Below are positions 1 through 54,258 of a stretch of DNA of 54,258 bases, one piece after another. Source of the DNA: Patescibacteria group bacterium (lineage in GTDB: Bacteria; Patescibacteriota; Patescibacteriia; 2-12-FULL-60-25); the NCBI GenBank assembly GCA_018830085.1, contig JAHJSR010000101.1, forward strand, positions 1 to 54,258, in the 5' to 3' direction. The stretch's first letter is position 1. Each line of letters opens with the position of its first letter. The notes beneath the pieces are model-generated. The model had not been told where the DNA came from, ran no database searches, and saw nothing but the letters and a program-made list of their open reading frames with translations. The position numbers and the translations under genes are program-made.

Positions 1-59
1 GTATTGCCAAATAGCTAAATATATGCAACACTTATCGTATTATACATAACCAAATCTTT

Positions 60-350
60 ATGTCAGAACAAACTACGACAGAACAAAATACCGAGGAAAT
101 AATTGATTATAAAAAAATGAATCTGGATACAAATTATAGTGGATATGATGCTAAAACCAGTAAAAAAGAGGAAACATATAGCTACAAAGGCTGGCTAATC
201 TCTGATAGTTTTATTAAACGTGCCATGGCCGTCTTGGGCTACCAATTTGTTGCTAGCTTAATAATCAATGCCGTTATATTCGGAATCATTATTGGATTCG
301 TGGTCGTTTTTGGCATAATCGGCGGACTATTAAAACTCGCTTTCAACTAA
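60..350 (+). CDS. small membrane protein, hypothetical (96 aa)
   Basis: ATG ORF. Hydrophilic N-half, then a C-terminal hydrophobic stretch (AVLGYQFVASLIINAVIFGIIIGFVVVFGIIGG). Followed by the hairpin terminator at 369-394. Confidence 0.6.
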   Translation: MSEQTTTEQNTEEIIDYKKMNLDTNYSGYDAKTSKKEETYSYKGWLISDSFIKRAMAVLGYQFVASLIINAVIFGIIIGFVVVFGIIGGLLKLAFN

Positions 351-368
351 AAACACATAAACAAATTA

Positions 369-394
369 ATACCGCGGTTAACCGCGGTATTTTT
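369..394. terminator. bidirectional rho-independent terminator between convergent genes
   Basis: Perfect hairpin ataccgcgg-ttaa-ccgcggtat followed by a T-run; A/T flanks on both sides. Confidence 0.7.
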
Positions 395-1055
395 ATTCTG
401 CTCCATAATACTTTTCCTTATAAAATCTAATTAGCTGTTCTACTTCTGGGATACAAGACGGATCGCCTGTACCAACCTTTGTTTTATCCTGAACTTTTTC
501 TAAAGTATCAGCACCTTCCAAAACCGCTTCCTCTATATCATGATCAGTTATCTTTAAAACTTTATCGATTATCCTGCCGTGCTCAATTTCTATTCTATCG
601 GTTTGACCAACCTTTCTTAAATAGTCATTTATTGCAGAGCGCAGTGCCTTGTCCCCCAAGACAGAGCAATGAATTTTACGTTGAGGTAATCCATCCAATC
701 TAAAAGTTATATCCTGAGGACGCAACTTTCGCGCCTCATCCAGTGTCATCCCCTCATTTTCAGTAACCATCACGCTCATCATTGACGTGGCTGCGATTGC
801 AGAAGCGCATCCAAAAGTTTTCCATTTCAAATCAGTTATTCTCTCGGATTTTGGATCAACCTTTATCCAAACACGCATAACATCACCGCAGGCTGGCGAA
901 CCAACCATGCCAATCCCATCGGCGATATAACCCGTCTCATCTTCCATAAAATTCTTAGGATGAAAAAAATGATCCTTAACAACCGTGGAATAAAAACTTC
1001 CACTTCCTTGTCTATTAGTTACATCAACTTTTTTATCTTCTTTCTTATTATTCAT
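393..1055 (-). CDS. nifU: NifU/IscU-type Fe-S cluster scaffold with C-terminal BFD-like [2Fe-2S] domain
   Basis: IscU motifs GSPACGDVMRVWIKV, FGCASAIAATSMM and KIHCSVLG. C-terminal ITDHDIEEAV...GTGDPSCIPEVE resembles a BFD-like domain. The ATG at 1055 avoids overlap with nifS; an alternative ATG at 1100 is possible. Confidence 0.9.
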   Translation of the reverse strand: MNNKKEDKKVDVTNRQGSGSFYSTVVKDHFFHPKNFMEDETGYIADGIGMVGSPACGDVMRVWIKVDPKSERITDLKWKTFGCASAIAATSMMSVMVTENEGMTLDEARKLRPQDITFRLDGLPQRKIHCSVLGDKALRSAINDYLRKVGQTDRIEIEHGRIIDKVLKITDHDIEEAVLEGADTLEKVQDKTKVGTGDPSCIPEVEQLIRFYKEKYYGAE

Positions 1056-1077
1056 AATAATTATTTCATTCTTAAAA

Positions 1078-2334
1078 TCATTTCTTCTCTTTATTACCAT
1101 TTGAAAAATATTCCATATCCAAATTAACCGGGCTTATTTTTCTTAATTGTTCAACTATAGGTGGTAATACTTTTATCACATAGTCAATGTCTGCTTTCGT
1201 GGTACTTTTACCCAAAGTAAACCTCAAAGATCCATGTGCAGCTTCATAACTCATACCCAAAGCCAAAATAACATGTGATGGATCAAGTGATGTGGAAGCA
1301 CACGCAGAACCCGTTGAACAATAAACCCCTTTCGCGTCCAAATACAACATTGCTGCCTCCCCCTCGATATCCATAAAAGAAATATTTACATTATTCGGCA
1401 AACGTTTAATCGCATGTCCATTTAAACGAGACTTGGGAATTTTTAACAACCCCTCAATCAATCTATCGCGTAATTTCTCTAATCTAGCAGACTCCTTTTC
1501 TCTTTTGGCCTGTACTAGATCTAATGCTTTGGCAAAACCAACAATTCCCGGAACATTTTGCGTACCTGATCTTAATCCGCGTTCTTGACCACCACCAATA
1601 ACCTGCGCCGACAACCTGACTCCACGACGAATATACAATGCCCCGACACCTTTTGGACCGTAAATCTTACCACCATTCAAAGTCATTAAATCCACATGCA
1701 ATTTTTCTACATTCAAATCAAGATATCCCGCCGCCTGGCATGCATCTGTATGAAGTAATGGATAAGTCAAACCTGTTTGTTTACGATTTTTAATTATTAA
1801 TTTACCTAAATCAGAAATTGGCTCAATCGTTCCAATCTCATTATTTGCATACATCACACTAACCAAAATAGTATTATTTTTAATCTCTTCTGCAATATTT
1901 TTTGCCAGTAATACACCATCTTTATCAGCTTTTACTAAAGTTAACTCAATTTCACCTCGTTTTTGTAAAACCAATAACAACTCCAAAACAGCCGGATGCT
2001 CCAATTCATTACTAATAATGTGCGGAATAACATCTTTACCTAACCTTGATTTAACATCAGCTCCACCTATTTTTATAACGCCTAATATTGCCAAATTATC
2101 TGATTCCGTCCCGCCTGATGTGAATACAATCTCATCTTCATGCGCAGAAATTAATTTCGCCACTGTTTTACGAGCTTGAGAAACAGCTTCATGCGCCTGC
2201 TGTCCCGGTGCATGCAAAGACGAAGGATTTCCATAAACCTCAGTAAAGAAAGGAATCATTGTCTTTAACACCCGTTCATCCATAGGCGTTGTAGCTGCAT
2301 GATCCAAATATACATTTTGTTTATTTTTTCTCAT
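1078..2334 (-). CDS. nifS: cysteine desulfurase, NifS/IscS type (class V aminotransferase)
   Basis: VYLDHAATTP, SGGTESDN, the PLP-Lys context NGGKIYGPKGVGALY and the active-site loop STGSACAS. First ATG at 2334; the ORF-track start at 2355 is GTG. Confidence 0.93.
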   Translation of the reverse strand: MRKNKQNVYLDHAATTPMDERVLKTMIPFFTEVYGNPSSLHAPGQQAHEAVSQARKTVAKLISAHEDEIVFTSGGTESDNLAILGVIKIGGADVKSRLGKDVIPHIISNELEHPAVLELLLVLQKRGEIELTLVKADKDGVLLAKNIAEEIKNNTILVSVMYANNEIGTIEPISDLGKLIIKNRKQTGLTYPLLHTDACQAAGYLDLNVEKLHVDLMTLNGGKIYGPKGVGALYIRRGVRLSAQVIGGGQERGLRSGTQNVPGIVGFAKALDLVQAKREKESARLEKLRDRLIEGLLKIPKSRLNGHAIKRLPNNVNISFMDIEGEAAMLYLDAKGVYCSTGSACASTSLDPSHVILALGMSYEAAHGSLRFTLGKSTTKADIDYVIKVLPPIVEQLRKISPVNLDMEYFSNGNKEKK

Positions 2335-2347
2335 AATAAAATTATAT

Positions 2348-2764
2348 TTAGACACTTTTAGATATCTTTTTTAAACTTGTTTTTTTAAGAGACTCAATTA
2401 AATCTTGATGCAAAAAACTCCACAAAGATTTTGATGAACACTTATCTGCTACCGGACAAAAAGCACCGTCACAACTCATTGCAGCTATCGGTCCTTCCAA
2501 TGCAACCAAAATCTCATAAACCGAAATACTATCCGCGCTCTTAGCTAATTGATAACCACCTCCAGGACCCTGCCTTCCTTTAATTAACTTACTTTTTTTT
2601 AATGAAGCCGCAATTTCTTCTAAAAACTTTTGCGATAATCCCATTTCATCAGCAATCTCCTTTAAAGACACAAAATCACCCTCAATCGATGAGCGGTTAG
2701 CCAAGATTGACATCAGTATCATGCCCGCATGATTTTTTGCTGAAACCTTAAATAAGCTATTCAT
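2348..2764 (-). CDS. Rrf2 family transcriptional regulator (IscR-like)
   Basis: Rrf2 wHTH (SLKEIADEMGLSQKFLEEIAASLKKSKLIKGRQGPGGGYQL) plus a Cys cluster (CDGAFCPVADKC). First gene of an Rrf2-nifS-nifU operon. Confidence 0.9.
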   Translation of the reverse strand: MNSLFKVSAKNHAGMILMSILANRSSIEGDFVSLKEIADEMGLSQKFLEEIAASLKKSKLIKGRQGPGGGYQLAKSADSISVYEILVALEGPIAAMSCDGAFCPVADKCSSKSLWSFLHQDLIESLKKTSLKKISKSV

Positions 2765-2769
2765 AAAAA

Positions 2770-2816
2770 CCTAGTTTGTAGCTAGGAATATAACCTTTCC
2801 ATAAAAAACTGTCAAT
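2770..2816 (-). promoter_or_regulatory. putative promoter and palindromic operator of the Rrf2-nifS-nifU operon
   Basis: On the minus strand: TTGACA (2816-2811), an 18-nt spacer, TATATT (2792-2787), then the inverted repeat CCTAG-N7-CTAGG (2786-2770), ending 5 nt upstream of the Rrf2 ATG. Confidence 0.4.
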
Positions 2817-2838
2817 ATCCACAATTAAACGCTATAAT
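2809..2838 (+). promoter_or_regulatory. putative divergent promoter for the lipoprotein / membrane-protein pair
   Basis: Perfect TATAAT at 2833-2838, 9 nt upstream of the ATG at 2848. The -35 is weak (cTGtCA, 18-nt spacer). Confidence 0.3.
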
Positions 2839-2847
2839 AACTCTATT

Positions 2848-3951
2848 ATGCCAATTAAAATCTCCATATTTATAATAACACTGCTCTTTCTTGGAGCTGG
2901 TTGTTTTGAAGCCACAACCACCCCTATCGCAGAGACACTTGGCCCAACCGCCGGAACAGGAGCCGTTGCTCAACAAGAAGGTTTCGGAACTTTACCCAAG
3001 CTACCTCCAGTAACCCTAAATAATAATTCAGGTATTATACGTATCAACACCACCCTTCCCACACTCCCAGAAAAAATCCTAGTTGTACGTGTGCCTGGCA
3101 GTGGATTGGATTTAACTCAATTTCAAAATCTTACACATGCAATCAACATACCCATTGGCATGTTAGGAACCAAACCAACCAATACTTGGTACTCATTTTC
3201 CTGGCAAAACAATGAAGATTACCAATGGTCGTTTGATTCCACATTTCATCAACTATCATTTTTTCAAAAAGATCAGCCTTTTAAAATCAATACAGTGAAC
3301 CAGTGGCCAACCCAAGAAACAATAGATCAAAAAGTTACTAATTTTTTAACAAGTATTGGCTACGATATTTTAACGGTACAAAATATATCCATACAACAAA
3401 ACTGGTTGAATTGGAAATTAAATACAGAAAATACACAAAATTGTATCAGTCAACAACTTAACGCTGACCTCAATGAGTTAAACTCATTAGATCAACTATC
3501 AAATATTAATCCGCTGGACTACAAATACACCCAAAGCCCTTGTTATAGCAATAATTTTCCCAACTATTTACCAATTACATTTGAACGAGTTGTCGATCAA
3601 CGTAATATTGTTGATTCTATTGGCAAGCCACAAATCGGTGGAACTCTAATTTACGATCTCAACTCACAAAAATTCGTATATGGTTGGCTCACACTTCCAA
3701 CAGAGGTTCAACGTTCAGAATATTCAGCCATAACAGAAAAAGAAATGCGATCCAGTCTAGAAAAAGGTGGCCTCGGAGGTGTTCCCCAAGGTACTATTGA
3801 TATTAGTGAAGTCTTCTTTTCATTCATCAGCCCCAAAAAAGACAACTCCTATGATTATGAATATTTAATACCTGTACTTGTAGGACAAGGAAAACAAACA
3901 CTTAACAACGTTTCATCCTCCTATCGCATAGTAGTTCCATTAGTAAAATAA
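2848..3951 (+). CDS. hypothetical lipoprotein (367 aa)
   Basis: Signal peptide with lipobox LFLGAGC. No recognisable domain. Its stop overlaps the next ATG (TAATG). Confidence 0.75.
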   Translation: MPIKISIFIITLLFLGAGCFEATTTPIAETLGPTAGTGAVAQQEGFGTLPKLPPVTLNNNSGIIRINTTLPTLPEKILVVRVPGSGLDLTQFQNLTHAINIPIGMLGTKPTNTWYSFSWQNNEDYQWSFDSTFHQLSFFQKDQPFKINTVNQWPTQETIDQKVTNFLTSIGYDILTVQNISIQQNWLNWKLNTENTQNCISQQLNADLNELNSLDQLSNINPLDYKYTQSPCYSNNFPNYLPITFERVVDQRNIVDSIGKPQIGGTLIYDLNSQKFVYGWLTLPTEVQRSEYSAITEKEMRSSLEKGGLGGVPQGTIDISEVFFSFISPKKDNSYDYEYLIPVLVGQGKQTLNNVSSSYRIVVPLVK

Positions 3952-5546
3952 TGAGACAAACAACCAAAACATTAAAATTAATCCACGAGTGGCACTTTGG
4001 TGTATTACTCGGAATTTTTCTTATCTGTTTACAATTGTTTACGCTACTAATTATTATTTTCAGCGCTCCACAAAACACAACCTGGCTAGGAGGAATAAGC
4101 GCTTATAACTTTCACGATCTTGCGGTTTACATCAATTACTTGGAACAATCAAAAAATTCATTTCTGATAACAAATCTCTATAATCCGCTCCCCCAGATTC
4201 CTCGTTTTGATGCCTTTTGGTCATTAGGGGGAATATTAGTAAAAATAGGGATTCCCGCTAAATTTGCACATGAAATATTAAGATATTTTTCCACTTTCAT
4301 CCTTTCAATAACGCTTTACTGGATCGCAAAAAAACAGACACACACAGAATCCCACGCTCGCTTAGCATCAATTTTTATGATCTGTGGGATGAGCACCGGA
4401 ATCCTAAATGCTATTTGGCAAAAGATACTCTACGGCAATGACATAATCAGATACATATCACCTGATCTTGACTCAGACTTTGCTGTTGCGCCCACATTAT
4501 TTGCCGGAGCTCATGTCATCCTCTCAATTGCGTTACAATTTATTAGCATTCATTTTCTTTGGCATGGTTTGCAAGAAAAAAATGTAAAAAAAATACTAAT
4601 TTCCGGAGCTACTGCTTTATTTTTAACACTATTTCACCCGTACTTCATTCCCCTCATCGGTTTAATTGCATTAATTACAACAGCATATCCAAATTTTAAA
4701 GAATTAAAAAAACGTTTAAAATTATTTTTGCTTTTTAATCTCTTCTTAATTCCATCGTCGACCTATTACCTATTTTTGATGCGAGACTCGGCTTTCAAAA
4801 CCCATCACTTACAAATAAATCAGCTCCCACTCGCACATCCAATTTTTTGGATAATTACATTACTTCCATTTATTATCGCAATCATCTGGATGAAGCTGAA
4901 AAAAACCCAAATCATTAATCAAAACAACTACTGGGCATTTGTCTGGTTAATAGCGGCAACAATCTGCATGCTTTTACCCTTCCCATGGACCAGAAAATAC
5001 ACACAAGCGCTGTTACCAGTATTAATTATTACCACTTTACCTTTTTGGTTGCATTTTGCAGATACGCTACTCAAACAAAGTAAAAATTTTCTTAAACCAC
5101 TTTTATTACTTGGCTGTTTTTTACCATTCTTGTATCTTTTTCAAATTACATTAACCATAATTAACCATCCCAAATGGAAATACATGATCTACCATCCCAA
5201 TACCATGATACAAGCTTGGGATTATATACAAAGCAACAGTCCATCTAATAGCTTAATCTTAACAGATAGCCTCTGGACCAATATTTGGCTACCCGCATAC
5301 ACAAATAGACACGTTTGGGTTGGACACCCACACGAAACTCCGGAATATGATCAAAAAATTAATCAATTTCAAGAATGGTTGTTAACACAAGACAATAATC
5401 AATTCAACTCTTATCTTAATGTGTCAAAAATTAATTATTTAATTACCCAAGACTCATTCAGTGAACAGGCAGAGACGCTACTAGACAACCATTGGCATAA
5501 AGCATGGCAAATAGATTCAACAATAATCTGGCAGAATACAAATTAG
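3951..5546 (+). CDS. polytopic membrane protein, possibly a GT-C-fold (ArnT/PMT/YfhO-like) glycosyltransferase
   Basis: More than 10 predicted TM helices and a soluble C-terminal domain. Translationally coupled to the upstream lipoprotein. The family assignment is a guess from architecture only. Confidence 0.6.
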   Translation: MRQTTKTLKLIHEWHFGVLLGIFLICLQLFTLLIIIFSAPQNTTWLGGISAYNFHDLAVYINYLEQSKNSFLITNLYNPLPQIPRFDAFWSLGGILVKIGIPAKFAHEILRYFSTFILSITLYWIAKKQTHTESHARLASIFMICGMSTGILNAIWQKILYGNDIIRYISPDLDSDFAVAPTLFAGAHVILSIALQFISIHFLWHGLQEKNVKKILISGATALFLTLFHPYFIPLIGLIALITTAYPNFKELKKRLKLFLLFNLFLIPSSTYYLFLMRDSAFKTHHLQINQLPLAHPIFWIITLLPFIIAIIWMKLKKTQIINQNNYWAFVWLIAATICMLLPFPWTRKYTQALLPVLIITTLPFWLHFADTLLKQSKNFLKPLLLLGCFLPFLYLFQITLTIINHPKWKYMIYHPNTMIQAWDYIQSNSPSNSLILTDSLWTNIWLPAYTNRHVWVGHPHETPEYDQKINQFQEWLLTQDNNQFNSYLNVSKINYLITQDSFSEQAETLLDNHWHKAWQIDSTIIWQNTN

Positions 5547-5581
5547 ACGTCTACTCGCTGTAAAGGTAAAATATAACTATT

Positions 5582-6586
5582 ATGAATAAAACCAAAATAG
5601 CTATTTTAGGTGCAGGAAACATGGCTACCGCATTGGCATTCCATTTAGCCAAACAAAACAACACTGTTCATCTTTATTGCATCGAACCAGATGTAGAACA
5701 ACAAATCAATAAAGGGCATTGCAATAATAAATACATGCCCGGTACTAAGTTACCTTCATCCATTCTTGCTAGTCATGAAATTGATAAATGCTTAGATCAA
5801 GCTAATTATGTAATCATTGCCATTCCATCACATGTAGCGGTCTCCGTTCTCAAACTAGCATTACCACACCTCAACAAAAAAACAATAGTCATAAACATCT
5901 CAAAAGGATTTGATGAAAAAACTCTTAATCCGGTTGTTATCAGCCTTCAAAGGGCTCTACCCAAAACAATGCAAAAACAAATTTGCATGATTGGCGGACC
6001 AGCTATTGCCACAGAGATGGTAAAAGATTCACCCATAGCACTCGTAATTGCCTGTGAGTATAAAGAAACCAGAGAAAAAGTAGTAAAACTATTTCGCGGA
6101 AGAAATGTAAAAACAGCACAGTCAAAAGATTTGCTCGGCGTTGGACTTGCCGCTTCATTAAAAAATGCCTATGCCATAGCACTTGGATTTTGCGACGGTT
6201 TAAAATATTCAACCAATGCAAAAGCATTTATTGTAACCATGGCCGTTAGCGAAATGGCAGGAATAATGCTTAAAGACAAAGCCGATCCCAAAACCGCATC
6301 CTCATTAGCCGGAATCGGTGATTTATTGGTGACAGGATGGTCACCTCATGGACGTAATAGAAGATATGGAGAAAAACTTATTAACTCAAAAACAAATGAC
6401 GTTAAAAAACTGGGCCTTACAACCGTAGAAGGTATTAGAGCATCAGAAATTGGTTTAAGATTGTCTAAAAAGCTAAATGCAAAAACTCCACTTTTAGATG
6501 CGATTAACAAAGGTATACACTCAAAAAATAATTTCCACAAACCTTTCGTAAATTATATAAAAACCGTAAAATTAGAACTTATCTAA
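5582..6586 (+). CDS. gpsA: NAD(P)H-dependent glycerol-3-phosphate dehydrogenase
   Basis: Rossmann N-terminus KIAILGAGNMATALAFHLA. GpsA-like ISKGF, GGPAIATE, LKNAYAIALG and GDLLVT motifs. Confidence 0.9.
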   Translation: MNKTKIAILGAGNMATALAFHLAKQNNTVHLYCIEPDVEQQINKGHCNNKYMPGTKLPSSILASHEIDKCLDQANYVIIAIPSHVAVSVLKLALPHLNKKTIVINISKGFDEKTLNPVVISLQRALPKTMQKQICMIGGPAIATEMVKDSPIALVIACEYKETREKVVKLFRGRNVKTAQSKDLLGVGLAASLKNAYAIALGFCDGLKYSTNAKAFIVTMAVSEMAGIMLKDKADPKTASSLAGIGDLLVTGWSPHGRNRRYGEKLINSKTNDVKKLGLTTVEGIRASEIGLRLSKKLNAKTPLLDAINKGIHSKNNFHKPFVNYIKTVKLELI

Positions 6587-6603
6587 CTATTAACTCAATT
6601 ATT

Positions 6604-7053
6604 ATGATGATCCCCGAAAATCTACAAATATTTTCTGAACCAACCCTAATCATTACATCTGATTTTAGCAAATCCAAAATTTACCTAGCTCATGAATTAG
6701 AAATAAATGAAATAGCTGCCACTGATGCACCCCCACAATCAAGACCTGATAGCGAAGGCGCTGTAATTGGAGCAGGAGGAAGAATGATGAATCCCGACTC
6801 AGACATTGACCAAGGTGTAGACAGAACTAAATTCAGTAAAGATTTAGCTGGTACAATTTCAAAAGAAATTGCAAAAAACAACATTTCCGATCTACAATTA
6901 ATAATGCCATCAGAAATGTTACGTCGCATTCAAGATGATCTGCCTAACGAAAATAAAGATTTAGTCTCAAAAACAATTGACAAAGATCTAATGAAGGAAA
7001 GCCTAATCGATATTTTAGAAAGATTGCACCAAATACCCAAACCAATTAATTAA
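6604..7053 (+). CDS. hypothetical protein, host-attachment / baeRF (eRF1-like) family candidate
   Basis: The layout resembles Host_attach proteins: N-terminal beta strands, a central D/G-rich loop (SRPDSEGAVIGAGGRMMNPDSD), FSKDLAGTISKEI, and a C-terminal KDLMKESLIDILERL. Weak, by eye only. Confidence 0.4.
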   Translation: MMIPENLQIFSEPTLIITSDFSKSKIYLAHELEINEIAATDAPPQSRPDSEGAVIGAGGRMMNPDSDIDQGVDRTKFSKDLAGTISKEIAKNNISDLQLIMPSEMLRRIQDDLPNENKDLVSKTIDKDLMKESLIDILERLHQIPKPIN

Positions 7054-7070
7054 ATTCCTAAACAACATTT

Positions 7071-7095
7071 AAAAACGCCTTACTAAGGCGTTTTT
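7071..7095. terminator. bidirectional terminator between convergent genes
   Basis: Perfect 12-nt arms, aaaaacgcctta-c-taaggcgttttt, giving an A-run/T-run on both strands. Overlaps the stop codon of the minus-strand gene. Confidence 0.7.
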
Positions 7096-8006
7096 AAATA
7101 GTAAAACCCGTTTATATAACTTGTAGTGTTATTAGGATCAGCGCCATATTCAGTACTAATAGCATAATCCATCTCCTCAAAAATAACTGCCTTGGTACTA
7201 AAGAAACCTTGCAGCAAAGCAAATCCTCCAGCGCTATCAGTAAAAGCATCTGTTGCAAATTTTAATTGATCCCAATTATTTTCTGCCAGCCACGAACGCG
7301 TCATCTTATCATTTATACGTGCTTTTTCATCAGTCAAATAATGACTCATATCCGAAGAAATAATAATAAAATCATCCCCAGACACAACGCTCTGTAAATC
7401 CTTACCAAACTGTATAAGATTTTTCCTTGGTATATCTATATGAATAAAAATAGGCACAACTTTAGCTTCAGGAAAATAAAATTTAATATATGGCATCAAG
7501 GAACCAACGCCATGTTCATTATTAAAAAAATAACCATCATACAACCTGCAACCCACATCAGTTAACAAATCAACTTTTTCAACATCACTTTCCACTACTC
7601 CAAATACAGTAGAATAATTAGCTTGATGACAACTAACTCCACTTCCGGCAGAAAAATGATCTGGCGAAATAATATAAAAATTTTCAATATCAGACCGAGA
7701 ACTATTTAAGCTCATAAAAAATTTAGCCTGTAAATCTGCGGCCAAAACATGATGATTAATTATTCCTGCAATGGGTTTTTGTTCTAAAACAATAAAATTA
7801 TTTTCAAGCACTCTTCTTAATACTTTTTCATCTAAAAATTTTGTATTTATTACTTCATTATATTTATCTAAACCATTATTTTCTACTTCAATATCAATAT
7901 CCCGCCCCTCATTCACAACTACTTGTTTTGAATTACAACCCATACTAAAAAACACCAAAATTACAATGATTATAATTAAATGAAAATATCTATTCCTCTT
8001 CTGCAT
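7083..8006 (-). CDS. Memo / AmmeMemoRadiSam-B-like protein predicted to be an exported lipoprotein
   Basis: Memo-family motif order: IINHHVLAA, IISPDHF, NNEHGVGSLMPYIKF, VVPIFI, IIISSDMSHYL. The N-terminus has a TM/signal segment with lipobox FFSMGC. ATG at 8006; the ORF-track start at 8057 adds 17 aa. Confidence 0.7.
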   Translation of the reverse strand: MQKRNRYFHLIIIIVILVFFSMGCNSKQVVVNEGRDIDIEVENNGLDKYNEVINTKFLDEKVLRRVLENNFIVLEQKPIAGIINHHVLAADLQAKFFMSLNSSRSDIENFYIISPDHFSAGSGVSCHQANYSTVFGVVESDVEKVDLLTDVGCRLYDGYFFNNEHGVGSLMPYIKFYFPEAKVVPIFIHIDIPRKNLIQFGKDLQSVVSGDDFIIISSDMSHYLTDEKARINDKMTRSWLAENNWDQLKFATDAFTDSAGGFALLQGFFSTKAVIFEEMDYAISTEYGADPNNTTSYINGFYYLKTP

Positions 8007-8060
8007 AAAAAAATAACGGGAGCTGCTTTTAAGCCAACCCCCGCCATCAATCTTCATAGC

Positions 8061-11000
8061 TTATTTAACGCTCATCTTCTCGGTCAATGACACGACAGCC
8101 TCCTCAGGAGCTCGCATAGACTGCAATAAGGCACCTTCAGCTGTATATTCACCTAAAGAAACCACCCTAGCCTTATATGTAATATTTTGACCTTTAAGAT
8201 CCTTACAAGCTATAAAAGATATCTCACCTCCAGAATAATCATAAGCAAAACTCGTATAAGATCTCGACCAAGTATCAAAACCTCGAGCAATAAGTGGGAC
8301 CAATGTTGCCGGTAATCGATCTCTTACCATATAACAGCCATCTTGAGCACCTGATTGCCATTTTAAACTCAAACTAACTTCCACGATATCACCTTCACTA
8401 AACCCACTATCAGACTTTGAGATATTTTTATAACTCCTAGAAATACTTAATGCTTTGCTAGTAAAATCAATATCACCCGCCATTCTTTTTAGATAAGATG
8501 CTGCAGCCGGACCATTAACACTAATAATTCTAAAATTATTCCACTCATCCGCAGTCAAAGTAATCACTTCAAATGGATTATTTGCCAAGTCCACTTTTTT
8601 AACATCATTACCAATCGCATACTCAATCTGAACATCAACATCAGACAAAACTGGCACAACTCTTTGTAGATAAATAGCACGATCTAAAACATTCAAAGCA
8701 TCATCAGACCAATTTGATTGTACGTACTTGCTAAGAGATTCTGCTGCCGGATGCGCCATAGAAGCTGCTAAAGCTGCAGCCTGAGCAGTTGCCTCTAAAA
8801 TCTCTCCCTCATCATCACTAACTTTAATTTTCAACAAATCATCCTTCTGTTCTCCAAGTTTCAACAAATCATCAAGCAACAATCTTGCCGCCTCTCTATC
8901 ACCTGCCGCTTCCACACCCCTAATAACCGCCAACTTTTCTCTCCAGTTCAAATCACTTTGCTGTGAAGCGATACGTAATCTCGGCAATACAGGTTCACCT
9001 AAAGCCGCCAAACCAGACAATGCCTCAATCGAACTCTCACGAGAACTCTTTCCATTATCAGTAATTTCCCAAAAATAATTTGCCAATTCTATACGATCAA
9101 ACAAATCAGGCATGGCTACCGCGGCTTTAGCAGAAATATTTGGATCAGCAGATGCATAAGGCAAAATTGCCAAACCACCACCTGGTTCAATTTGATAAGC
9201 CAGCAAATCACCAGAATCATCCATAAAACTATCATCTGCAAAATATTTTACCATTAAATCACTCATCATACGTCCAGCTAAAACCGCTTCCAATCTCGCT
9301 GACCAAGGATGCGCTAGACTCTGTACCTCATACCTCATACTTGCCCTAGATTTTGATTCAAACACTAAGTCAATTTGGCTAGAAATACCCGAATCAGGCA
9401 AACTAACACCAGGACCCAATTCGATCACCTCACGTTCTTCATGCGAAGATCTAGTGCTAATAACATTAACTGTTTTTTCTATTGCATCTGTCTTGCCTCC
9501 GGCTGACACATTAATTATTGCTTTATGACTGCCCAAACTCAAACTATCTAAAGCCAAATAAACCGCATCATTTACTTTCCCATTTATTTCTTGATTATTT
9601 ACTCCCAACGTAGGAATCGAAATCGTATAATTAATGTCACCGACCTGTTGCAACCCAACCCCATGAGCTCTTAACTTCAAAACTGGTTTATCTGTAATTA
9701 ATAAATCTTGAGGTAAAACAGCTTCCACAAAAACCGGCTTTGTAACAGGTACTAAAATAACATTATTGCCAGCTTGCATATCCGGAGATATGGCCACGCC
9801 AGTCAACCGCCATGAAGTAATATTGTCCGGAACCGTAAATTTAGCCATAGCATAACCACCCTTATCAGTCTGCATTACCATAAAACCAGCTTGATCCTTA
9901 AAATTCTTCCTAACGGCTTCGGATGCCATCATACCACCCATCTCAGCACCACCACCTCCGCCTGCAAAGGCTCCATCTGCTTTATGAGTTCTTTCGGTTG
10001 ATAAAATACCATTTGGCAACCATCTATAAAGTTGACTCAAAGTATACTCTTCAACGTTAAACCTGGCCGCCTTCATCAAAGCTTCATCAACCACAGCTAC
10101 AGCGATTCTTACATCCTTAATTGGATCACCATTTTTATTGGTAACTTTTGCTCTTAATTCTACTTGAGATCCCGGAGCATAACTATCTTGATTTGTTTCA
10201 AAACTCAACATTAAATCTTTCTGATCCGTATTAAATGAAGCATTGTATTGTGTTTCTGCAAATCCCGAAGGCGTAAAAGCAACACCATAAACAGTAACAT
10301 TAGGAATATCAAGTTCACTGTAAGTAAACTTATACTGAGAATCTTGTGATACTGCTACTGACTTAATACCATTAGCCACCCTAACAAATAAATAAGATGC
10401 TTGATTGGAACTAAAAGGTTCTTTATTCTGATAAAATCTTAATTCAACTTCATCACCCAATTCATAATCACTCTTATCTTTATCCAACCCCACAGAGTCT
10501 AAACTTAAATCATCATTAAAGTCACCCGTATAACCACTCACAGAACCTTCTCTATAAATTGAATTGTACAAAGCATATCTCGTTCCATCTCTTTGATCAA
10601 ACCAAGAAATCACTCGATAACTTATCCCTGACTTTGCGTCAAATCGCAATATCGCTTTACCAGCTGCGTCAGTAATCGATTGCATCTCACCAACTTCTAC
10701 ACGCCTACGTTGATATCTATAATTTGGAACTACTGTTTTATTTATTGAATCATAGTATGTGCCGGTTTGAATTTTATCCCAGTACTCCTCATAAACCTTA
10801 CTCTTTATAACAACTTCCGCATCACCACCCATAATCGCTGTCTGAGTATCTCGTCCCGATATCTTACTTAAATCAACATTCTTAACATCAAACTCTAAAA
10901 CTGCCTTACCGTCAGTGCCACGTACAGACTGACTGTTAAAACTGTTTTTTCCACGCCAAACCTGAACGTCAGTTTGTGCAGAAATCTCACCTTCTTCACC

Positions 11001-13364
11001 AATTATCGGCATTGCTTCAAGTTGCAAAGTAGTATAATCACCGCAATATGGATATTCACTGCTTAAATCACAATCCGCTTTTTTAGTTTTATACTCAAAC
11101 TCAGCCATGCCAGAATCATCCGTTTTTAAAGTAATATTTTCAGAATCCTTAAATCCACCAAAAATATCTAAACCAATTTCAGCATTAGCAAAAGGAGTAC
11201 CATCAAAAAACCTAACTTCAACATTACCCTTAACTACATCCCCTGCATAAACTGCATTATTATCTGTAGTAATGTTTATATAGTAAGCCGGTTTAATGAC
11301 GTCTCTAATTTCAACTGACCTGGTCATCGCCTCTGAACCATTTTGCAGTAGCACCAAGCTATAATATCCAGCCTTCATAGCACCTTTCCACTGTAATTCA
11401 CCCTTAAAAAAACCTTGATCATCAGTTTGTAAAACCGCAGATGCATAAACCTTCTCTTTATAATTACCATAACTGTATGAATTTGACCTCAATTCAACAG
11501 TTACCTCACCAGCGCCCTGCTTGGTATCCCTATTCTGCATTACACCAAAAAAATCAATTTTATCTTGAGTTCTATAAAGAGGTCTGTCCGCAAAGATATA
11601 ACTCCAATTGTTTAAACCAGCCTCTGTACCTGCATTGTAATTAAAATACCAATACATTGATGAATATCTAATTGGTAAAATAAGCCCTTTATTATCATTA
11701 CCTATTTTTATATATTCTGCAGGTGCCTTCTTATCAGACAAACTCGCACCATCATCCACATATTCTTTCCAATATTCTGGAGTTGAGATCCTCGCTAATC
11801 CTTGCCCGTCAGTTTCATAATCTTTCCCGTTCATTTCCAACTTTTGATTTGATAAAGATTTATGCGTCTCATGATCAGTAACCCAAACTAAAATTTGATC
11901 TCTATCTACCATTGCATATGCACCTACATTGGTTTTTTGTAACAAAAACCAAACCGAATCACCTTTAAATGTAGTAAGTTTAACAACATAAAAACCCTTT
12001 TCCACATTATTAGGCAATCTAATAAATTCATACCACACATCATCTGACGACTCTATCTGTGTAGAAAAACTAAATACCTGAGATTTTGCATATTTTTCCA
12101 AAATTGGCGATGCTTTATCTGGAGCATATACCCACTCAGGAATTTCATCTATCTGTTTTATTACTTCACTAGCATCATCCATCGAAATCTTATAGCCAAT
12201 CGCTTCTACATTTGTATTTTTTAACTCGCTCGAAGCAGAAAGTGTGACAATTGTTTCTTTTCCTACAGATGACTCCAATGTCGGACTGGTTAAATATAAA
12301 TATGATTCTGATTCCGATTCAGAACCATCTTCCGTTTCAAATCGAATCACAAAATCATTCTCCAGAGACTTCCCATTCTTAACACCCCAACCTTTTTTAT
12401 AGGTTACGGTATAAATTGTTTCTGGTGCTAATGGTTTATTAGGTAAAAATACCAATGTACGACCATGAATCTCAAACTTGCCCTCAACGAATGGCTTTAT
12501 CTCAAAATAATTTTGAATATCTTCCCAATCCGTTTGACTCAACATAATCTCAATGGATGTATCCAATGGTACGCTTGTCGATTGATTCCCAGGCACTGAT
12601 CTAATTACTTCAAAAACATCTTGAGTTTGAATTGCCCAAGAAAACTCTCTAGGTCTGACCTCTCCACCATCTTCTTGTACCGCAGTTTGTATAGTAACCT
12701 GATAAACCTCCCCCGGATTTAAATCTTTTTTAGGAGCTATCACATATTCACCATTCCCTTCTTGTTTAATATCAAAATCTACAAATGATGTATCATTATC
12801 AGGTGCATTTACCGGCTTTATACGTAAACTGTCTTTTAAATCACTCTCACTAACATCCACTTTAGATACCACTCTCAAAGTAGTATCAACTAATGCGCCA
12901 TTAGGAGTATCATTTTCTGCCTGCACAGCAAACGCATCTCCGGCATGAGCTGCTGGTATCATTAACGATAAAGTAGCCACTCCCAATTTTGATTGATCTT
13001 GATTTCCAAATTTAAAATTACCACTTGATTGGACAAAAACCAATAACGCAATCGCACACACGGTAGCGAAACCTCCTGCCCATACGTACCATCTCTGAAA
13101 CAATGGATTTGATTTTTTGCCATTAGACTTAGAGGTGCTCTTCTCTGATTTTTTCGCACTCAAATTTTTTGCCATTTGCTGCAAATGTTCACGTTGACTC
13201 TTCATGACCTTAGCATCCATCTCCTTTACCTCCTTCGCATCCTCGCTAAGCGCCTTGGCCATGCGTAAATATGGCTGGTCCTTTGGACTAGCTTTATCTT
13301 TACCTTTTTCGAGCACTTCATTTATTCTGAGTGCGTCATTTTCTTGGGTATTTTTCATACTCAT
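8061..13364 (-). CDS. membrane-anchored alpha-2-macroglobulin family protein lacking the thioester; putative anti-sigma factor
   Basis: a2M hallmark VRKNFKDQAGF...FTVPDNITSWRLTGVAIS (nt 9781-9915). About 90 aa of hydrophilic N-terminus, then one TM (WYVWAGGFATVCAIALLVFV). No CxEQ; HPWSARLEAV sits at the expected site. The ATG at 13364 is 4 nt after the sigma stop; the 13385 start is TTG. Confidence 0.85.
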   Translation of the reverse strand: MSMKNTQENDALRINEVLEKGKDKASPKDQPYLRMAKALSEDAKEVKEMDAKVMKSQREHLQQMAKNLSAKKSEKSTSKSNGKKSNPLFQRWYVWAGGFATVCAIALLVFVQSSGNFKFGNQDQSKLGVATLSLMIPAAHAGDAFAVQAENDTPNGALVDTTLRVVSKVDVSESDLKDSLRIKPVNAPDNDTSFVDFDIKQEGNGEYVIAPKKDLNPGEVYQVTIQTAVQEDGGEVRPREFSWAIQTQDVFEVIRSVPGNQSTSVPLDTSIEIMLSQTDWEDIQNYFEIKPFVEGKFEIHGRTLVFLPNKPLAPETIYTVTYKKGWGVKNGKSLENDFVIRFETEDGSESESESYLYLTSPTLESSVGKETIVTLSASSELKNTNVEAIGYKISMDDASEVIKQIDEIPEWVYAPDKASPILEKYAKSQVFSFSTQIESSDDVWYEFIRLPNNVEKGFYVVKLTTFKGDSVWFLLQKTNVGAYAMVDRDQILVWVTDHETHKSLSNQKLEMNGKDYETDGQGLARISTPEYWKEYVDDGASLSDKKAPAEYIKIGNDNKGLILPIRYSSMYWYFNYNAGTEAGLNNWSYIFADRPLYRTQDKIDFFGVMQNRDTKQGAGEVTVELRSNSYSYGNYKEKVYASAVLQTDDQGFFKGELQWKGAMKAGYYSLVLLQNGSEAMTRSVEIRDVIKPAYYINITTDNNAVYAGDVVKGNVEVRFFDGTPFANAEIGLDIFGGFKDSENITLKTDDSGMAEFEYKTKKADCDLSSEYPYCGDYTTLQLEAMPIIGEEGEISAQTDVQVWRGKNSFNSQSVRGTDGKAVLEFDVKNVDLSKISGRDTQTAIMGGDAEVVIKSKVYEEYWDKIQTGTYYDSINKTVVPNYRYQRRRVEVGEMQSITDAAGKAILRFDAKSGISYRVISWFDQRDGTRYALYNSIYREGSVSGYTGDFNDDLSLDSVGLDKDKSDYELGDEVELRFYQNKEPFSSNQASYLFVRVANGIKSVAVSQDSQYKFTYSELDIPNVTVYGVAFTPSGFAETQYNASFNTDQKDLMLSFETNQDSYAPGSQVELRAKVTNKNGDPIKDVRIAVAVVDEALMKAARFNVEEYTLSQLYRWLPNGILSTERTHKADGAFAGGGGGAEMGGMMASEAVRKNFKDQAGFMVMQTDKGGYAMAKFTVPDNITSWRLTGVAISPDMQAGNNVILVPVTKPVFVEAVLPQDLLITDKPVLKLRAHGVGLQQVGDINYTISIPTLGVNNQEINGKVNDAVYLALDSLSLGSHKAIINVSAGGKTDAIEKTVNVISTRSSHEEREVIELGPGVSLPDSGISSQIDLVFESKSRASMRYEVQSLAHPWSARLEAVLAGRMMSDLMVKYFADDSFMDDSGDLLAYQIEPGGGLAILPYASADPNISAKAAVAMPDLFDRIELANYFWEITDNGKSSRESSIEALSGLAALGEPVLPRLRIASQQSDLNWREKLAVIRGVEAAGDREAARLLLDDLLKLGEQKDDLLKIKVSDDEGEILEATAQAAALAASMAHPAAESLSKYVQSNWSDDALNVLDRAIYLQRVVPVLSDVDVQIEYAIGNDVKKVDLANNPFEVITLTADEWNNFRIISVNGPAAASYLKRMAGDIDFTSKALSISRSYKNISKSDSGFSEGDIVEVSLSLKWQSGAQDGCYMVRDRLPATLVPLIARGFDTWSRSYTSFAYDYSGGEISFIACKDLKGQNITYKARVVSLGEYTAEGALLQSMRAPEEAVVSLTEKMSVK

Positions 13365-13368
13365 ATCA

Positions 13369-13929
13369 TTAATTTGTTGCAACAATCATTTTACGCATAC
13401 GTCCTAACGCTCTATAAATTAAAACTGCTGCGTGATTATTTGAAATATCAAGTTCCTTAGCCACTTCTTCTGTTTTAAATCCCGCATAAAAACGCAGTGT
13501 TAAAACTTCCTGATCTCTTTGCGAAAGCTCGCCCATCATCTCACCTAACTTCTCTCTTTCTAAAGTCATTTCAGTATTCCACGCTGGATCATCATCAGAA
13601 GGTGGGTCCCAAGTATCCTCATCAAGCGCACTTACCTTTTTAACCGCAGAACTGCGCCAATGATCAGCCAACGCATTAAGCGCGACTCTATACAGCCACG
13701 CGCTTATCGGCACTCCCTTCCACTCAAGCTTGTGAGCTGATTCCAACAATTTTATAAAACTTTGAGCCACAATGTCCTCGGCCGTCTCTTTGTGCCCGCA
13801 ACGTTTTAGCAAAAAGGAATACAACTGTTTAGCGTGCCTATCATATAATTCTGTAATTGCTTCAGGATCGCTCTTCAAACGATCGAAAAGAGCCTTTTCT
13901 TGCTCCATGTTTTTTGTATCAGATTGCAT
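13369..13929 (-). CDS. RNA polymerase sigma-70 factor, ECF subfamily
   Basis: Region 2 (LYDRHAKQLYSFLLKRCGHKETAEDIVAQSF...WLYRVALNALADHWR) and region 4 (LSQRDQEVLTLRFYAGFKTEEVAKELDISNNHAAVLIYRALGRMR). Confidence 0.9.
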   Translation of the reverse strand: MQSDTKNMEQEKALFDRLKSDPEAITELYDRHAKQLYSFLLKRCGHKETAEDIVAQSFIKLLESAHKLEWKGVPISAWLYRVALNALADHWRSSAVKKVSALDEDTWDPPSDDDPAWNTEMTLEREKLGEMMGELSQRDQEVLTLRFYAGFKTEEVAKELDISNNHAAVLIYRALGRMRKMIVATN

Positions 13930-14029
13930 AATAACAAACGAATAACCCCTATATTTATGACAGTATAATAACCTAAAATAATGAAAATTACAATAAAACT
14001 ACATAAAAAAAGACCGTCTACCAACGATC

Positions 14030-14671
14030 TTACGACTGAGAATCCCTGTTCCTAAGGTACTGTATATAATGATCAAACACTCTTTCCAAGTCCAAATTAA
14101 TTAATTGACTAAAATCCGGATCGTCACGCAAAACACGCAAAACCATGCTTAATGGAAACAACATTTTTACTTCAACACCTCCATTAACCCTGCTTACAGC
14201 CTGACACAACTCTAATTCACAATCCGCATGAAATAAAACGAAAAGTGTTGCTAAACTATATCCAGCCATGCTTAACACATGAGCCATCGTTTCTACATCT
14301 TTCCCATCAGATGCAAACTCTTGAATCAACAAAACCCTAGGACGAACTTTTGATTTACCATACAAATCGATAACCTCACCATTTTTTGTCGGCAAAGTTT
14401 CCGACAACAAAAACGGCAAAGAAAAATGATTGGCAACCAAAGGTGCCAATGACCTGCATCCGTGTCTTGAAGCCGCAACAACTCCAAAACTTTTTGGATC
14501 AACGTTTGCAAAAATCAAATCCAATACAACCTTCCTAACAGCGGGAATGACTTCCATGGATTCAAAATCCAATTGTACAGGAATTGGGAAACCGATTGTT
14601 GGTTGCCTAATACCAATAACCTCAAAACCTATCAAATGTACCAAAGCGTCTTTTAGCGCTTGTTCCTTCAT
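14030..14671 (-). CDS. phosphoribosyltransferase-like protein with degenerate PRPP loop
   Basis: PyrE-like layout: GVVAASRHGCRSLAPLVA, then LPTKNGEVIDLYG, then VLLIQEFASDGKDV where type-I PRTases have VLLIDDVxTTG. By eye only. Confidence 0.35.
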   Translation of the reverse strand: MKEQALKDALVHLIGFEVIGIRQPTIGFPIPVQLDFESMEVIPAVRKVVLDLIFANVDPKSFGVVAASRHGCRSLAPLVANHFSLPFLLSETLPTKNGEVIDLYGKSKVRPRVLLIQEFASDGKDVETMAHVLSMAGYSLATLFVLFHADCELELCQAVSRVNGGVEVKMLFPLSMVLRVLRDDPDFSQLINLDLERVFDHYIQYLRNRDSQS

Positions 14672-14741
14672 TATTCTTCCTCCTAACTAACGCAAAGACA
14701 ACTCAAACTGAGCTTAGCAAATCCCTCAAAAAAAGCAAATA

Positions 14742-15371
14742 TTACACTTTAGCTGTAAAAAATCTCGATTTTATCCAAGCGTATAATGCAGGCGAAATTG
14801 ACAATAAAATAACCAAACCAATAATTATATGTAAGTATTTTCCAGCATCAGGAATAACCGAACCCAAAAAGTATCCTATGCCAAGCATCGATAACACCCA
14901 AAATACACCGCCAAATACGTTAAAAGATAAAAACTTTTTATAAGACATGTTGCCCACACCCGCAACGATGGGTGCAAATGTTCTAATAATCGGCATAAAC
15001 CTCGCAATAACTATTGTCTTACCACCGTGTTTATCATAAAACAGCTGGGCACGCAGCAAATGATCTTTTGCAAAAAGTAATGACTTATCTTTTTTAAAAA
15101 TCTTTGGTCCAGTAAATTTTCCAAAATGATAACCAACCGTATCTCCTAATATTGCCATAAAAGCCAAAAGAAAAAACAATAAACCAATATTAAGATAACC
15201 CTGAGACGCTAACAATCCAGCTGTAACCAACAAAGAGTCACCCGGAAGAAAAAAACCAATCAATAATCCCGATTCTGCAAAAACAATCAACGCCAAAACC
15301 GCATAACCTCCCCACAAAATCAGAGCTTCTAAATTATTAAGATTAGTAAAAAAATCTATAACTGCTTGCAT
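14742..15371 (-). CDS. DedA family (VTT domain) membrane protein
   Basis: FFLPGDSLLVTAGLLA, HGGKTIVIARFMPIIRTFAPIVAGV; 4-5 TM helices. Confidence 0.88.
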   Translation of the reverse strand: MQAVIDFFTNLNNLEALILWGGYAVLALIVFAESGLLIGFFLPGDSLLVTAGLLASQGYLNIGLLFFLLAFMAILGDTVGYHFGKFTGPKIFKKDKSLLFAKDHLLRAQLFYDKHGGKTIVIARFMPIIRTFAPIVAGVGNMSYKKFLSFNVFGGVFWVLSMLGIGYFLGSVIPDAGKYLHIIIGLVILLSISPALYAWIKSRFFTAKV

Positions 15372-15375
15372 GCTT

Positions 15376-15912
15376 TTATTGAGACACCTTAGATGAACAT
15401 TTATCCCATCTGATTAATTTTTTTGTACATGATTCATACCAACCCTCATCGCTTGTACCAATAGACCAACATTCCTCATAACATCCACCACCCATCTGAC
15501 ACTCACCACGCATAAACGATAAAATTTCACACATTGTGCCATCCTTAAAATAACAAGCACCCCAGGTTTCTTTTAGGTTATTAACCTCAGTATAAATCCC
15601 TCCGTAATTGCTACAATATTCTTTTTTTGCATTAGGGGTAACATTCGGATCAACCCAATTTGAAGGTTTTTCCGCTACCTCATTAACAACTTCTGTGGTA
15701 GTCGCTGCCTCTGTGCTTGTAGCCATCATTTCCGTACCGCTTGCCACTTCATCAGGAGTATTAACATTCGTTGCATTGTTATATGTCTCTTCACTTACCT
15801 GATCTATTTGAGGAGGATTTTGAGATTTATCCAAATTTTCAACTTCAACACAACCAGCCGCCAAAAAAACTAGCGATAATAACATTAAACTCGTAATAAC
15901 ACTTTTATTCAT
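15376..15912 (-). CDS. lipoprotein with DUF333-like Cys-rich domain
   Basis: Lipobox FLAAGC and an acidic/Thr-rich linker. YCSNYGGIYTEV...WGACYFKDGTMCEILSFMRGEC matches the DUF333 (putative hemolysin) pattern, followed by a second Cys cluster. ATG at 15912; the 15927 start is TTG. Confidence 0.6.
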   Translation of the reverse strand: MNKSVITSLMLLSLVFLAAGCVEVENLDKSQNPPQIDQVSEETYNNATNVNTPDEVASGTEMMATSTEAATTTEVVNEVAEKPSNWVDPNVTPNAKKEYCSNYGGIYTEVNNLKETWGACYFKDGTMCEILSFMRGECQMGGGCYEECWSIGTSDEGWYESCTKKLIRWDKCSSKVSQ

Positions 15913-16005
15913 AAAATAAACATTCAAGATTTAACTCGTCTATTGTGCCCTGTCTGCAAACTCAAGGCAAGACGGCAATGAATCCTTGTGATAAAATCAA
16001 CACAT

Positions 16006-17484
16006 ATGCAATATATTCTAGCTTTAGACATTGGCACAACTTCAACACGCGCCATCATCTTTAACCAAAAAATGGAACAAGTGGTACAAGTTTCAGATCC
16101 ACTTAAAATCTTTGCCCAAGAAACAAGTGAAGTTGAGCAAGATGCTAATGAAATCTGGATTAAAACCATTGGATGCGCAAAAAAATGTATTAAATCTTCG
16201 CATATTAACGTAAAAAATATCAAATGCATTGGCATAACCAATCAACGCGAAACCGTATTAGCTTGGGATGCCGCAACCGGTAAATCACTATCCTCCGCAA
16301 TAGTCTGGCAAGACCGCCGTACAGCCAAACGCTGTGCAGCATTAGAAAAAAATCGTTCTTTAGCGCGACGCATAAAAGCCAAAACCGGATTGGTGATAGA
16401 TCCAAGTTTTAGTGCCACAAAAATAGAATGGCTTAATACAGATTTAGCAAAGAAAAAAATAAAACGCGTGCTTTTCGGTACAATAGACTCATGGATTCTC
16501 TGGAATCTTACCGGCAAACAAACTTATGCCACAGAAAGCTCCAACGCTAGCAGAACCATGCTCATGGATCTAAAAACCCAAACTTGGGACAAAGATCTTT
16601 TAAAGCTATTCAAAATATCCGAACGTCAATTACCAAAAATCCTCCAATCGCAAGGTGAATTCGGATTAACTGATAAAAAACTCTTTGGTATACAAATCCC
16701 CATCACCGGTATACTCGGTGATCAACAAGCGTCATTGTTTAGCCATGGACCAATTCATGCCAATGGTTTAGCGGTTACTTTTGGAACTGGCATTTTCGCT
16801 TTAAAACCTATTGGCAACATACCCAGACCATCTACCAGTGGCATACTAACCACTGTCGCTTGGGACAGACCAAATCGCCCCGTCGAATACGCCTACGAGG
16901 CTAGCGCACTTACCGGAGGTGCCATGTTGGAATGGTTTAAAAATCAAATAGGCTTAGTAAAAAACATGAAAGAATTTGACGCGCTAGCAGAGCAAGTCCA
17001 AACAACCGGTGGAGTAACTATTGTCCCCGCTTTTACTGGCTTAGCCGCTCCCGATTGGGATCCTTCTGCTCGTGGCTTAATCATAGGTCTTAATCGTGGC
17101 ACTCAAAAAGCTCATATCTGCCGTGCAGCGATCGAAGCAATCGCTTGCCAAGCTACACGCATAGCTCGCTTGTTACAAGACCAATCCGGTACCAAAATAA
17201 CCAACTGGAGAGTAAGCGGCGGACTTGCCAAATCAAATATCCTAATGCAAAGTCAATCTGACATGAGTCAAACTAACATTTGTCGCGAATCGCATATCGA
17301 ATCCACAGCCGCTGGTGCCGCAATGATCGCTGGATTGGGTGCAGATATCTGGCCAACCTGGCGAGAGATTTCTAAACAAATGACTTGTGAAAAAGTCTTT
17401 AGACCAAAACGTATAAAACGCGGACTTGCCTTTTTAGCTCAATATGAACGCGCGCTTGAACGTGCAAAAAATTGGGTTATATAA
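16006..17484 (+). CDS. glpK: glycerol kinase (FGGY family)
   Basis: MQYILALDIGTTSTRAIIF, ITNQRETVLAWD, AIVWQDRR and GDQQASLF. ATG at 16006; the 15988 start is GTG. Confidence 0.93.
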   Translation: MQYILALDIGTTSTRAIIFNQKMEQVVQVSDPLKIFAQETSEVEQDANEIWIKTIGCAKKCIKSSHINVKNIKCIGITNQRETVLAWDAATGKSLSSAIVWQDRRTAKRCAALEKNRSLARRIKAKTGLVIDPSFSATKIEWLNTDLAKKKIKRVLFGTIDSWILWNLTGKQTYATESSNASRTMLMDLKTQTWDKDLLKLFKISERQLPKILQSQGEFGLTDKKLFGIQIPITGILGDQQASLFSHGPIHANGLAVTFGTGIFALKPIGNIPRPSTSGILTTVAWDRPNRPVEYAYEASALTGGAMLEWFKNQIGLVKNMKEFDALAEQVQTTGGVTIVPAFTGLAAPDWDPSARGLIIGLNRGTQKAHICRAAIEAIACQATRIARLLQDQSGTKITNWRVSGGLAKSNILMQSQSDMSQTNICRESHIESTAAGAAMIAGLGADIWPTWREISKQMTCEKVFRPKRIKRGLAFLAQYERALERAKNWVI

Positions 17485-17493
17485 AAATAACAT

Positions 17494-18096
17494 ATGATTG
17501 AAATTGAAAAAAAATTTCCATTAAGTCCAGCTAATGAAAATCTTCTTACAAAAAATGCTGAACTCATTCGTACTGTAAAAAATACTGACACTTATTTTGA
17601 TACCGAGGATTATAAATTAACAACCAAAGATTGGTGGATGCGTATTCGCAACGATTCCTTTGAACTAAAAATTGCCCAAAAAGACAATCTCACAGAAAAA
17701 ACAAATATCTATGAAGAAGTCACTGATCAAACAAAAATTCGCGAACTATTAAATCTACCTACTGGTAACAATTTAGAGCAAGATTTAATTGACAACGGAT
17801 ACCTTCCTTTCATTACTTGCATTACAACAAGACGTAAATATAAAAATGGTGATTTTACTATTGATCTTGACCATGTAGATTTTGATTCAGACTTTACATA
17901 TGATTTAGCCGAAATAGAACTCACGATCGAAGACCCAAATCAATGCCAAGAAGCTTCAGATAAAATAATGGCTTTTGCGGAAACACATGGTTTACAAACA
18001 GAAAAAATCCGCGGTAAAGTCATAGAGTATTTACATGACAAACGTCCAAATCACTATAAAGCCCTAGTTCAATCAGGTGTTATTGAGGACTTTTAA
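17494..18096 (+). CDS. CYTH domain protein (CyaB/ThTPase-like triphosphate tunnel enzyme)
   Basis: N-terminal EXEXK motif (IEIEKKF) and a later acidic strand pattern (LAEIELTIED). Confidence 0.8.
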   Translation: MIEIEKKFPLSPANENLLTKNAELIRTVKNTDTYFDTEDYKLTTKDWWMRIRNDSFELKIAQKDNLTEKTNIYEEVTDQTKIRELLNLPTGNNLEQDLIDNGYLPFITCITTRRKYKNGDFTIDLDHVDFDSDFTYDLAEIELTIEDPNQCQEASDKIMAFAETHGLQTEKIRGKVIEYLHDKRPNHYKALVQSGVIEDF

Positions 18097-18206
18097 ACAA
18101 TTCCCTTAAATACAAGTAATTTTCGGCTAAAACAACAGCATTCCCTTGACATAACCATCAAAGTATGGTTACTTATTGTATTAGTTTTGGAAGCAAAGGA
18201 GTACAC

Positions 18207-18923
18207 ATGTACCTTCGACTCATCACAAACCAATCCACCGACAACGAAGTCATGTACGACGAAAGCGATGAAACACAAAGGGATTCACTAATTCCCGAAA
18301 AAGAAATCATGGCCACCGTTGTACCGCCGCAGGAGCGACCACGGATTTACATCCGTATCCAAACAGCTCTGGTGATTGGAATTACGGGCGTATTCGTTTC
18401 AATTTTGTTTTCGACACTGTTAGCCCAAGCCGGTCTGATTGCATCAGTACTCGGCACGAGCTTTTGTTGTTTTATCGGACTGCTGATCATCAATGTGATT
18501 GTCAAGCGCGAATACGACCTACACGCCCATCAACTCTTTCTCAAGAGTTCGATGTACGGCGAACCCAAAATGCCTCCCGAGCTACAAGTAATTCGCATGG
18601 GCTACTGGTTCCCAGAGGATAACCCCGAACAAGTATGCGTCGTAGCTGCCGCCACACACAAAATGTTCGACGGTGTCATTTGCGCCAATATTTGCTCAAG
18701 CTTGGCGCCCAAGGGTCACATGTACATTGTTATCAAGTCTTACTTTGACGAAGGGCGTAATGTGCTGGTTCTTGAACCAACAGACCGTGAGTCCTTGGCC
18801 AAACCTCGACACAACAAAATGCGGGAACTTCTCGCCGAGGAAAACCAAGAGCTGAAAATCACGCTCTACGGTGACAATGGCACACAAGCTCAACATAGCT
18901 TGTACAGATACAAAAGCATCTAG
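18207..18923 (+). CDS. hypothetical membrane protein (higher-GC cassette)
   Basis: The ATG at 18207 is preceded by AAGGAG (18196-18201). Two adjacent TM helices (IQTALVIGITGVFVSILFSTLL / LIASVLGTSFCCFIGLLIINVIV). Has its own terminator. GC is clearly above the neighbours. Confidence 0.6.
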   Translation: MYLRLITNQSTDNEVMYDESDETQRDSLIPEKEIMATVVPPQERPRIYIRIQTALVIGITGVFVSILFSTLLAQAGLIASVLGTSFCCFIGLLIINVIVKREYDLHAHQLFLKSSMYGEPKMPPELQVIRMGYWFPEDNPEQVCVVAAATHKMFDGVICANICSSLAPKGHMYIVIKSYFDEGRNVLVLEPTDRESLAKPRHNKMRELLAEENQELKITLYGDNGTQAQHSLYRYKSI

Positions 18924-18948
18924 GAACTCCTAGATGCTTATTTTTTTT
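18916..18948 (+). terminator. rho-independent terminator
   Basis: gcatctagg-aact-cctagatgc followed by ttatttttttt; overlaps the stop codon of the upstream gene. Confidence 0.8.
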
Positions 18949-18956
18949 ACTGAAAA

Positions 18957-19130
18957 TTACAATACTTGCTCACCACCCAACTCCTTATCAAGTTCTTTCC
19001 AATGCTTATATTGCGCTAATTGAGCTGGTGTCATATTTGCGCGTTGCATAAATGCTTCTTCTTGTGGAGTAAAATTCATCTCATTTGATGATTCTTGAGG
19101 TGTTGGCATTTGTTCTGCTGCACTATTCAT
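18957..19130 (-). CDS. possible small protein (57 aa), hypothetical
   Basis: ATG...TAA ORF below the ORF-track cutoff: MNSAAEQMPTPQESSNEMNFTPQEEAFMQRANMTPAQLAQYKHWKELDKELGGEQVL. It fills an otherwise empty 325-nt gap. No SD. Confidence 0.3.
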   Translation of the reverse strand: MNSAAEQMPTPQESSNEMNFTPQEEAFMQRANMTPAQLAQYKHWKELDKELGGEQVL

Positions 19131-19156
19131 AATATTATCTATAATAGTTAATAATT

Positions 19157-19181
19157 AATACCAAACCATAATACCAAACCA
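19157..19181. repeat. tandem direct repeat, 2 x AATACCAAACCA (13-nt period)
   Basis: Copies at 19157-19168 and 19170-19181, read directly; upstream of the small minus-strand ORF. Confidence 0.6.
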
Positions 19182-19218
19182 ACAGACCAATGTTAATTAT
19201 TAGTCAAGATTAGGCACC

Positions 19219-19246
19219 AAAAAACGGACCGAAGTCCGTTTTTTTT
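19219..19246 (-). terminator. rho-independent terminator of hppA (bidirectional shape)
   Basis: aaaaa-acggac-cgaa-gtccgt-ttttttt, 3 nt downstream of the hppA stop. Confidence 0.8.
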
Positions 19247-19248
19247 AT

Positions 19249-21240
19249 TTATATGAGCCAGCTAACTATTAACAGCGCAACGATATTTAATATTTTAATC
19301 ATCGGATTAATAGCCGGACCAGCAGTATCTTTGTACGGATCGCCAACCGTATCTCCGGTCACGGCTGCTTGATGAGCAAATGATCCCTTACCACCAAAAT
19401 TTCCTAACTCAATATATTTCTTAGCATTATCCCAAGCGCCACCACCCGATGTCATGGAAATTGCTACAAACAAACCAGTCACAATTGAACCAACCAACAA
19501 ACCACCTAAAGCAACTGGACCCAATACCAATCCAACAACAATTGGTGCCAACACTGGCAACAACGCAGGAACTATCATATTTTTTAGAGCACCCTTGGTA
19601 ACAATATCAACCGCCGTACCATACTCTGGTTTTTGTGAGCCATCCATAATTCCCGGCAATGCTTTAAACTGACGACGAACTTCCTCCACAACAGCACCAG
19701 CAGTTTTACCGACAGCTTCCATGGCAAAAGCACCAAAAAGATAAGGCAACAAACCACCTATAAACAAACCAACAATAACTTTTGGATCTTCCAAAATAAA
19801 ACTCAATGGCTTACCAAGATCTGCAAACTCTTGAGTATAAGAAGCAAACAAAACCAATGACGCCAATCCGGCTGAAGCAATAGCATAACCTTTTGTCACA
19901 GCTTTTGTTGTATTACCAACCGCATCCAAAGGATCTGTAATATTTCTTACTTCTTCTGGTAATTCTGCCATCTCAGCAATACCTCCAGCATTATCAGTGA
20001 TTGGACCATAAGCATCAATAGCAACAATTATTCCGGTTAAAGACAACATTGCCATTGCAGCAATTGCTATTCCATATAAACCAGCCAAAGAATATGCCCA
20101 CAAAATTGCCACAGCAATAATCAATACAGGTATAGCTGTTGACTTCATACTCACTGCCAAGCCAGCAATTACGTTTGTTCCATGACCAGTTTGTGATGCT
20201 TCTGCAATTGATTTAACAGGTTTGTATTTTGTTGATGTGTAATATTCTGTAATCCAAACCATGCCGACAGTTACAAACAAACCGATTAAACCACACTTGA
20301 ACATTTCATAAGCACCAACAACAGAACCTTCAGGGAAAAATGCTTGAGCGACAAACCAAAATGCTATCGCTGCCAAAACACCAGCCCAAATCAAACCCTT
20401 ATACAAAGCACCCATTATATTCTGTCCTTTTAGACGAATAAAGAAAGTACCTATTATGGATGTAATAATTGATACACCGCCAATTACCAAAGGAAACAAA
20501 ACTGCATTGGCATTATCTTTAAATAATAAAGTTCCAAGCAACATAGCTGCAACAGCAGTTACAACATAAGTTTCATACAAGTCCGCTGCCATGCCTGCCG
20601 TATCACCCACATTATCACCCACATTATCCGCAATCACAGCCGGATTACGTGGATCATCTTCCGGTATGCCCGCTTCTACCTTACCAACCAAATCAGCTCC
20701 CACATCAGCAGCCTTGGTAAAAATACCACCACCCAATCTGGAGAACAGTGAAATCAAAGATCCACCAAAACCAATACCAACCAAAGCTTTAACATCACCT
20801 GTAATTGCATAAAAACCAGCCACACCCAACAAAGCTGCACCAACAACAAATAGACCTGTAACTGTTCCGCCTTTTACAGCCACTTCCATAGCTTCTTTCA
20901 TCCCTTTTTTTGCTGCTTCTGCGGTTCTAACATTTGCCTTTACTGCTACACTCATACCAACATATCCAGCTAAACCAGATAACACAGCACCAACAAAAAA
21001 ACCTAACGCCATGTTGGATCCAAGAGTAAACCACAAAGCAAAAAAGATAACAGCTCCAATAATACCAATCACTTTAAATTGACGTGCTAAATATGCTTTT
21101 GCACCCTCCTGAATCGCCTTAGCAATTTCCACCATCTTACCTTCACCGGGGCTTTTTGCTAAAACCCAGCTCACAAGATAACCACCCCAACCTAGCGCAA
21201 TTAGCGCAGAAATAAGGGCAAAAATCAGATAACTATTCAT
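19249..21240 (-). CDS. hppA: membrane-bound proton/sodium-translocating pyrophosphatase
   Basis: About 15 TM helices. Signature [34 protein letters not shown] and [13 protein letters not shown]. Confidence 0.95.
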
Positions 21241-21311
21241 ACTTAATAAGTTAACAATAAAAAAATTAATTTCTTAGAATGAGTAAATAATAGGTAAATA
21301 AAGCTAAATTG

Positions 21312-22244
21312 TCAACTATTTAACCATTTCTCAAATTCCCCCTCTGCCTCTGACACCGAACTAAATCCAGTCACTTCAAGTAACGCCGCTCTAAACTGTG
21401 CAGCCTCCCACTTATGAGCAAATTCACTAACTTGACGCATCTCTTCGGCCGACAAACTACCCTTGCGCAAAACATCTACCACTCCTTTTTGATACAACTG
21501 ATAACCTGCATGCAAACCGGGTTTTAAATCAGCCGGAACTTTTGCCGCTTTTGTGGATGTCCTCCTGCTTGTCGATGGTGACTTCCTCATTAAATCAATC
21601 ATAGCGTCCTGCCCCTTGGCTTCCCTTATCCATAACAACAGTGCAGCACCTACAATATATTCAGCGCTTTTTAATTCTTCTTTCTTCAAATGACTCACCG
21701 GATGTTCCAAATCCATACAGCGATCATAAATATCCGATTGCTCCTCTTTTAAAGATAATATTTCCGCTTTTATTGTTTTGATCAACTCAATCAAACTCGG
21801 AGTCTCTTCTGTCCCTAAACGCTCCACCATAGCCGCCCAACCTTCATCAATTAATCTTATTGCCGCCTGATGCCGTAAACCCGTAACCGACCACATCGCC
21901 AAATGAGCCAACTCATGTTTAAAAACCTGCTCCATACCCGGATAATCTATTCCTCTGGATCTTAATTCTCTCTCATACTCTTCCTGTATCTCTTTGGCTC
22001 TAAACCTTTCATCAAAAACGACCTCAGCATCAATCTCTGTAACAATTCCTGTTTTTCCCAACTCAAGCTCAGCCTCGTCAGACTCCACAAACTTCTCTTT
22101 AATATTAGGCAACGTCCAACCTCTTACACCCAAAATAGCTAACGATTGTGCCAAATCGTAAACTGCCTTTTCAGCAACGTCCATCCTTTCCGGACAAAAT
22201 AATTTAAATTCTTTTCTTTCCTGATTAGCAATATTCTCCATCAT
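21312..22244 (-). CDS. hypothetical protein with HExxH zinc-metallopeptidase motif
   Basis: FKHELAHLAMW with a downstream IDEGW (possible third ligand). No signal peptide. ATG pair at 22244/22241; the 22289 start is TTG. Confidence 0.55.
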   Translation of the reverse strand: MMENIANQERKEFKLFCPERMDVAEKAVYDLAQSLAILGVRGWTLPNIKEKFVESDEAELELGKTGIVTEIDAEVVFDERFRAKEIQEEYERELRSRGIDYPGMEQVFKHELAHLAMWSVTGLRHQAAIRLIDEGWAAMVERLGTEETPSLIELIKTIKAEILSLKEEQSDIYDRCMDLEHPVSHLKKEELKSAEYIVGAALLLWIREAKGQDAMIDLMRKSPSTSRRTSTKAAKVPADLKPGLHAGYQLYQKGVVDVLRKGSLSAEEMRQVSEFAHKWEAAQFRAALLEVTGFSSVSEAEGEFEKWLNS

Positions 22245-22285
22245 ATTGTGATTATAATAATCACTGGTAATCAAAATTACAACAA

Positions 22286-22309
22286 ACAAAAAACCGTTTT
22301 GTTTAACGG
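22286..22309 (-). terminator. rho-independent terminator of the GC-rich lipoprotein cassette
   Basis: Minus strand reads ccgtt-aaacaa-aacgg-tttttt, immediately after the TAG stop at 22310-22312. Confidence 0.6.
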
Positions 22310-22762
22310 CTAGTAGATGTCGACCTGAGCCACATCATCAGTCCGATCCGTAAAGATGACCGTGGTCTCCTGTCTTGGATAGACTTCGTACACACAAGGT
22401 ACCCTCGAATCCCCAGAGTCACAGTACACATCCTCCGCAAAGGGAACCGCGTACAAATGTATGCGACAATACTCCGTCGAGCAGTCACGAGATTCTTCAA
22501 CGGCCAAGCAGGCATCATATCCCGGAGGGATCAGAGCCACATCACGATTGTAGTCATAGTCGTAGCCAGTGATCCAACCGTCAGCACTGTCATCACAATA
22601 GCTCACCACCTGGTAACCCTCGTATTCGATAGCCATGTAGTCATAGCTGTAGTTGGTGAAATTCACGTAACCAACTACTCCATCATCAACCTGACAACCG
22701 CTGATAACCAAACCAACTAGCACTACTATCAACGCACCGAGTGTTGCTTGCACCTTGCTCAT
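22310..22762 (-). CDS. hypothetical lipoprotein, Tyr/Asp/Cys-rich (higher-GC cassette)
   Basis: SD AAGGAGG upstream of the ATG. Signal peptide with lipobox VISGC. A hand count of 22441-22500 gives 29/60 GC, against about 15-20/60 in the flanking genes. Confidence 0.65.
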   Translation of the reverse strand: MSKVQATLGALIVVLVGLVISGCQVDDGVVGYVNFTNYSYDYMAIEYEGYQVVSYCDDSADGWITGYDYDYNRDVALIPPGYDACLAVEESRDCSTEYCRIHLYAVPFAEDVYCDSGDSRVPCVYEVYPRQETTVIFTDRTDDVAQVDIY

Positions 22763-22830
22763 CTCCGCCTCCTTTTAGACAACAAAGAACGCCCTCTTAT
22801 TTAAAAGAAGACCATGTTTTTATCAATGCG

Positions 22831-23922
22831 TCAAATACTAGATCCTATAATATTTTTTAAATCATCCAAACCAATACCATCTTTGCAGGATACAAAAACT
22901 GGCTTAAATTCTTTATATTTCTTTCTTAAACTAACTTTTGGTATTCGTTTTAAATTATCAATTTTATTAAAAACGTAAATCTTAGGCGTTTCCGCAGCAT
23001 CCAAGGCAACTAATACTTCTTCAACCTCTTCTATCTTTTCACTCATGTACGGATCCGAAGCATCAATAACATGCAATATCAAATCAGCATGTACAGTCTC
23101 TTCAAGAGTGGATTTAAAAGCTTGAATCAATTGCGGAGGCAAATCCTGAATAAAACCAATTGTATCAGACAACAAAACTTGTTGTTCAACTTCCGGCAGC
23201 CAAAGTTTGGAAACTCGCGTATCCAAAGTTGCAAACAACTCATCTGCAACATAAGCGCCTTTTTTTGTGAGCACGTTTAATAAAGACGACTTACCCGCAT
23301 TTGTATAACCCACGATGGAAACCGTTTTAAAACCCAACCTCTGTCGCCTGTCACGATGCAGACTGCGAGTATTACTATATTTACCAATCTGTTTTTTAAT
23401 CGTTCGTTCCTCTTCTGCCAAATGCCTTTTCATCTGTTCAATATTTGTTTCACCGCTTCCGCGCGTGCCGATTCCACCAGCTTGCTGCGATAACTCCAAA
23501 CCCATCCTATATATACGAGGACCCATGTGACGTATTCCAGCCAATCTGATTTGCAACTTAGCCTCGGTTGTATCCGCATGCTTTTGAAAAATCTTTAAAA
23601 TAAGATCGATCCTATCCCAAACTTTAATCCCCTTCCTCTCCACCATTCTCTCAATATTAAAAATCTGATGAGGCTTTAATAAATTATTTATGATAATAAT
23701 ATCCACCTTCTCTAACTCAGCCAGCTCTACAACCTCTTGCAACTTCCCTGGTCCAATATAAGTTTTATAATCCGGCGTCACTCTCTTTTGAATAACTTTT
23801 ACAACAATCATTCCGCCATAAGTATGCGTAAGAGATTCCAACTCAAACAACCGCCTCTTAGCTTCCTCAGGTTTTGTGTGCGACGATATTACATCAATTA
23901 AAATTACTCGTGGATTTCCCAT
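22831..23922 (-). CDS. hflX: GTPase HflX
   Basis: HflX N-domain, then G1 GYTNAGKSSLLN, DTIGFI and NKID. ATG at 23922 (MGNPRVILIDV...); the ORF track extends to 23961. Confidence 0.9.
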   Translation of the reverse strand: MGNPRVILIDVISSHTKPEEAKRRLFELESLTHTYGGMIVVKVIQKRVTPDYKTYIGPGKLQEVVELAELEKVDIIIINNLLKPHQIFNIERMVERKGIKVWDRIDLILKIFQKHADTTEAKLQIRLAGIRHMGPRIYRMGLELSQQAGGIGTRGSGETNIEQMKRHLAEEERTIKKQIGKYSNTRSLHRDRRQRLGFKTVSIVGYTNAGKSSLLNVLTKKGAYVADELFATLDTRVSKLWLPEVEQQVLLSDTIGFIQDLPPQLIQAFKSTLEETVHADLILHVIDASDPYMSEKIEEVEEVLVALDAAETPKIYVFNKIDNLKRIPKVSLRKKYKEFKPVFVSCKDGIGLDDLKNIIGSSI

Positions 23923-23992
23923 AGCTATACTGTAAACGCGAAACCAAAAACTGACAACCATTATTCACCAATCCGTAATTCGTAGGTAAAAG

Positions 23993-24017
23993 AAAAACCG
24001 CGTACAAGTGCACGCAG
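23993..24017 (-). terminator. terminator of pentapeptide cassette A
   Basis: Minus strand reads ctgcgt-gcacttgt-acgcgg-tttttctttt. Nearly identical to the element at 24721-24747. Confidence 0.6.
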
Positions 24018-24055
24018 CTGATAGACCTTTCTGACAACAGCAAACTCAACTATCA

Positions 24056-24547
24056 TCAACCAAGCGAATCTCGAATAGTCGCCAAAATCAATTCCACAGT
24101 AGTCGACTTCAAACCTTTTGCGCCGGCAATGTTGACACACCACCAGTTAACGCCAATGGTTCTCGCTTCTGCAAAAAGCGCTTCAGCAAGACACGCCAAA
24201 GTGAAATTTGCCCAGGAGAGATCCGCTTTGGAAAGATCCGCTCCTGAGAGATCCGCTTCGGAAAGATCCGCTCGTGAGAGATCCGCTCCTTTGAGATTTG
24301 CGTTGGAAAGATCCGCTCCTGAGAGATCCGCTCCTGAGAGATTTGCGTTGGAAAGATTTGCGTTGGAAAGATTCCCATAGAAAAAATCCACATGAGAAAG
24401 ATCCTGTCTATTCAAGTCCGGTTTCCACGCCGGATGTGCTTCACGCATCGCGTTCCACTTCTCAACCCCCTCGGGTCCGCTCTTCAGCATCGCCACACAT
24501 TCCTCGACACTCGGCGAAGTCCACTCGCTCTTATTTTCGTCGCTCAT
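24056..24547 (-). CDS. pentapeptide repeat protein (paralog A)
   Basis: About 12 consecutive A(D/N)LSx pentads (ANLSNANLSGADLSGADLSNANLKGADLSRADLSEADLSGADLSKADLSWANF). ATG at 24547 with a GAGGAG SD; the 24592 start is TTG. Confidence 0.85.
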   Translation of the reverse strand: MSDENKSEWTSPSVEECVAMLKSGPEGVEKWNAMREAHPAWKPDLNRQDLSHVDFFYGNLSNANLSNANLSGADLSGADLSNANLKGADLSRADLSEADLSGADLSKADLSWANFTLACLAEALFAEARTIGVNWWCVNIAGAKGLKSTTVELILATIRDSLG

Positions 24548-24611
24548 CTCACATCTCCTCGCTCTTTCGAGCTTGTAATTGTACGTTCTCAAGTTAATTC
24601 AAGAATGTCTT

Positions 24612-24640
24612 ATTTAAGCAGAAAAAGAGGGGGGTGTCAA
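24612..24640 (-). promoter_or_regulatory. putative sigma-70-type promoter of cassette A
   Basis: Minus strand: TTGACA (24640-24635), 17 nt, TTAAAT (24617-24612). The -35 context GGGTGTCAAT is shared with cassette B. Confidence 0.4.
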
Positions 24641-24720
24641 TAGCGGCACAACCCCTAAATCCCCTTATCAGGGGACTTGTAATCAAGTTAATTTGAGCGA
24701 AAATCAAGGTTCAGACAATA

Positions 24721-24747
24721 AATAAAACCGCGTACGAGTGCACGCGG
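24721..24747 (-). terminator. terminator of pentapeptide cassette B
   Basis: Minus strand reads ccgcgt-gcactcgt-acgcgg-ttttatttatt (perfect 6-bp stem). Confidence 0.65.
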
Positions 24748-24768
24748 CTGGTAACCAAACATGAAAGA

Positions 24769-25287
24769 TCAATCAACAAATTCAAGAGAAGCTATAAATG
24801 TGGCCATACAAATTTCTGCGTCTGCACGGCGCATGCCTTTAGCATGTGCAATATTCGCACACCACCAATTCACCCCACAAACTTTTGCTTTACTGAAAAT
24901 AGCCCCTTGCAAATCCGCATCCGTAAGATTGGCTCTACTAAGATCCGCATCCGTAAGATTGGCCTCAGCCAAAACAGCCCCAATTAAAACCGTACCCCTA
25001 AGAACAGCGCCCGATAGATTTGCCCCAGAAAGATCTGCGCCTCTGAGATCAGCCCCACTTAGGACAGCCCCCGAAAGGTCCGCGCTCTTAAGATAGACCT
25101 CAATCAAGTAAGCTTCTCTGAGATCAGCTCCTCTGAAATCCGGCTTCCACTTGGGGTGTTTCTTCATGAGCTTCTTCAGCTCCAATGCACCATCCTGACC
25201 GCTATTCAAAAGCTGTACAAGCTGCACTGTCGATGGGGCTCTCCACTTTGATTCTTTCACTTTCCTCATCATTTTCTCCATGCTCAT
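24769..25287 (-). CDS. pentapeptide repeat protein (paralog B)
   Basis: ADLSGAVLSGADLRGADLSGANLSGAVLRG...ANLTDADLSRANLTDADLQGAIF. Shares the N-cap (W..PS...L.SG....HP.WKPD) and C-terminal GVNWWC.NIA.AKG with paralog A. The start is ambiguous (ATG at 25287, 25281 or 25272; the 25308 start is TTG). Confidence 0.85.
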   Translation of the reverse strand: MSMEKMMRKVKESKWRAPSTVQLVQLLNSGQDGALELKKLMKKHPKWKPDFRGADLREAYLIEVYLKSADLSGAVLSGADLRGADLSGANLSGAVLRGTVLIGAVLAEANLTDADLSRANLTDADLQGAIFSKAKVCGVNWWCANIAHAKGMRRADAEICMATFIASLEFVD

Positions 25288-25334
25288 TTGAGAGCTTATC
25301 ATGACCAATCTTCAAGAATGCAAGAATTTCTATA

Positions 25335-25362
25335 ATTAAACAAATAAAAAGCTGGGTGTCAA
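25335..25362 (-). promoter_or_regulatory. putative promoter of cassette B
   Basis: Minus strand: TTGACA (25362-25357), 16 nt, TTTAAT (25340-25335). Confidence 0.35.
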
Positions 25363-25397
25363 TCACTAAACCCAACTTAACTCTACAAAAAACTAAC

Positions 25398-25853
25398 TTA
25401 ATTAAAAAAATAAATTAAAATCGTAGCCAAAATACCAAACCCAAAACCACCTGCAACATCAACCACATCATGTGCTCTAAGCCACACACGCGACCATCCC
25501 ATAATAAAAGGCCAAGAGATAAACAAGTAACTCCACCAACGCAATTCGGGAATCAACATTATCCATGCTGCAATCATAAACGCCGCCACAGTATGTGAAC
25601 TCGGAAAAGAGTAACCATAAGCTTTAACCTTTACTTCTTCACCGCGTTGTACAGGCCTTTTGCGTTTAAAAATAAATTTTATTAATTCACTGGTTATCGT
25701 AGGAATAAATATCCAAATAAAAAAGAACAGCAACTTATCTTTTGGAATAGGAGAAATAAAATACACTAATAAAGTAACCGAAATAATCCCCCACCAAGAT
25801 CCAATCATGCTTATCACATGTGCAAATAATGTTCTTTTAGTACCTTTAGACAT
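25398..25853 (-). CDS. PAP2 family phosphatase (BcrC/PgpB-like, candidate undecaprenyl-PP phosphatase)
   Basis: The three PAP2 motifs: KRKRP, PSSHT and SRVWLRAHDVVDV. 4-5 TM helices. Confidence 0.85.
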   Translation of the reverse strand: MSKGTKRTLFAHVISMIGSWWGIISVTLLVYFISPIPKDKLLFFFIWIFIPTITSELIKFIFKRKRPVQRGEEVKVKAYGYSFPSSHTVAAFMIAAWIMLIPELRWWSYLFISWPFIMGWSRVWLRAHDVVDVAGGFGFGILATILIYFFN

Positions 25854-25855
25854 AC

Positions 25856-25888
25856 ATTACGAATTACGAATCTGCGCAAATTACGAAT
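25856..25888. repeat. three direct copies of ATTACGAAT immediately upstream of the PAP2 start codon
   Basis: Copies at 25856-25864, 25863-25871 and 25880-25888, read directly. The first begins 3 nt from the ATG at 25851-25853. Confidence 0.7.
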
Positions 25889-25931
25889 TAGCAATTCTAG
25901 CTTACTAAGTATAACTTATTTAACGAATATA

Positions 25932-25960
25932 TAAAAAGAATCGAGCATCGCTCGACTCTA
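25932..25960 (-). terminator. terminator of the beta-propeller gene
   Basis: Minus strand reads agagtcgagc-gat-gctcgattct-ttttatat (one mismatch in the extended stem). Confidence 0.65.
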
Positions 25961-25963
25961 ACT

Positions 25964-25979
25964 ATTCGTTATTCGTAAT
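25964..25979. repeat. inverted copies of the ATTACGAAT motif (ATTCGTtATTCGTAAT)
   Basis: Reverse complement of the 25856-25888 repeat unit. Together the two arrays bracket the terminator hairpin. Confidence 0.6.
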
Positions 25980-25989
25980 TCAAATTAGT

Positions 25990-28011
25990 CTATTCCCAAA
26001 TATCCCTATACCCCGGCTCATCCGCATCCGGATAATCAATTTCTCCCTGCTTAGTAAGATCATAAAGATGATGTAATTGTATCCCGGAATTAGACAAAGT
26101 AATAAACGAATCATCCATATATGCAACTCGATTAATATCCTCATCATAATTACCATAATACCAACCCGACTTTAACATCGCCTGATCATCAACATGATGA
26201 GTAATCTTTCCCAACAACTCAAAACCATTCTCAACTGTTAAACGATAAACGTATGCTCCTTGAAAAGTAAACTCTCCATACTCATTACCTTCGCGATTTG
26301 AATCCGCCTTAACCTCATCATCCAGTTCCGCGACACGTACCGGCAATGCAAGTAACTGCTTAGATGGTGAATATAGAAAAGCTTTATGATTATGCAATGC
26401 CTCAGACTCCGTTCCACGATCCCCAATCTCTGTTTTCCATAATTCTTTAGGATTTGTAACGTCCGTCACATCAAACACGGCCATCTTGATACCTTGATAC
26501 CAAGCAAATCCAGCCTGACCACCACTCCACGGATCTTCACCGGCTTCTACAGTATCTTTACCAACTCCAATAACATGATTTTCATCCATCGGATGTAAAT
26601 AATCCGAATAACCGGGGATTTTTAACTTGCCTAATATCGATGGATTTTGTGGATCTTTTAAATCAAGTACAAAAAATGGATCAACTTTTTTAAATGTAAC
26701 CATATAACCTCTGTTTCCCATAAACCTCATCGAATAGATCTTTTCCCCCGGTGCTATTCCCTCTATATTTCCTGTGGGCTTCAAATCATTATCCAATATA
26801 TAAACATTGTTTGTTGAATCAGCACCCGATCTTGAAACCTGCCCTTTAGTTGTAGCTACACGTAGATAATCATTATATTCATCAAGTGAAAATTGATTCA
26901 AAAGATGCCCTGGGACTGATCCTTGTTTTTTAAACTCAATCTTTCCTTCATCCAAATTAAATTTATAAATATTAGTTTTCTCTCGATCCTCAGGAATCAT
27001 ACTGTCATAAAAAGGACGTACATCCCATTGTTGTCTTGCTACATATAAATTATCCAAAGATGCATAAACCGTTTCACTTGATCCCAAAATAACTTCACGT
27101 TGCACTTCTCCTTGTCCATTCATTGGCACAGAAGCAACCGTTAAATATTCTCGCGTCGGCTGCGGATCAAAATATCCCACATCCCCACACCCGACCATGG
27201 GTTTAAAATCTGGACTTACACTACTATCACGATAAGCCGGTACCAAATCCTTTGCCTGTGGAATCATATCCAAAGTACGCCAAGGACTCCAAGAGTTCAT
27301 TACCAAATAAACATCACCATCTATCATTCTTGATGATGACAACGATCCATCAAACTCAACAGTTCTTACCTTGTATGGTTTAACGCGATCAGATATATCC
27401 CATAATTGAGCAATTGCCACTGATCCACCCCATGCATGAGGTGCAAATTCATAAATAATGTCATCAACCAAGGGCATTGGATAAATATTATCATTATAGG
27501 TTTGTCCCATTACCATTAATCGATCACCATCAATATAAAAATCATTTGCATTAACATTTTCATCCATATCAATCTGACCAACCAACTTTGCCGAATCAGC
27601 TGGTAATATCTGTGAAATCATTATTTTATTTTTAGAAAGATGATAAACATATGTTCCATCCATTTTTAATATATCAGCTTCATCAACTCCATCGACTTGC
27701 ACATTTGTTTGAGAATAATCGGTTGCAGAATTAGGAACTGCTCCGGCCGATGAATCAGCAGTCGGCATTGCCGCCAAAGGAGCGGACTTTTGCATCATGG
27801 GTACACCAATCATATCTTCCATTATGTACTCCCTTTGACTATCTGCCTTTGCGATCTGTTCTTTTAAAACCTTGCAAGTAGTAAAACGCTCTACACCAAC
27901 AATTTGATCAGGTGGAGTTAAAGGATTAACTTTTGGTGGAGCTGTTGGCGACAAACCAAAAGTTGTAATAACAATACCCGTAAAGGTTTTAAGCAAAAAT
28001 GATGAAAACAT
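25990..28011 (-). CDS. secreted beta-propeller domain protein (COG4880 / Beta_propel-like)
   Basis: N-terminal signal/anchor. YSQTNVQVDGVDEADILKMDGTYVY is the characteristic start of this family as I remember it. Long beta-rich C-terminal region. Confidence 0.6.
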   Translation of the reverse strand: MFSSFLLKTFTGIVITTFGLSPTAPPKVNPLTPPDQIVGVERFTTCKVLKEQIAKADSQREYIMEDMIGVPMMQKSAPLAAMPTADSSAGAVPNSATDYSQTNVQVDGVDEADILKMDGTYVYHLSKNKIMISQILPADSAKLVGQIDMDENVNANDFYIDGDRLMVMGQTYNDNIYPMPLVDDIIYEFAPHAWGGSVAIAQLWDISDRVKPYKVRTVEFDGSLSSSRMIDGDVYLVMNSWSPWRTLDMIPQAKDLVPAYRDSSVSPDFKPMVGCGDVGYFDPQPTREYLTVASVPMNGQGEVQREVILGSSETVYASLDNLYVARQQWDVRPFYDSMIPEDREKTNIYKFNLDEGKIEFKKQGSVPGHLLNQFSLDEYNDYLRVATTKGQVSRSGADSTNNVYILDNDLKPTGNIEGIAPGEKIYSMRFMGNRGYMVTFKKVDPFFVLDLKDPQNPSILGKLKIPGYSDYLHPMDENHVIGVGKDTVEAGEDPWSGGQAGFAWYQGIKMAVFDVTDVTNPKELWKTEIGDRGTESEALHNHKAFLYSPSKQLLALPVRVAELDDEVKADSNREGNEYGEFTFQGAYVYRLTVENGFELLGKITHHVDDQAMLKSGWYYGNYDEDINRVAYMDDSFITLSNSGIQLHHLYDLTKQGEIDYPDADEPGYRDIWE

Positions 28012-28147
28012 AACTTATTTCAAGTTAACTAATATTAATTACAGTTTATACTGACATTAATAAAAACGCCAATCCAATATATTTATGACAAAAAAATAAA
28101 TCGCCCGGATAATCCGAACGATCTACTTCATTGGGTAAAATAATATT

Positions 28148-28846
28148 TTATCTATCTAAACCCATACCTTGACCCATCTGACCATGCATTCCCCTACCAA
28201 TACCTTTAGCCGGGAAACCTTTTTGTGGTCCTTCTAACCCAAGCTCTTCACGAATTGTTTTAGCATCATCCATGAGCTGATGCATTTCCGAAAATCTAGA
28301 AAAATTATCAGCATTGATTACTTGTAAGTGCTCCGGCAATTGACCATCTACAGCGACTAAATCAAACCATGTTTGATAATCACCATTTATCGCCGCTTCA
28401 CGTATAGCTAATTGATTTTCTTCAGTATGCATAGGCTGACCTTGCCCCATACCTCTACCATCCATCTCCGACAAACCCAACTCTTTGGCGATACTTTTTG
28501 CTGTTTCGAAATCCTGATTCTTTAACGCTTCATGCATATCAACGAAACGATCAAAGTTATCTGCTGTTATTGTTTCTAAAATTTTAGGTATGTTGCCATT
28601 TTCAGGAGTTACGGCTGTTACAAAAGCATTATAATCTCTATTATCAATTGCTTTTTTAACAGCTTCGTCATTAAAGCCACCCATTCCATGCCTTTGACCC
28701 ATCATACCCTGAACAAAAGGCCTTTGTGTTAAATTATTAGCCACATTCTGTGCAGTATTAGTTTGAGCAAAAGTTGCTCCAGCAATGCTAAGTGCACCAA
28801 TAACTGCCGTAGCAATGCCTGCTTTTTTCCAAAAATCGTATGTCAT
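28148..28846 (-). CDS. secreted Met/His/Gly-rich repeat protein (candidate periplasmic metal-binding / stress protein)
   Basis: Signal peptide (AGATFA-QT). Two repeats of about 85 aa (AIDNRDYNAFV...ITADNFDRFVDMHEAL...KELGL and AINGDYQTWFD...INADNFSRFSEMHQLM...EELGL), each followed by a Met-rich tract (GRGMGQGQPMH, GIGRGMHGQMGQGMG). Confidence 0.7.
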   Translation of the reverse strand: MTYDFWKKAGIATAVIGALSIAGATFAQTNTAQNVANNLTQRPFVQGMMGQRHGMGGFNDEAVKKAIDNRDYNAFVTAVTPENGNIPKILETITADNFDRFVDMHEALKNQDFETAKSIAKELGLSEMDGRGMGQGQPMHTEENQLAIREAAINGDYQTWFDLVAVDGQLPEHLQVINADNFSRFSEMHQLMDDAKTIREELGLEGPQKGFPAKGIGRGMHGQMGQGMGLDR

Positions 28847-28946
28847 ATTTTTATCTGTAAATTAAACCTATAGGTGATTGGATTATTTTAGTTGACCAAG
28901 TCACTAAGGATATAATTTATTTCTTATTCTATTTAATTATCTATTT

Positions 28947-28959
28947 AAGGAGGTGATCC
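28947..28959. other. perfect 13-nt match to the canonical 16S rRNA 3' tail (minus strand GGATCACCTCCTT) / extended SD on the plus strand
   Basis: Plus strand reads AAGGAGGTGATCC, adjacent to the 10-bp palindrome CCCCGCGGGG (28958-28967). Lies in the intergenic gap of the sigma / anti-sigma / Met-rich protein operon. Confidence 0.5.
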
Positions 28960-29016
28960 CCGCGGGGTTTGGTGCGAATTTGGCTAGCCGTCTCATCCGC
29001 TCCACAAGCTTATACG

Positions 29017-29760
29017 TTAGGGTCTTATAGATTCTTTCACCTTCATCTCAAATACAGGCGGTCTAATACCCCTTGGACATGGCGCAATCTGCTCTGCGTC
29101 AAAATAATTTTCCGTTGTGCTTGGCACTCCCAATACTCTTATACAGCCTTCCGGTTTAATAATCCTATCCAAAGGTTGACTACAATTACTAATATTCACA
29201 TGCCAAATAACACCAGACACATCTCTCATGAATATCTCCTGTCGATCAATGGCTTTAATTTGTCCTAGCATCATACCCTGCTCAGGTTGCATAAACCTTT
29301 GCATGTGTGGCATTTGAACATAACGATATCCAGGCATCATCTCTGCAAATAACTCAATCTTTTCCGAAAAACCAGCTACTGATATCGCTCCACCAAATGC
29401 AACAAAAGCCAAAACAATAGCGCTCACTACAAAAACTGTTCTATACCTATAAGCTCTTGGCGCATGCACAAAAACAACAACAGCAGCTAAAGCCATAATA
29501 AAACTCAAGCCTATCCAAAACATCGGAAGAACCGATAAAAGTTGATCTAAAAATGATTCTTTTTGATATTCCAAAATAACAGTCTGTGGATCAGTAACAA
29601 ACCAAACCGCAACAGCACTAGATGCTATTCCCACAAAAACAAATGATCCAAAAATTACCCATATCAAAATTCTCTTGGCTTTGATTTGCCAAAATGGAAT
29701 AGGTTGAGGCATCTGACCATTTTGTATCTTTTGCTCAAATTGTTCGGCTAAGCTTCTCAT
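29017..29760 (-). CDS. multi-pass membrane protein in the anti-sigma position, with a Met-rich extracytoplasmic segment
   Basis: Its start overlaps the sigma stop by 4 nt. About 30 aa of cytoplasmic N-terminus and 3 TM helices, then MMPGYRYVQMPHMQRFMQPEQGMMLGQ and a Cys-containing C-domain. Confidence 0.55.
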   Translation of the reverse strand: MRSLAEQFEQKIQNGQMPQPIPFWQIKAKRILIWVIFGSFVFVGIASSAVAVWFVTDPQTVILEYQKESFLDQLLSVLPMFWIGLSFIMALAAVVVFVHAPRAYRYRTVFVVSAIVLAFVAFGGAISVAGFSEKIELFAEMMPGYRYVQMPHMQRFMQPEQGMMLGQIKAIDRQEIFMRDVSGVIWHVNISNCSQPLDRIIKPEGCIRVLGVPSTTENYFDAEQIAPCPRGIRPPVFEMKVKESIRP

Positions 29761-30350
29761 ATAGTTTTTTTAATATATTCTGTCTTTCCAGTCTCCTTAT
29801 GAAACTTTTTCTTCGCTCTGTGGATCCAAGTAGCAACCGTACCTGCTGGAGCTTTTAAAATATCTCCTATTTCGTCATATGTCTTTTCTTCAATGTATGC
29901 CAAAACCAGCACCGTTCTATCTCTCTCTGGCAGGGTGCTTAAAATTTTATTTACCATTTGTTTTGTTAAAGATTGTTCTGCCAAATTCGAACTATCAGAT
30001 TGTGCAGCCAATAAACGCATAAAGCCTTCATCATCGTCATCAATTGAAACATCTCCCATTGCTTTCTTTTTCTTTCTGTATGCTGAAATAGTTCTATTAT
30101 GAGCAATACGGTATATCCAACTCGAAAATTTCAATGAAGGATCAAAAGCTGAAATATTTCTATAAGCATCCATAAACGACTCTTGTAAAATATCTTCTGC
30201 ATCCTCGTATGAAAAACCACTTATTCTGCGAATATATATTAAAAGACGCGACTCATAGCGTCGTATCAATGTAACAAGCGCATGCGCATCTTTTAAGACC
30301 ATTTCTGCAAGCGCTTCATCGCTTAAATTTTGATATGATTCCGGGGGCAT
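29757..30350 (-). CDS. RNA polymerase sigma-70 factor, ECF subfamily
   Basis: Region 2 (EDAEDILQESFMDAYRNISAFD...WIYRIAHNRTISAYRKK) and region 4 (LPERDRTVLVLAYIEEKTYDEIGDILKAPAGTVATWIHRAKKKF). ATG at 30350; the 30401 start is TTG. Confidence 0.88.
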   Translation of the reverse strand: MPPESYQNLSDEALAEMVLKDAHALVTLIRRYESRLLIYIRRISGFSYEDAEDILQESFMDAYRNISAFDPSLKFSSWIYRIAHNRTISAYRKKKKAMGDVSIDDDDEGFMRLLAAQSDSSNLAEQSLTKQMVNKILSTLPERDRTVLVLAYIEEKTYDEIGDILKAPAGTVATWIHRAKKKFHKETGKTEYIKKTI

Positions 30351-30408
30351 ACCGGTTAATTTAATTATACGTAAGTTAGCTGTAAATCCTTTCAAAAGCA
30401 AATTTATG

Positions 30409-30439
30409 AAAAAAAAAGAGAAGCGTTTATCACGCTTCT
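30409..30439 (-). terminator. terminator of the GC-rich 535-aa gene
   Basis: Minus strand reads agaagcgt-gataa-acgcttct-cttttttttt. Confidence 0.8.
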
Positions 30440-30506
30440 GCAGTAGATTGCCGCGTTAACCGCTGGCAAAAAAGTTCATGTCACTGTGGAGATTACATCA
30501 CCCGCA

Positions 30507-32114
30507 CTAATGCGGAGGGGCGGTCGAATTTACGTCCTTACCACCCGAGGACGAATCTTCCGGAGTCTTACTAGGAGTCGTCATCCCACACAGGGATGGA
30601 TTGCTCTTGCATTCCTCCGGTATCAGATTTGGATTTTCCAAATAAACGAATCGAGCTGTACGATGCATGGGAGGCAAAATTCGGGGCCTTGTTACGGCCA
30701 CCTCCTTGCCAACATCCATGTCGCTAGCACCATCTCCTGCACGAGGAGAATTCATCTCTGTACTGCCACTGCCACTCGCAGACTTGATGGAAGACGATTC
30801 CTCCGACTTGTCAGCCGCAGGAATGACTGCCGCATGCGAGGGTTGGAGATTCTTTACTCCAGGAACAACAGACTTCACAGGCTTATTACCCGATCCATCT
30901 GCAGCAACTTCGGGAATCACGTTCTTGGCCGAGGACTTTTTTGCCGGTAGCACCAGCACCTGATAGCCCTGCAAGGCCAAAGTGAATCTTCCTTTGCACT
31001 GATTCATGAAACTGACATCAACCGGTCCATCCAGCTTATCCTTTTCCCAGGACTTGACGCTCATACGGGAGGGATCGATCTCTCGTGTTCCATCCTCATG
31101 AACGCAAACGCCGAATGTATCCTTGAACTGATTTGCTTGGTACACGACGAGCGCGTCAGTATTGTAGTTCTTGGCAAGCCAAGAACGTTCAATCTGTGCG
31201 TAGTAAGCGCCTTTGCGCACGAACACACGAGCCTCGTTAGTGTCGGCTACGCGCAACTCTAGCTCTTTGGGCAAACCATCTTGCGCCGTCTTGGCGCTCA
31301 ACTGTGGCTCACCCTGATCAGATTCATCAGCAGGAAGTGCCGAATTAATCTGAACTCGAACCTTGGGACGAGATGCAACACGAACCGGATCCTTAGGAAG
31401 CTCTGCTTTCACAGGCTCTTTATCGTTCGACGCAACGTCAGTCGAATCCAGCTGAGCTAGTTCAACCGCCGCCTCGTTGGCGTCTTTTCGAGTCGGGACC
31501 GGAGCAGTCGGCGTTACGCGCTTCACGTCTTCCGGTCGAACCGGAGAAACAACGTAAAGATTAGCGCGACGCTCACGAATGGCCGCGTCTTGCTCAGCAC
31601 GATACTGCGCAACCCTTTCATCAAAACTAGGCGGAGCATTCTCACGCTCACGTCGTAGTTGATTCAAGCGATCACGCTCGCGTTGAGCCAAAAATTCTTG
31701 CCGATTCTTGAGAACCCGAGGCATGTCGCCTTGAGACATCAATTGCACCGTGTTCAAACAACCAGCCCTGTCGGTCGACGAAGACCTCGGCGTCTGCAAA
31801 TGCTGAAGATGCCGTCCAATCGGATACGCCCTCATCAAAGAGAGCCACCGGTCAATGAACCGAGCCTCACAAGCCAGTCTGTCAGAAGTCCACCTCGAAA
31901 CGTCCTTATGATTCAACAAATAGGCATTGTACGCATTGGAGATGCAAACTTCGCCTTGCCGATCTGCGCAAGTCTCATTGCTCACACTGTCGTCAAGGCA
32001 CAGGGTCCGTTCCTCATCGTAGCACACCTTGTTTGCCGCTGTTGCCAAAGTTGGCAACAGAATCGTTGCCACAAAAGCAACGAACATCATCAATGACAGT
32101 TTGTTGAATTTCAT
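30507..32114 (-). CDS. secreted orphan protein, GC-rich cassette (535 aa)
   Basis: The ATG at 32114 is preceded by GGGGAGA. Signal peptide MKFNKLSLMMFVAFVATILLPTLATA. Contains Cys pairs, an Arg/Glu-rich helical tract and low-complexity Pro/Ser/Lys segments. A hand count of 31441-31500 gives 36/60 GC. No domain recognised. Confidence 0.7.
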   Translation of the reverse strand: MKFNKLSLMMFVAFVATILLPTLATAANKVCYDEERTLCLDDSVSNETCADRQGEVCISNAYNAYLLNHKDVSRWTSDRLACEARFIDRWLSLMRAYPIGRHLQHLQTPRSSSTDRAGCLNTVQLMSQGDMPRVLKNRQEFLAQRERDRLNQLRRERENAPPSFDERVAQYRAEQDAAIRERRANLYVVSPVRPEDVKRVTPTAPVPTRKDANEAAVELAQLDSTDVASNDKEPVKAELPKDPVRVASRPKVRVQINSALPADESDQGEPQLSAKTAQDGLPKELELRVADTNEARVFVRKGAYYAQIERSWLAKNYNTDALVVYQANQFKDTFGVCVHEDGTREIDPSRMSVKSWEKDKLDGPVDVSFMNQCKGRFTLALQGYQVLVLPAKKSSAKNVIPEVAADGSGNKPVKSVVPGVKNLQPSHAAVIPAADKSEESSSIKSASGSGSTEMNSPRAGDGASDMDVGKEVAVTRPRILPPMHRTARFVYLENPNLIPEECKSNPSLCGMTTPSKTPEDSSSGGKDVNSTAPPH

Positions 32115-32294
32115 GGTTTTCTCCCCAGTCTGAAACATGGGTTTTGTAACGAACGAATGTGCGTTTCCGCAATCCAGCGGATTATCCACTATGACTTAAA
32201 ACTAGCACCCTGTCAATAATAAGAGAATAGAAAATATTATCAATATTAAAAAAATAGCTTAACCCAGCTAAATTTTAATCAACAACTAAATTAT

Positions 32295-33068
32295 TTATAT
32301 TAAAAAGTAAATTAAAACCAAAACACCCAACACAATCCTATACCAAGCGAAAGGTACAAAATTGTTTTTACTGATAAAAGACAAAAACCACTTACTGACT
32401 ATATACGCTGAAACCAAAGAAACTAAAAATCCAATGACTAACAACATCACTTCATTTCCGCTTAAACCATTATTATATTTCAATAACGAATAACCTGATG
32501 CAGCTATTAGAGTCGGCACTGCAAGCAAAAAAGAAAACTTCGCAGCAAAAGGACGTGCGTATCCTAATAACAATAAACCAATTATCGTAGCACCAGATCT
32601 AGAGGTACCCGGAACTAATGCCAATGACTGGACCAAGCCAATTATTACTGCATCCTTATAACTTATTTCCTGCTTGGTTACTTTGCTATTACGCTTTTCT
32701 ATTATCAATAAAACTATTCCATAAAATATTAATGCTCCGGCAACAACATAAGCATTAAATAATTTTTCTTGAACAATATCCCCAAATAACAAACCAACAA
32801 TTGCAGTTATAACAAAAGCCGCTAATATCTTTCCCCATTTATTTTCTAATTCACCAAAACTCCACTTAGATGGCCATAAATCTTTCCAAAAAATAATTAT
32901 AACAGCCAAAATCGCTCCCGATTGAATCACAATATCAAATAACTTTGTAAACTCTTCAGAAAAATTAAACCATTGATTAAACAAAATGAGATGCCCCGTA
33001 GAAGAAATTGGCAAAAATTCAGTCACCCCTTCAACAATACCTAATATAATTGCATTTAAAATATCCAT
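32295..33068 (-). CDS. uppP: undecaprenyl-diphosphate phosphatase
   Basis: GVTEFLPISSTGHLIL, PGTSRSGATI; 7-8 TM helices. Confidence 0.93.
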   Translation of the reverse strand: MDILNAIILGIVEGVTEFLPISSTGHLILFNQWFNFSEEFTKLFDIVIQSGAILAVIIIFWKDLWPSKWSFGELENKWGKILAAFVITAIVGLLFGDIVQEKLFNAYVVAGALIFYGIVLLIIEKRNSKVTKQEISYKDAVIIGLVQSLALVPGTSRSGATIIGLLLLGYARPFAAKFSFLLAVPTLIAASGYSLLKYNNGLSGNEVMLLVIGFLVSLVSAYIVSKWFLSFISKNNFVPFAWYRIVLGVLVLIYFLI

Positions 33069-33074
33069 AATAGT

Positions 33075-33356
33075 TTACAATTGATTACTAGCGCTATCAA
33101 TTTCTTTATCATTATAAGATTTAACATACCTATTCACCGCATAACCCAAATATCCAATCGCTAAAGCCGTAATACCAATATCATCAAGCCATCCAAAAAA
33201 TGGCACTAAATCAACAATCAAATCAGCAGGCCAAATCAAATAAACAATAGCTACAGCCACGCCTACCTTTGGCTTCCAATCTGTTTTTCCATCTTTAAAA
33301 AATCTAATTAATTGTTTCCAATTAGGTATAAAATTTGCCTTTTTTGTCATATGCAA
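33075..33356 (-). CDS. DUF1232 (YkvA-like) membrane protein
   Basis: WPADLIVDLVPFFGWLDDIGITALAIGY matches the DUF1232 core. Confidence 0.75.
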   Translation of the reverse strand: MHMTKKANFIPNWKQLIRFFKDGKTDWKPKVGVAVAIVYLIWPADLIVDLVPFFGWLDDIGITALAIGYLGYAVNRYVKSYNDKEIDSASNQL

Positions 33357-33419
33357 TAGGTTATCATAAAAAACAAAAAAAGCCGACTATCGACTTTAAA
33401 ATACAAATTCTATCCTCAA

Positions 33420-34139
33420 CTAATCCAAACTTTTTAATAGGTCCACCCCATAATCCAACTTCAAACCACAATCATCTCCCTCCGATTTACACGAACAAGT
33501 CTCTAATATTAGAGATGCATAATCCGTACCCATTCTCCAACTTTGATCCGCGTAAACTTTAACATCCAAAAAATCAGCAGAAATTTTATCAAAATGCAGA
33601 TCATACTCACCTATATTTTCCAAATTTTCTAATTGATATTTACCCACTACATCGCCTTCTAAAAACAAATCCACAACAACGCCTTCAACATCTTGTTTAG
33701 ATAATGAAGTAAATTTAACATTAGTTAGACACCTACCCGGATCTAAATCTATCTTATATATACTTTCATCACCAACAGCAGATGTACTAAGCCTATCTGC
33801 AACTGGAATCATAACACTCACAACTTCACAAGCATCATCAACAGCCCTTGCAGCTCTATCGGTTGAACTTTCTAAACCATTTACAACACCACACATGCCA
33901 TCCAAACCAACGCTCACTTGCTTGGAAATATTTTGAAAGCGAATTTGTTGTGCATTGGTTGAGTATGCCCACATTGCATATCTAACACTTGTTACACCTG
34001 CGATACCAATAGCCAAAGCAAAAAAACCAACAGTAAATAATATTTTTTGATCAAAAAAACTTTTCGTATTAAAAAACTTATGACTTTGTTGTTTTTTAAT
34101 TAATGCTTTTTTCTTTTTGAATGTTTTTGTTTGGTCCAT
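33420..34139 (-). CDS. hypothetical membrane-anchored protein
   Basis: Lys-rich N-terminus, one TM (ILFTVGFFALAIGIAGV), then an extracytoplasmic domain of about 170 aa with scattered Cys. No domain recognised. Confidence 0.6.
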   Translation of the reverse strand: MDQTKTFKKKKALIKKQQSHKFFNTKSFFDQKILFTVGFFALAIGIAGVTSVRYAMWAYSTNAQQIRFQNISKQVSVGLDGMCGVVNGLESSTDRAARAVDDACEVVSVMIPVADRLSTSAVGDESIYKIDLDPGRCLTNVKFTSLSKQDVEGVVVDLFLEGDVVGKYQLENLENIGEYDLHFDKISADFLDVKVYADQSWRMGTDYASLILETCSCKSEGDDCGLKLDYGVDLLKSLD

Positions 34140-34192
34140 AACTCACCATACATTATACTCCACTAATTACATTTATTAAAATCCTCAATTTT

Positions 34193-34221
34193 TATAATAA
34201 AAGACGCGATTACTCGCGCCT
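34193..34221 (-). terminator. terminator of the DUF3298 lipoprotein gene
   Basis: Minus strand reads aggcgcg-agtaat-cgcgtct-tttattat (includes one G-U pair). Confidence 0.55.
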
Positions 34222-34309
34222 CATAAATACACTCCAGAAGAAATGTCACTTTTAGATTTTTAATCATGACCAATGATTAAATCACTAATTAAATTTTAGC
34301 AACGCATTG

Positions 34310-35650
34310 TTATTGAGTCAAGCGTTTTATCCATTTATCATCCAAATATTTTTGTAATTCTTCTTCAGAAAATGATATTACTTGCGGACCAGCTGCATAA
34401 GGAGCAACTTGATATGGGGGAAAAATAATTTTTACATCATTTTCATCAACATAAAACAATTCAAAATTTTCAGCAGCTGGTAAAGTCCCGTCAACTATCC
34501 AATCATCATCAGAAAAATCTTCCGCTTTTGGTAACTTTTTCTTAGACTCTAAAGACAAAAAATCTAAATAATCAAAATCTTTTATAAACAAGTTACTTAA
34601 CCCCACCTCCTCATTTTCTTTGAGATCAAAAATAATCGTCTTATATAACGGCCCAGGATGTGCACCACCAGTATAAACACTTCCTTCTAGCAACAAACTC
34701 ACATAGTCATCTCCAAGACTTGTTATCTCATAATCATATCCCATGAACCACTTACCTACTTCGAATTCCGGATCAATATTTTTAGTATCATCTCTAAACC
34801 AATCAAACTCATCGTTCACAAAAGATCCTATTACTCTATTCAACTCATCATATTTACCATCTTGGCTTATAAAATATGGATAAGTTATTTCTATAGAATA
34901 ATAATCATCCCCTTCTTCAATTCGACGATCAGCAACATTCACAAAATTTTCATCAACTACCTCAACAGCATTATCATCTAAACTCTTAAAAGAAGAAACA
35001 ATCAACTTAAATAACTCCGTCTCTTTTCCTTCATCCATAGGCACACAACCGTCAGAATAATCATAAGCACCGCAATTAACTTCCGGTATAGTAAATATAA
35101 AATCAACCAACTCATCGTCCTTAGCTAGTTCATAATCATAAATATGATACATCGTCCCGGCTGCGCCATCGCCAAACATACTTAAACAAAAATTATTTTT
35201 ACCAAAATTCACTCTTTTTGTTGCTATTCCACAAGCGTATTGCAAGTCACACTTCGAAGCCAAATTATCACCAGACTGAATAGTCACATCCAACTCCCTT
35301 CTGGATACCGCGCTAAAGCCATCATCCGGTTTATACTCGGGTGGAAACACAATATGCACTAAATCATCATACATATCACTATCTGCCAATCTTGATTCAT
35401 TCGGATACCTAAACTCAAAACCATACTCCTCATTTTTATAGGTCAACCAATCTGATGGTATAACTTCTACATCTTCCACATAAAGTATCTCTGGTTTTTC
35501 GCTTCCTTGATTATCTGTAACAACAATCTGTTCATCTTTAACTTGATAATCATCATTACTCAAATCAGATGTAACCTTATTTTGATCACAACCTGCCCCC
35601 ATGACGGATAAAAGCGTTATAAAAACACTAAAAAATATAATTTTCTTCAT
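34310..35650 (-). CDS. lipoprotein with DUF3298/DUF4163-like (RsiV/PdaC-type) C-terminal domain
   Basis: Lipobox VMGAGC. N-terminal module WLTYKNEEYGFEFRYP. C-terminal YTGGAHPGPLYKTIIFDL...IIFPPYQVAPYAAGP. ATG at 35650; the 35689 start is TTG. Confidence 0.65.
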   Translation of the reverse strand: MKKIIFFSVFITLLSVMGAGCDQNKVTSDLSNDDYQVKDEQIVVTDNQGSEKPEILYVEDVEVIPSDWLTYKNEEYGFEFRYPNESRLADSDMYDDLVHIVFPPEYKPDDGFSAVSRRELDVTIQSGDNLASKCDLQYACGIATKRVNFGKNNFCLSMFGDGAAGTMYHIYDYELAKDDELVDFIFTIPEVNCGAYDYSDGCVPMDEGKETELFKLIVSSFKSLDDNAVEVVDENFVNVADRRIEEGDDYYSIEITYPYFISQDGKYDELNRVIGSFVNDEFDWFRDDTKNIDPEFEVGKWFMGYDYEITSLGDDYVSLLLEGSVYTGGAHPGPLYKTIIFDLKENEEVGLSNLFIKDFDYLDFLSLESKKKLPKAEDFSDDDWIVDGTLPAAENFELFYVDENDVKIIFPPYQVAPYAAGPQVISFSEEELQKYLDDKWIKRLTQ

Positions 35651-35735
35651 ATCACTATTTATAACGACATTATATAACTTAAATGACAAATGACAAACCT
35701 ACTATTATATATGTTATAATACACCAACGAGGGGT

Positions 35736-37400
35736 ATGGAAATATTTATTCAAATTAGTTTAATCTTAGGACTCGCAACTGTCATTGCAGTTATAATGCA
35801 AAAACTGCGATTACCTCTGATTTTAGGTCATATACTAACCGGCATCTTGGTTGGCCCGGCTTTTTTAAATCTCATAAAATCGGCCGAAACATTAGAAATT
35901 TTTTCACACCTTGGAGTCACTGCCCTTTTATTTATAGTTGGCTTAAGTCTTAGCCCCAGAGTAATCCGTGAAGTAGGTAAAGTATCTTTAATAACCGGAA
36001 TTGGTCAAATAGTATTTACCAGTCTGATTGGTTTTTTTATTTCTAGATTGCTCGGATATACAATCGAAACCTCAATTTTTATTGCGATCGCACTCACATT
36101 TAGCAGTACAATTATTGTTTTAAAACTTTTATCTGACAGACATGATTTAGGAAAGTTGTATGGAAAAATCGCCATTGGTTTTTTACTAGTTCAAGATGTT
36201 GCAGCTACAATAATTTTAATATTTGTTTCATCAATAAGTGAAGGAATGAGTCCAACTGACACATTTATTACCATAACCTCAAAAACTGTTATTATCTTTG
36301 TACTGTTGGCATTCATGAGCATGTACATCTTGCCTTGGTTAACAAAAATGTTTGCCAAATCTCAAGAATTTTTGTTTTTATTTGCCATCGGCTGGGGTGT
36401 TGGCATGGCTGCAGTATTCCATCTTATTGGACTTTCTATAGAAATTGGCGCACTTGCCGCCGGTGCAACTCTGGCTGCATCTCCATATCACTATGAAATA
36501 AGTTCAAAAATGAAAATGCTTCGCGATTTTTTCATTATCATGTTTTTTGTTTTGCTGGGCTCACAACTCACCGTTGGCAACATAAACTCATTAATGTCTC
36601 AATCATTGTTCTTTTCTGCATTTGTACTTATCGGAAATCCACTAATTGTAATGATTTTAATGGGTTTACTGGGTTATACAAAAAAAACCAGCTTCTATGC
36701 CGGCTTAACCGTTGCTCAAATCAGTGAATTCTCATTTATTCTAATCCTACTTGCATATAACTCCAACCTAGTAACCCATGAAGTCGTATCTTTAATAACC
36801 ATAATCGGCATTATTACCATCACAGGCTCAACACTCATGATTATTTACGCTGATCATATATACAAACTCCTTGAACCAATACTCGGAATTTTTGAACTGA
36901 AAAATCCTATCAAAGAAAAATCTCAAAAGCCTAATTACGATGCTATACTTTTTGGCTGTCATCGTGTTGGTACTGATTTTCTTTCCACCCTCAAAAAACT
37001 CAAACGTAAATTTTTAGTTGTTGATTTTGATCCTTCAGTTATTAATGACTTAAAATCAAAACGTATCCCTAATCGCTATGGTGATGCTCATGATAATGAA
37101 TTTTTAGAAGAAATAAACATTGATAAAGCTAACACTGTAATTGTTACTTTACCTGATTTTGACACAAACCTGCTAATTTTAAATAAAATCCGTAAAACCA
37201 ATCCCAATTCAACTGTCATCAACATTGCTCACACTGTTGACCAAGCCAACCTTTTATACCAGCTAGGATCATCCTACGTTATACTTCCGCACTTTTTAGG
37301 CGGCAACTATGCTGCCATGCTTTTAGAAAAAAATGGTGAAAATAATAAAAAAATTGCCCAAGAAAGAAAACGCCACATAGAACATCTTTCTTACAGATAA
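35736..37400 (+). CDS. cation:proton antiporter (CPA2/Kef-type) with C-terminal RCK/TrkA-N domain
   Basis: About 12 TM helices with a Na_H_exchanger-like N-terminus (LGHILTGILVGP). C-terminal Rossmann-like ILFGCHRVGTDF...VVDFD. Confidence 0.88.
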   Translation: MEIFIQISLILGLATVIAVIMQKLRLPLILGHILTGILVGPAFLNLIKSAETLEIFSHLGVTALLFIVGLSLSPRVIREVGKVSLITGIGQIVFTSLIGFFISRLLGYTIETSIFIAIALTFSSTIIVLKLLSDRHDLGKLYGKIAIGFLLVQDVAATIILIFVSSISEGMSPTDTFITITSKTVIIFVLLAFMSMYILPWLTKMFAKSQEFLFLFAIGWGVGMAAVFHLIGLSIEIGALAAGATLAASPYHYEISSKMKMLRDFFIIMFFVLLGSQLTVGNINSLMSQSLFFSAFVLIGNPLIVMILMGLLGYTKKTSFYAGLTVAQISEFSFILILLAYNSNLVTHEVVSLITIIGIITITGSTLMIIYADHIYKLLEPILGIFELKNPIKEKSQKPNYDAILFGCHRVGTDFLSTLKKLKRKFLVVDFDPSVINDLKSKRIPNRYGDAHDNEFLEEINIDKANTVIVTLPDFDTNLLILNKIRKTNPNSTVINIAHTVDQANLLYQLGSSYVILPHFLGGNYAAMLLEKNGENNKKIAQERKRHIEHLSYR

Positions 37401-37401
37401 A

Positions 37402-37422
37402 TAAAAACGCCTATTGGCGTCT
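37402..37422. terminator. terminator hairpin between convergent genes
   Basis: aaaaacgcc-tatt-ggcgt. The T-run lies on the minus strand (agacgccaataggcgttttta). Confidence 0.5.
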
Positions 37423-37933
37423 AAGACCTAAGATTCGACCAAAATCTAACACGTTTTTGTGAAATACTGGACATTGTCCGTGCACCTCTACACCTTGGAT
37501 AATTCGGACATCCCCAAAACAACTTTTTTGATTTGGTATTCTCTCTGGGTTGCATTTTTACACCGCATTTACAAATTGGTTCTAATTGCAGCTCCGGTGG
37601 AACAAAATAACTTTTTTGACCGCGTGATTTAACAACGCGCCTAGGAACGATTGGCTCAATGACAACAACCTCTCCCTTTTGAGCCTGTTCGTTGTAGTAC
37701 TCAATTGTTATTTCATTCCTCATCCAAGCACCCAACCGAAAATCACTTTCATCAGCATCCGGTTGTTTTTTATAAGGCACACGATACTTCCAAGCTTTGC
37801 CATTATAATCCAACGCAACAGCATCCTCAATCAATAAATCCATTCTCTCAAAGCCAGATCTTGGCGTAAAATGAGTACCCAATTCAACAACTTCGGCAAT
37901 GTTATGCAGCGCATAAAAACGAGGGTCGCGCAT
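37421..37933 (-). CDS. hypothetical protein with C-terminal topoisomerase-type C4 zinc finger
   Basis: CKCGVKMQPRENTKSKKLFWGCPNYPRCRG matches the zf-C4_Topoisom pattern. The 120-aa N-domain is unrecognised. AAGGAGG SD upstream of the ATG. Confidence 0.65.
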   Translation of the reverse strand: MRDPRFYALHNIAEVVELGTHFTPRSGFERMDLLIEDAVALDYNGKAWKYRVPYKKQPDADESDFRLGAWMRNEITIEYYNEQAQKGEVVVIEPIVPRRVVKSRGQKSYFVPPELQLEPICKCGVKMQPRENTKSKKLFWGCPNYPRCRGARTMSSISQKRVRFWSNLRS

Positions 37934-37951
37934 AGCGCCTCCTTGTTAGAC

Positions 37952-38980
37952 TCAGCCTCTCAATGTGCCAAATGACTTTATTATATTTATTATCACTTTG
38001 GCAAGCTTTGCTGAATCATGTCTTAACAAACTACGCTCCAATCTGTCACCCGCTATTGGTCTAGCAATTTTTTCTGCTAACACGTCCTCACGATAAACTT
38101 TACACTCTCCATTCAAATCATCTTTAATTATATGTTCTCCGACTTTAGTATACCTTACCAAAACAGCCTCCGGAATCTCAGCTGAATTAACGATGGCCAC
38201 ATCGACTTTCGCCGGGCTGATATACGTCTTTAACTTTTCAATAAACTTTTGCGCCGTATAACCATCTGTTTGCCCCGGCTTTGCCACCAAATTCAATACA
38301 TAAATAACCGGTCCTTTACATTCGGATATAGCCTCAGCCACACCTTGAACCAATAAAACCGGAATTAAGCTAGTATACAAATCACCGGGAGCTAAAATAA
38401 TCGCATCCGCCTCTCTAATAGCATCCAGAGCCTCTGGATTGGCAATAACCACCGGATCCAAAAAACATTCTCTGATTTTTGCTCTTTGATTATCTTTTAC
38501 ATCAATCGCATGTTCACCCTCAACAACAGTTCCATCTTCCAACTCCGCAAACAAATTTGAAGATTGCGCCGAAACGGGAATAACCTTGCCCCTAACATTT
38601 AATACGCGATGTGCCGCACTAATTGCCTGAATTGGATTGCCATAAATTTTTTCCAAAGCCGATAAAAACAAATTTCCAAAATGATGACCATCCAATGAAC
38701 CCTCCGAAAATCTATAATTAAACAAATGTCGCAATGCATCATCACCAGATGCTAATGCTACAAGACACTGCCGAATATCCCCGGGTGGTAAAACTCCCAA
38801 TTCATCCCTCAGCCTACCTGTCGATCCACCATCATCAGCAATACTAACAACAGCCGTCAAATCAACATCGTGCACTTTTAAACCCGACAAAGTTGTAAAA
38901 GTCCCTGTTCCACCCCCTAAAACAACAATTTTTGATTTTTTAATATTTTCCATACAAAAAAATCCTACAACATACGCCAT
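37952..38980 (-). CDS. yvcK: YvcK/CofD-like gluconeogenesis factor (UPF0052)
   Basis: KIVVLGGGTGTFTTLSGLK, IADDGGSTGRLRDELGVLPPGDIRQC and APGDLYTSLIPVLLV. An alternative ATG at 38953 is possible. Confidence 0.88.
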   Translation of the reverse strand: MAYVVGFFCMENIKKSKIVVLGGGTGTFTTLSGLKVHDVDLTAVVSIADDGGSTGRLRDELGVLPPGDIRQCLVALASGDDALRHLFNYRFSEGSLDGHHFGNLFLSALEKIYGNPIQAISAAHRVLNVRGKVIPVSAQSSNLFAELEDGTVVEGEHAIDVKDNQRAKIRECFLDPVVIANPEALDAIREADAIILAPGDLYTSLIPVLLVQGVAEAISECKGPVIYVLNLVAKPGQTDGYTAQKFIEKLKTYISPAKVDVAIVNSAEIPEAVLVRYTKVGEHIIKDDLNGECKVYREDVLAEKIARPIAGDRLERSLLRHDSAKLAKVIINIIKSFGTLRG

Positions 38981-39060
38981 CTAAAAACAAATACCAATAT
39001 ATTGACTTACATCTAAAAAAATGCTAAATCTATTTTGTACTCTAACAACCGAGGTTCACA

Positions 39061-39801
39061 ATGAACGCAAGTCTATCTCAGATTGATTTCTCACGCATCC
39101 AAGTAGTCTCCTACGATCTTGGTTACACACTTCTTGGCATCAACGCTCCTGTGATTGCCAGACTTGTAGAAGAGCATCTACATTTATCTTTTACACCCGC
39201 ACAAGTGCTGCGCGCCGATCAAGAACTGCGCCTTCAGTATCTACACAGGCACATCATGAACACGCGTGTACAACACTCGCATTTTTCCGCAGTCCTCTGT
39301 GATATGATTGCCTACCTCTCTCCAGAGATAGTAACCAGCACTCCGGAAAGCCAAATCCGCAACTTTGAACTGGCATGCCGCAAACATCACAACGACCACA
39401 ACTTCTTTGACCAAATATATCACGATGCATTTGCGGCCCTGGAAGCTCTCCGCCTAGCCAAAAAACGCATCATCGCCATTAGCAATGCCCACGGCACGTT
39501 AGAAAGAGACTTGACCAAATTTGGCATGATTGAATATTTTGAAAGAATCTTAGATAGCACCGTTGAGGGCGTAGTCAAGCCCAATCCCGAAATATTCATC
39601 CGAGCTGCCGATCGTTGCGGTGTCCCGGCCGAAGCCATTCTACACATTGGTGATAACTACAGCGCCGATGTAGAAGGAGCTCGTGCTGTTGGCATGCAAT
39701 CCGCACTTTACGATCCCAACAATATGTACAAAAATTTCGGTAAAAACATACCGAGTTTCCGCAATCACATGGACATAGTCGACCTCCTATTAGCCAGCTA
39801 A
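39061..39801 (+). CDS. HAD superfamily hydrolase, subfamily IA (higher-GC)
   Basis: Motif I variant SYDLGYTL, motif II ISNAHG, K (VKPNPEIF), and motif IV GDNYSADVEGARAVGM. Confidence 0.75.
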   Translation: MNASLSQIDFSRIQVVSYDLGYTLLGINAPVIARLVEEHLHLSFTPAQVLRADQELRLQYLHRHIMNTRVQHSHFSAVLCDMIAYLSPEIVTSTPESQIRNFELACRKHHNDHNFFDQIYHDAFAALEALRLAKKRIIAISNAHGTLERDLTKFGMIEYFERILDSTVEGVVKPNPEIFIRAADRCGVPAEAILHIGDNYSADVEGARAVGMQSALYDPNNMYKNFGKNIPSFRNHMDIVDLLLAS

Positions 39802-39823
39802 CCTCCTCTTTGGAGGTTTTATT
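39800..39823 (+). terminator. rho-independent terminator
   Basis: aacctcc-tcttt-ggaggtt-ttatt; overlaps the HAD stop codon. Confidence 0.7.
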
Positions 39824-39847
39824 ATAAAAAAGCCGCAACTAAAATAG

Positions 39848-40144
39848 TTACAGCATATAAGATCGAAACACACCTCGAAACGGTGTCGTTTGCCTTGATT
39901 GATTTTGCGCTCGAGGATCATCCTTACGCCACACATAAATCACCAAAGCACCTGCATTTACAAAAGTAGGATCCGAAACAAAATATTCATCGGGCAGTAA
40001 ATATTTCATCAACCATAGAATCCTTGCTATTTCTTTCCGGCACTTTGGATTAGGCCAAGAAGTCGTGACTCCATAACCGCTCCACGAAGGCCATGTCGGA
40101 TGACCGAACAACGACAGTATAAACAGAATGAACTTTACTCGCAT
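39848..40144 (-). CDS. hypothetical small secreted protein (98 aa)
   Basis: ATG preceded by GAGGGGG. Hydrophobic N-terminus (VKFILFILSLFG). Trp-rich. No homolog recognised. Confidence 0.45.
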   Translation of the reverse strand: MRVKFILFILSLFGHPTWPSWSGYGVTTSWPNPKCRKEIARILWLMKYLLPDEYFVSDPTFVNAGALVIYVWRKDDPRAQNQSRQTTPFRGVFRSYML

Positions 40145-40202
40145 GATACCCCCTCATTGCAAGATAACAATAATCAAATCAAAAATTTCCGATTCAGTCA
40201 AC

Positions 40203-40718
40203 CTATTGCATTAGATCAATTCTAATAAACCCAGAATACATTAGTAAATAAGCAATAATTCCCATACTAGCCATAAAAAATAATAGATGATCCACCCAAC
40301 CCCCCGTATCCACACACAAAAACTTTGGAATCAATCTAAAATTCCTACCCCAAGGATACAAATACTCACAACCTTGCGGATTAAATCCATCAATAAACGG
40401 ATGCGAAGCATAACCAAAAACAAAAACAACTGGAGCTATTAAATGTATTGGAAATAAAAATGAAGACACAAAAATCACAACCGGTAAAATAATCAAAGAA
40501 TGAAATAATGATCTATGCCTTACCCTATCTATCAACAACAATCGCAATAAACCTTTCGTCCATTGATGAATGGTAGCATGGCGATTATCCAAATCCGGCA
40601 ATAAAGCCGCAAAACCTCCAATCAAAGGTAAAATAATAAACAACAAATCTTGTGGCAACAATAAATACGCTATCCATGCAGTATTTGCTCCCACCACAAA
40701 ATGTGTTTTACCGGTCAT
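40203..40718 (-). CDS. YdjM/DUF457 family membrane-bound metal-dependent hydrolase
   Basis: N-terminal MTGKTHFVVG, a PDLD motif, HRSLFHS, and 4-5 TM helices. Starts 2 nt after the upstream giant gene. Confidence 0.7.
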   Translation of the reverse strand: MTGKTHFVVGANTAWIAYLLLPQDLLFIILPLIGGFAALLPDLDNRHATIHQWTKGLLRLLLIDRVRHRSLFHSLIILPVVIFVSSFLFPIHLIAPVVFVFGYASHPFIDGFNPQGCEYLYPWGRNFRLIPKFLCVDTGGWVDHLLFFMASMGIIAYLLMYSGFIRIDLMQ

Positions 40719-40720
40719 AA

Positions 40721-43700
40721 TTAATTACAAACCCTAAAATTATCCAAATTATGATTAAAATCACTAAAAAATCCTACCCCATTAATAAACTCATCCAAAT
40801 GATTGCCGGCTATTGCTAACTCTAAATTAGAATCTCCTTCCTGCCAAAAAACATAAACAACATCTGGATTATTATACTCTCTTGCAACTAATCGCTTACC
40901 ATCTCTTTCTTGATCACGTGAACTCACCGGCTCCTGCTTCCAAGCCGCAGTTCGATCAGCAACAAATTCATCCAACGTCATCCCATAATCTACAGCATGT
41001 ACAGAGATGCTTAAATTGTCACCGCTAAAAATTGCATCATCGGCAGATTGATCGGTTGTAACTCTCAACCAATCAGATGGATAACTTAATTGATAACCAT
41101 ACTTACAGTTTTTATATAAACTCATTTCCGTACTAACATCCCACGCTCTTTGCTTTGGCTGACTCGACGGCACAAAACTATCTACTATCCCCCGCATATC
41201 AACTATCGCCTGTTCATCAATATCACTAGGCTGTATGCCATTAAAATAACTCCAAGCATAAACATACTCCGCATCACGTCCTATTTCCTCATCCCAACAC
41301 AAATCAATCTCTTCACAAGCAGCTCTATCCATTTTCCAAAAATTTATTGGATAAACATTTATAATCATCATCTTAAACCAACCGATTTTATCCGAGTATT
41401 CAGAAATTTCTTGCGTTGGTAAATAAAATTGAGTGACCGCAACCGCATTCTCTCCATCTATCGGTAAAGTTTCTGCCGTATAGCCGCTCCAACTCGGAGT
41501 CATGGTTAATTTATACCCATACTCATCATTCTTATATTCCAATGAAGCCGCCGAATCCCCAATCTCATCTGATAATACAGAAGTATTAATATCGGATGAA
41601 TCCGTTAACTGTTTCTCATTATAATTATTATACCTATAATCATTTCCAATTTCCGTCTCCTGCATATACCTGCCAATCGTATAACCCACAAAAAAGATCG
41701 CTAACAATATTAATAAAACCATTATCAATATACCAAGTTTTAACTTGCCTCTTTTTGCCATAATTATCACAACAATAACAGCTACAACCAAAGAAAGTAG
41801 AGCTAAGAACAATAACAGTAACGACCACCCATCAAAAGTTGGTTCAAACATAAGCGATGGATACTCCTCTGCAAAAACTTGACCTTGTAAACCCGGTTGG
41901 TTTTCTTCCGGATACAAACCGCTCGAAACATCGATGAGATAATCCAAAGCATCATTGTTTACTCCTTTATCTAACAATTCGGGCTTTATCTCATTACCAT
42001 CTATTAAGAGCTGGGCTTTATTTGTATCTTTATCAAGTTCTAAAACCAAATCCGAATTATTTTTTACTTGAATATTATTATATTCAAAAATTTCAAACTC
42101 GCCATCTTCTGTTGGATAAGAAGTCATTACAGTTGCACTACCATTATCAATACCCGCCGCTCTAACCTCATAATCACCATCATTGGGCAGCATAAAATAT
42201 GAAATAACCTCATCATCCTTATAAGATCTTATCTCAGGATAGACACTTTCATCCTCAGAGATAAAATTACCCTCCGCATCATAACCAACTCTATCACCCG
42301 TTTCCTTATTTACCACCATAACGTTAAATGGACATTGAACCACGACTCTTACTTTATCCCTAGCATCAAACTCCATCATCCTTTCAATCAAATACTTCTT
42401 TTGCGCATCCCTAACATCACTATATGCTCTTTCATTAATACTGGCACTTATCTTATCCTTTATCTCTTGACTCAAATTATTATAAAACTGTTGTTCGTTC
42501 GTTGTTAACTTATATTCCGGTCTTTTTACCCTTTGATAAGTACCCCCGCACAAAGGATAAAATGGCGGATCACACTGAAAACCGCCCGCTCTGCCATCTG
42601 TCATAAATTCCCAGTCTTCTATACCGTAAATCCCATGATTATTTTTCATCCAAATATCAAATATCTGCGCCGTGTCGCGCCAAAATGTATTTTTGGGATA
42701 AACCGCAACAGCAAGATGACCGGCCAATGTATTTAAAACATACGGCGCAACCACTTCCACGGGACCATAATCATAATATTTATCAATTATCGAACGCTCT
42801 GTCGCATCTTTACTCAACCGTAAACCGTCCAACATATTAATAACTCTGGTTTGTTGAGAACCGCAAACCCAAGGTTCATATTTTTCTTTCAATCTCTTTG
42901 CATATTCCAACTTGGCTTCGTCAGATGATATGGTTTCAATAGCCATTGCTTTCAGTACCCGATTATTTGTCGGACAACTTGCACACCAAACACCTTGTCT
43001 TGCGTAAGGATTTAATGGAATCTCATTATATTTTTTTACCAAATAATCATACGCTTGTTGACGAGTTAACTCCTCGGCGCAATCTTGAGGACAATTTGCA
43101 TGCGTCTCCCCAGTCTGACACTGCCAATTTCCGCACAAAATACTAAAACCCGGAGTCAAAGTTATCCGTGCTTGAGGATTGCCATGTGAATTAACCGCCT
43201 GCAACACCAAAGTGGAAGTCGCAAAATCACGCGGTTGCGCCATGGTAGTATAAACCAATTTAACCATTCCTCGAGCATCTGTTTTTGCAGCTGATGCAAT
43301 TACCCTGCCTTCACTGTTATCCTCGATTTGATTTCTCTCATCTTGCAAGCGATAACCTATTTCCTGACCCGCGACAGGCTTACCATCCTGAGTTACTTTT
43401 ACTAAAAATTCTATCGAAGTTTTTCCGTCTGCCACCATCTCCACCTCTTTTGGAGTTATGGAAACATCATATTCGGCTTCACATTGCTCCTCGCACGATC
43501 CACCGCAATCAACACCAATTTCATCCCCGTTTTTTATTCCGTCAAAACATGAATAATCTTCCGGCGAATCACTTACTTCAATAGCTTCACAGCATTCACG
43601 AATAACCTGATTTGGGCTGGGCAATGCTTTTTCCTCTTCACTGGATACTTTGCTGCATTCAGCTTTACAAGAAATCATTGTTCTCTCGACATCACTTTTT

Positions 43701-44116
43701 GGATATGGAGTGTAACCATTTTTACAATTCACAATAATGCCAATAGCAGCCGCATCAGAAAAACAAGTATCCGTACAAGAGCTATAGCAAGCCGAAGCTT
43801 TATGCCATCCCTGATCCGGTGCCAAATAATAATCACGCCTTTCTTTTAAAGCTGCATCACGCTTTTCCACACACGTAACAGCATCCGCTTTAGCAACATC
43901 ATTAAAATTACTTATATCAACCCATTCTCGACAAGGTGCCCAAGGATCCTGACCAACCCAGGCACTATATAAAATAACCGGATTAAAATCATCTTCAGTT
44001 GCAACCGGTTGAGCCATCGTTATATTAACAACAAATAAAAAAGTCGAAATAATTCCAATAATCACACTAAATAAAAACCCTCCCAACAAATAGAGAGATT
44101 GCTTAAAGTTTGGCAT
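40721..44116 (-). CDS. giant multi-domain surface protein (1131 aa), three TM segments
   Basis: N-terminal TM. Cys-rich modules (CFDGIKNGDEIGVDCGGSCEEQC; CGNWQCQTGETHANCPQDC). A Big_1-like Ig domain (VSITPKEVEMVADGKTSIEF...ARGMVKLVYT). A TM pair mid-protein. Two C-terminal Y-K-N-x-x-Y-G-Y modules. Confidence 0.85.
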   Translation of the reverse strand: MPNFKQSLYLLGGFLFSVIIGIISTFLFVVNITMAQPVATEDDFNPVILYSAWVGQDPWAPCREWVDISNFNDVAKADAVTCVEKRDAALKERRDYYLAPDQGWHKASACYSSCTDTCFSDAAAIGIIVNCKNGYTPYPKSDVERTMISCKAECSKVSSEEEKALPSPNQVIRECCEAIEVSDSPEDYSCFDGIKNGDEIGVDCGGSCEEQCEAEYDVSITPKEVEMVADGKTSIEFLVKVTQDGKPVAGQEIGYRLQDERNQIEDNSEGRVIASAAKTDARGMVKLVYTTMAQPRDFATSTLVLQAVNSHGNPQARITLTPGFSILCGNWQCQTGETHANCPQDCAEELTRQQAYDYLVKKYNEIPLNPYARQGVWCASCPTNNRVLKAMAIETISSDEAKLEYAKRLKEKYEPWVCGSQQTRVINMLDGLRLSKDATERSIIDKYYDYGPVEVVAPYVLNTLAGHLAVAVYPKNTFWRDTAQIFDIWMKNNHGIYGIEDWEFMTDGRAGGFQCDPPFYPLCGGTYQRVKRPEYKLTTNEQQFYNNLSQEIKDKISASINERAYSDVRDAQKKYLIERMMEFDARDKVRVVVQCPFNVMVVNKETGDRVGYDAEGNFISEDESVYPEIRSYKDDEVISYFMLPNDGDYEVRAAGIDNGSATVMTSYPTEDGEFEIFEYNNIQVKNNSDLVLELDKDTNKAQLLIDGNEIKPELLDKGVNNDALDYLIDVSSGLYPEENQPGLQGQVFAEEYPSLMFEPTFDGWSLLLLFLALLSLVVAVIVVIIMAKRGKLKLGILIMVLLILLAIFFVGYTIGRYMQETEIGNDYRYNNYNEKQLTDSSDINTSVLSDEIGDSAASLEYKNDEYGYKLTMTPSWSGYTAETLPIDGENAVAVTQFYLPTQEISEYSDKIGWFKMMIINVYPINFWKMDRAACEEIDLCWDEEIGRDAEYVYAWSYFNGIQPSDIDEQAIVDMRGIVDSFVPSSQPKQRAWDVSTEMSLYKNCKYGYQLSYPSDWLRVTTDQSADDAIFSGDNLSISVHAVDYGMTLDEFVADRTAAWKQEPVSSRDQERDGKRLVAREYNNPDVVYVFWQEGDSNLELAIAGNHLDEFINGVGFFSDFNHNLDNFRVCN

Positions 44117-44210
44117 AATAAATCATTTTAAAAAAATAACAAACTGTTTTTGTTATTTTATCATAAATAGACACCACGCCCAAACCAAAAACAAAAATTA
44201 AAGTTAAAAA

Positions 44211-44582
44211 TTAATTAATTTTTTCTAAATTTAAACACACCGAATTTATACAATATCTTTTTCCTCCCTTGTCCTTTGGTCCATCATCAAAAACGTGACC
44301 CAAATGCGCTCCGCAATTTTTGCAGACTACTTCAGTCCGCGACATTCCCAACTTATTATCTTCTTTGAGTTCTATATGCTCCAAATTCGCCGGTTCAGTA
44401 AAGCTAGGCCATCCCGTCCCCGAAGCAAACTTGGTATCCGAACTAAATAATTCAGCTCCACAAACCGCACATTTATACATTCCTTTCTCCTTACTATTCC
44501 AATACTCTCCGCTAAACGGAGCTTCTGTGCCACCTTCACGAGCTACTTTGTGGAGTTCTGGTGATAATTCATCATTTTTCAT
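44211..44582 (-). CDS. msrB: peptide-methionine (R)-S-oxide reductase
   Basis: Two CxxC pairs (CAVCGAEL, CKNCGAHLGHVF) and RYCINS. Confidence 0.95.
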   Translation of the reverse strand: MKNDELSPELHKVAREGGTEAPFSGEYWNSKEKGMYKCAVCGAELFSSDTKFASGTGWPSFTEPANLEHIELKEDNKLGMSRTEVVCKNCGAHLGHVFDDGPKDKGGKRYCINSVCLNLEKIN

Positions 44583-44593
44583 AACTTGAGTAT

Positions 44594-44651
44594 CTAAGCT
44601 ACTAAGAATCTAAGAACCTAAGCGCAGATTCATAAATACTCAGTTTCTCAG
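44594..44651. repeat. phased short-repeat array in the msrA-msrB spacer (4 x CTAAG at an exact 8-nt period, plus 2 x CTCAG at an 8-nt period)
   Basis: CTAAG at 44594, 44602, 44610 and 44618. CTCAG at 44639 and 44647. CAGATTC at 44624 and 44649. All read directly. Confidence 0.75.
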
Positions 44652-44655
44652 ATTC

Positions 44656-45192
44656 TTATTTTCTAATTAACTGCCCAAATCTCTCATGTAATTTGGATAG
44701 CTTCGGGTTAATATTCGCCTGACAATATGCTTTATCCGGATTCTTGGAGTAATAATCTTTATGATAATCTTCGGCCTCGTAAAAATTAGTCAGAAACTCT
44801 ACCGCGGTCACAATCTTTCCATCAAATAATTTATCATTCTCCAGCTTTGTAATAAACCTCTCCGCCTCTTGTCTCTGAGACTCATCCGTATAAAAAATCA
44901 CACTGCGATATTGCTCGCCAATATCATGCCCTTGGCGATTTAAAGCGGTTGGGTCGTGCGTAGCAAAAAACACGGTTAATAAATCTTCAAATTTTATAAC
45001 ATCCTCATCATATTCAATTTTTACAACCTCGGCATGCCCGGTTTCCCCGGTGCAAACTTGCTCATAACTTGGATTTGCAACAGTTCCGCCCGCATATCCG
45101 GGGGTGACAGACTGAATGCCTTTAAGCTGCTTAAACACAGCCTCACTACACCAAAAGCAACCCGAACCAAACATTACAACTTCATTTTTCAT
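44656..45192 (-). CDS. msrA: peptide-methionine (S)-S-oxide reductase
   Basis: GSGCFWC active site, GYAGG, GHAEVV and DPT..NRQG.D.G.QYRS. Confidence 0.95.
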   Translation of the reverse strand: MKNEVVMFGSGCFWCSEAVFKQLKGIQSVTPGYAGGTVANPSYEQVCTGETGHAEVVKIEYDEDVIKFEDLLTVFFATHDPTALNRQGHDIGEQYRSVIFYTDESQRQEAERFITKLENDKLFDGKIVTAVEFLTNFYEAEDYHKDYYSKNPDKAYCQANINPKLSKLHERFGQLIRK

Positions 45193-45260
45193 ATACCAAC
45201 AGTTTAATTACTATATTAATATAAAGCAACAAAAAAACTCAACAAGTGAGTTAACGTAAA

Positions 45261-46136
45261 CTAAATGTACACTCTTGCAGCCATTCCTAACTGATTTATC
45301 CTACCTGCCACATCCTGTAAAAAACCAATATCCAAGGGTCTAATACCCGGATCAGCTGCTGATCTTGATACAGTATATACATCCACTCGGCTAAAATGTG
45401 AGCCCTTTTTACGCAAATATCTTAACTTGTCTATATAAGCCAACAGCTCCTGTCTGGACGGAGGCTTACCATCAACACAAGAAAAACAAGTTTGAATCAC
45501 AAGCTCTGAAGACTCAGGTATCAATAAAATATTTTCCAGTATATGCTGTATCGTATCTTTCGTACCGCATACATCTTGAAAATACTTGCTAGTTCCCGCA
45601 TCCAACTTCGCCCAAACAACAGGACCTTTACCTGAAAAATTTCTCAAAGCTCCTCTCACCTTTTCCTTGTGCAACAAACCAACGTTTGTAATTAAAACAA
45701 CATCAATATCACTATAAACAGCCCTTATAGAATCTCGACAATTTAACGCCATTTCCATGGCTTCAGGAAAATATCTCGAAGAAGTTGGCTCACCATCCCC
45801 ACTAAAAGTGATTGACCGTAACTTTCTGTATTCACTCTCAACCATATCAAGAGGTGATATCTCCCAAATCTCTCCGGATCTATACATCGCAAAAAGTTTT
45901 TCCAGCTCCAAAGCTATATCATAAACATCCACAAACAAAGACGACTCAGTATTAATATCACGTTTCACTTCACAGTACCGACAATTAAAATTACAGTACT
46001 TATCTTGCAAAAGATTGATACCAAGAGACAACCCGCCCAGCCTCCGAGAAACCACGGGATAACAGTACTTAAAAGTACTAAAGTCCCTAGAATGCTGCCT
46101 TGACCAAACGGGTGAGCTATTTGACTGATTATTCAT
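45261..46136 (-). CDS. radical SAM protein (COG0731-like), function unknown
   Basis: CNFNCRYC (CxxxCxxC) preceded by VVSRRLGGLSLGINL, and GDGEPT (SAM-binding GGE-like). Strong SD AGGAAGGAGAG. Intermediate GC (28/60 in 45301-45360). Confidence 0.8.
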   Translation of the reverse strand: MNNQSNSSPVWSRQHSRDFSTFKYCYPVVSRRLGGLSLGINLLQDKYCNFNCRYCEVKRDINTESSLFVDVYDIALELEKLFAMYRSGEIWEISPLDMVESEYRKLRSITFSGDGEPTSSRYFPEAMEMALNCRDSIRAVYSDIDVVLITNVGLLHKEKVRGALRNFSGKGPVVWAKLDAGTSKYFQDVCGTKDTIQHILENILLIPESSELVIQTCFSCVDGKPPSRQELLAYIDKLRYLRKKGSHFSRVDVYTVSRSAADPGIRPLDIGFLQDVAGRINQLGMAARVYI

Positions 46137-46251
46137 TGCTACTCTCCTTCCTCTAGCCTAAAAACCAACCGCTAATCTAAGTAAAAAGATCTAAATCAAT
46201 TAGATTACAAAATTTGAATTCTGTCAACCCCTCATCATAAAAATAATCTTG

Positions 46252-47460
46252 TTATTCACTCCTAAGCGCATCCACCGGATCCAACCTACTGGCTTTCCAA
46301 GCCGGATAAATTCCAAAGAAGATTCCCACAAAAACCGAAAAACCAAAACCTATAAGCGATCCCGTAAAAGATAAAACAACCGTTAATATTTTCATGTTGG
46401 ATATCACTGGAACAGCTATTGCCGCAAGTCCAATACCCAACATCCCGCCAACCATTGATAACGACACAGCCTCTGCCAAAAATTGAAACATAATATTGGC
46501 TCGCTTTGCACCAATTGCTTTTGCTATTCCAATCTCTTTAGTACGTTCCGCAACCGACACAAGCATAACATTCATAATACCGATACCCGAAACCAACAAA
46601 ACAATCGCCGCAACAGAGGTCAACAACAAAGACATAATATTCGCTGAAGTTTGCGCTGCCCCAACCATACTCCCCGCATCCATAATTCTAAAATCATCTT
46701 CTTGTGTATCTTTTAATTTATGTTGCTTACGTAAAATGGTCGTTATGTCTTCCATGGCACCAGCAACATTTTCTGGAGAATCAGCTAAAACCAGCAAACT
46801 AAATCTACCACCCGATCCTAATAAAGATTTTTTAGCCGTTTCATAAGGAGCAAAAACCGCTTCATCAAATGATAGCATAGGTAAACTCGCACCATTCTCT
46901 GATAAAATACCAACTACTTCAACTTTTTTATTTGCCACGGAAATTATCTGTCCAATCCCTGATTCCACATTATCACCAAACAAAGCCTGGGCCGACGTAT
47001 ATCCCAATACAACCACCTTTGACCTGGAAGCACTTTCTTCATCCGTATAAAATCTACCAGATTGCAAAGTCAAATTGGAAATACTTGGTAAACTCGCAGA
47101 AGAGCCATAAATACTATAACTGGTTTCCGTGGATCCATAAGACACACTACCACTACCCTGTTGCAAAGCCGTTGCCTGAGCAACCTTGTTACTACCCTGT
47201 AAAATAGCCGCCACGTCATCCTCTGATAATTTGGACGAAGACGTTCCCGGACCTCGACCTCCAAAAGAGCCCATAACAAACAAAGATGTAACATTTAAAT
47301 TTTTATATTGATCCGCAATGCTGTTTCTAGCAGCTTCACCAATTCCAAAAACAACTATAACTGTTGATACACCAATAATAACACCCAACATTGATAAAAC
47401 TGTTCTGGCTTTATTTGATTTTAACGCATCAAACGCCATTACATATAAATCCCAAATCAT
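46252..47460 (-). CDS. ABC transporter permease, MacB/FtsX type
   Basis: An N-terminal TM, a large extracytoplasmic domain, then 3 TM helices with the FtsX pattern (ERTKEIGIAKAIGA). 4-nt overlap with the ATPase gene. Confidence 0.9.
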   Translation of the reverse strand: MIWDLYVMAFDALKSNKARTVLSMLGVIIGVSTVIVVFGIGEAARNSIADQYKNLNVTSLFVMGSFGGRGPGTSSSKLSEDDVAAILQGSNKVAQATALQQGSGSVSYGSTETSYSIYGSSASLPSISNLTLQSGRFYTDEESASRSKVVVLGYTSAQALFGDNVESGIGQIISVANKKVEVVGILSENGASLPMLSFDEAVFAPYETAKKSLLGSGGRFSLLVLADSPENVAGAMEDITTILRKQHKLKDTQEDDFRIMDAGSMVGAAQTSANIMSLLLTSVAAIVLLVSGIGIMNVMLVSVAERTKEIGIAKAIGAKRANIMFQFLAEAVSLSMVGGMLGIGLAAIAVPVISNMKILTVVLSFTGSLIGFGFSVFVGIFFGIYPAWKASRLDPVDALRSE

Positions 47461-48155
47461 ACTTTGTAATCATGATCAACGACCACACCATCTTTTAAAT
47501 ATATAACCCTATCCGCATATGCAGCGACATTGTTTTCGTGCGTCACCATAACAATAGTTCTGCCTTGCTTTTTTAAATCCAAAAATATCTGCATCAAATC
47601 TTTGCTAGATTGCGTATCCAATGCACCGGTGGGTTCATCAGCCAAAAGCAAAGTGGGATCATTCATAAGCGACCTAGCAATTGCAACTCTTTGTTGTTGT
47701 CCTCCTGATAATTCAGTTGGCCGATGATGCATACGCTCACCCAATCCCAAATCCGTTAGCAATCCCTTGGCTTTTTCCAACCTTGTTTGACGAGTCTGAC
47801 CGGCGTATAAAGCAGGCATGGAAACATTCTTTAATGCCGTGTATTTGGAAAACAAATTAAATTGCTGAAAAATAAAACCAATTTTTTTATTTCTAATAAA
47901 AGCTAAAGTATAATCATCTCTAACTTTTCCGATATCCTCACCAAAAAAATAATACTCGCCATCAGATAAGGCATGTAAACAACCTATGATATTTAATAAC
48001 GTTGACTTGCCTCCACCCGAAGAACCCATAATAGCCACAAACTCACCATCCTCAATTTTAAGATCAATACCTTTTAAAACCGGCACCTCATCCCCATTTG
48101 ATAAAAAGTATGACTTTTTTACACCCTTTAACTCTATAGCCGGCTGATTACTCAT
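47457..48155 (-). CDS. ABC transporter ATP-binding protein (MacB/LolD-like)
   Basis: Walker A GSSGGGKSTLLN, signature LSGGQQQRVAIARSL, Walker B LLLADEPTGALD. Confidence 0.95.
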   Translation of the reverse strand: MSNQPAIELKGVKKSYFLSNGDEVPVLKGIDLKIEDGEFVAIMGSSGGGKSTLLNIIGCLHALSDGEYYFFGEDIGKVRDDYTLAFIRNKKIGFIFQQFNLFSKYTALKNVSMPALYAGQTRQTRLEKAKGLLTDLGLGERMHHRPTELSGGQQQRVAIARSLMNDPTLLLADEPTGALDTQSSKDLMQIFLDLKKQGRTIVMVTHENNVAAYADRVIYLKDGVVVDHDYKV

Positions 48156-50038
48156 AGTGTGTAAATAATCGTATCTCCAACTTTGACGCCATTAATAATC
48201 TCAACCATTTTCCCATCAGTAAAACCAGTCACAACAGGTACCCATTCTCCGCTCTCAAGCTGTACAGAAGGTTTGCCGCTAACATTCTTTACCGCGGTTA
48301 CCGGAGCAACAAGTACATCATTGCTTTCCGCTACTGAAAACTCCACAAACGCAGTCATGCCTTCGCGTATGCCTTCTGTACCCTCTTGATCCAACAAAAC
48401 CCTAACCAAATAACTGGTTATACCATTCTGACTTTGTGTGGAAATAACAGACACAAAACTTACTTCACCTTGCAATTCCACATCTTCCAGAGCATCAAAT
48501 GTTATATAAGCTTTTTGCCCGACTGAAATTTTATTTATGTCAGCTTCTTCAATATTAACCTCAATAAACAAAGTATCTTTGTTTAAAATATTTACAAAAG
48601 CTTGAGAGTTGTCTTTGGCAACCAAATCTCCCGCCTTTCCGTTCAGCTCAACAACTTCACCATCAATTGGTGACCTCAATGTCGCTTGGTCTATGTTATA
48701 CAAAACTCTATCCAAACCAATTTTTGCATTTTCTACAGAAATTCTTGCACTTACCAAATCAATATCACGCGGCGGTTCCATCAAAGTATCATATGATAAT
48801 TGTGCCTGCTTTAAAGATATCTCTCTATTTTTTAAAGATGCTTCCGCATTAGCCAAATCCTGTTCCGCCTTGACCTTAGCCACATCCAAATCCTCTACGA
48901 CTTTTTCATAATTCAACTCAAGATTGGACAAACTATTTTTTGCATTAGTAATACTTTGCCTGGAATTAAACAAGTTAGATTTATTGCTGGTAATCGAAGA
49001 AAGATTAGAACTAACCGTTGACTTTAAACCGTCCAAAGCACTCTGAGTAAAACTAGACGACGTTATGGAATAATCCAAAACTCTTTGCAAATCCAAATAA
49101 TTAATCCTCATGGCCTCAAGAACTGCATCTGCCTTATCAATCGCGGAATCCAAATTAGTGCGATCGCTTGATGATGTTAAGCTATCCATCAAAGCATCAA
49201 ATTCCAATTTGGCTATCTTTGCCTGTTTGTAAGAAATTTCAGCAGTAAAAATTGCAGTCGAATCCAATGCACCAATATATCCTTTGTACTGTTGTGCTAC
49301 AGCCGAATCATCAACGCCCAAAACATCATCAGATTTATTTAATAAATTATTTAACGTGATTTGCATAGATTGTAAAGTATTAAACAAAGTCGTATAGGCA
49401 TTATCAACAATCTGACTCGTCTCCGCATCCTTGTTTAACAACAAATTAGTTTTAGCAGTTTCAACAGATCTAACTGCATTATTCACATTTTGCTCTGCAG
49501 ACATCTTGGTTTGTTCATATGATATTTTCTGCTGATCTAAACTAATTTGCGCCTGCTCAATTGCAGTTAAAGCCGAATCAATCTGTTCTTGCTCCGGAGC
49601 GATTTGTTTTAATTGCAGATTATTCAATGCTGACTCATACGATGTTTGAGCGCTTCTTAGATCAAACTGATATGTAGCCGTATTCATACTGGCCAACGCA
49701 TCACCCTTTTTAACATTATCACCTTGTTTAATAAAAACATTTTCTATAGTTACTCCGGTTATGGGGTATGACAAAGCCACCATATCATCAGCTACCACCT
49801 TTCCATCAGCCTCAATAGCAACACGTACATCATCTCTTTTAATCTGCCAAGTTTCTTGCTTAGCCTGAACAACGTTATTTTTCTCTGTATCCTTAAAAAA
49901 GAAAAACCACGCACCAATAATTCCTACCGCAATAATAACCAAAGCTACTATGCCTCTTTTTAAAGTAAAACGCTTAAAAATACCTCCAATAGTTTTTGAT
50001 TTCTGACTCTCCTCCACAATTGAAGTTGTTTCTGACAT
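48152..50038 (-). CDS. HlyD/MFP-family periplasmic adaptor with very long coiled-coil hairpin
   Basis: N-terminal TM. Lipoyl-like segments (GDNVKKGDALA ... SPIDGEVVEL). About 330 aa of heptad-like Ala/Leu/Gln/Ser-rich helix between them. C-terminal beta-barrel. Confidence 0.85.
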   Translation of the reverse strand: MSETTSIVEESQKSKTIGGIFKRFTLKRGIVALVIIAVGIIGAWFFFFKDTEKNNVVQAKQETWQIKRDDVRVAIEADGKVVADDMVALSYPITGVTIENVFIKQGDNVKKGDALASMNTATYQFDLRSAQTSYESALNNLQLKQIAPEQEQIDSALTAIEQAQISLDQQKISYEQTKMSAEQNVNNAVRSVETAKTNLLLNKDAETSQIVDNAYTTLFNTLQSMQITLNNLLNKSDDVLGVDDSAVAQQYKGYIGALDSTAIFTAEISYKQAKIAKLEFDALMDSLTSSSDRTNLDSAIDKADAVLEAMRINYLDLQRVLDYSITSSSFTQSALDGLKSTVSSNLSSITSNKSNLFNSRQSITNAKNSLSNLELNYEKVVEDLDVAKVKAEQDLANAEASLKNREISLKQAQLSYDTLMEPPRDIDLVSARISVENAKIGLDRVLYNIDQATLRSPIDGEVVELNGKAGDLVAKDNSQAFVNILNKDTLFIEVNIEEADINKISVGQKAYITFDALEDVELQGEVSFVSVISTQSQNGITSYLVRVLLDQEGTEGIREGMTAFVEFSVAESNDVLVAPVTAVKNVSGKPSVQLESGEWVPVVTGFTDGKMVEIINGVKVGDTIIYTL

Positions 50039-50039
50039 A

Positions 50040-50732
50040 TTAATTCTGAGATGTATTAATTCCTCCGCTCATCCTATTCCCACCAAAACCACCACCCATT
50101 AAACTCACAAACTCTGCTACATTTTTATCGGTAATATCTTGATTCAGCCAAATCGTTATCAAACTATCTTTTTGTATTTCTGAAAAAGATATCTGACTAG
50201 CTCCACCTTGATCAGCTCCTGATCTGCCACCACCTATAATCGGTATGCCAACAGGAATAGTAACAGTTTCCGAACCAATGCTCTTTGCTTTTAATTCTTT
50301 AATCATTTCATCACGTGCAGCTAACATTGCATCACGATCAAATGCCTGTCCATCAGGTCCCTGTCCACCAGCCGCGCCACTAAAACCTCCCCCCATTCCA
50401 CGACCGGCTCCTACAGCTCCACCCGTTGCGCCAAAAGCCGCCGATGGATTAAACCCAGCACCTTGATCTTGACCGCCCTGGCTAGATCCTTGGGCAGAAC
50501 GTGTGCTGGTCGCAAACGGCATATCTTCTTCATTAAACAACAATATTGTGGCTTGATTGCCAACCAGGTTACTCACCATACCCATCATATCCGGATCCCT
50601 CTCCGGTCTCTGAACTATTAAATTTTCCGCTGGTCTATCAGCCATATCGACGTTATTGGCATTAGACGTACCACAACCAGGCAATAAAAAAAAGCTTAAT
50701 AAAGCAAAAATTGTCAAAAATTCTTTTTTCAT
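50040..50732 (-). CDS. Gly-rich lipoprotein, first gene of the efflux operon
   Basis: Lipobox LLPGC. Central tract GGQDQGAGFNPSAAFGATGGAVGAGRGMGGGFSGAAGGQGPDG. Its stop lies 1 nt before the HlyD start. Confidence 0.7.
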   Translation of the reverse strand: MKKEFLTIFALLSFFLLPGCGTSNANNVDMADRPAENLIVQRPERDPDMMGMVSNLVGNQATILLFNEEDMPFATSTRSAQGSSQGGQDQGAGFNPSAAFGATGGAVGAGRGMGGGFSGAAGGQGPDGQAFDRDAMLAARDEMIKELKAKSIGSETVTIPVGIPIIGGGRSGADQGGASQISFSEIQKDSLITIWLNQDITDKNVAEFVSLMGGGFGGNRMSGGINTSQN

Positions 50733-50854
50733 AATATTTCTTGACTACTTATACGCTAATAATAAATTTTACTTTCAAAAAACAATTAAAGAAAGAATTA
50801 GACTATCATAAACCCTTAACTACATGCTCAAAATTAACCCAACCTCACCACAAA

Positions 50855-50884
50855 CAAAAATACCTCTCTTGTGAGAGGATTTTA
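50855..50884 (-). terminator. rho-independent terminator (bidirectional shape)
   Basis: Minus strand reads cctctc-acaa-gagagg-tatttttg. Confidence 0.7.
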
Positions 50885-50900
50885 GTAGAATTTTCCCGGC

Positions 50901-51680
50901 TTAAAAAACAGCATGAACATCATCAACCGCACGATCAACTTCTCTGCTAATCTTTATCCTGGAAATAACGGAAAGCACTCCCAGTGGCAACGCTATCCCC
51001 AAAATCACATTCGGAAAATAGCCAGGTTCCAACCACCCAAGATGGTAAGGAACTGCCACGATGATGGCAACCACCCAAAAAAACGATTTCACCTTACCAA
51101 CCCTCGATGCTTTTGACTGTCGAAGATTATTTTTGATCCAGGTGAACACATTGAATTTTGTGAAAGGCTCTTGAGTAAACGGCTTCCTTACAAAGGTACC
51201 GATAATATCGACAAGAATAGCTGGTATTGCAATGTAGGGAGTAAAAACCCCCACGACTACCAGAGCAGCAACTGCCGGCAAATGTTTAGCTTTGTCCGCT
51301 GCTGGGTCACCCCACTCTCCACGATCAATGCTAATCTTAGACCGCGGCATTGCAAATTTTTCCCTTGCTTTCGCCATTCGCCCATCTAACCAATCCATAG
51401 CTTCACTAACGAAGAAAAACAATACAGCAAGTGGCAAGTAGATAAAAGCGTAGACAAAACCCATAGACAGCCAATGCAAAATGTAAAAAACTACACTAAT
51501 GTAAAAAACAATCACTCCCCAAAATGTAATCCAATTCGGAGAGCACAATGGCCAATTACTAATCTTCGCCAAAATTTTATAAGGTATAGTTTTTCCTGCA
51601 ACCAATATCACCAAGCCAAGCACGATTGCATACAGTGTTAACCTCTCTTGATGGAGAAGTATATCGCATAGTCTCTCCAT
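50901..51680 (-). CDS. CDP-alcohol phosphatidyltransferase-like membrane protein with an insertion in the signature
   Basis: DWLDGRMAKA...(about 17 aa)...GEWGDPAADK fits D-G-x2-A-[RK]...G-x3-D-x3-D with a longer spacer. 5-6 TM helices. The ATG at 51680 is preceded by GGAGGTG. Confidence 0.5.
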   Translation of the reverse strand: MERLCDILLHQERLTLYAIVLGLVILVAGKTIPYKILAKISNWPLCSPNWITFWGVIVFYISVVFYILHWLSMGFVYAFIYLPLAVLFFFVSEAMDWLDGRMAKAREKFAMPRSKISIDRGEWGDPAADKAKHLPAVAALVVVGVFTPYIAIPAILVDIIGTFVRKPFTQEPFTKFNVFTWIKNNLRQSKASRVGKVKSFFWVVAIIVAVPYHLGWLEPGYFPNVILGIALPLGVLSVISRIKISREVDRAVDDVHAVF

Positions 51681-51772
51681 GAGCACACCTCCGTGCTTTA
51701 AAAGTGCCAAGGAACCTATAAGTGTTATCAAATAATCAGCTTTATGGCAATGATCCGAGCCTCAAATATCCC

Positions 51773-51801
51773 TTGTCAGATTTTAAAGAATCCTGTATAA
51801 A
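51773..51801 (+). promoter_or_regulatory. putative promoter of tRNA-His
   Basis: TTGTCA (51773-51778), 17 nt, TATAAA (51796-51801), about 48 nt upstream of the tRNA. Confidence 0.45.
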
Positions 51802-51849
51802 TACGTATACCAAATTCCCGGACAATCATACTCATTTGATGCAAATCAT

Positions 51850-51924
51850 GGTGGCCATGGTGTAATGGTAACACAGAGGATTGTGGTTCCTCTGATACGG
51901 GTTCAATTCCCGTTGGCCACCCCA
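51850..51924 (+). tRNA. tRNA-His (anticodon GTG) with encoded G-1 and 3' CCA
   Basis: Folded by hand. G-1 plus acceptor GTGGCCA/TGGCCAC; D arm GTGT-AATGGTA-ACAC; anticodon arm GAGGA-TTGTGGT-TCCTC; T arm ACGGG-TTCAATT-CCCGT; discriminator C; CCA. Confidence 0.93.
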
Positions 51925-51930
51925 GCAGCA

Positions 51931-51956
51931 TCCCTCGAAAAATCGAGGGATTTTGC
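51931..51956 (+). terminator. rho-independent terminator after tRNA-His
   Basis: tccctcga-aaaa-tcgaggga-ttttgctattt. The 17-mer TCGAGGGATTTTGCTAT recurs at 53968-53984. Confidence 0.75.
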
Positions 51957-51992
51957 TATTTATACATTATCTGTTTATTATAATCATATTAT

Positions 51993-52595
51993 ATGAAAAT
52001 AATACTTTTTGATTTTGATGGCGTTATTGTAGATACGTATAAATTTTGTTATCGAATTATCAATTCACGAGATAATCTTAGCGAGACAGAATACCGTGCT
52101 CGATTTGAAGGCAACGTTAACAATACACCAAAACAAAAAATGACTGTAAATAAATCCACCAATCCTTTTGATTTTGTTGGACAGTACACTTCGGAGTTAA
52201 TGCCTTGTAAGCCAAATTTAGATTTAGCGAAAGTTATAAAAAAATTAGCGACAAATCATACTTTAATTATTATTTCATCAACTGTCAGCTCTGCAATTTC
52301 TGAATATTTAAAACTACACAACTTAAGTCAATATTTTACAGAAATTCTTGGGAATGATATTGAAAAAAGTAAGGTAAAAAAAATTCAAGATGTTCTTAGT
52401 CGATACGACATTTTGCCAACTAATACGGTTCTTATTACAGATACCCTGGGTGATATCAAGGAAGCGAGAGAATGTGGAGTACAAAGCATTGCTGTTACAT
52501 GGGGTTATCATGAATTAAGGACCTTACAAAAAGGCAACCCTTATAAAATTATTAGTAACCCAAGTGAAATTATTGATGTAATAAATGCATTATAG
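51993..52595 (+). CDS. HAD superfamily hydrolase (phosphatase, subfamily IA)
   Basis: Motif I ILFDFDGVIVDT, motif II IISST, and motif IV ITDTLGDIKEARECG. Confidence 0.85.
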   Translation: MKIILFDFDGVIVDTYKFCYRIINSRDNLSETEYRARFEGNVNNTPKQKMTVNKSTNPFDFVGQYTSELMPCKPNLDLAKVIKKLATNHTLIIISSTVSSAISEYLKLHNLSQYFTEILGNDIEKSKVKKIQDVLSRYDILPTNTVLITDTLGDIKEARECGVQSIAVTWGYHELRTLQKGNPYKIISNPSEIIDVINAL

Positions 52596-52675
52596 AACTA
52601 ATTCTCTTGTTCAATTACATCGCTATTGATAAGGTTGGCTTAATTAAAAACTATTTTTTACAATCTCTGATATCT

Positions 52676-52981
52676 ATGTCTAACGATAATCCTAAAATTC
52701 AAGTATTTGGTTCTGGTTGCTCTTCTTGCAAGCGCTTACATGAACTTACTGTACAAGCAGCTAAAGAACTTGGCTTTGACAGTAAAGTTGAATATGTCAC
52801 TGACATTCAGCGATTAATGGAGCTTGGCGTCATGCAAAGCCCGGTGCTAACCATAGATAATCAAATCGTTATCGTTGGTTATGTACCCGATATGGATGCC
52901 ATAAAACACGCACTAGCCACAGGCCAGCAAAACTCACAAGATTCCAAATCAACCGGATGCTGCTGTGGAGGTAATTGTTAA
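52676..52981 (+). CDS. thioredoxin-fold redox-active disulfide protein 2 (TM0996/MTH895-like) with Cys-rich tail
   Basis: KIQVFGSGCSSCKRL (CxxC), PVLTIDNQIVIVG, and a C-terminal GCCCGGNC. ATG at 52676; the 52607 start is TTG. Confidence 0.8.
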   Translation: MSNDNPKIQVFGSGCSSCKRLHELTVQAAKELGFDSKVEYVTDIQRLMELGVMQSPVLTIDNQIVIVGYVPDMDAIKHALATGQQNSQDSKSTGCCCGGNC

Positions 52982-52983
52982 AT

Positions 52984-53952
52984 ATGGATATTTTTTATCC
53001 AATCAAATTATTTGCCAACTGGTTGACCTACGGCGTTTTTACTATCAACCAAGACTCGATTTTGGCAGAAGCAATAAATTTTTTTATATATGACACTATC
53101 AAAATTTTCTTCTTACTGACTGTAATAATTTTTACCATTTCACTTCTCCGCACTCACCTTCCACCGGAAAAAGTAAGATCAATACTTTCTAGAAAAAACA
53201 AATACCTTGGTAATACACTAGCCGCTCTACTTGGAATCATGACCCCATTCTGTTCCTGCTCAGCTGTGCCATTATTTTTAGGTTTTATACAGGCGGGCGT
53301 ACCTTTGGGGACTACTTTTTCTTTTTTAGTTGCTTCTCCCATGATTAACGAAGTAGCATTAATTCTATTATACGGACTTTTTGGATGGAAAATCGCTCTT
53401 ATTTATATTATTAGTGGTTTAATTATCGCGATCATATCCGGAATCGCCATAGGCGCAATGAAAATAGAAAATCTTGTCGAGTCTTTTGCATTTCAAATTA
53501 AAGCAAAAAAAGATATAGAACTACCAAAGATGAATAACCAGCAAAGAATTGATTACGCCAAACAATATACACTAGATATCCTCAAAAAAGTTTGGCCCTA
53601 TATCATTATTGGCATAGGCATCGGAGCATGGATACACGGCTATGTGCCTGCTGACTTTTTAGCACAATACGCGGGAGCCGATAAATGGTACGCAGTACCT
53701 TTAGCTGTTTTAATAGGTATTCCACTTTACTCAAATGCTGCCGGAGTTATTCCTTTAGTTTCCGCTCTCACAGAAAAAGGCGTGTCCTTGGGCACTACAC
53801 TCGCATTCATGATGGCCGTCACCGCTCTATCATTACCAGAATTCATGATATTAAAAAAAATCATGAAAACAAAACTAATCCTAATCTTTGCTTCAATTGT
53901 TAGTATCGGCATCATCTTTACCGGCTACTTATTCAATACAATCATCCATTAA
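52984..53952 (+). CDS. predicted permease, ArsP/DUF318 family
   Basis: TPFCSCSAVPLF motif and two homologous 4-TM halves (second half: PLYSNAAGVIPLVSAL). The ATG lies 3 nt after the thioredoxin-like stop. Confidence 0.8.
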   Translation: MDIFYPIKLFANWLTYGVFTINQDSILAEAINFFIYDTIKIFFLLTVIIFTISLLRTHLPPEKVRSILSRKNKYLGNTLAALLGIMTPFCSCSAVPLFLGFIQAGVPLGTTFSFLVASPMINEVALILLYGLFGWKIALIYIISGLIIAIISGIAIGAMKIENLVESFAFQIKAKKDIELPKMNNQQRIDYAKQYTLDILKKVWPYIIIGIGIGAWIHGYVPADFLAQYAGADKWYAVPLAVLIGIPLYSNAAGVIPLVSALTEKGVSLGTTLAFMMAVTALSLPEFMILKKIMKTKLILIFASIVSIGIIFTGYLFNTIIH

Positions 53953-53956
53953 AAAA

Positions 53957-53980
53957 TCCTCGATTATTCGAGGGATTTTG
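53957..53980 (+). terminator. rho-independent terminator, sequence-related to the tRNA-His terminator
   Basis: tcctcga-ttat-tcgaggga-ttttgctat. Confidence 0.7.
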
Positions 53981-53993
53981 CTATACTATATTT

Positions 53994-54258
53994 ATGTCTA
54001 CCGATAAAAAAACCGTGCATTGGTATAATAATAATGCGACAGGATATGCAGCTCATGTTCGTGATAAAAATGATTCAATTTATCACTCTTTGTATGAAAA
54101 ACCGGCCATGTATTCCTTATTGCCCTCTTTAAAAGGAAAAACCGTATTAAGTTTAGGTTGCGGGAGCGGCGAAGACAGTCATCATCTACAAAAAAAGGGT
54201 GCTAAAAAATCAGTTGGTATCGACATTACAAATAAATTGATTGATATTGCCACCGCCA
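53994..54258 (+). CDS. class I SAM-dependent methyltransferase (5' fragment; runs off the window)
   Basis: ATG at 53994. Motif I VLSLGCGSGEDS, followed by the acidic loop VGIDIT. Confidence 0.75.
   Translation, partial: MSTDKKTVHWYNNNATGYAAHVRDKNDSIYHSLYEKPAMYSLLPSLKGKTVLSLGCGSGEDSHHLQKKGAKKSVGIDITNKLIDIATA

What the first reader, a model, noticed from the sequence alone, without database searches (positions are those of the whole stretch)
7083..13929. ECF sigma factor coupled to a giant membrane-anchored, thioester-less alpha-2-macroglobulin in the anti-sigma position
Seen in the sequence:
- The ECF sigma gene stops at 13369-13371. The first ATG of the next ORF is at 13364, a 4-nt gap. The TTG-extended ORF would overlap by 17 nt.
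- That ORF encodes about 90 hydrophilic Lys/Glu-rich residues, one TM helix (WYVWAGGFATVCAIALLVFV), then about 1650 extracytoplasmic residues.
- The ectodomain carries the a2M hallmark VRKNFKDQAGF...FTVPDNITSWRLTGVAIS (nt 9781-9915).
- None of the few Cys residues is in a CxEQ context. The expected thioester site reads HPWSARLEAV (about nt 9270-9320).
- A Memo-like lipoprotein gene follows 54 nt downstream.

Established knowledge: ECF anti-sigma factors are typically single-pass proteins encoded directly after their sigma. Bacterial a2Ms are normally soluble or lipid-anchored protease traps, often paired with pbpC. No pbpC is present here.

Inference: the a2M ectodomain may act as the sensor of a protease-triggered sigma-release switch, where bait-region cleavage leads to anti-sigma inactivation. 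I do not know of a described system of this type.
Basis: partly seen in the sequence, partly recalled or inferred. Interest (0 to 1): 0.8.

Follow-up and report, generated by a model that had tools for sequence, protein, structure and literature searches.

The report
Sigma factor held by macroglobulin-type membrane sensor
A small uncultured bacterium encodes a stress-type transcription factor right next to a giant membrane protein built like the protease trap alpha-2-macroglobulin, and that protein's short inner tail probably holds the factor inactive, so damage to the outer part could switch genes on.

Summary
Window 7083-13962 (- strand) is a terminator-bounded operon: ECF sigma, then a 1767-aa single-pass alpha-2-macroglobulin (a2M)-like protein, then a Memo-like protein. 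The organism is a Patescibacteria (Uhrbacteria-type) bacterium.

- **a2M part.** The ectodomain has the MG/bait-region domains through MG7-CUB-TED-MG10. The thioester CxEQ is replaced by PW---SARLE in every family member.
- **Cytoplasmic tail.** It is about 75 aa, is predicted to form three helices, and matches no known family. It occurs only in this a2M family.
- **Linkage to sigma.**
  - In 39 assessable species genomes, 37 have both the tail and a sigma gene directly upstream, mostly 1-4 nt apart or overlapping by 4 nt.
  - The two genomes without the sigma also lack the tail.
  - Sigma and tail divergence correlate beyond the ectodomain (partial r 0.51).
- **Promoter.** TGTCAT-N16/17-CGTT lies 5-7 nt before the sigma ATG in 33 of 39 loci.
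- **Independent second case.** A thioester-bearing a2M family in Bacteroidota has an unrelated tail and follows the same rule in the four loci checked.

The anti-sigma role is therefore well supported by comparative evidence, but binding is untested. The protease trigger remains an inference. The bait loop is conserved, and in one clade it carries a self-cleaving HINT domain. No description was found in the searched literature. Verdict: a new variant of the ECF sigma/anti-sigma kind.

The parts
14010..14031 (-). Terminator-like hairpin plus T-run after the upstream PRTase-like gene. It marks the upstream boundary of the operon.
13965..13993 (-). Sigma-70-type promoter-like site, TTGTAA-17-TATTAT. 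Most relatives have a TATACT box 2-4 nt upstream of the ECF-type motif.
   Evidence: This is a consensus match only.
13937..13962 (-). ECF-type promoter motif TGTCAT-N16-CGTT, ending 7 nt before the sigma ATG. This geometry implies a leaderless or near-leaderless mRNA and probable autoregulation.
   Evidence: The same motif sits at the same distance (5-7 nt) in 33 of 39 relatives, with divergent spacer sequence. The window holds 4 matches against 0.87 expected.
13369..13929 (-). ECF (group 4) sigma factor, 186 aa. Its nearest relatives are BldN-type.
   Evidence: Pfam Sigma70_r2 and r4_2. Best NCBIfam hit is the BldN family, below cut-off. Best PDB hit is 6dxo_A at E 8e-17.
13140..13364 (-). 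Cytoplasmic tail, residues 1-75. Three predicted helices (4-20, 27-44, 51-75) carry the conserved P[YF]LRMAKAL..DA....MD..V...QK.HLLQMAKN. This is the putative sigma-binding (anti-sigma) domain.
   Evidence: Alignment. AF2 model, pLDDT 71. Exclusive to this a2M family among 1.84 billion representative proteins. Co-occurs with the sigma gene. Co-diverges with sigma.
13032..13139 (-). Variable Lys/Ser-rich linker (residues 76-91) and the single transmembrane helix (residues 92-111). Orientation is N-in, C-out.
   Evidence: Hydropathy scan. AF2 predicts a helix at 87-109. Positive charges precede the helix.
12930..12959 (-). Conserved juxtamembrane motif IPAAHAGDAF (residues 136-145; P137, A141, A144 and F145 invariant). 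It is an AXA signal-peptidase-like site about 27 residues after the TM helix and a candidate site-1 cleavage point.
   Evidence: Alignment. The cleavage role is an inference by analogy with RsiV.
8061..13364 (-). Whole gene for the 1767-aa a2M-like membrane protein, the putative anti-sigma and sensor.
   Evidence: Pfam Big_5, MG2, A2M_BRD and A2M, with weak MG4, bMG3 and bMG10. 45 family homologs.
9915..9992 (-). Bait-loop equivalent, residues about 1125-1150, with the conserved Gly-rich core GGGGAEMGG. Relatives P0036, P0037, P0039 and P0042 carry a HINT self-cleaving domain inserted exactly here.
   Evidence: Conservation. HINT insertion.
8649..9914 (-). MG7 (Pfam A2M), a CUB-like beta domain and a TED-like alpha/alpha domain (residues 1151-1572). 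The thioester-site equivalent PWSARLE lies at 9270-9320.
   Evidence: AF2 model of residues 1100-1767. Foldseek best hit is E. coli ECAM MG7-to-C-terminus, 4ziu, E 1e-26. hhalign against thioester a2Ms gives probability 99.9. No CxEQ.
7083..8057 (-). Memo-like (AmmeMemoRadiSam B-type) protein with an N-terminal signal/lipobox-like segment. It is the third gene of the operon. An alternative start lies at 8006.
   Evidence: It is downstream of the a2M gene in nearly all relatives, including sigma-less ones.
7066..7100 (-). Terminator-like hairpin with a 16-bp stem at the end of the Memo-like gene. It marks the downstream boundary of the operon.
28065..28090 (-). Second copy of TGTCAT-N16-CGTT, 53 nt upstream of a secreted Beta_propel (PF09826) gene at 25990..28011. 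This gene is a candidate regulon member.
   Evidence: The motif is kept with diverged spacers upstream of orthologs in L054, L055 and L060.
35663..35688 (-). Third copy of the motif, 12 nt upstream of the ATG (35650) of a PdaC + DUF3298 lipoprotein gene. This gene is a candidate regulon member.
   Evidence: Conservation was not tested.

Best explanation
The locus is a three-gene, terminator-bounded operon of a Patescibacteria (Uhrbacteria-type) bacterium. It encodes an ECF sigma factor and its cognate membrane-bound anti-sigma factor.

**What the anti-sigma is.** It is the N-terminal cytoplasmic three-helix tail (about 75 aa) of a single-pass, N-in/C-out protein. Its roughly 1650-aa extracytoplasmic part is a complete but thioester-less alpha-2-macroglobulin.

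**Resting state (inferred).** The tail sequesters sigma at the membrane.

**Activation (inferred).** An event on the a2M ectodomain triggers release. The most likely event is proteolytic cleavage at the Gly-rich bait loop, followed by the large conformational change typical of this fold. That change would expose the juxtamembrane region, which carries a conserved AXA signal-peptidase-like site about 27 residues outside the membrane. Site-1 cleavage and then intramembrane proteolysis would destroy the tail and free sigma.

**Output (inferred).** Free sigma transcribes its own operon from a TGTCAT-N16/17-CGTT promoter that starts at or next to the ATG. This replenishes the a2M and the Memo-like partner. 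It probably also drives a few other envelope genes, namely a Beta_propel protein and a PdaC/DUF3298 lipoprotein.

**Shown versus inferred.** Shown:
- the gene organisation;
- the domain architecture and the absence of the thioester;
- the co-occurrence and co-divergence of tail and sigma;
- the conserved promoter motif;
- an independent recurrence of the architecture in Bacteroidota.

Inferred:
- tail-sigma binding;
- the trigger;
- the proteolytic release steps;
- the regulon.
For: **Operon structure.**
- Sigma and the a2M gene are 4 nt apart here. In relatives they are mostly 1-4 nt apart or overlap by 4 nt (ATGA).
- Terminator-like hairpins flank the three genes.

**Conservation of adjacency.**
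- The order sigma, a2M, Memo is kept at 74, 48, 40, 34 and 28% a2M identity. Sigma followed by a2M is kept at 26%.
- Among 39 species-representative genomes with enough upstream sequence, 37 have sigma directly upstream.

**Co-gain and co-loss of tail and sigma.**
- All 37 also have the tail (L047 checked by eye).
- The two without sigma (L034, L051; same a2M clade, 34-37% identity) have short, unrelated Pro-rich N-termini.
- The outgroups P0044 and P0045 start directly with a lipoprotein signal or TM helix and have no sigma.

**Nature of the tail.**
- The tail profile hits only this a2M family among 1.84 billion representative proteins.
- It is predicted as three helices joined by variable linkers.
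- The sigma's best solved relative is BldN in the RsbN-BldN complex (6dxo). Its anti-sigma RsbN is three helices with flexible linkers, a TM helix and a large ectodomain (PMC6101532).

**Co-divergence.** The partial correlation of sigma and tail distances, controlling for the ectodomain of the same polypeptide, is 0.51 (0 of 2000 permutations reached it). The sigma-Memo value is 0.17.

**Promoter.**
- TGTCAT-N16/17-CGTT lies 5-7 nt before the sigma ATG in 33 of 39 loci.
- The motif is enriched in the window, and all four copies sit directly upstream of ATG codons that open long ORFs.
- It is conserved upstream of Beta_propel orthologs.

**a2M identity.** Pfam, Foldseek to ECAM, Salmonella a2M and C3, and hhalign. 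Type II thioester-less a2Ms are cleaved in the bait and still trap proteases (PMC5764988).

**Independent recurrence.** In Bacteroidota, tail-bearing thioester a2Ms P0060, P0094 and P0122 each follow an ECF sigma, whereas the tail-less P0163 does not. The same short tail motif sits on a different protein after a second ECF sigma.
Against: - No direct or predicted tail-sigma interface was obtained.
- The tail matches no Pfam, NCBIfam or PDB anti-sigma domain by sequence or fold.
- The AF2 tail model has only moderate confidence (pLDDT 71, pTM 0.31).
- The distance-correlation test is a weak type of evidence. Both proteins are cytoplasmic and share a phylogeny.
- The bait loop is conserved (invariant G1138, G1143, G1144), unlike the hypervariable baits of broad-spectrum traps. 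This fits a specific processing site better than a general protease sensor.
- The bait lies about 1000 residues from the membrane, so cleavage there cannot by itself create a site-2 protease substrate.
- The AXA motif is also present in the sigma-less relatives L034 and L051, so it is not specific to signalling.
- The -35 element TGTCAT lacks the AAC typical of ECF promoters (my own knowledge of ECF consensus).
- A five-genome subclade (the L003 type) lacks the CGTT element.
- The motif before the Memo-like gene is seen only in the window and its closest relative, where coding constraint explains it.
- A second ECF sigma lies just upstream of the Beta_propel cluster, so assigning that gene to this sigma's regulon is tentative.
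Confidence: 0.6

Rival explanations
1. Co-expression only. The sigma is a dedicated activator of a defence operon (a2M plus Memo-like protein) and is regulated some other way, for example transcriptionally or by an unlinked factor. On this view the N-terminal tail is a cytoplasmic anchor or assembly segment that does not bind sigma.
For: - No known anti-sigma domain is detected in the tail.
- The a2M-Memo pair exists without any sigma (L007, L034, L051), so sigma is an add-on to an older module.
- Some ECF groups lack anti-sigma factors (general knowledge of ECF classification, PMC7826278).
Against: - The tail is lost exactly where sigma is lost and is present wherever sigma is present: 37 with both, 2 (plus 2 outgroups) with neither, and no mixed cases.
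- Tail divergence tracks sigma beyond the ectodomain.
- Stop and start codons are only 1-4 nt apart or overlap by 4 nt in most loci, which suggests translational coupling.
- The same rule holds in Bacteroidota with an unrelated tail.
Confidence: 0.15
2. The tail is an anti-sigma, but the signal is not attack by foreign proteases. The a2M-like ectodomain would be a structural, adhesion or maturation module. Cleavage at its conserved Gly-rich loop would be an intrinsic processing step, by a dedicated endogenous protease or by the HINT domain in one clade. Sigma release would then report envelope assembly, host contact or ectodomain integrity rather than trapping of hostile proteases.
For: - The bait loop is conserved rather than hypervariable.
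- A HINT/BIL domain is inserted precisely in this loop in P0036, P0037, P0039 and P0042. It has the canonical N-terminal Cys and C-terminal HN but no +1 nucleophile, which predicts self-cleavage rather than splicing.
- The thioester needed for covalent trapping is absent.
- Complement C3, C4 and C5 are matured by cleavage at the equivalent position (my own knowledge).
- CPR bacteria are thought to be episymbionts whose large surface proteins mediate host contact (PMC8080830).
Against: - Thioester-less MagD still traps proteases after bait cleavage (PMC5764988).
- The Bacteroidota counterparts keep an intact CxEQ and TED, which is the hallmark of true protease or nucleophile capture.
- No adhesion-type domains were detected in the ectodomain beyond MG/Ig-like folds.
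Confidence: 0.25
3. Export-coupled homeostat. Signal peptidase cleaves constitutively at IPAAHA|GD and releases the a2M ectodomain. The leftover tail-TM stub is degraded, so each exported a2M molecule frees one sigma. The circuit would then measure a2M production or export rather than an external signal.
For: - The AXA motif with Pro at -5 is conserved in all family members, including the sigma-less L034, L051 and P0045.
- This suggests a general processing site for the family.
Against: - The motif lies about 27 residues after the hydrophobic helix, far beyond a normal signal-peptide c-region.
- Constitutive release combined with an autoregulated promoter would give runaway positive feedback.
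- There is no experimental or structural evidence for cleavage.
Confidence: 0.1

Closest known systems
RsbN-sigma BldN of Streptomyces (class III anti-sigma domain; PDB 6DXO; PMC6101532)
   Same: - The sigma here is most similar to BldN among solved structures and NCBIfam models.
- The partner is encoded next to sigma.
- The partner has an N-terminal cytoplasmic region of three helices joined by variable linkers, then one TM helix, then a large extracytoplasmic domain.
- The partner has no sequence similarity to other anti-sigma factors.
   Different: - No detectable sequence similarity between RsbN and this tail (the profile search of PDB found nothing).
- RsbN homologs are reported only in Streptomyces.
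- The RsbN ectodomain is 272 aa of unknown fold, not a 1650-aa a2M.
- The sigma scores below the BldN family cut-off (112.7 against 206 bits).
RsiV-sigma V of Bacillus and Clostridioides (ligand-gated site-1 cleavage by signal peptidase)
   Same: - It is a single-pass anti-sigma whose ectodomain directly binds the stress agent.
- A conformational change then exposes an AXA site to signal peptidase, and a site-2 protease follows (my own knowledge).
- This locus has a conserved AXA motif just outside the membrane.
- One candidate regulon gene here has the same PdaC + DUF3298 domains as the RsiV ectodomain.
   Different: - The sensor domain here is an a2M fold.
- The AXA site lies much further from the TM helix.
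- No cleavage has been shown.
- The sigma belongs to a different ECF group.
Type II bacterial alpha-2-macroglobulins (MagD of P. aeruginosa, YfaS of E. coli; PMC5764988, PMC3735191)
   Same: - They have the a2M architecture with a bait region but no CxEQ thioester.
- They associate with the inner membrane.
- MagD is cleaved in the bait and traps the protease non-covalently.
   Different: - MagD is a signal-peptide periplasmic protein held at the membrane by partners of a six-gene mag operon. Here the protein has its own N-terminal TM anchor and cytoplasmic tail.
- There are no mag/yfa-type neighbours here. A sigma gene lies upstream and a Memo-like gene downstream.
- No NCBIfam a2M model is hit, and sequence similarity to solved a2Ms is marginal (E 0.07-0.26).
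Type I bacterial alpha-2-macroglobulins (ECAM/YfhM, Salmonella a2M; PDB 4ziu, 5a42, 4u48)
   Same: - These are the best structural matches for the MG7-CUB-TED-MG10 half (Foldseek E 1e-26 to 3e-25).
- The overall domain order is the same.
   Different: Type I proteins have the thioester, a lipoprotein anchor and a pbpC neighbour. None of these is present here.
Classical regulated-intramembrane-proteolysis ECF systems (RseA-sigma E, RsiW-sigma W) with class I anti-sigma domains
   Same: - A co-transcribed single-pass anti-sigma.
- An autoregulated promoter with CGT in the -10 element.
- Envelope-related candidate targets.
   Different: - No class I domain (four-helix, zinc-binding or not) is detectable.
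- The ectodomain is roughly ten times larger than those of RseA and RsiW (my own estimate of their sizes).
- The site-1 and site-2 proteases have not been identified.
Bacteroidota (Saprospiraceae/Lewinellaceae) sigma + tail-TM-a2M family found here (P0060 family)
   Same: - An ECF sigma is directly upstream, with a 4-nt overlap in L110 and L111.
- A short cytoplasmic tail and a TM helix precede a giant a2M ectodomain.
- The tail-less paralog checked lacks sigma.
   Different: - The tail is unrelated (motif HEFDFxPxAWxKMExLL, about 40 aa).
- The a2M keeps CxEQ and TED and carries extra CarboxypepD_reg and Plug or TonB_C domains.
- There is no Memo-like neighbour.
- The organisms are Gram-negative. 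To my knowledge this family is also undescribed.

Membership tests
ECF (group 4) sigma-70 family | Only regions sigma-2 and sigma-4 are present, in a protein of about 170-200 aa. | tested here: met
   Sigma70_r2 at residues 28-94 and Sigma70_r4_2 at 126-178, in 186 aa. TIGR02937 scores 87.4 bits against a cut-off of 42.9.
ECF (group 4) sigma-70 family | Own promoter of ECF type: a conserved -35 element, a 16-17-nt spacer and CGT in the -10 element. | tested here: inconclusive
   TGTCAT-N16/17-CGTT is conserved in 33 of 39 loci at a fixed distance from the ATG. However, the -35 element lacks the usual AAC, and no transcription data exist.
BldN family of ECF sigma factors (TIGR02952) | Score above the equivalog cut-off. 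| tested here: not met
   112.7 bits against a cut-off of 206.45. It is the best hit only.
Membrane-bound ECF anti-sigma factor (generic) | Encoded directly downstream of sigma and co-transcribed with it. | tested here: met
   A 4-nt gap here. In relatives the genes are mostly 1-4 nt apart or overlap by 4 nt. Adjacency holds in 37 of 39 genomes.
Membrane-bound ECF anti-sigma factor (generic) | N-terminal cytoplasmic helical domain of about 50-100 aa, followed by a single TM helix and an extracytoplasmic domain. | tested here: met
   Helices at 4-20, 27-44 and 51-75, and a TM helix at 92-111. These are predictions.
Membrane-bound ECF anti-sigma factor (generic) | Binds and inhibits its cognate sigma. 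| not testable with these tools
Only indirect support exists: co-occurrence and co-divergence.
Class I anti-sigma domain (four-helix, with or without the zinc-binding HxxxCxxC motif) | Sequence or profile match to class I domain families, or the HxxxCxxC motif. | tested here: not met
   No Pfam, NCBIfam or PDB match at E up to 10. There is no Cys or His motif in the tail.
Class III anti-sigma domain (RsbN type) | Three helices with flexible linkers, with helix 3 clamped between sigma-2 and sigma-4 of a BldN-type sigma. | tested here: inconclusive
   The three-helix prediction with variable linkers, and a sigma nearest to BldN, both fit. No sequence similarity was found, no complex model could be made, and Foldseek on the tail gave nothing.
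Alpha-2-macroglobulin / thioester-protein superfamily | MG domains, a bait-region domain, MG7 (Pfam A2M), and CUB-TED-MG8/MG10 in the canonical order. | tested here: met
   Pfam MG2, A2M_BRD and A2M above cut-off. Foldseek to ECAM, Salmonella a2M, C3, C5 and CD109 at E 1e-26 to 1e-20. hhalign probability 99.9 over 603 columns.
Alpha-2-macroglobulin / thioester-protein superfamily | CxEQ thioester in the TED domain. | tested here: not met
   No CxEQ in any of 46 family members. The aligned site reads PW---SARLE.
Type I bacterial a2M (ECAM/YfhM) | Thioester, lipoprotein signal and a pbpC neighbour. | tested here: not met
Type II bacterial a2M (MagD/YfaS) | Thioester-less a2M with a bait region. 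| tested here: met
   A bait-loop equivalent is present at residues about 1125-1150.
Type II bacterial a2M (MagD/YfaS) | Signal-peptide periplasmic protein inside a six-gene mag/yfa operon. | tested here: not met
   The protein has a TM anchor with a cytoplasmic tail. Its neighbours are a sigma gene and a Memo-like gene.
Memo / AmmeMemoRadiSam system protein B | Pfam PF01875 or TIGR04336 above cut-off. | tested here: met
   62.9 bits against 27, and 72.5 bits against 26.
Memo / AmmeMemoRadiSam system protein B | Adjacent AMMECR1 and radical-SAM partners. | tested here: not met
   Neither partner is in the operon here or in relatives. The only radical-SAM ORF is 37 kb away, at 45261..46136.

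The most novel reading that the evidence does not exclude
The alpha-2-macroglobulin fold has been recruited as the extracellular sensor of a transmembrane gene switch. This happened at least twice independently: as a thioester-less form in Patescibacteria and as a thioester-bearing form in Bacteroidota. Cleavage of the bait loop, either by an attacking protease or by a HINT domain inserted there in one clade, drives the fold's large conformational change. That change leads to destruction of a cytoplasmic tail of a new anti-sigma type and to release of an ECF sigma factor. In effect this would be a bacterial protease-activated receptor that couples an innate-immunity-like trap to transcription.
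Probability: 0.3. Interest if true: 0.85.

Novelty: new variant of a known kind. Interest (0 to 1): 0.72.

Why it matters
If confirmed, this would give bacterial a2Ms a signalling role in addition to passive trapping. It would also add a new sensor domain, and probably a new anti-sigma domain type, to the ECF repertoire.

It would identify one of the few recognisable envelope-stress circuits in the reduced genomes of Candidate Phyla Radiation bacteria, which are thought to live attached to other cells and to be exposed to their hydrolases.

The system is compact and its parts are clearly delimited: a sigma, a 75-aa tail and a defined promoter. That makes the idea directly testable in a heterologous host, and potentially useful as an orthogonal sigma/anti-sigma pair or as a protease-responsive switch.

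The parallel family in Bacteroidota suggests the principle is general rather than a curiosity of one lineage.

Tried and rejected
- **Complex prediction.** A sigma-linker-tail fusion was submitted to structure prediction to mimic a complex.
- **Family searches with the tail.**
  - Pfam and NCBIfam at E up to 10 gave no anti-sigma family.
  - A profile search against PDB sequences gave only a chance match (E 0.15) of helix 3-linker-TM to the coronavirus spike HR2-TM segment, which I rejected as compositional.
  - Foldseek with the tail model gave nothing below E 5.
- **Exhaustive profile search.** The tail profile was run against 1.84 billion representative proteins to find it on other ectodomains. 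None was found, only the same a2M family and its fragments.
- **Genome scan.** A broad 29-sequence a2M alignment was too diverse to seed the scan. It was repeated with 18 closer sequences.
- **ECF reclassification paper.** The text does not mention macroglobulin or Patescibacteria, and its supplements are not held.
- **Internal promoter before the Memo-like gene (8067-8092).** It is present only here and in the 74%-identical relative, where it overlaps conserved C-terminal codons. It is absent from all other loci, so I treat it as unproven.
- **Reading the upstream motif as an ordinary sigma-70 promoter.** I rejected this because C and G of CGTT are invariant in AT-rich DNA and the spacing to any TATAAT-like hexamer is wrong. 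A separate sigma-70-like box does lie just upstream.
- **A different cognate anti-sigma.** The only other candidate in the window is coupled to a second sigma.

Full report
**1. What is in the sequence**

On the minus strand, three ORFs lie head to tail:
- 13369..13929, 186 aa;
- 8061..13364 from the first ATG, 1767 aa (a TTG at 13385 would extend it);
- 7083..8057, 324 aa.

The first is an ECF sigma factor, with Sigma70_r2 and Sigma70_r4_2 only and TIGR02937 above cut-off.

The second begins 4 nt after the sigma stop. It has a hydrophilic N-terminus and one hydrophobic helix at residues 92-111. It gives Pfam hits to Big_5, MG2, A2M_BRD and A2M, plus weak MG4, bMG3 and bMG10, but no hit to the thioester domain model.

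The third is Memo-like (PF01875, TIGR04336) and has an N-terminal signal/lipobox-like segment.

Terminator-like hairpins lie immediately upstream of the sigma promoter region (14010-14031) and at the end of the Memo-like gene (7066-7100). The three genes therefore look like one transcription unit.

The only correction is that an ATG at 8057 lies 3 nt after the a2M stop.

**2. Organism and family**

The big protein has about 45 full-length relatives. Those that carry names are Patescibacteria, Candidatus Uhrbacteria or Magasanikbacteria. A scan of one genome per species found 46 loci. Their titles read Patescibacteria or Uhrbacteria, or carry uninformative labels such as 'uncultured Gammaproteobacteria', 'bacterium' and 'uncultured bacterium', which I take to be submitter placeholders.

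The neighbourhood is housekeeping and syntenic with relatives: H+-PPase, CYTH, FGGY kinase, DedA, G3P dehydrogenase and the Fe-S cluster genes. This is a vertically inherited chromosomal locus, not a mobile element.

**3. The ectodomain is a complete a2M without a thioester**

An AF2 model of residues 1100-1767 (pLDDT 74) shows beta domains, then an all-helical domain, then a C-terminal beta sandwich.
- Foldseek matches it best to E. coli ECAM MG7-to-C-terminus (4ziu, E 1e-26).
- The next matches are Salmonella a2M, complement C3 and C5, CD109 and human a2M.
- Profile-profile alignment against thioester-bearing bacterial a2Ms gives probability 99.9% over 603 columns. It places the family's PW---SARLE opposite YPYxCxEQxxSR.
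- No member of the family has CxEQ, while the distant a2Ms in the same search do.

Thioester-less (type II) bacterial a2Ms are known. MagD is cleaved in its bait and still traps the protease (PMC5764988). This feature is therefore not new in itself. What differs from type II is the anchor (its own TM helix plus a tail) and the neighbours (no mag/yfa genes).

**4. The cytoplasmic tail**

Residues 1-75 align across the family as three conserved helical blocks separated by variable linkers. A low-complexity Lys/Ser/Pro-rich linker and the TM helix follow. AF2 predicts helices at 4-20, 27-44 and 51-75 and a TM helix at 87-109.

The tail hits nothing in Pfam, NCBIfam or PDB, by sequence or by fold. 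An exhaustive profile search of 1.84 billion representative proteins finds it only on this a2M family.

**5. Linkage between tail and sigma**

This is the core of the case.
- **Adjacency in sampled relatives.** Sigma is directly upstream of the a2M gene in relatives at 74, 48, 40, 34, 28 and 26% identity. Overlaps of 4-10 nt are seen in the four most distant of these.
- **Species survey.** Of the 46 species loci, 39 contain the a2M start plus at least 600 nt upstream. Of these, 37 have the sigma gene there. The same 37 have the tail (L047 by inspection).
- **Exceptions.** L034 and L051 belong to the same a2M clade, yet they have short, unrelated Pro-rich N-termini and no sigma within 3-5 kb.
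- **Outgroups.** Two more distant a2Ms that begin directly with a lipoprotein signal or a TM helix also lack sigma.
- **No mixed cases.** No locus has one element without the other.
- **Co-divergence.** Pairwise divergence of the tail follows that of sigma even after removing what the ectodomain of the same polypeptide explains. The partial r is 0.51, and 0 of 2000 permutations reached it. The sigma-Memo value is 0.17. This is weak evidence on its own, but it points the same way.
- **Structural analogy.** The sigma's closest solved relative is BldN in the RsbN-BldN complex. RsbN is a three-helix tail with flexible linkers, one TM helix and a large ectodomain, encoded beside its sigma and without similarity to other anti-sigmas (PMC6101532).

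**6. Promoter and possible regulon**

Upstream of sigma, 33 of 39 loci have TGTCA[TC] or TGTAAT, then 16-17 nt, then CGTT, with the ATG only 5-7 nt further on. The spacer sequences differ between species.
- The invariant CGT at -10 and the spacing are ECF-like.
- The fixed short distance to the ATG implies a leaderless or nearly leaderless transcript. This is an inference.
- A sigma-70-like box (TATACT in most relatives, TTGTAA-17-TATTAT here) lies just upstream. It would allow basal expression.

In the window the motif occurs four times against 0.87 expected, always on the gene strand and just before an ATG that opens a long ORF:
- before sigma;
- 9 nt before the Memo-like ATG;
- 53 nt before a secreted Beta_propel protein;
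- 12 nt before a PdaC + DUF3298 lipoprotein.

The Beta_propel site is kept, with diverged spacers, in orthologous loci L054, L055 and L060. The Memo site is explained by coding constraint and is absent from other relatives.

A second, SigW-like ECF sigma with its own overlapping membrane partner lies at 29017..30401, just upstream of the Beta_propel cluster. The regulon assignment is therefore tentative.

**7. How it probably works**

The comparative evidence supports the tail as the sigma-sequestering domain and the a2M ectodomain as the input domain. The nature of the input is less clear.

In favour of proteolysis:
- The fold is built to convert one cleavage into a large conformational change.
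- Type II a2Ms respond to bait cleavage.
- The Bacteroidota analogues keep the thioester.

Against a broad protease bait:
- The loop between the bait-region domain and MG7 is short and has an invariant Gly-rich core, GGAEMGG.

A striking observation bears on this. In the Magasanikbacteria-type clade, which also has sigma upstream, a roughly 135-aa HINT domain is inserted exactly inside this loop. It begins GG|CF.(E/A)GT and ends YVHN|(E/D)KGGG. It therefore has the catalytic Cys and the terminal Asn but no +1 nucleophile, which predicts self-cleavage rather than splicing. This suggests that breaking the chain at this loop is central to the family's function, whoever does the cutting.

Just outside the membrane, all members carry IP[AE]A[HNY]A|[GA]DAF, an AXA signal-peptidase-like site. 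By analogy with RsiV, I propose that the conformational change exposes this site, and that intramembrane proteolysis and sigma release follow. None of these steps has been shown, and the motif also exists in sigma-less relatives.

**8. An independent second case**

One distant hit, P0060, is a 1922-aa Bacteroidota protein with CFEQ, TED, CarboxypepD_reg and Plug domains, a 45-aa cytoplasmic tail and a TM helix. It also sits directly after an ECF sigma, with a 4-nt overlap.
- **Family size.** Its family has more than 1500 members (Saprospiraceae, Lewinellaceae).
- **Tail frequency.** 70 of the top 120 carry the tail motif HEFDFxPxAWxKMExLL followed by a TM helix.
- **Context of tail-bearing members.** Two further tail-bearing members, 42% and 47% identical to P0060 over the aligned part, also follow an ECF sigma.
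- **Tail-less control.** A tail-less, signal-peptide member does not follow a sigma.
- **Modularity.** The same tail motif is found on an unrelated OMP_b-brl_2 protein after another ECF sigma. It therefore behaves as a modular sigma-associated tail.

The tails of the two phyla are unrelated, so the architecture arose at least twice.

**9. Comparison with what is known, and novelty**

The system is an ECF sigma/anti-sigma pair, which is a known kind. Its sensor domain has not been reported in that role. Four full-text searches combining ECF or anti-sigma terms, or the Candidate Phyla Radiation, with macroglobulin found nothing relevant. The ECF reclassification paper does not mention it. The only CPR mention found is a remark that large a2M-domain membrane proteins may be defensive (PMC8080830).

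The tail fails the test for class I anti-sigma domains. It resembles class III only in outline. I therefore rate the finding as a new variant of a known kind, with a real possibility that the tail is a new anti-sigma domain class.

**10. Limits**
- No binding or complex model was obtained.
- The tail model has moderate confidence.
- Promoter function, leaderless transcription, the regulon, the trigger and the release proteases are all inferred.
- The whole genome was not available, so I could not count sigma factors or find a site-2 protease.
- Only four Bacteroidota contexts were examined.

Noticed in passing
Relatives P0036 (residues 1116-1233), P0037, P0039 (1143-1263) and P0042. The equivalent position in the window is about 9915-9992 (-).: A HINT/bacterial-intein-like domain is inserted exactly inside the conserved Gly-rich bait loop (GGAEM-GG|CF..GT ... 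YVHN|[ED]KGGG). The catalytic Cys and the terminal HN are present, but there is no Cys, Ser or Thr at +1, so self-cleavage rather than splicing is expected. P0036 also has the ECF sigma upstream (L005).
   Followed up: partly
L110 3444-9769, L111 2372-8715, L112 2351-8787. The control locus is L113.: A large Bacteroidota (Saprospiraceae/Lewinellaceae) family of thioester-bearing a2M proteins has a roughly 40-aa tail (HEFDFxPxAWxKMExLL) and a TM helix. Each of the three tail-bearing members checked lies directly after an ECF sigma, and the tail-less paralog checked has none. The same tail motif sits on an OMP_b-brl_2 protein after a second sigma in L110 (11425-13115).
   Followed up: partly
window 29017-30401 (-): A second ECF sigma is present (about 197-214 aa, SigW-like, below cut-offs). 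It overlaps by 4 nt a 247-aa multi-TM protein with no family match, which is presumably its own anti-sigma. The pair lies upstream of a 232-aa secreted repeat protein and the Beta_propel gene.
   Followed up: partly
window 28065-28090 (-) and 35663-35688 (-): Copies of the sigma promoter motif TGTCAT-N16-CGTT lie just upstream of a secreted Beta_propel (PF09826) gene and a PdaC + DUF3298 lipoprotein gene, which has RsiV-like ectodomain domains. The first 13 nt of the Beta_propel site are identical to the sigma promoter (TGTCATAAATATA).
   Followed up: partly
window 13930-13962 (-) and equivalent positions in L001-L053: The distance from CGTT to the sigma ATG is fixed at 5-7 nt in 33 loci. This implies leaderless translation of the sigma gene in these Patescibacteria.
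   Followed up: partly
L007 2469-8209, L034 4746-10702, L051 3271-9407: The a2M and Memo-like gene pair persists in genomes and lineages that have neither the sigma nor the tail. An extracytoplasmic Memo-like protein is therefore an older, unexplained partner of this a2M family. No AMMECR1 or radical-SAM partner is adjacent.
   Followed up: no
window 12930-12959 (-), residues 136-145: A near-invariant juxtamembrane motif IPAAHAGDAF, with the AXA pattern of signal-peptidase sites, lies about 27 residues after the TM helix. It is also present in sigma-less family members.
   Followed up: partly
L005 6061-6086, L021 1032-1057, L022 5067-5092, L028 5070-5095, L039 5064-5089: In several relatives a TGT[CA]AT-N16-CGTT match recurs inside the tail-coding region, about 60-90 nt into the a2M gene. 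It could be an internal promoter or a by-product of conserved codons (C-[NH]-D...L..L). The window has no such match.
   Followed up: no
L047 4806-10134: In one Patescibacteria genome the a2M gene is split into two ORFs (977 and 819 aa). This is either a frameshift or pseudogene, or an assembly error.
   Followed up: no
window 30001-32200: A local G+C rise (0.485 against about 0.37 elsewhere) coincides with a 560-aa ORF (30507..32189, -) that has no Pfam match and with overlapping ORFs on the opposite strand.
   Followed up: no
whole window: GC skew is negative in every 2-kb bin (-0.07 to -0.36), and most genes lie on the minus strand. This is consistent with a single replication arm and strong gene-strand bias.
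   Followed up: no
window 13035-13220 (-), tail helix 3 to the TM helix: The tail profile's best PDB sequence match is the coronavirus spike HR2-TM segment ([20 protein letters not shown] against RPWYVWAGGFA...), at E 0.15. I judged this a chance compositional resemblance.
   Followed up: yes
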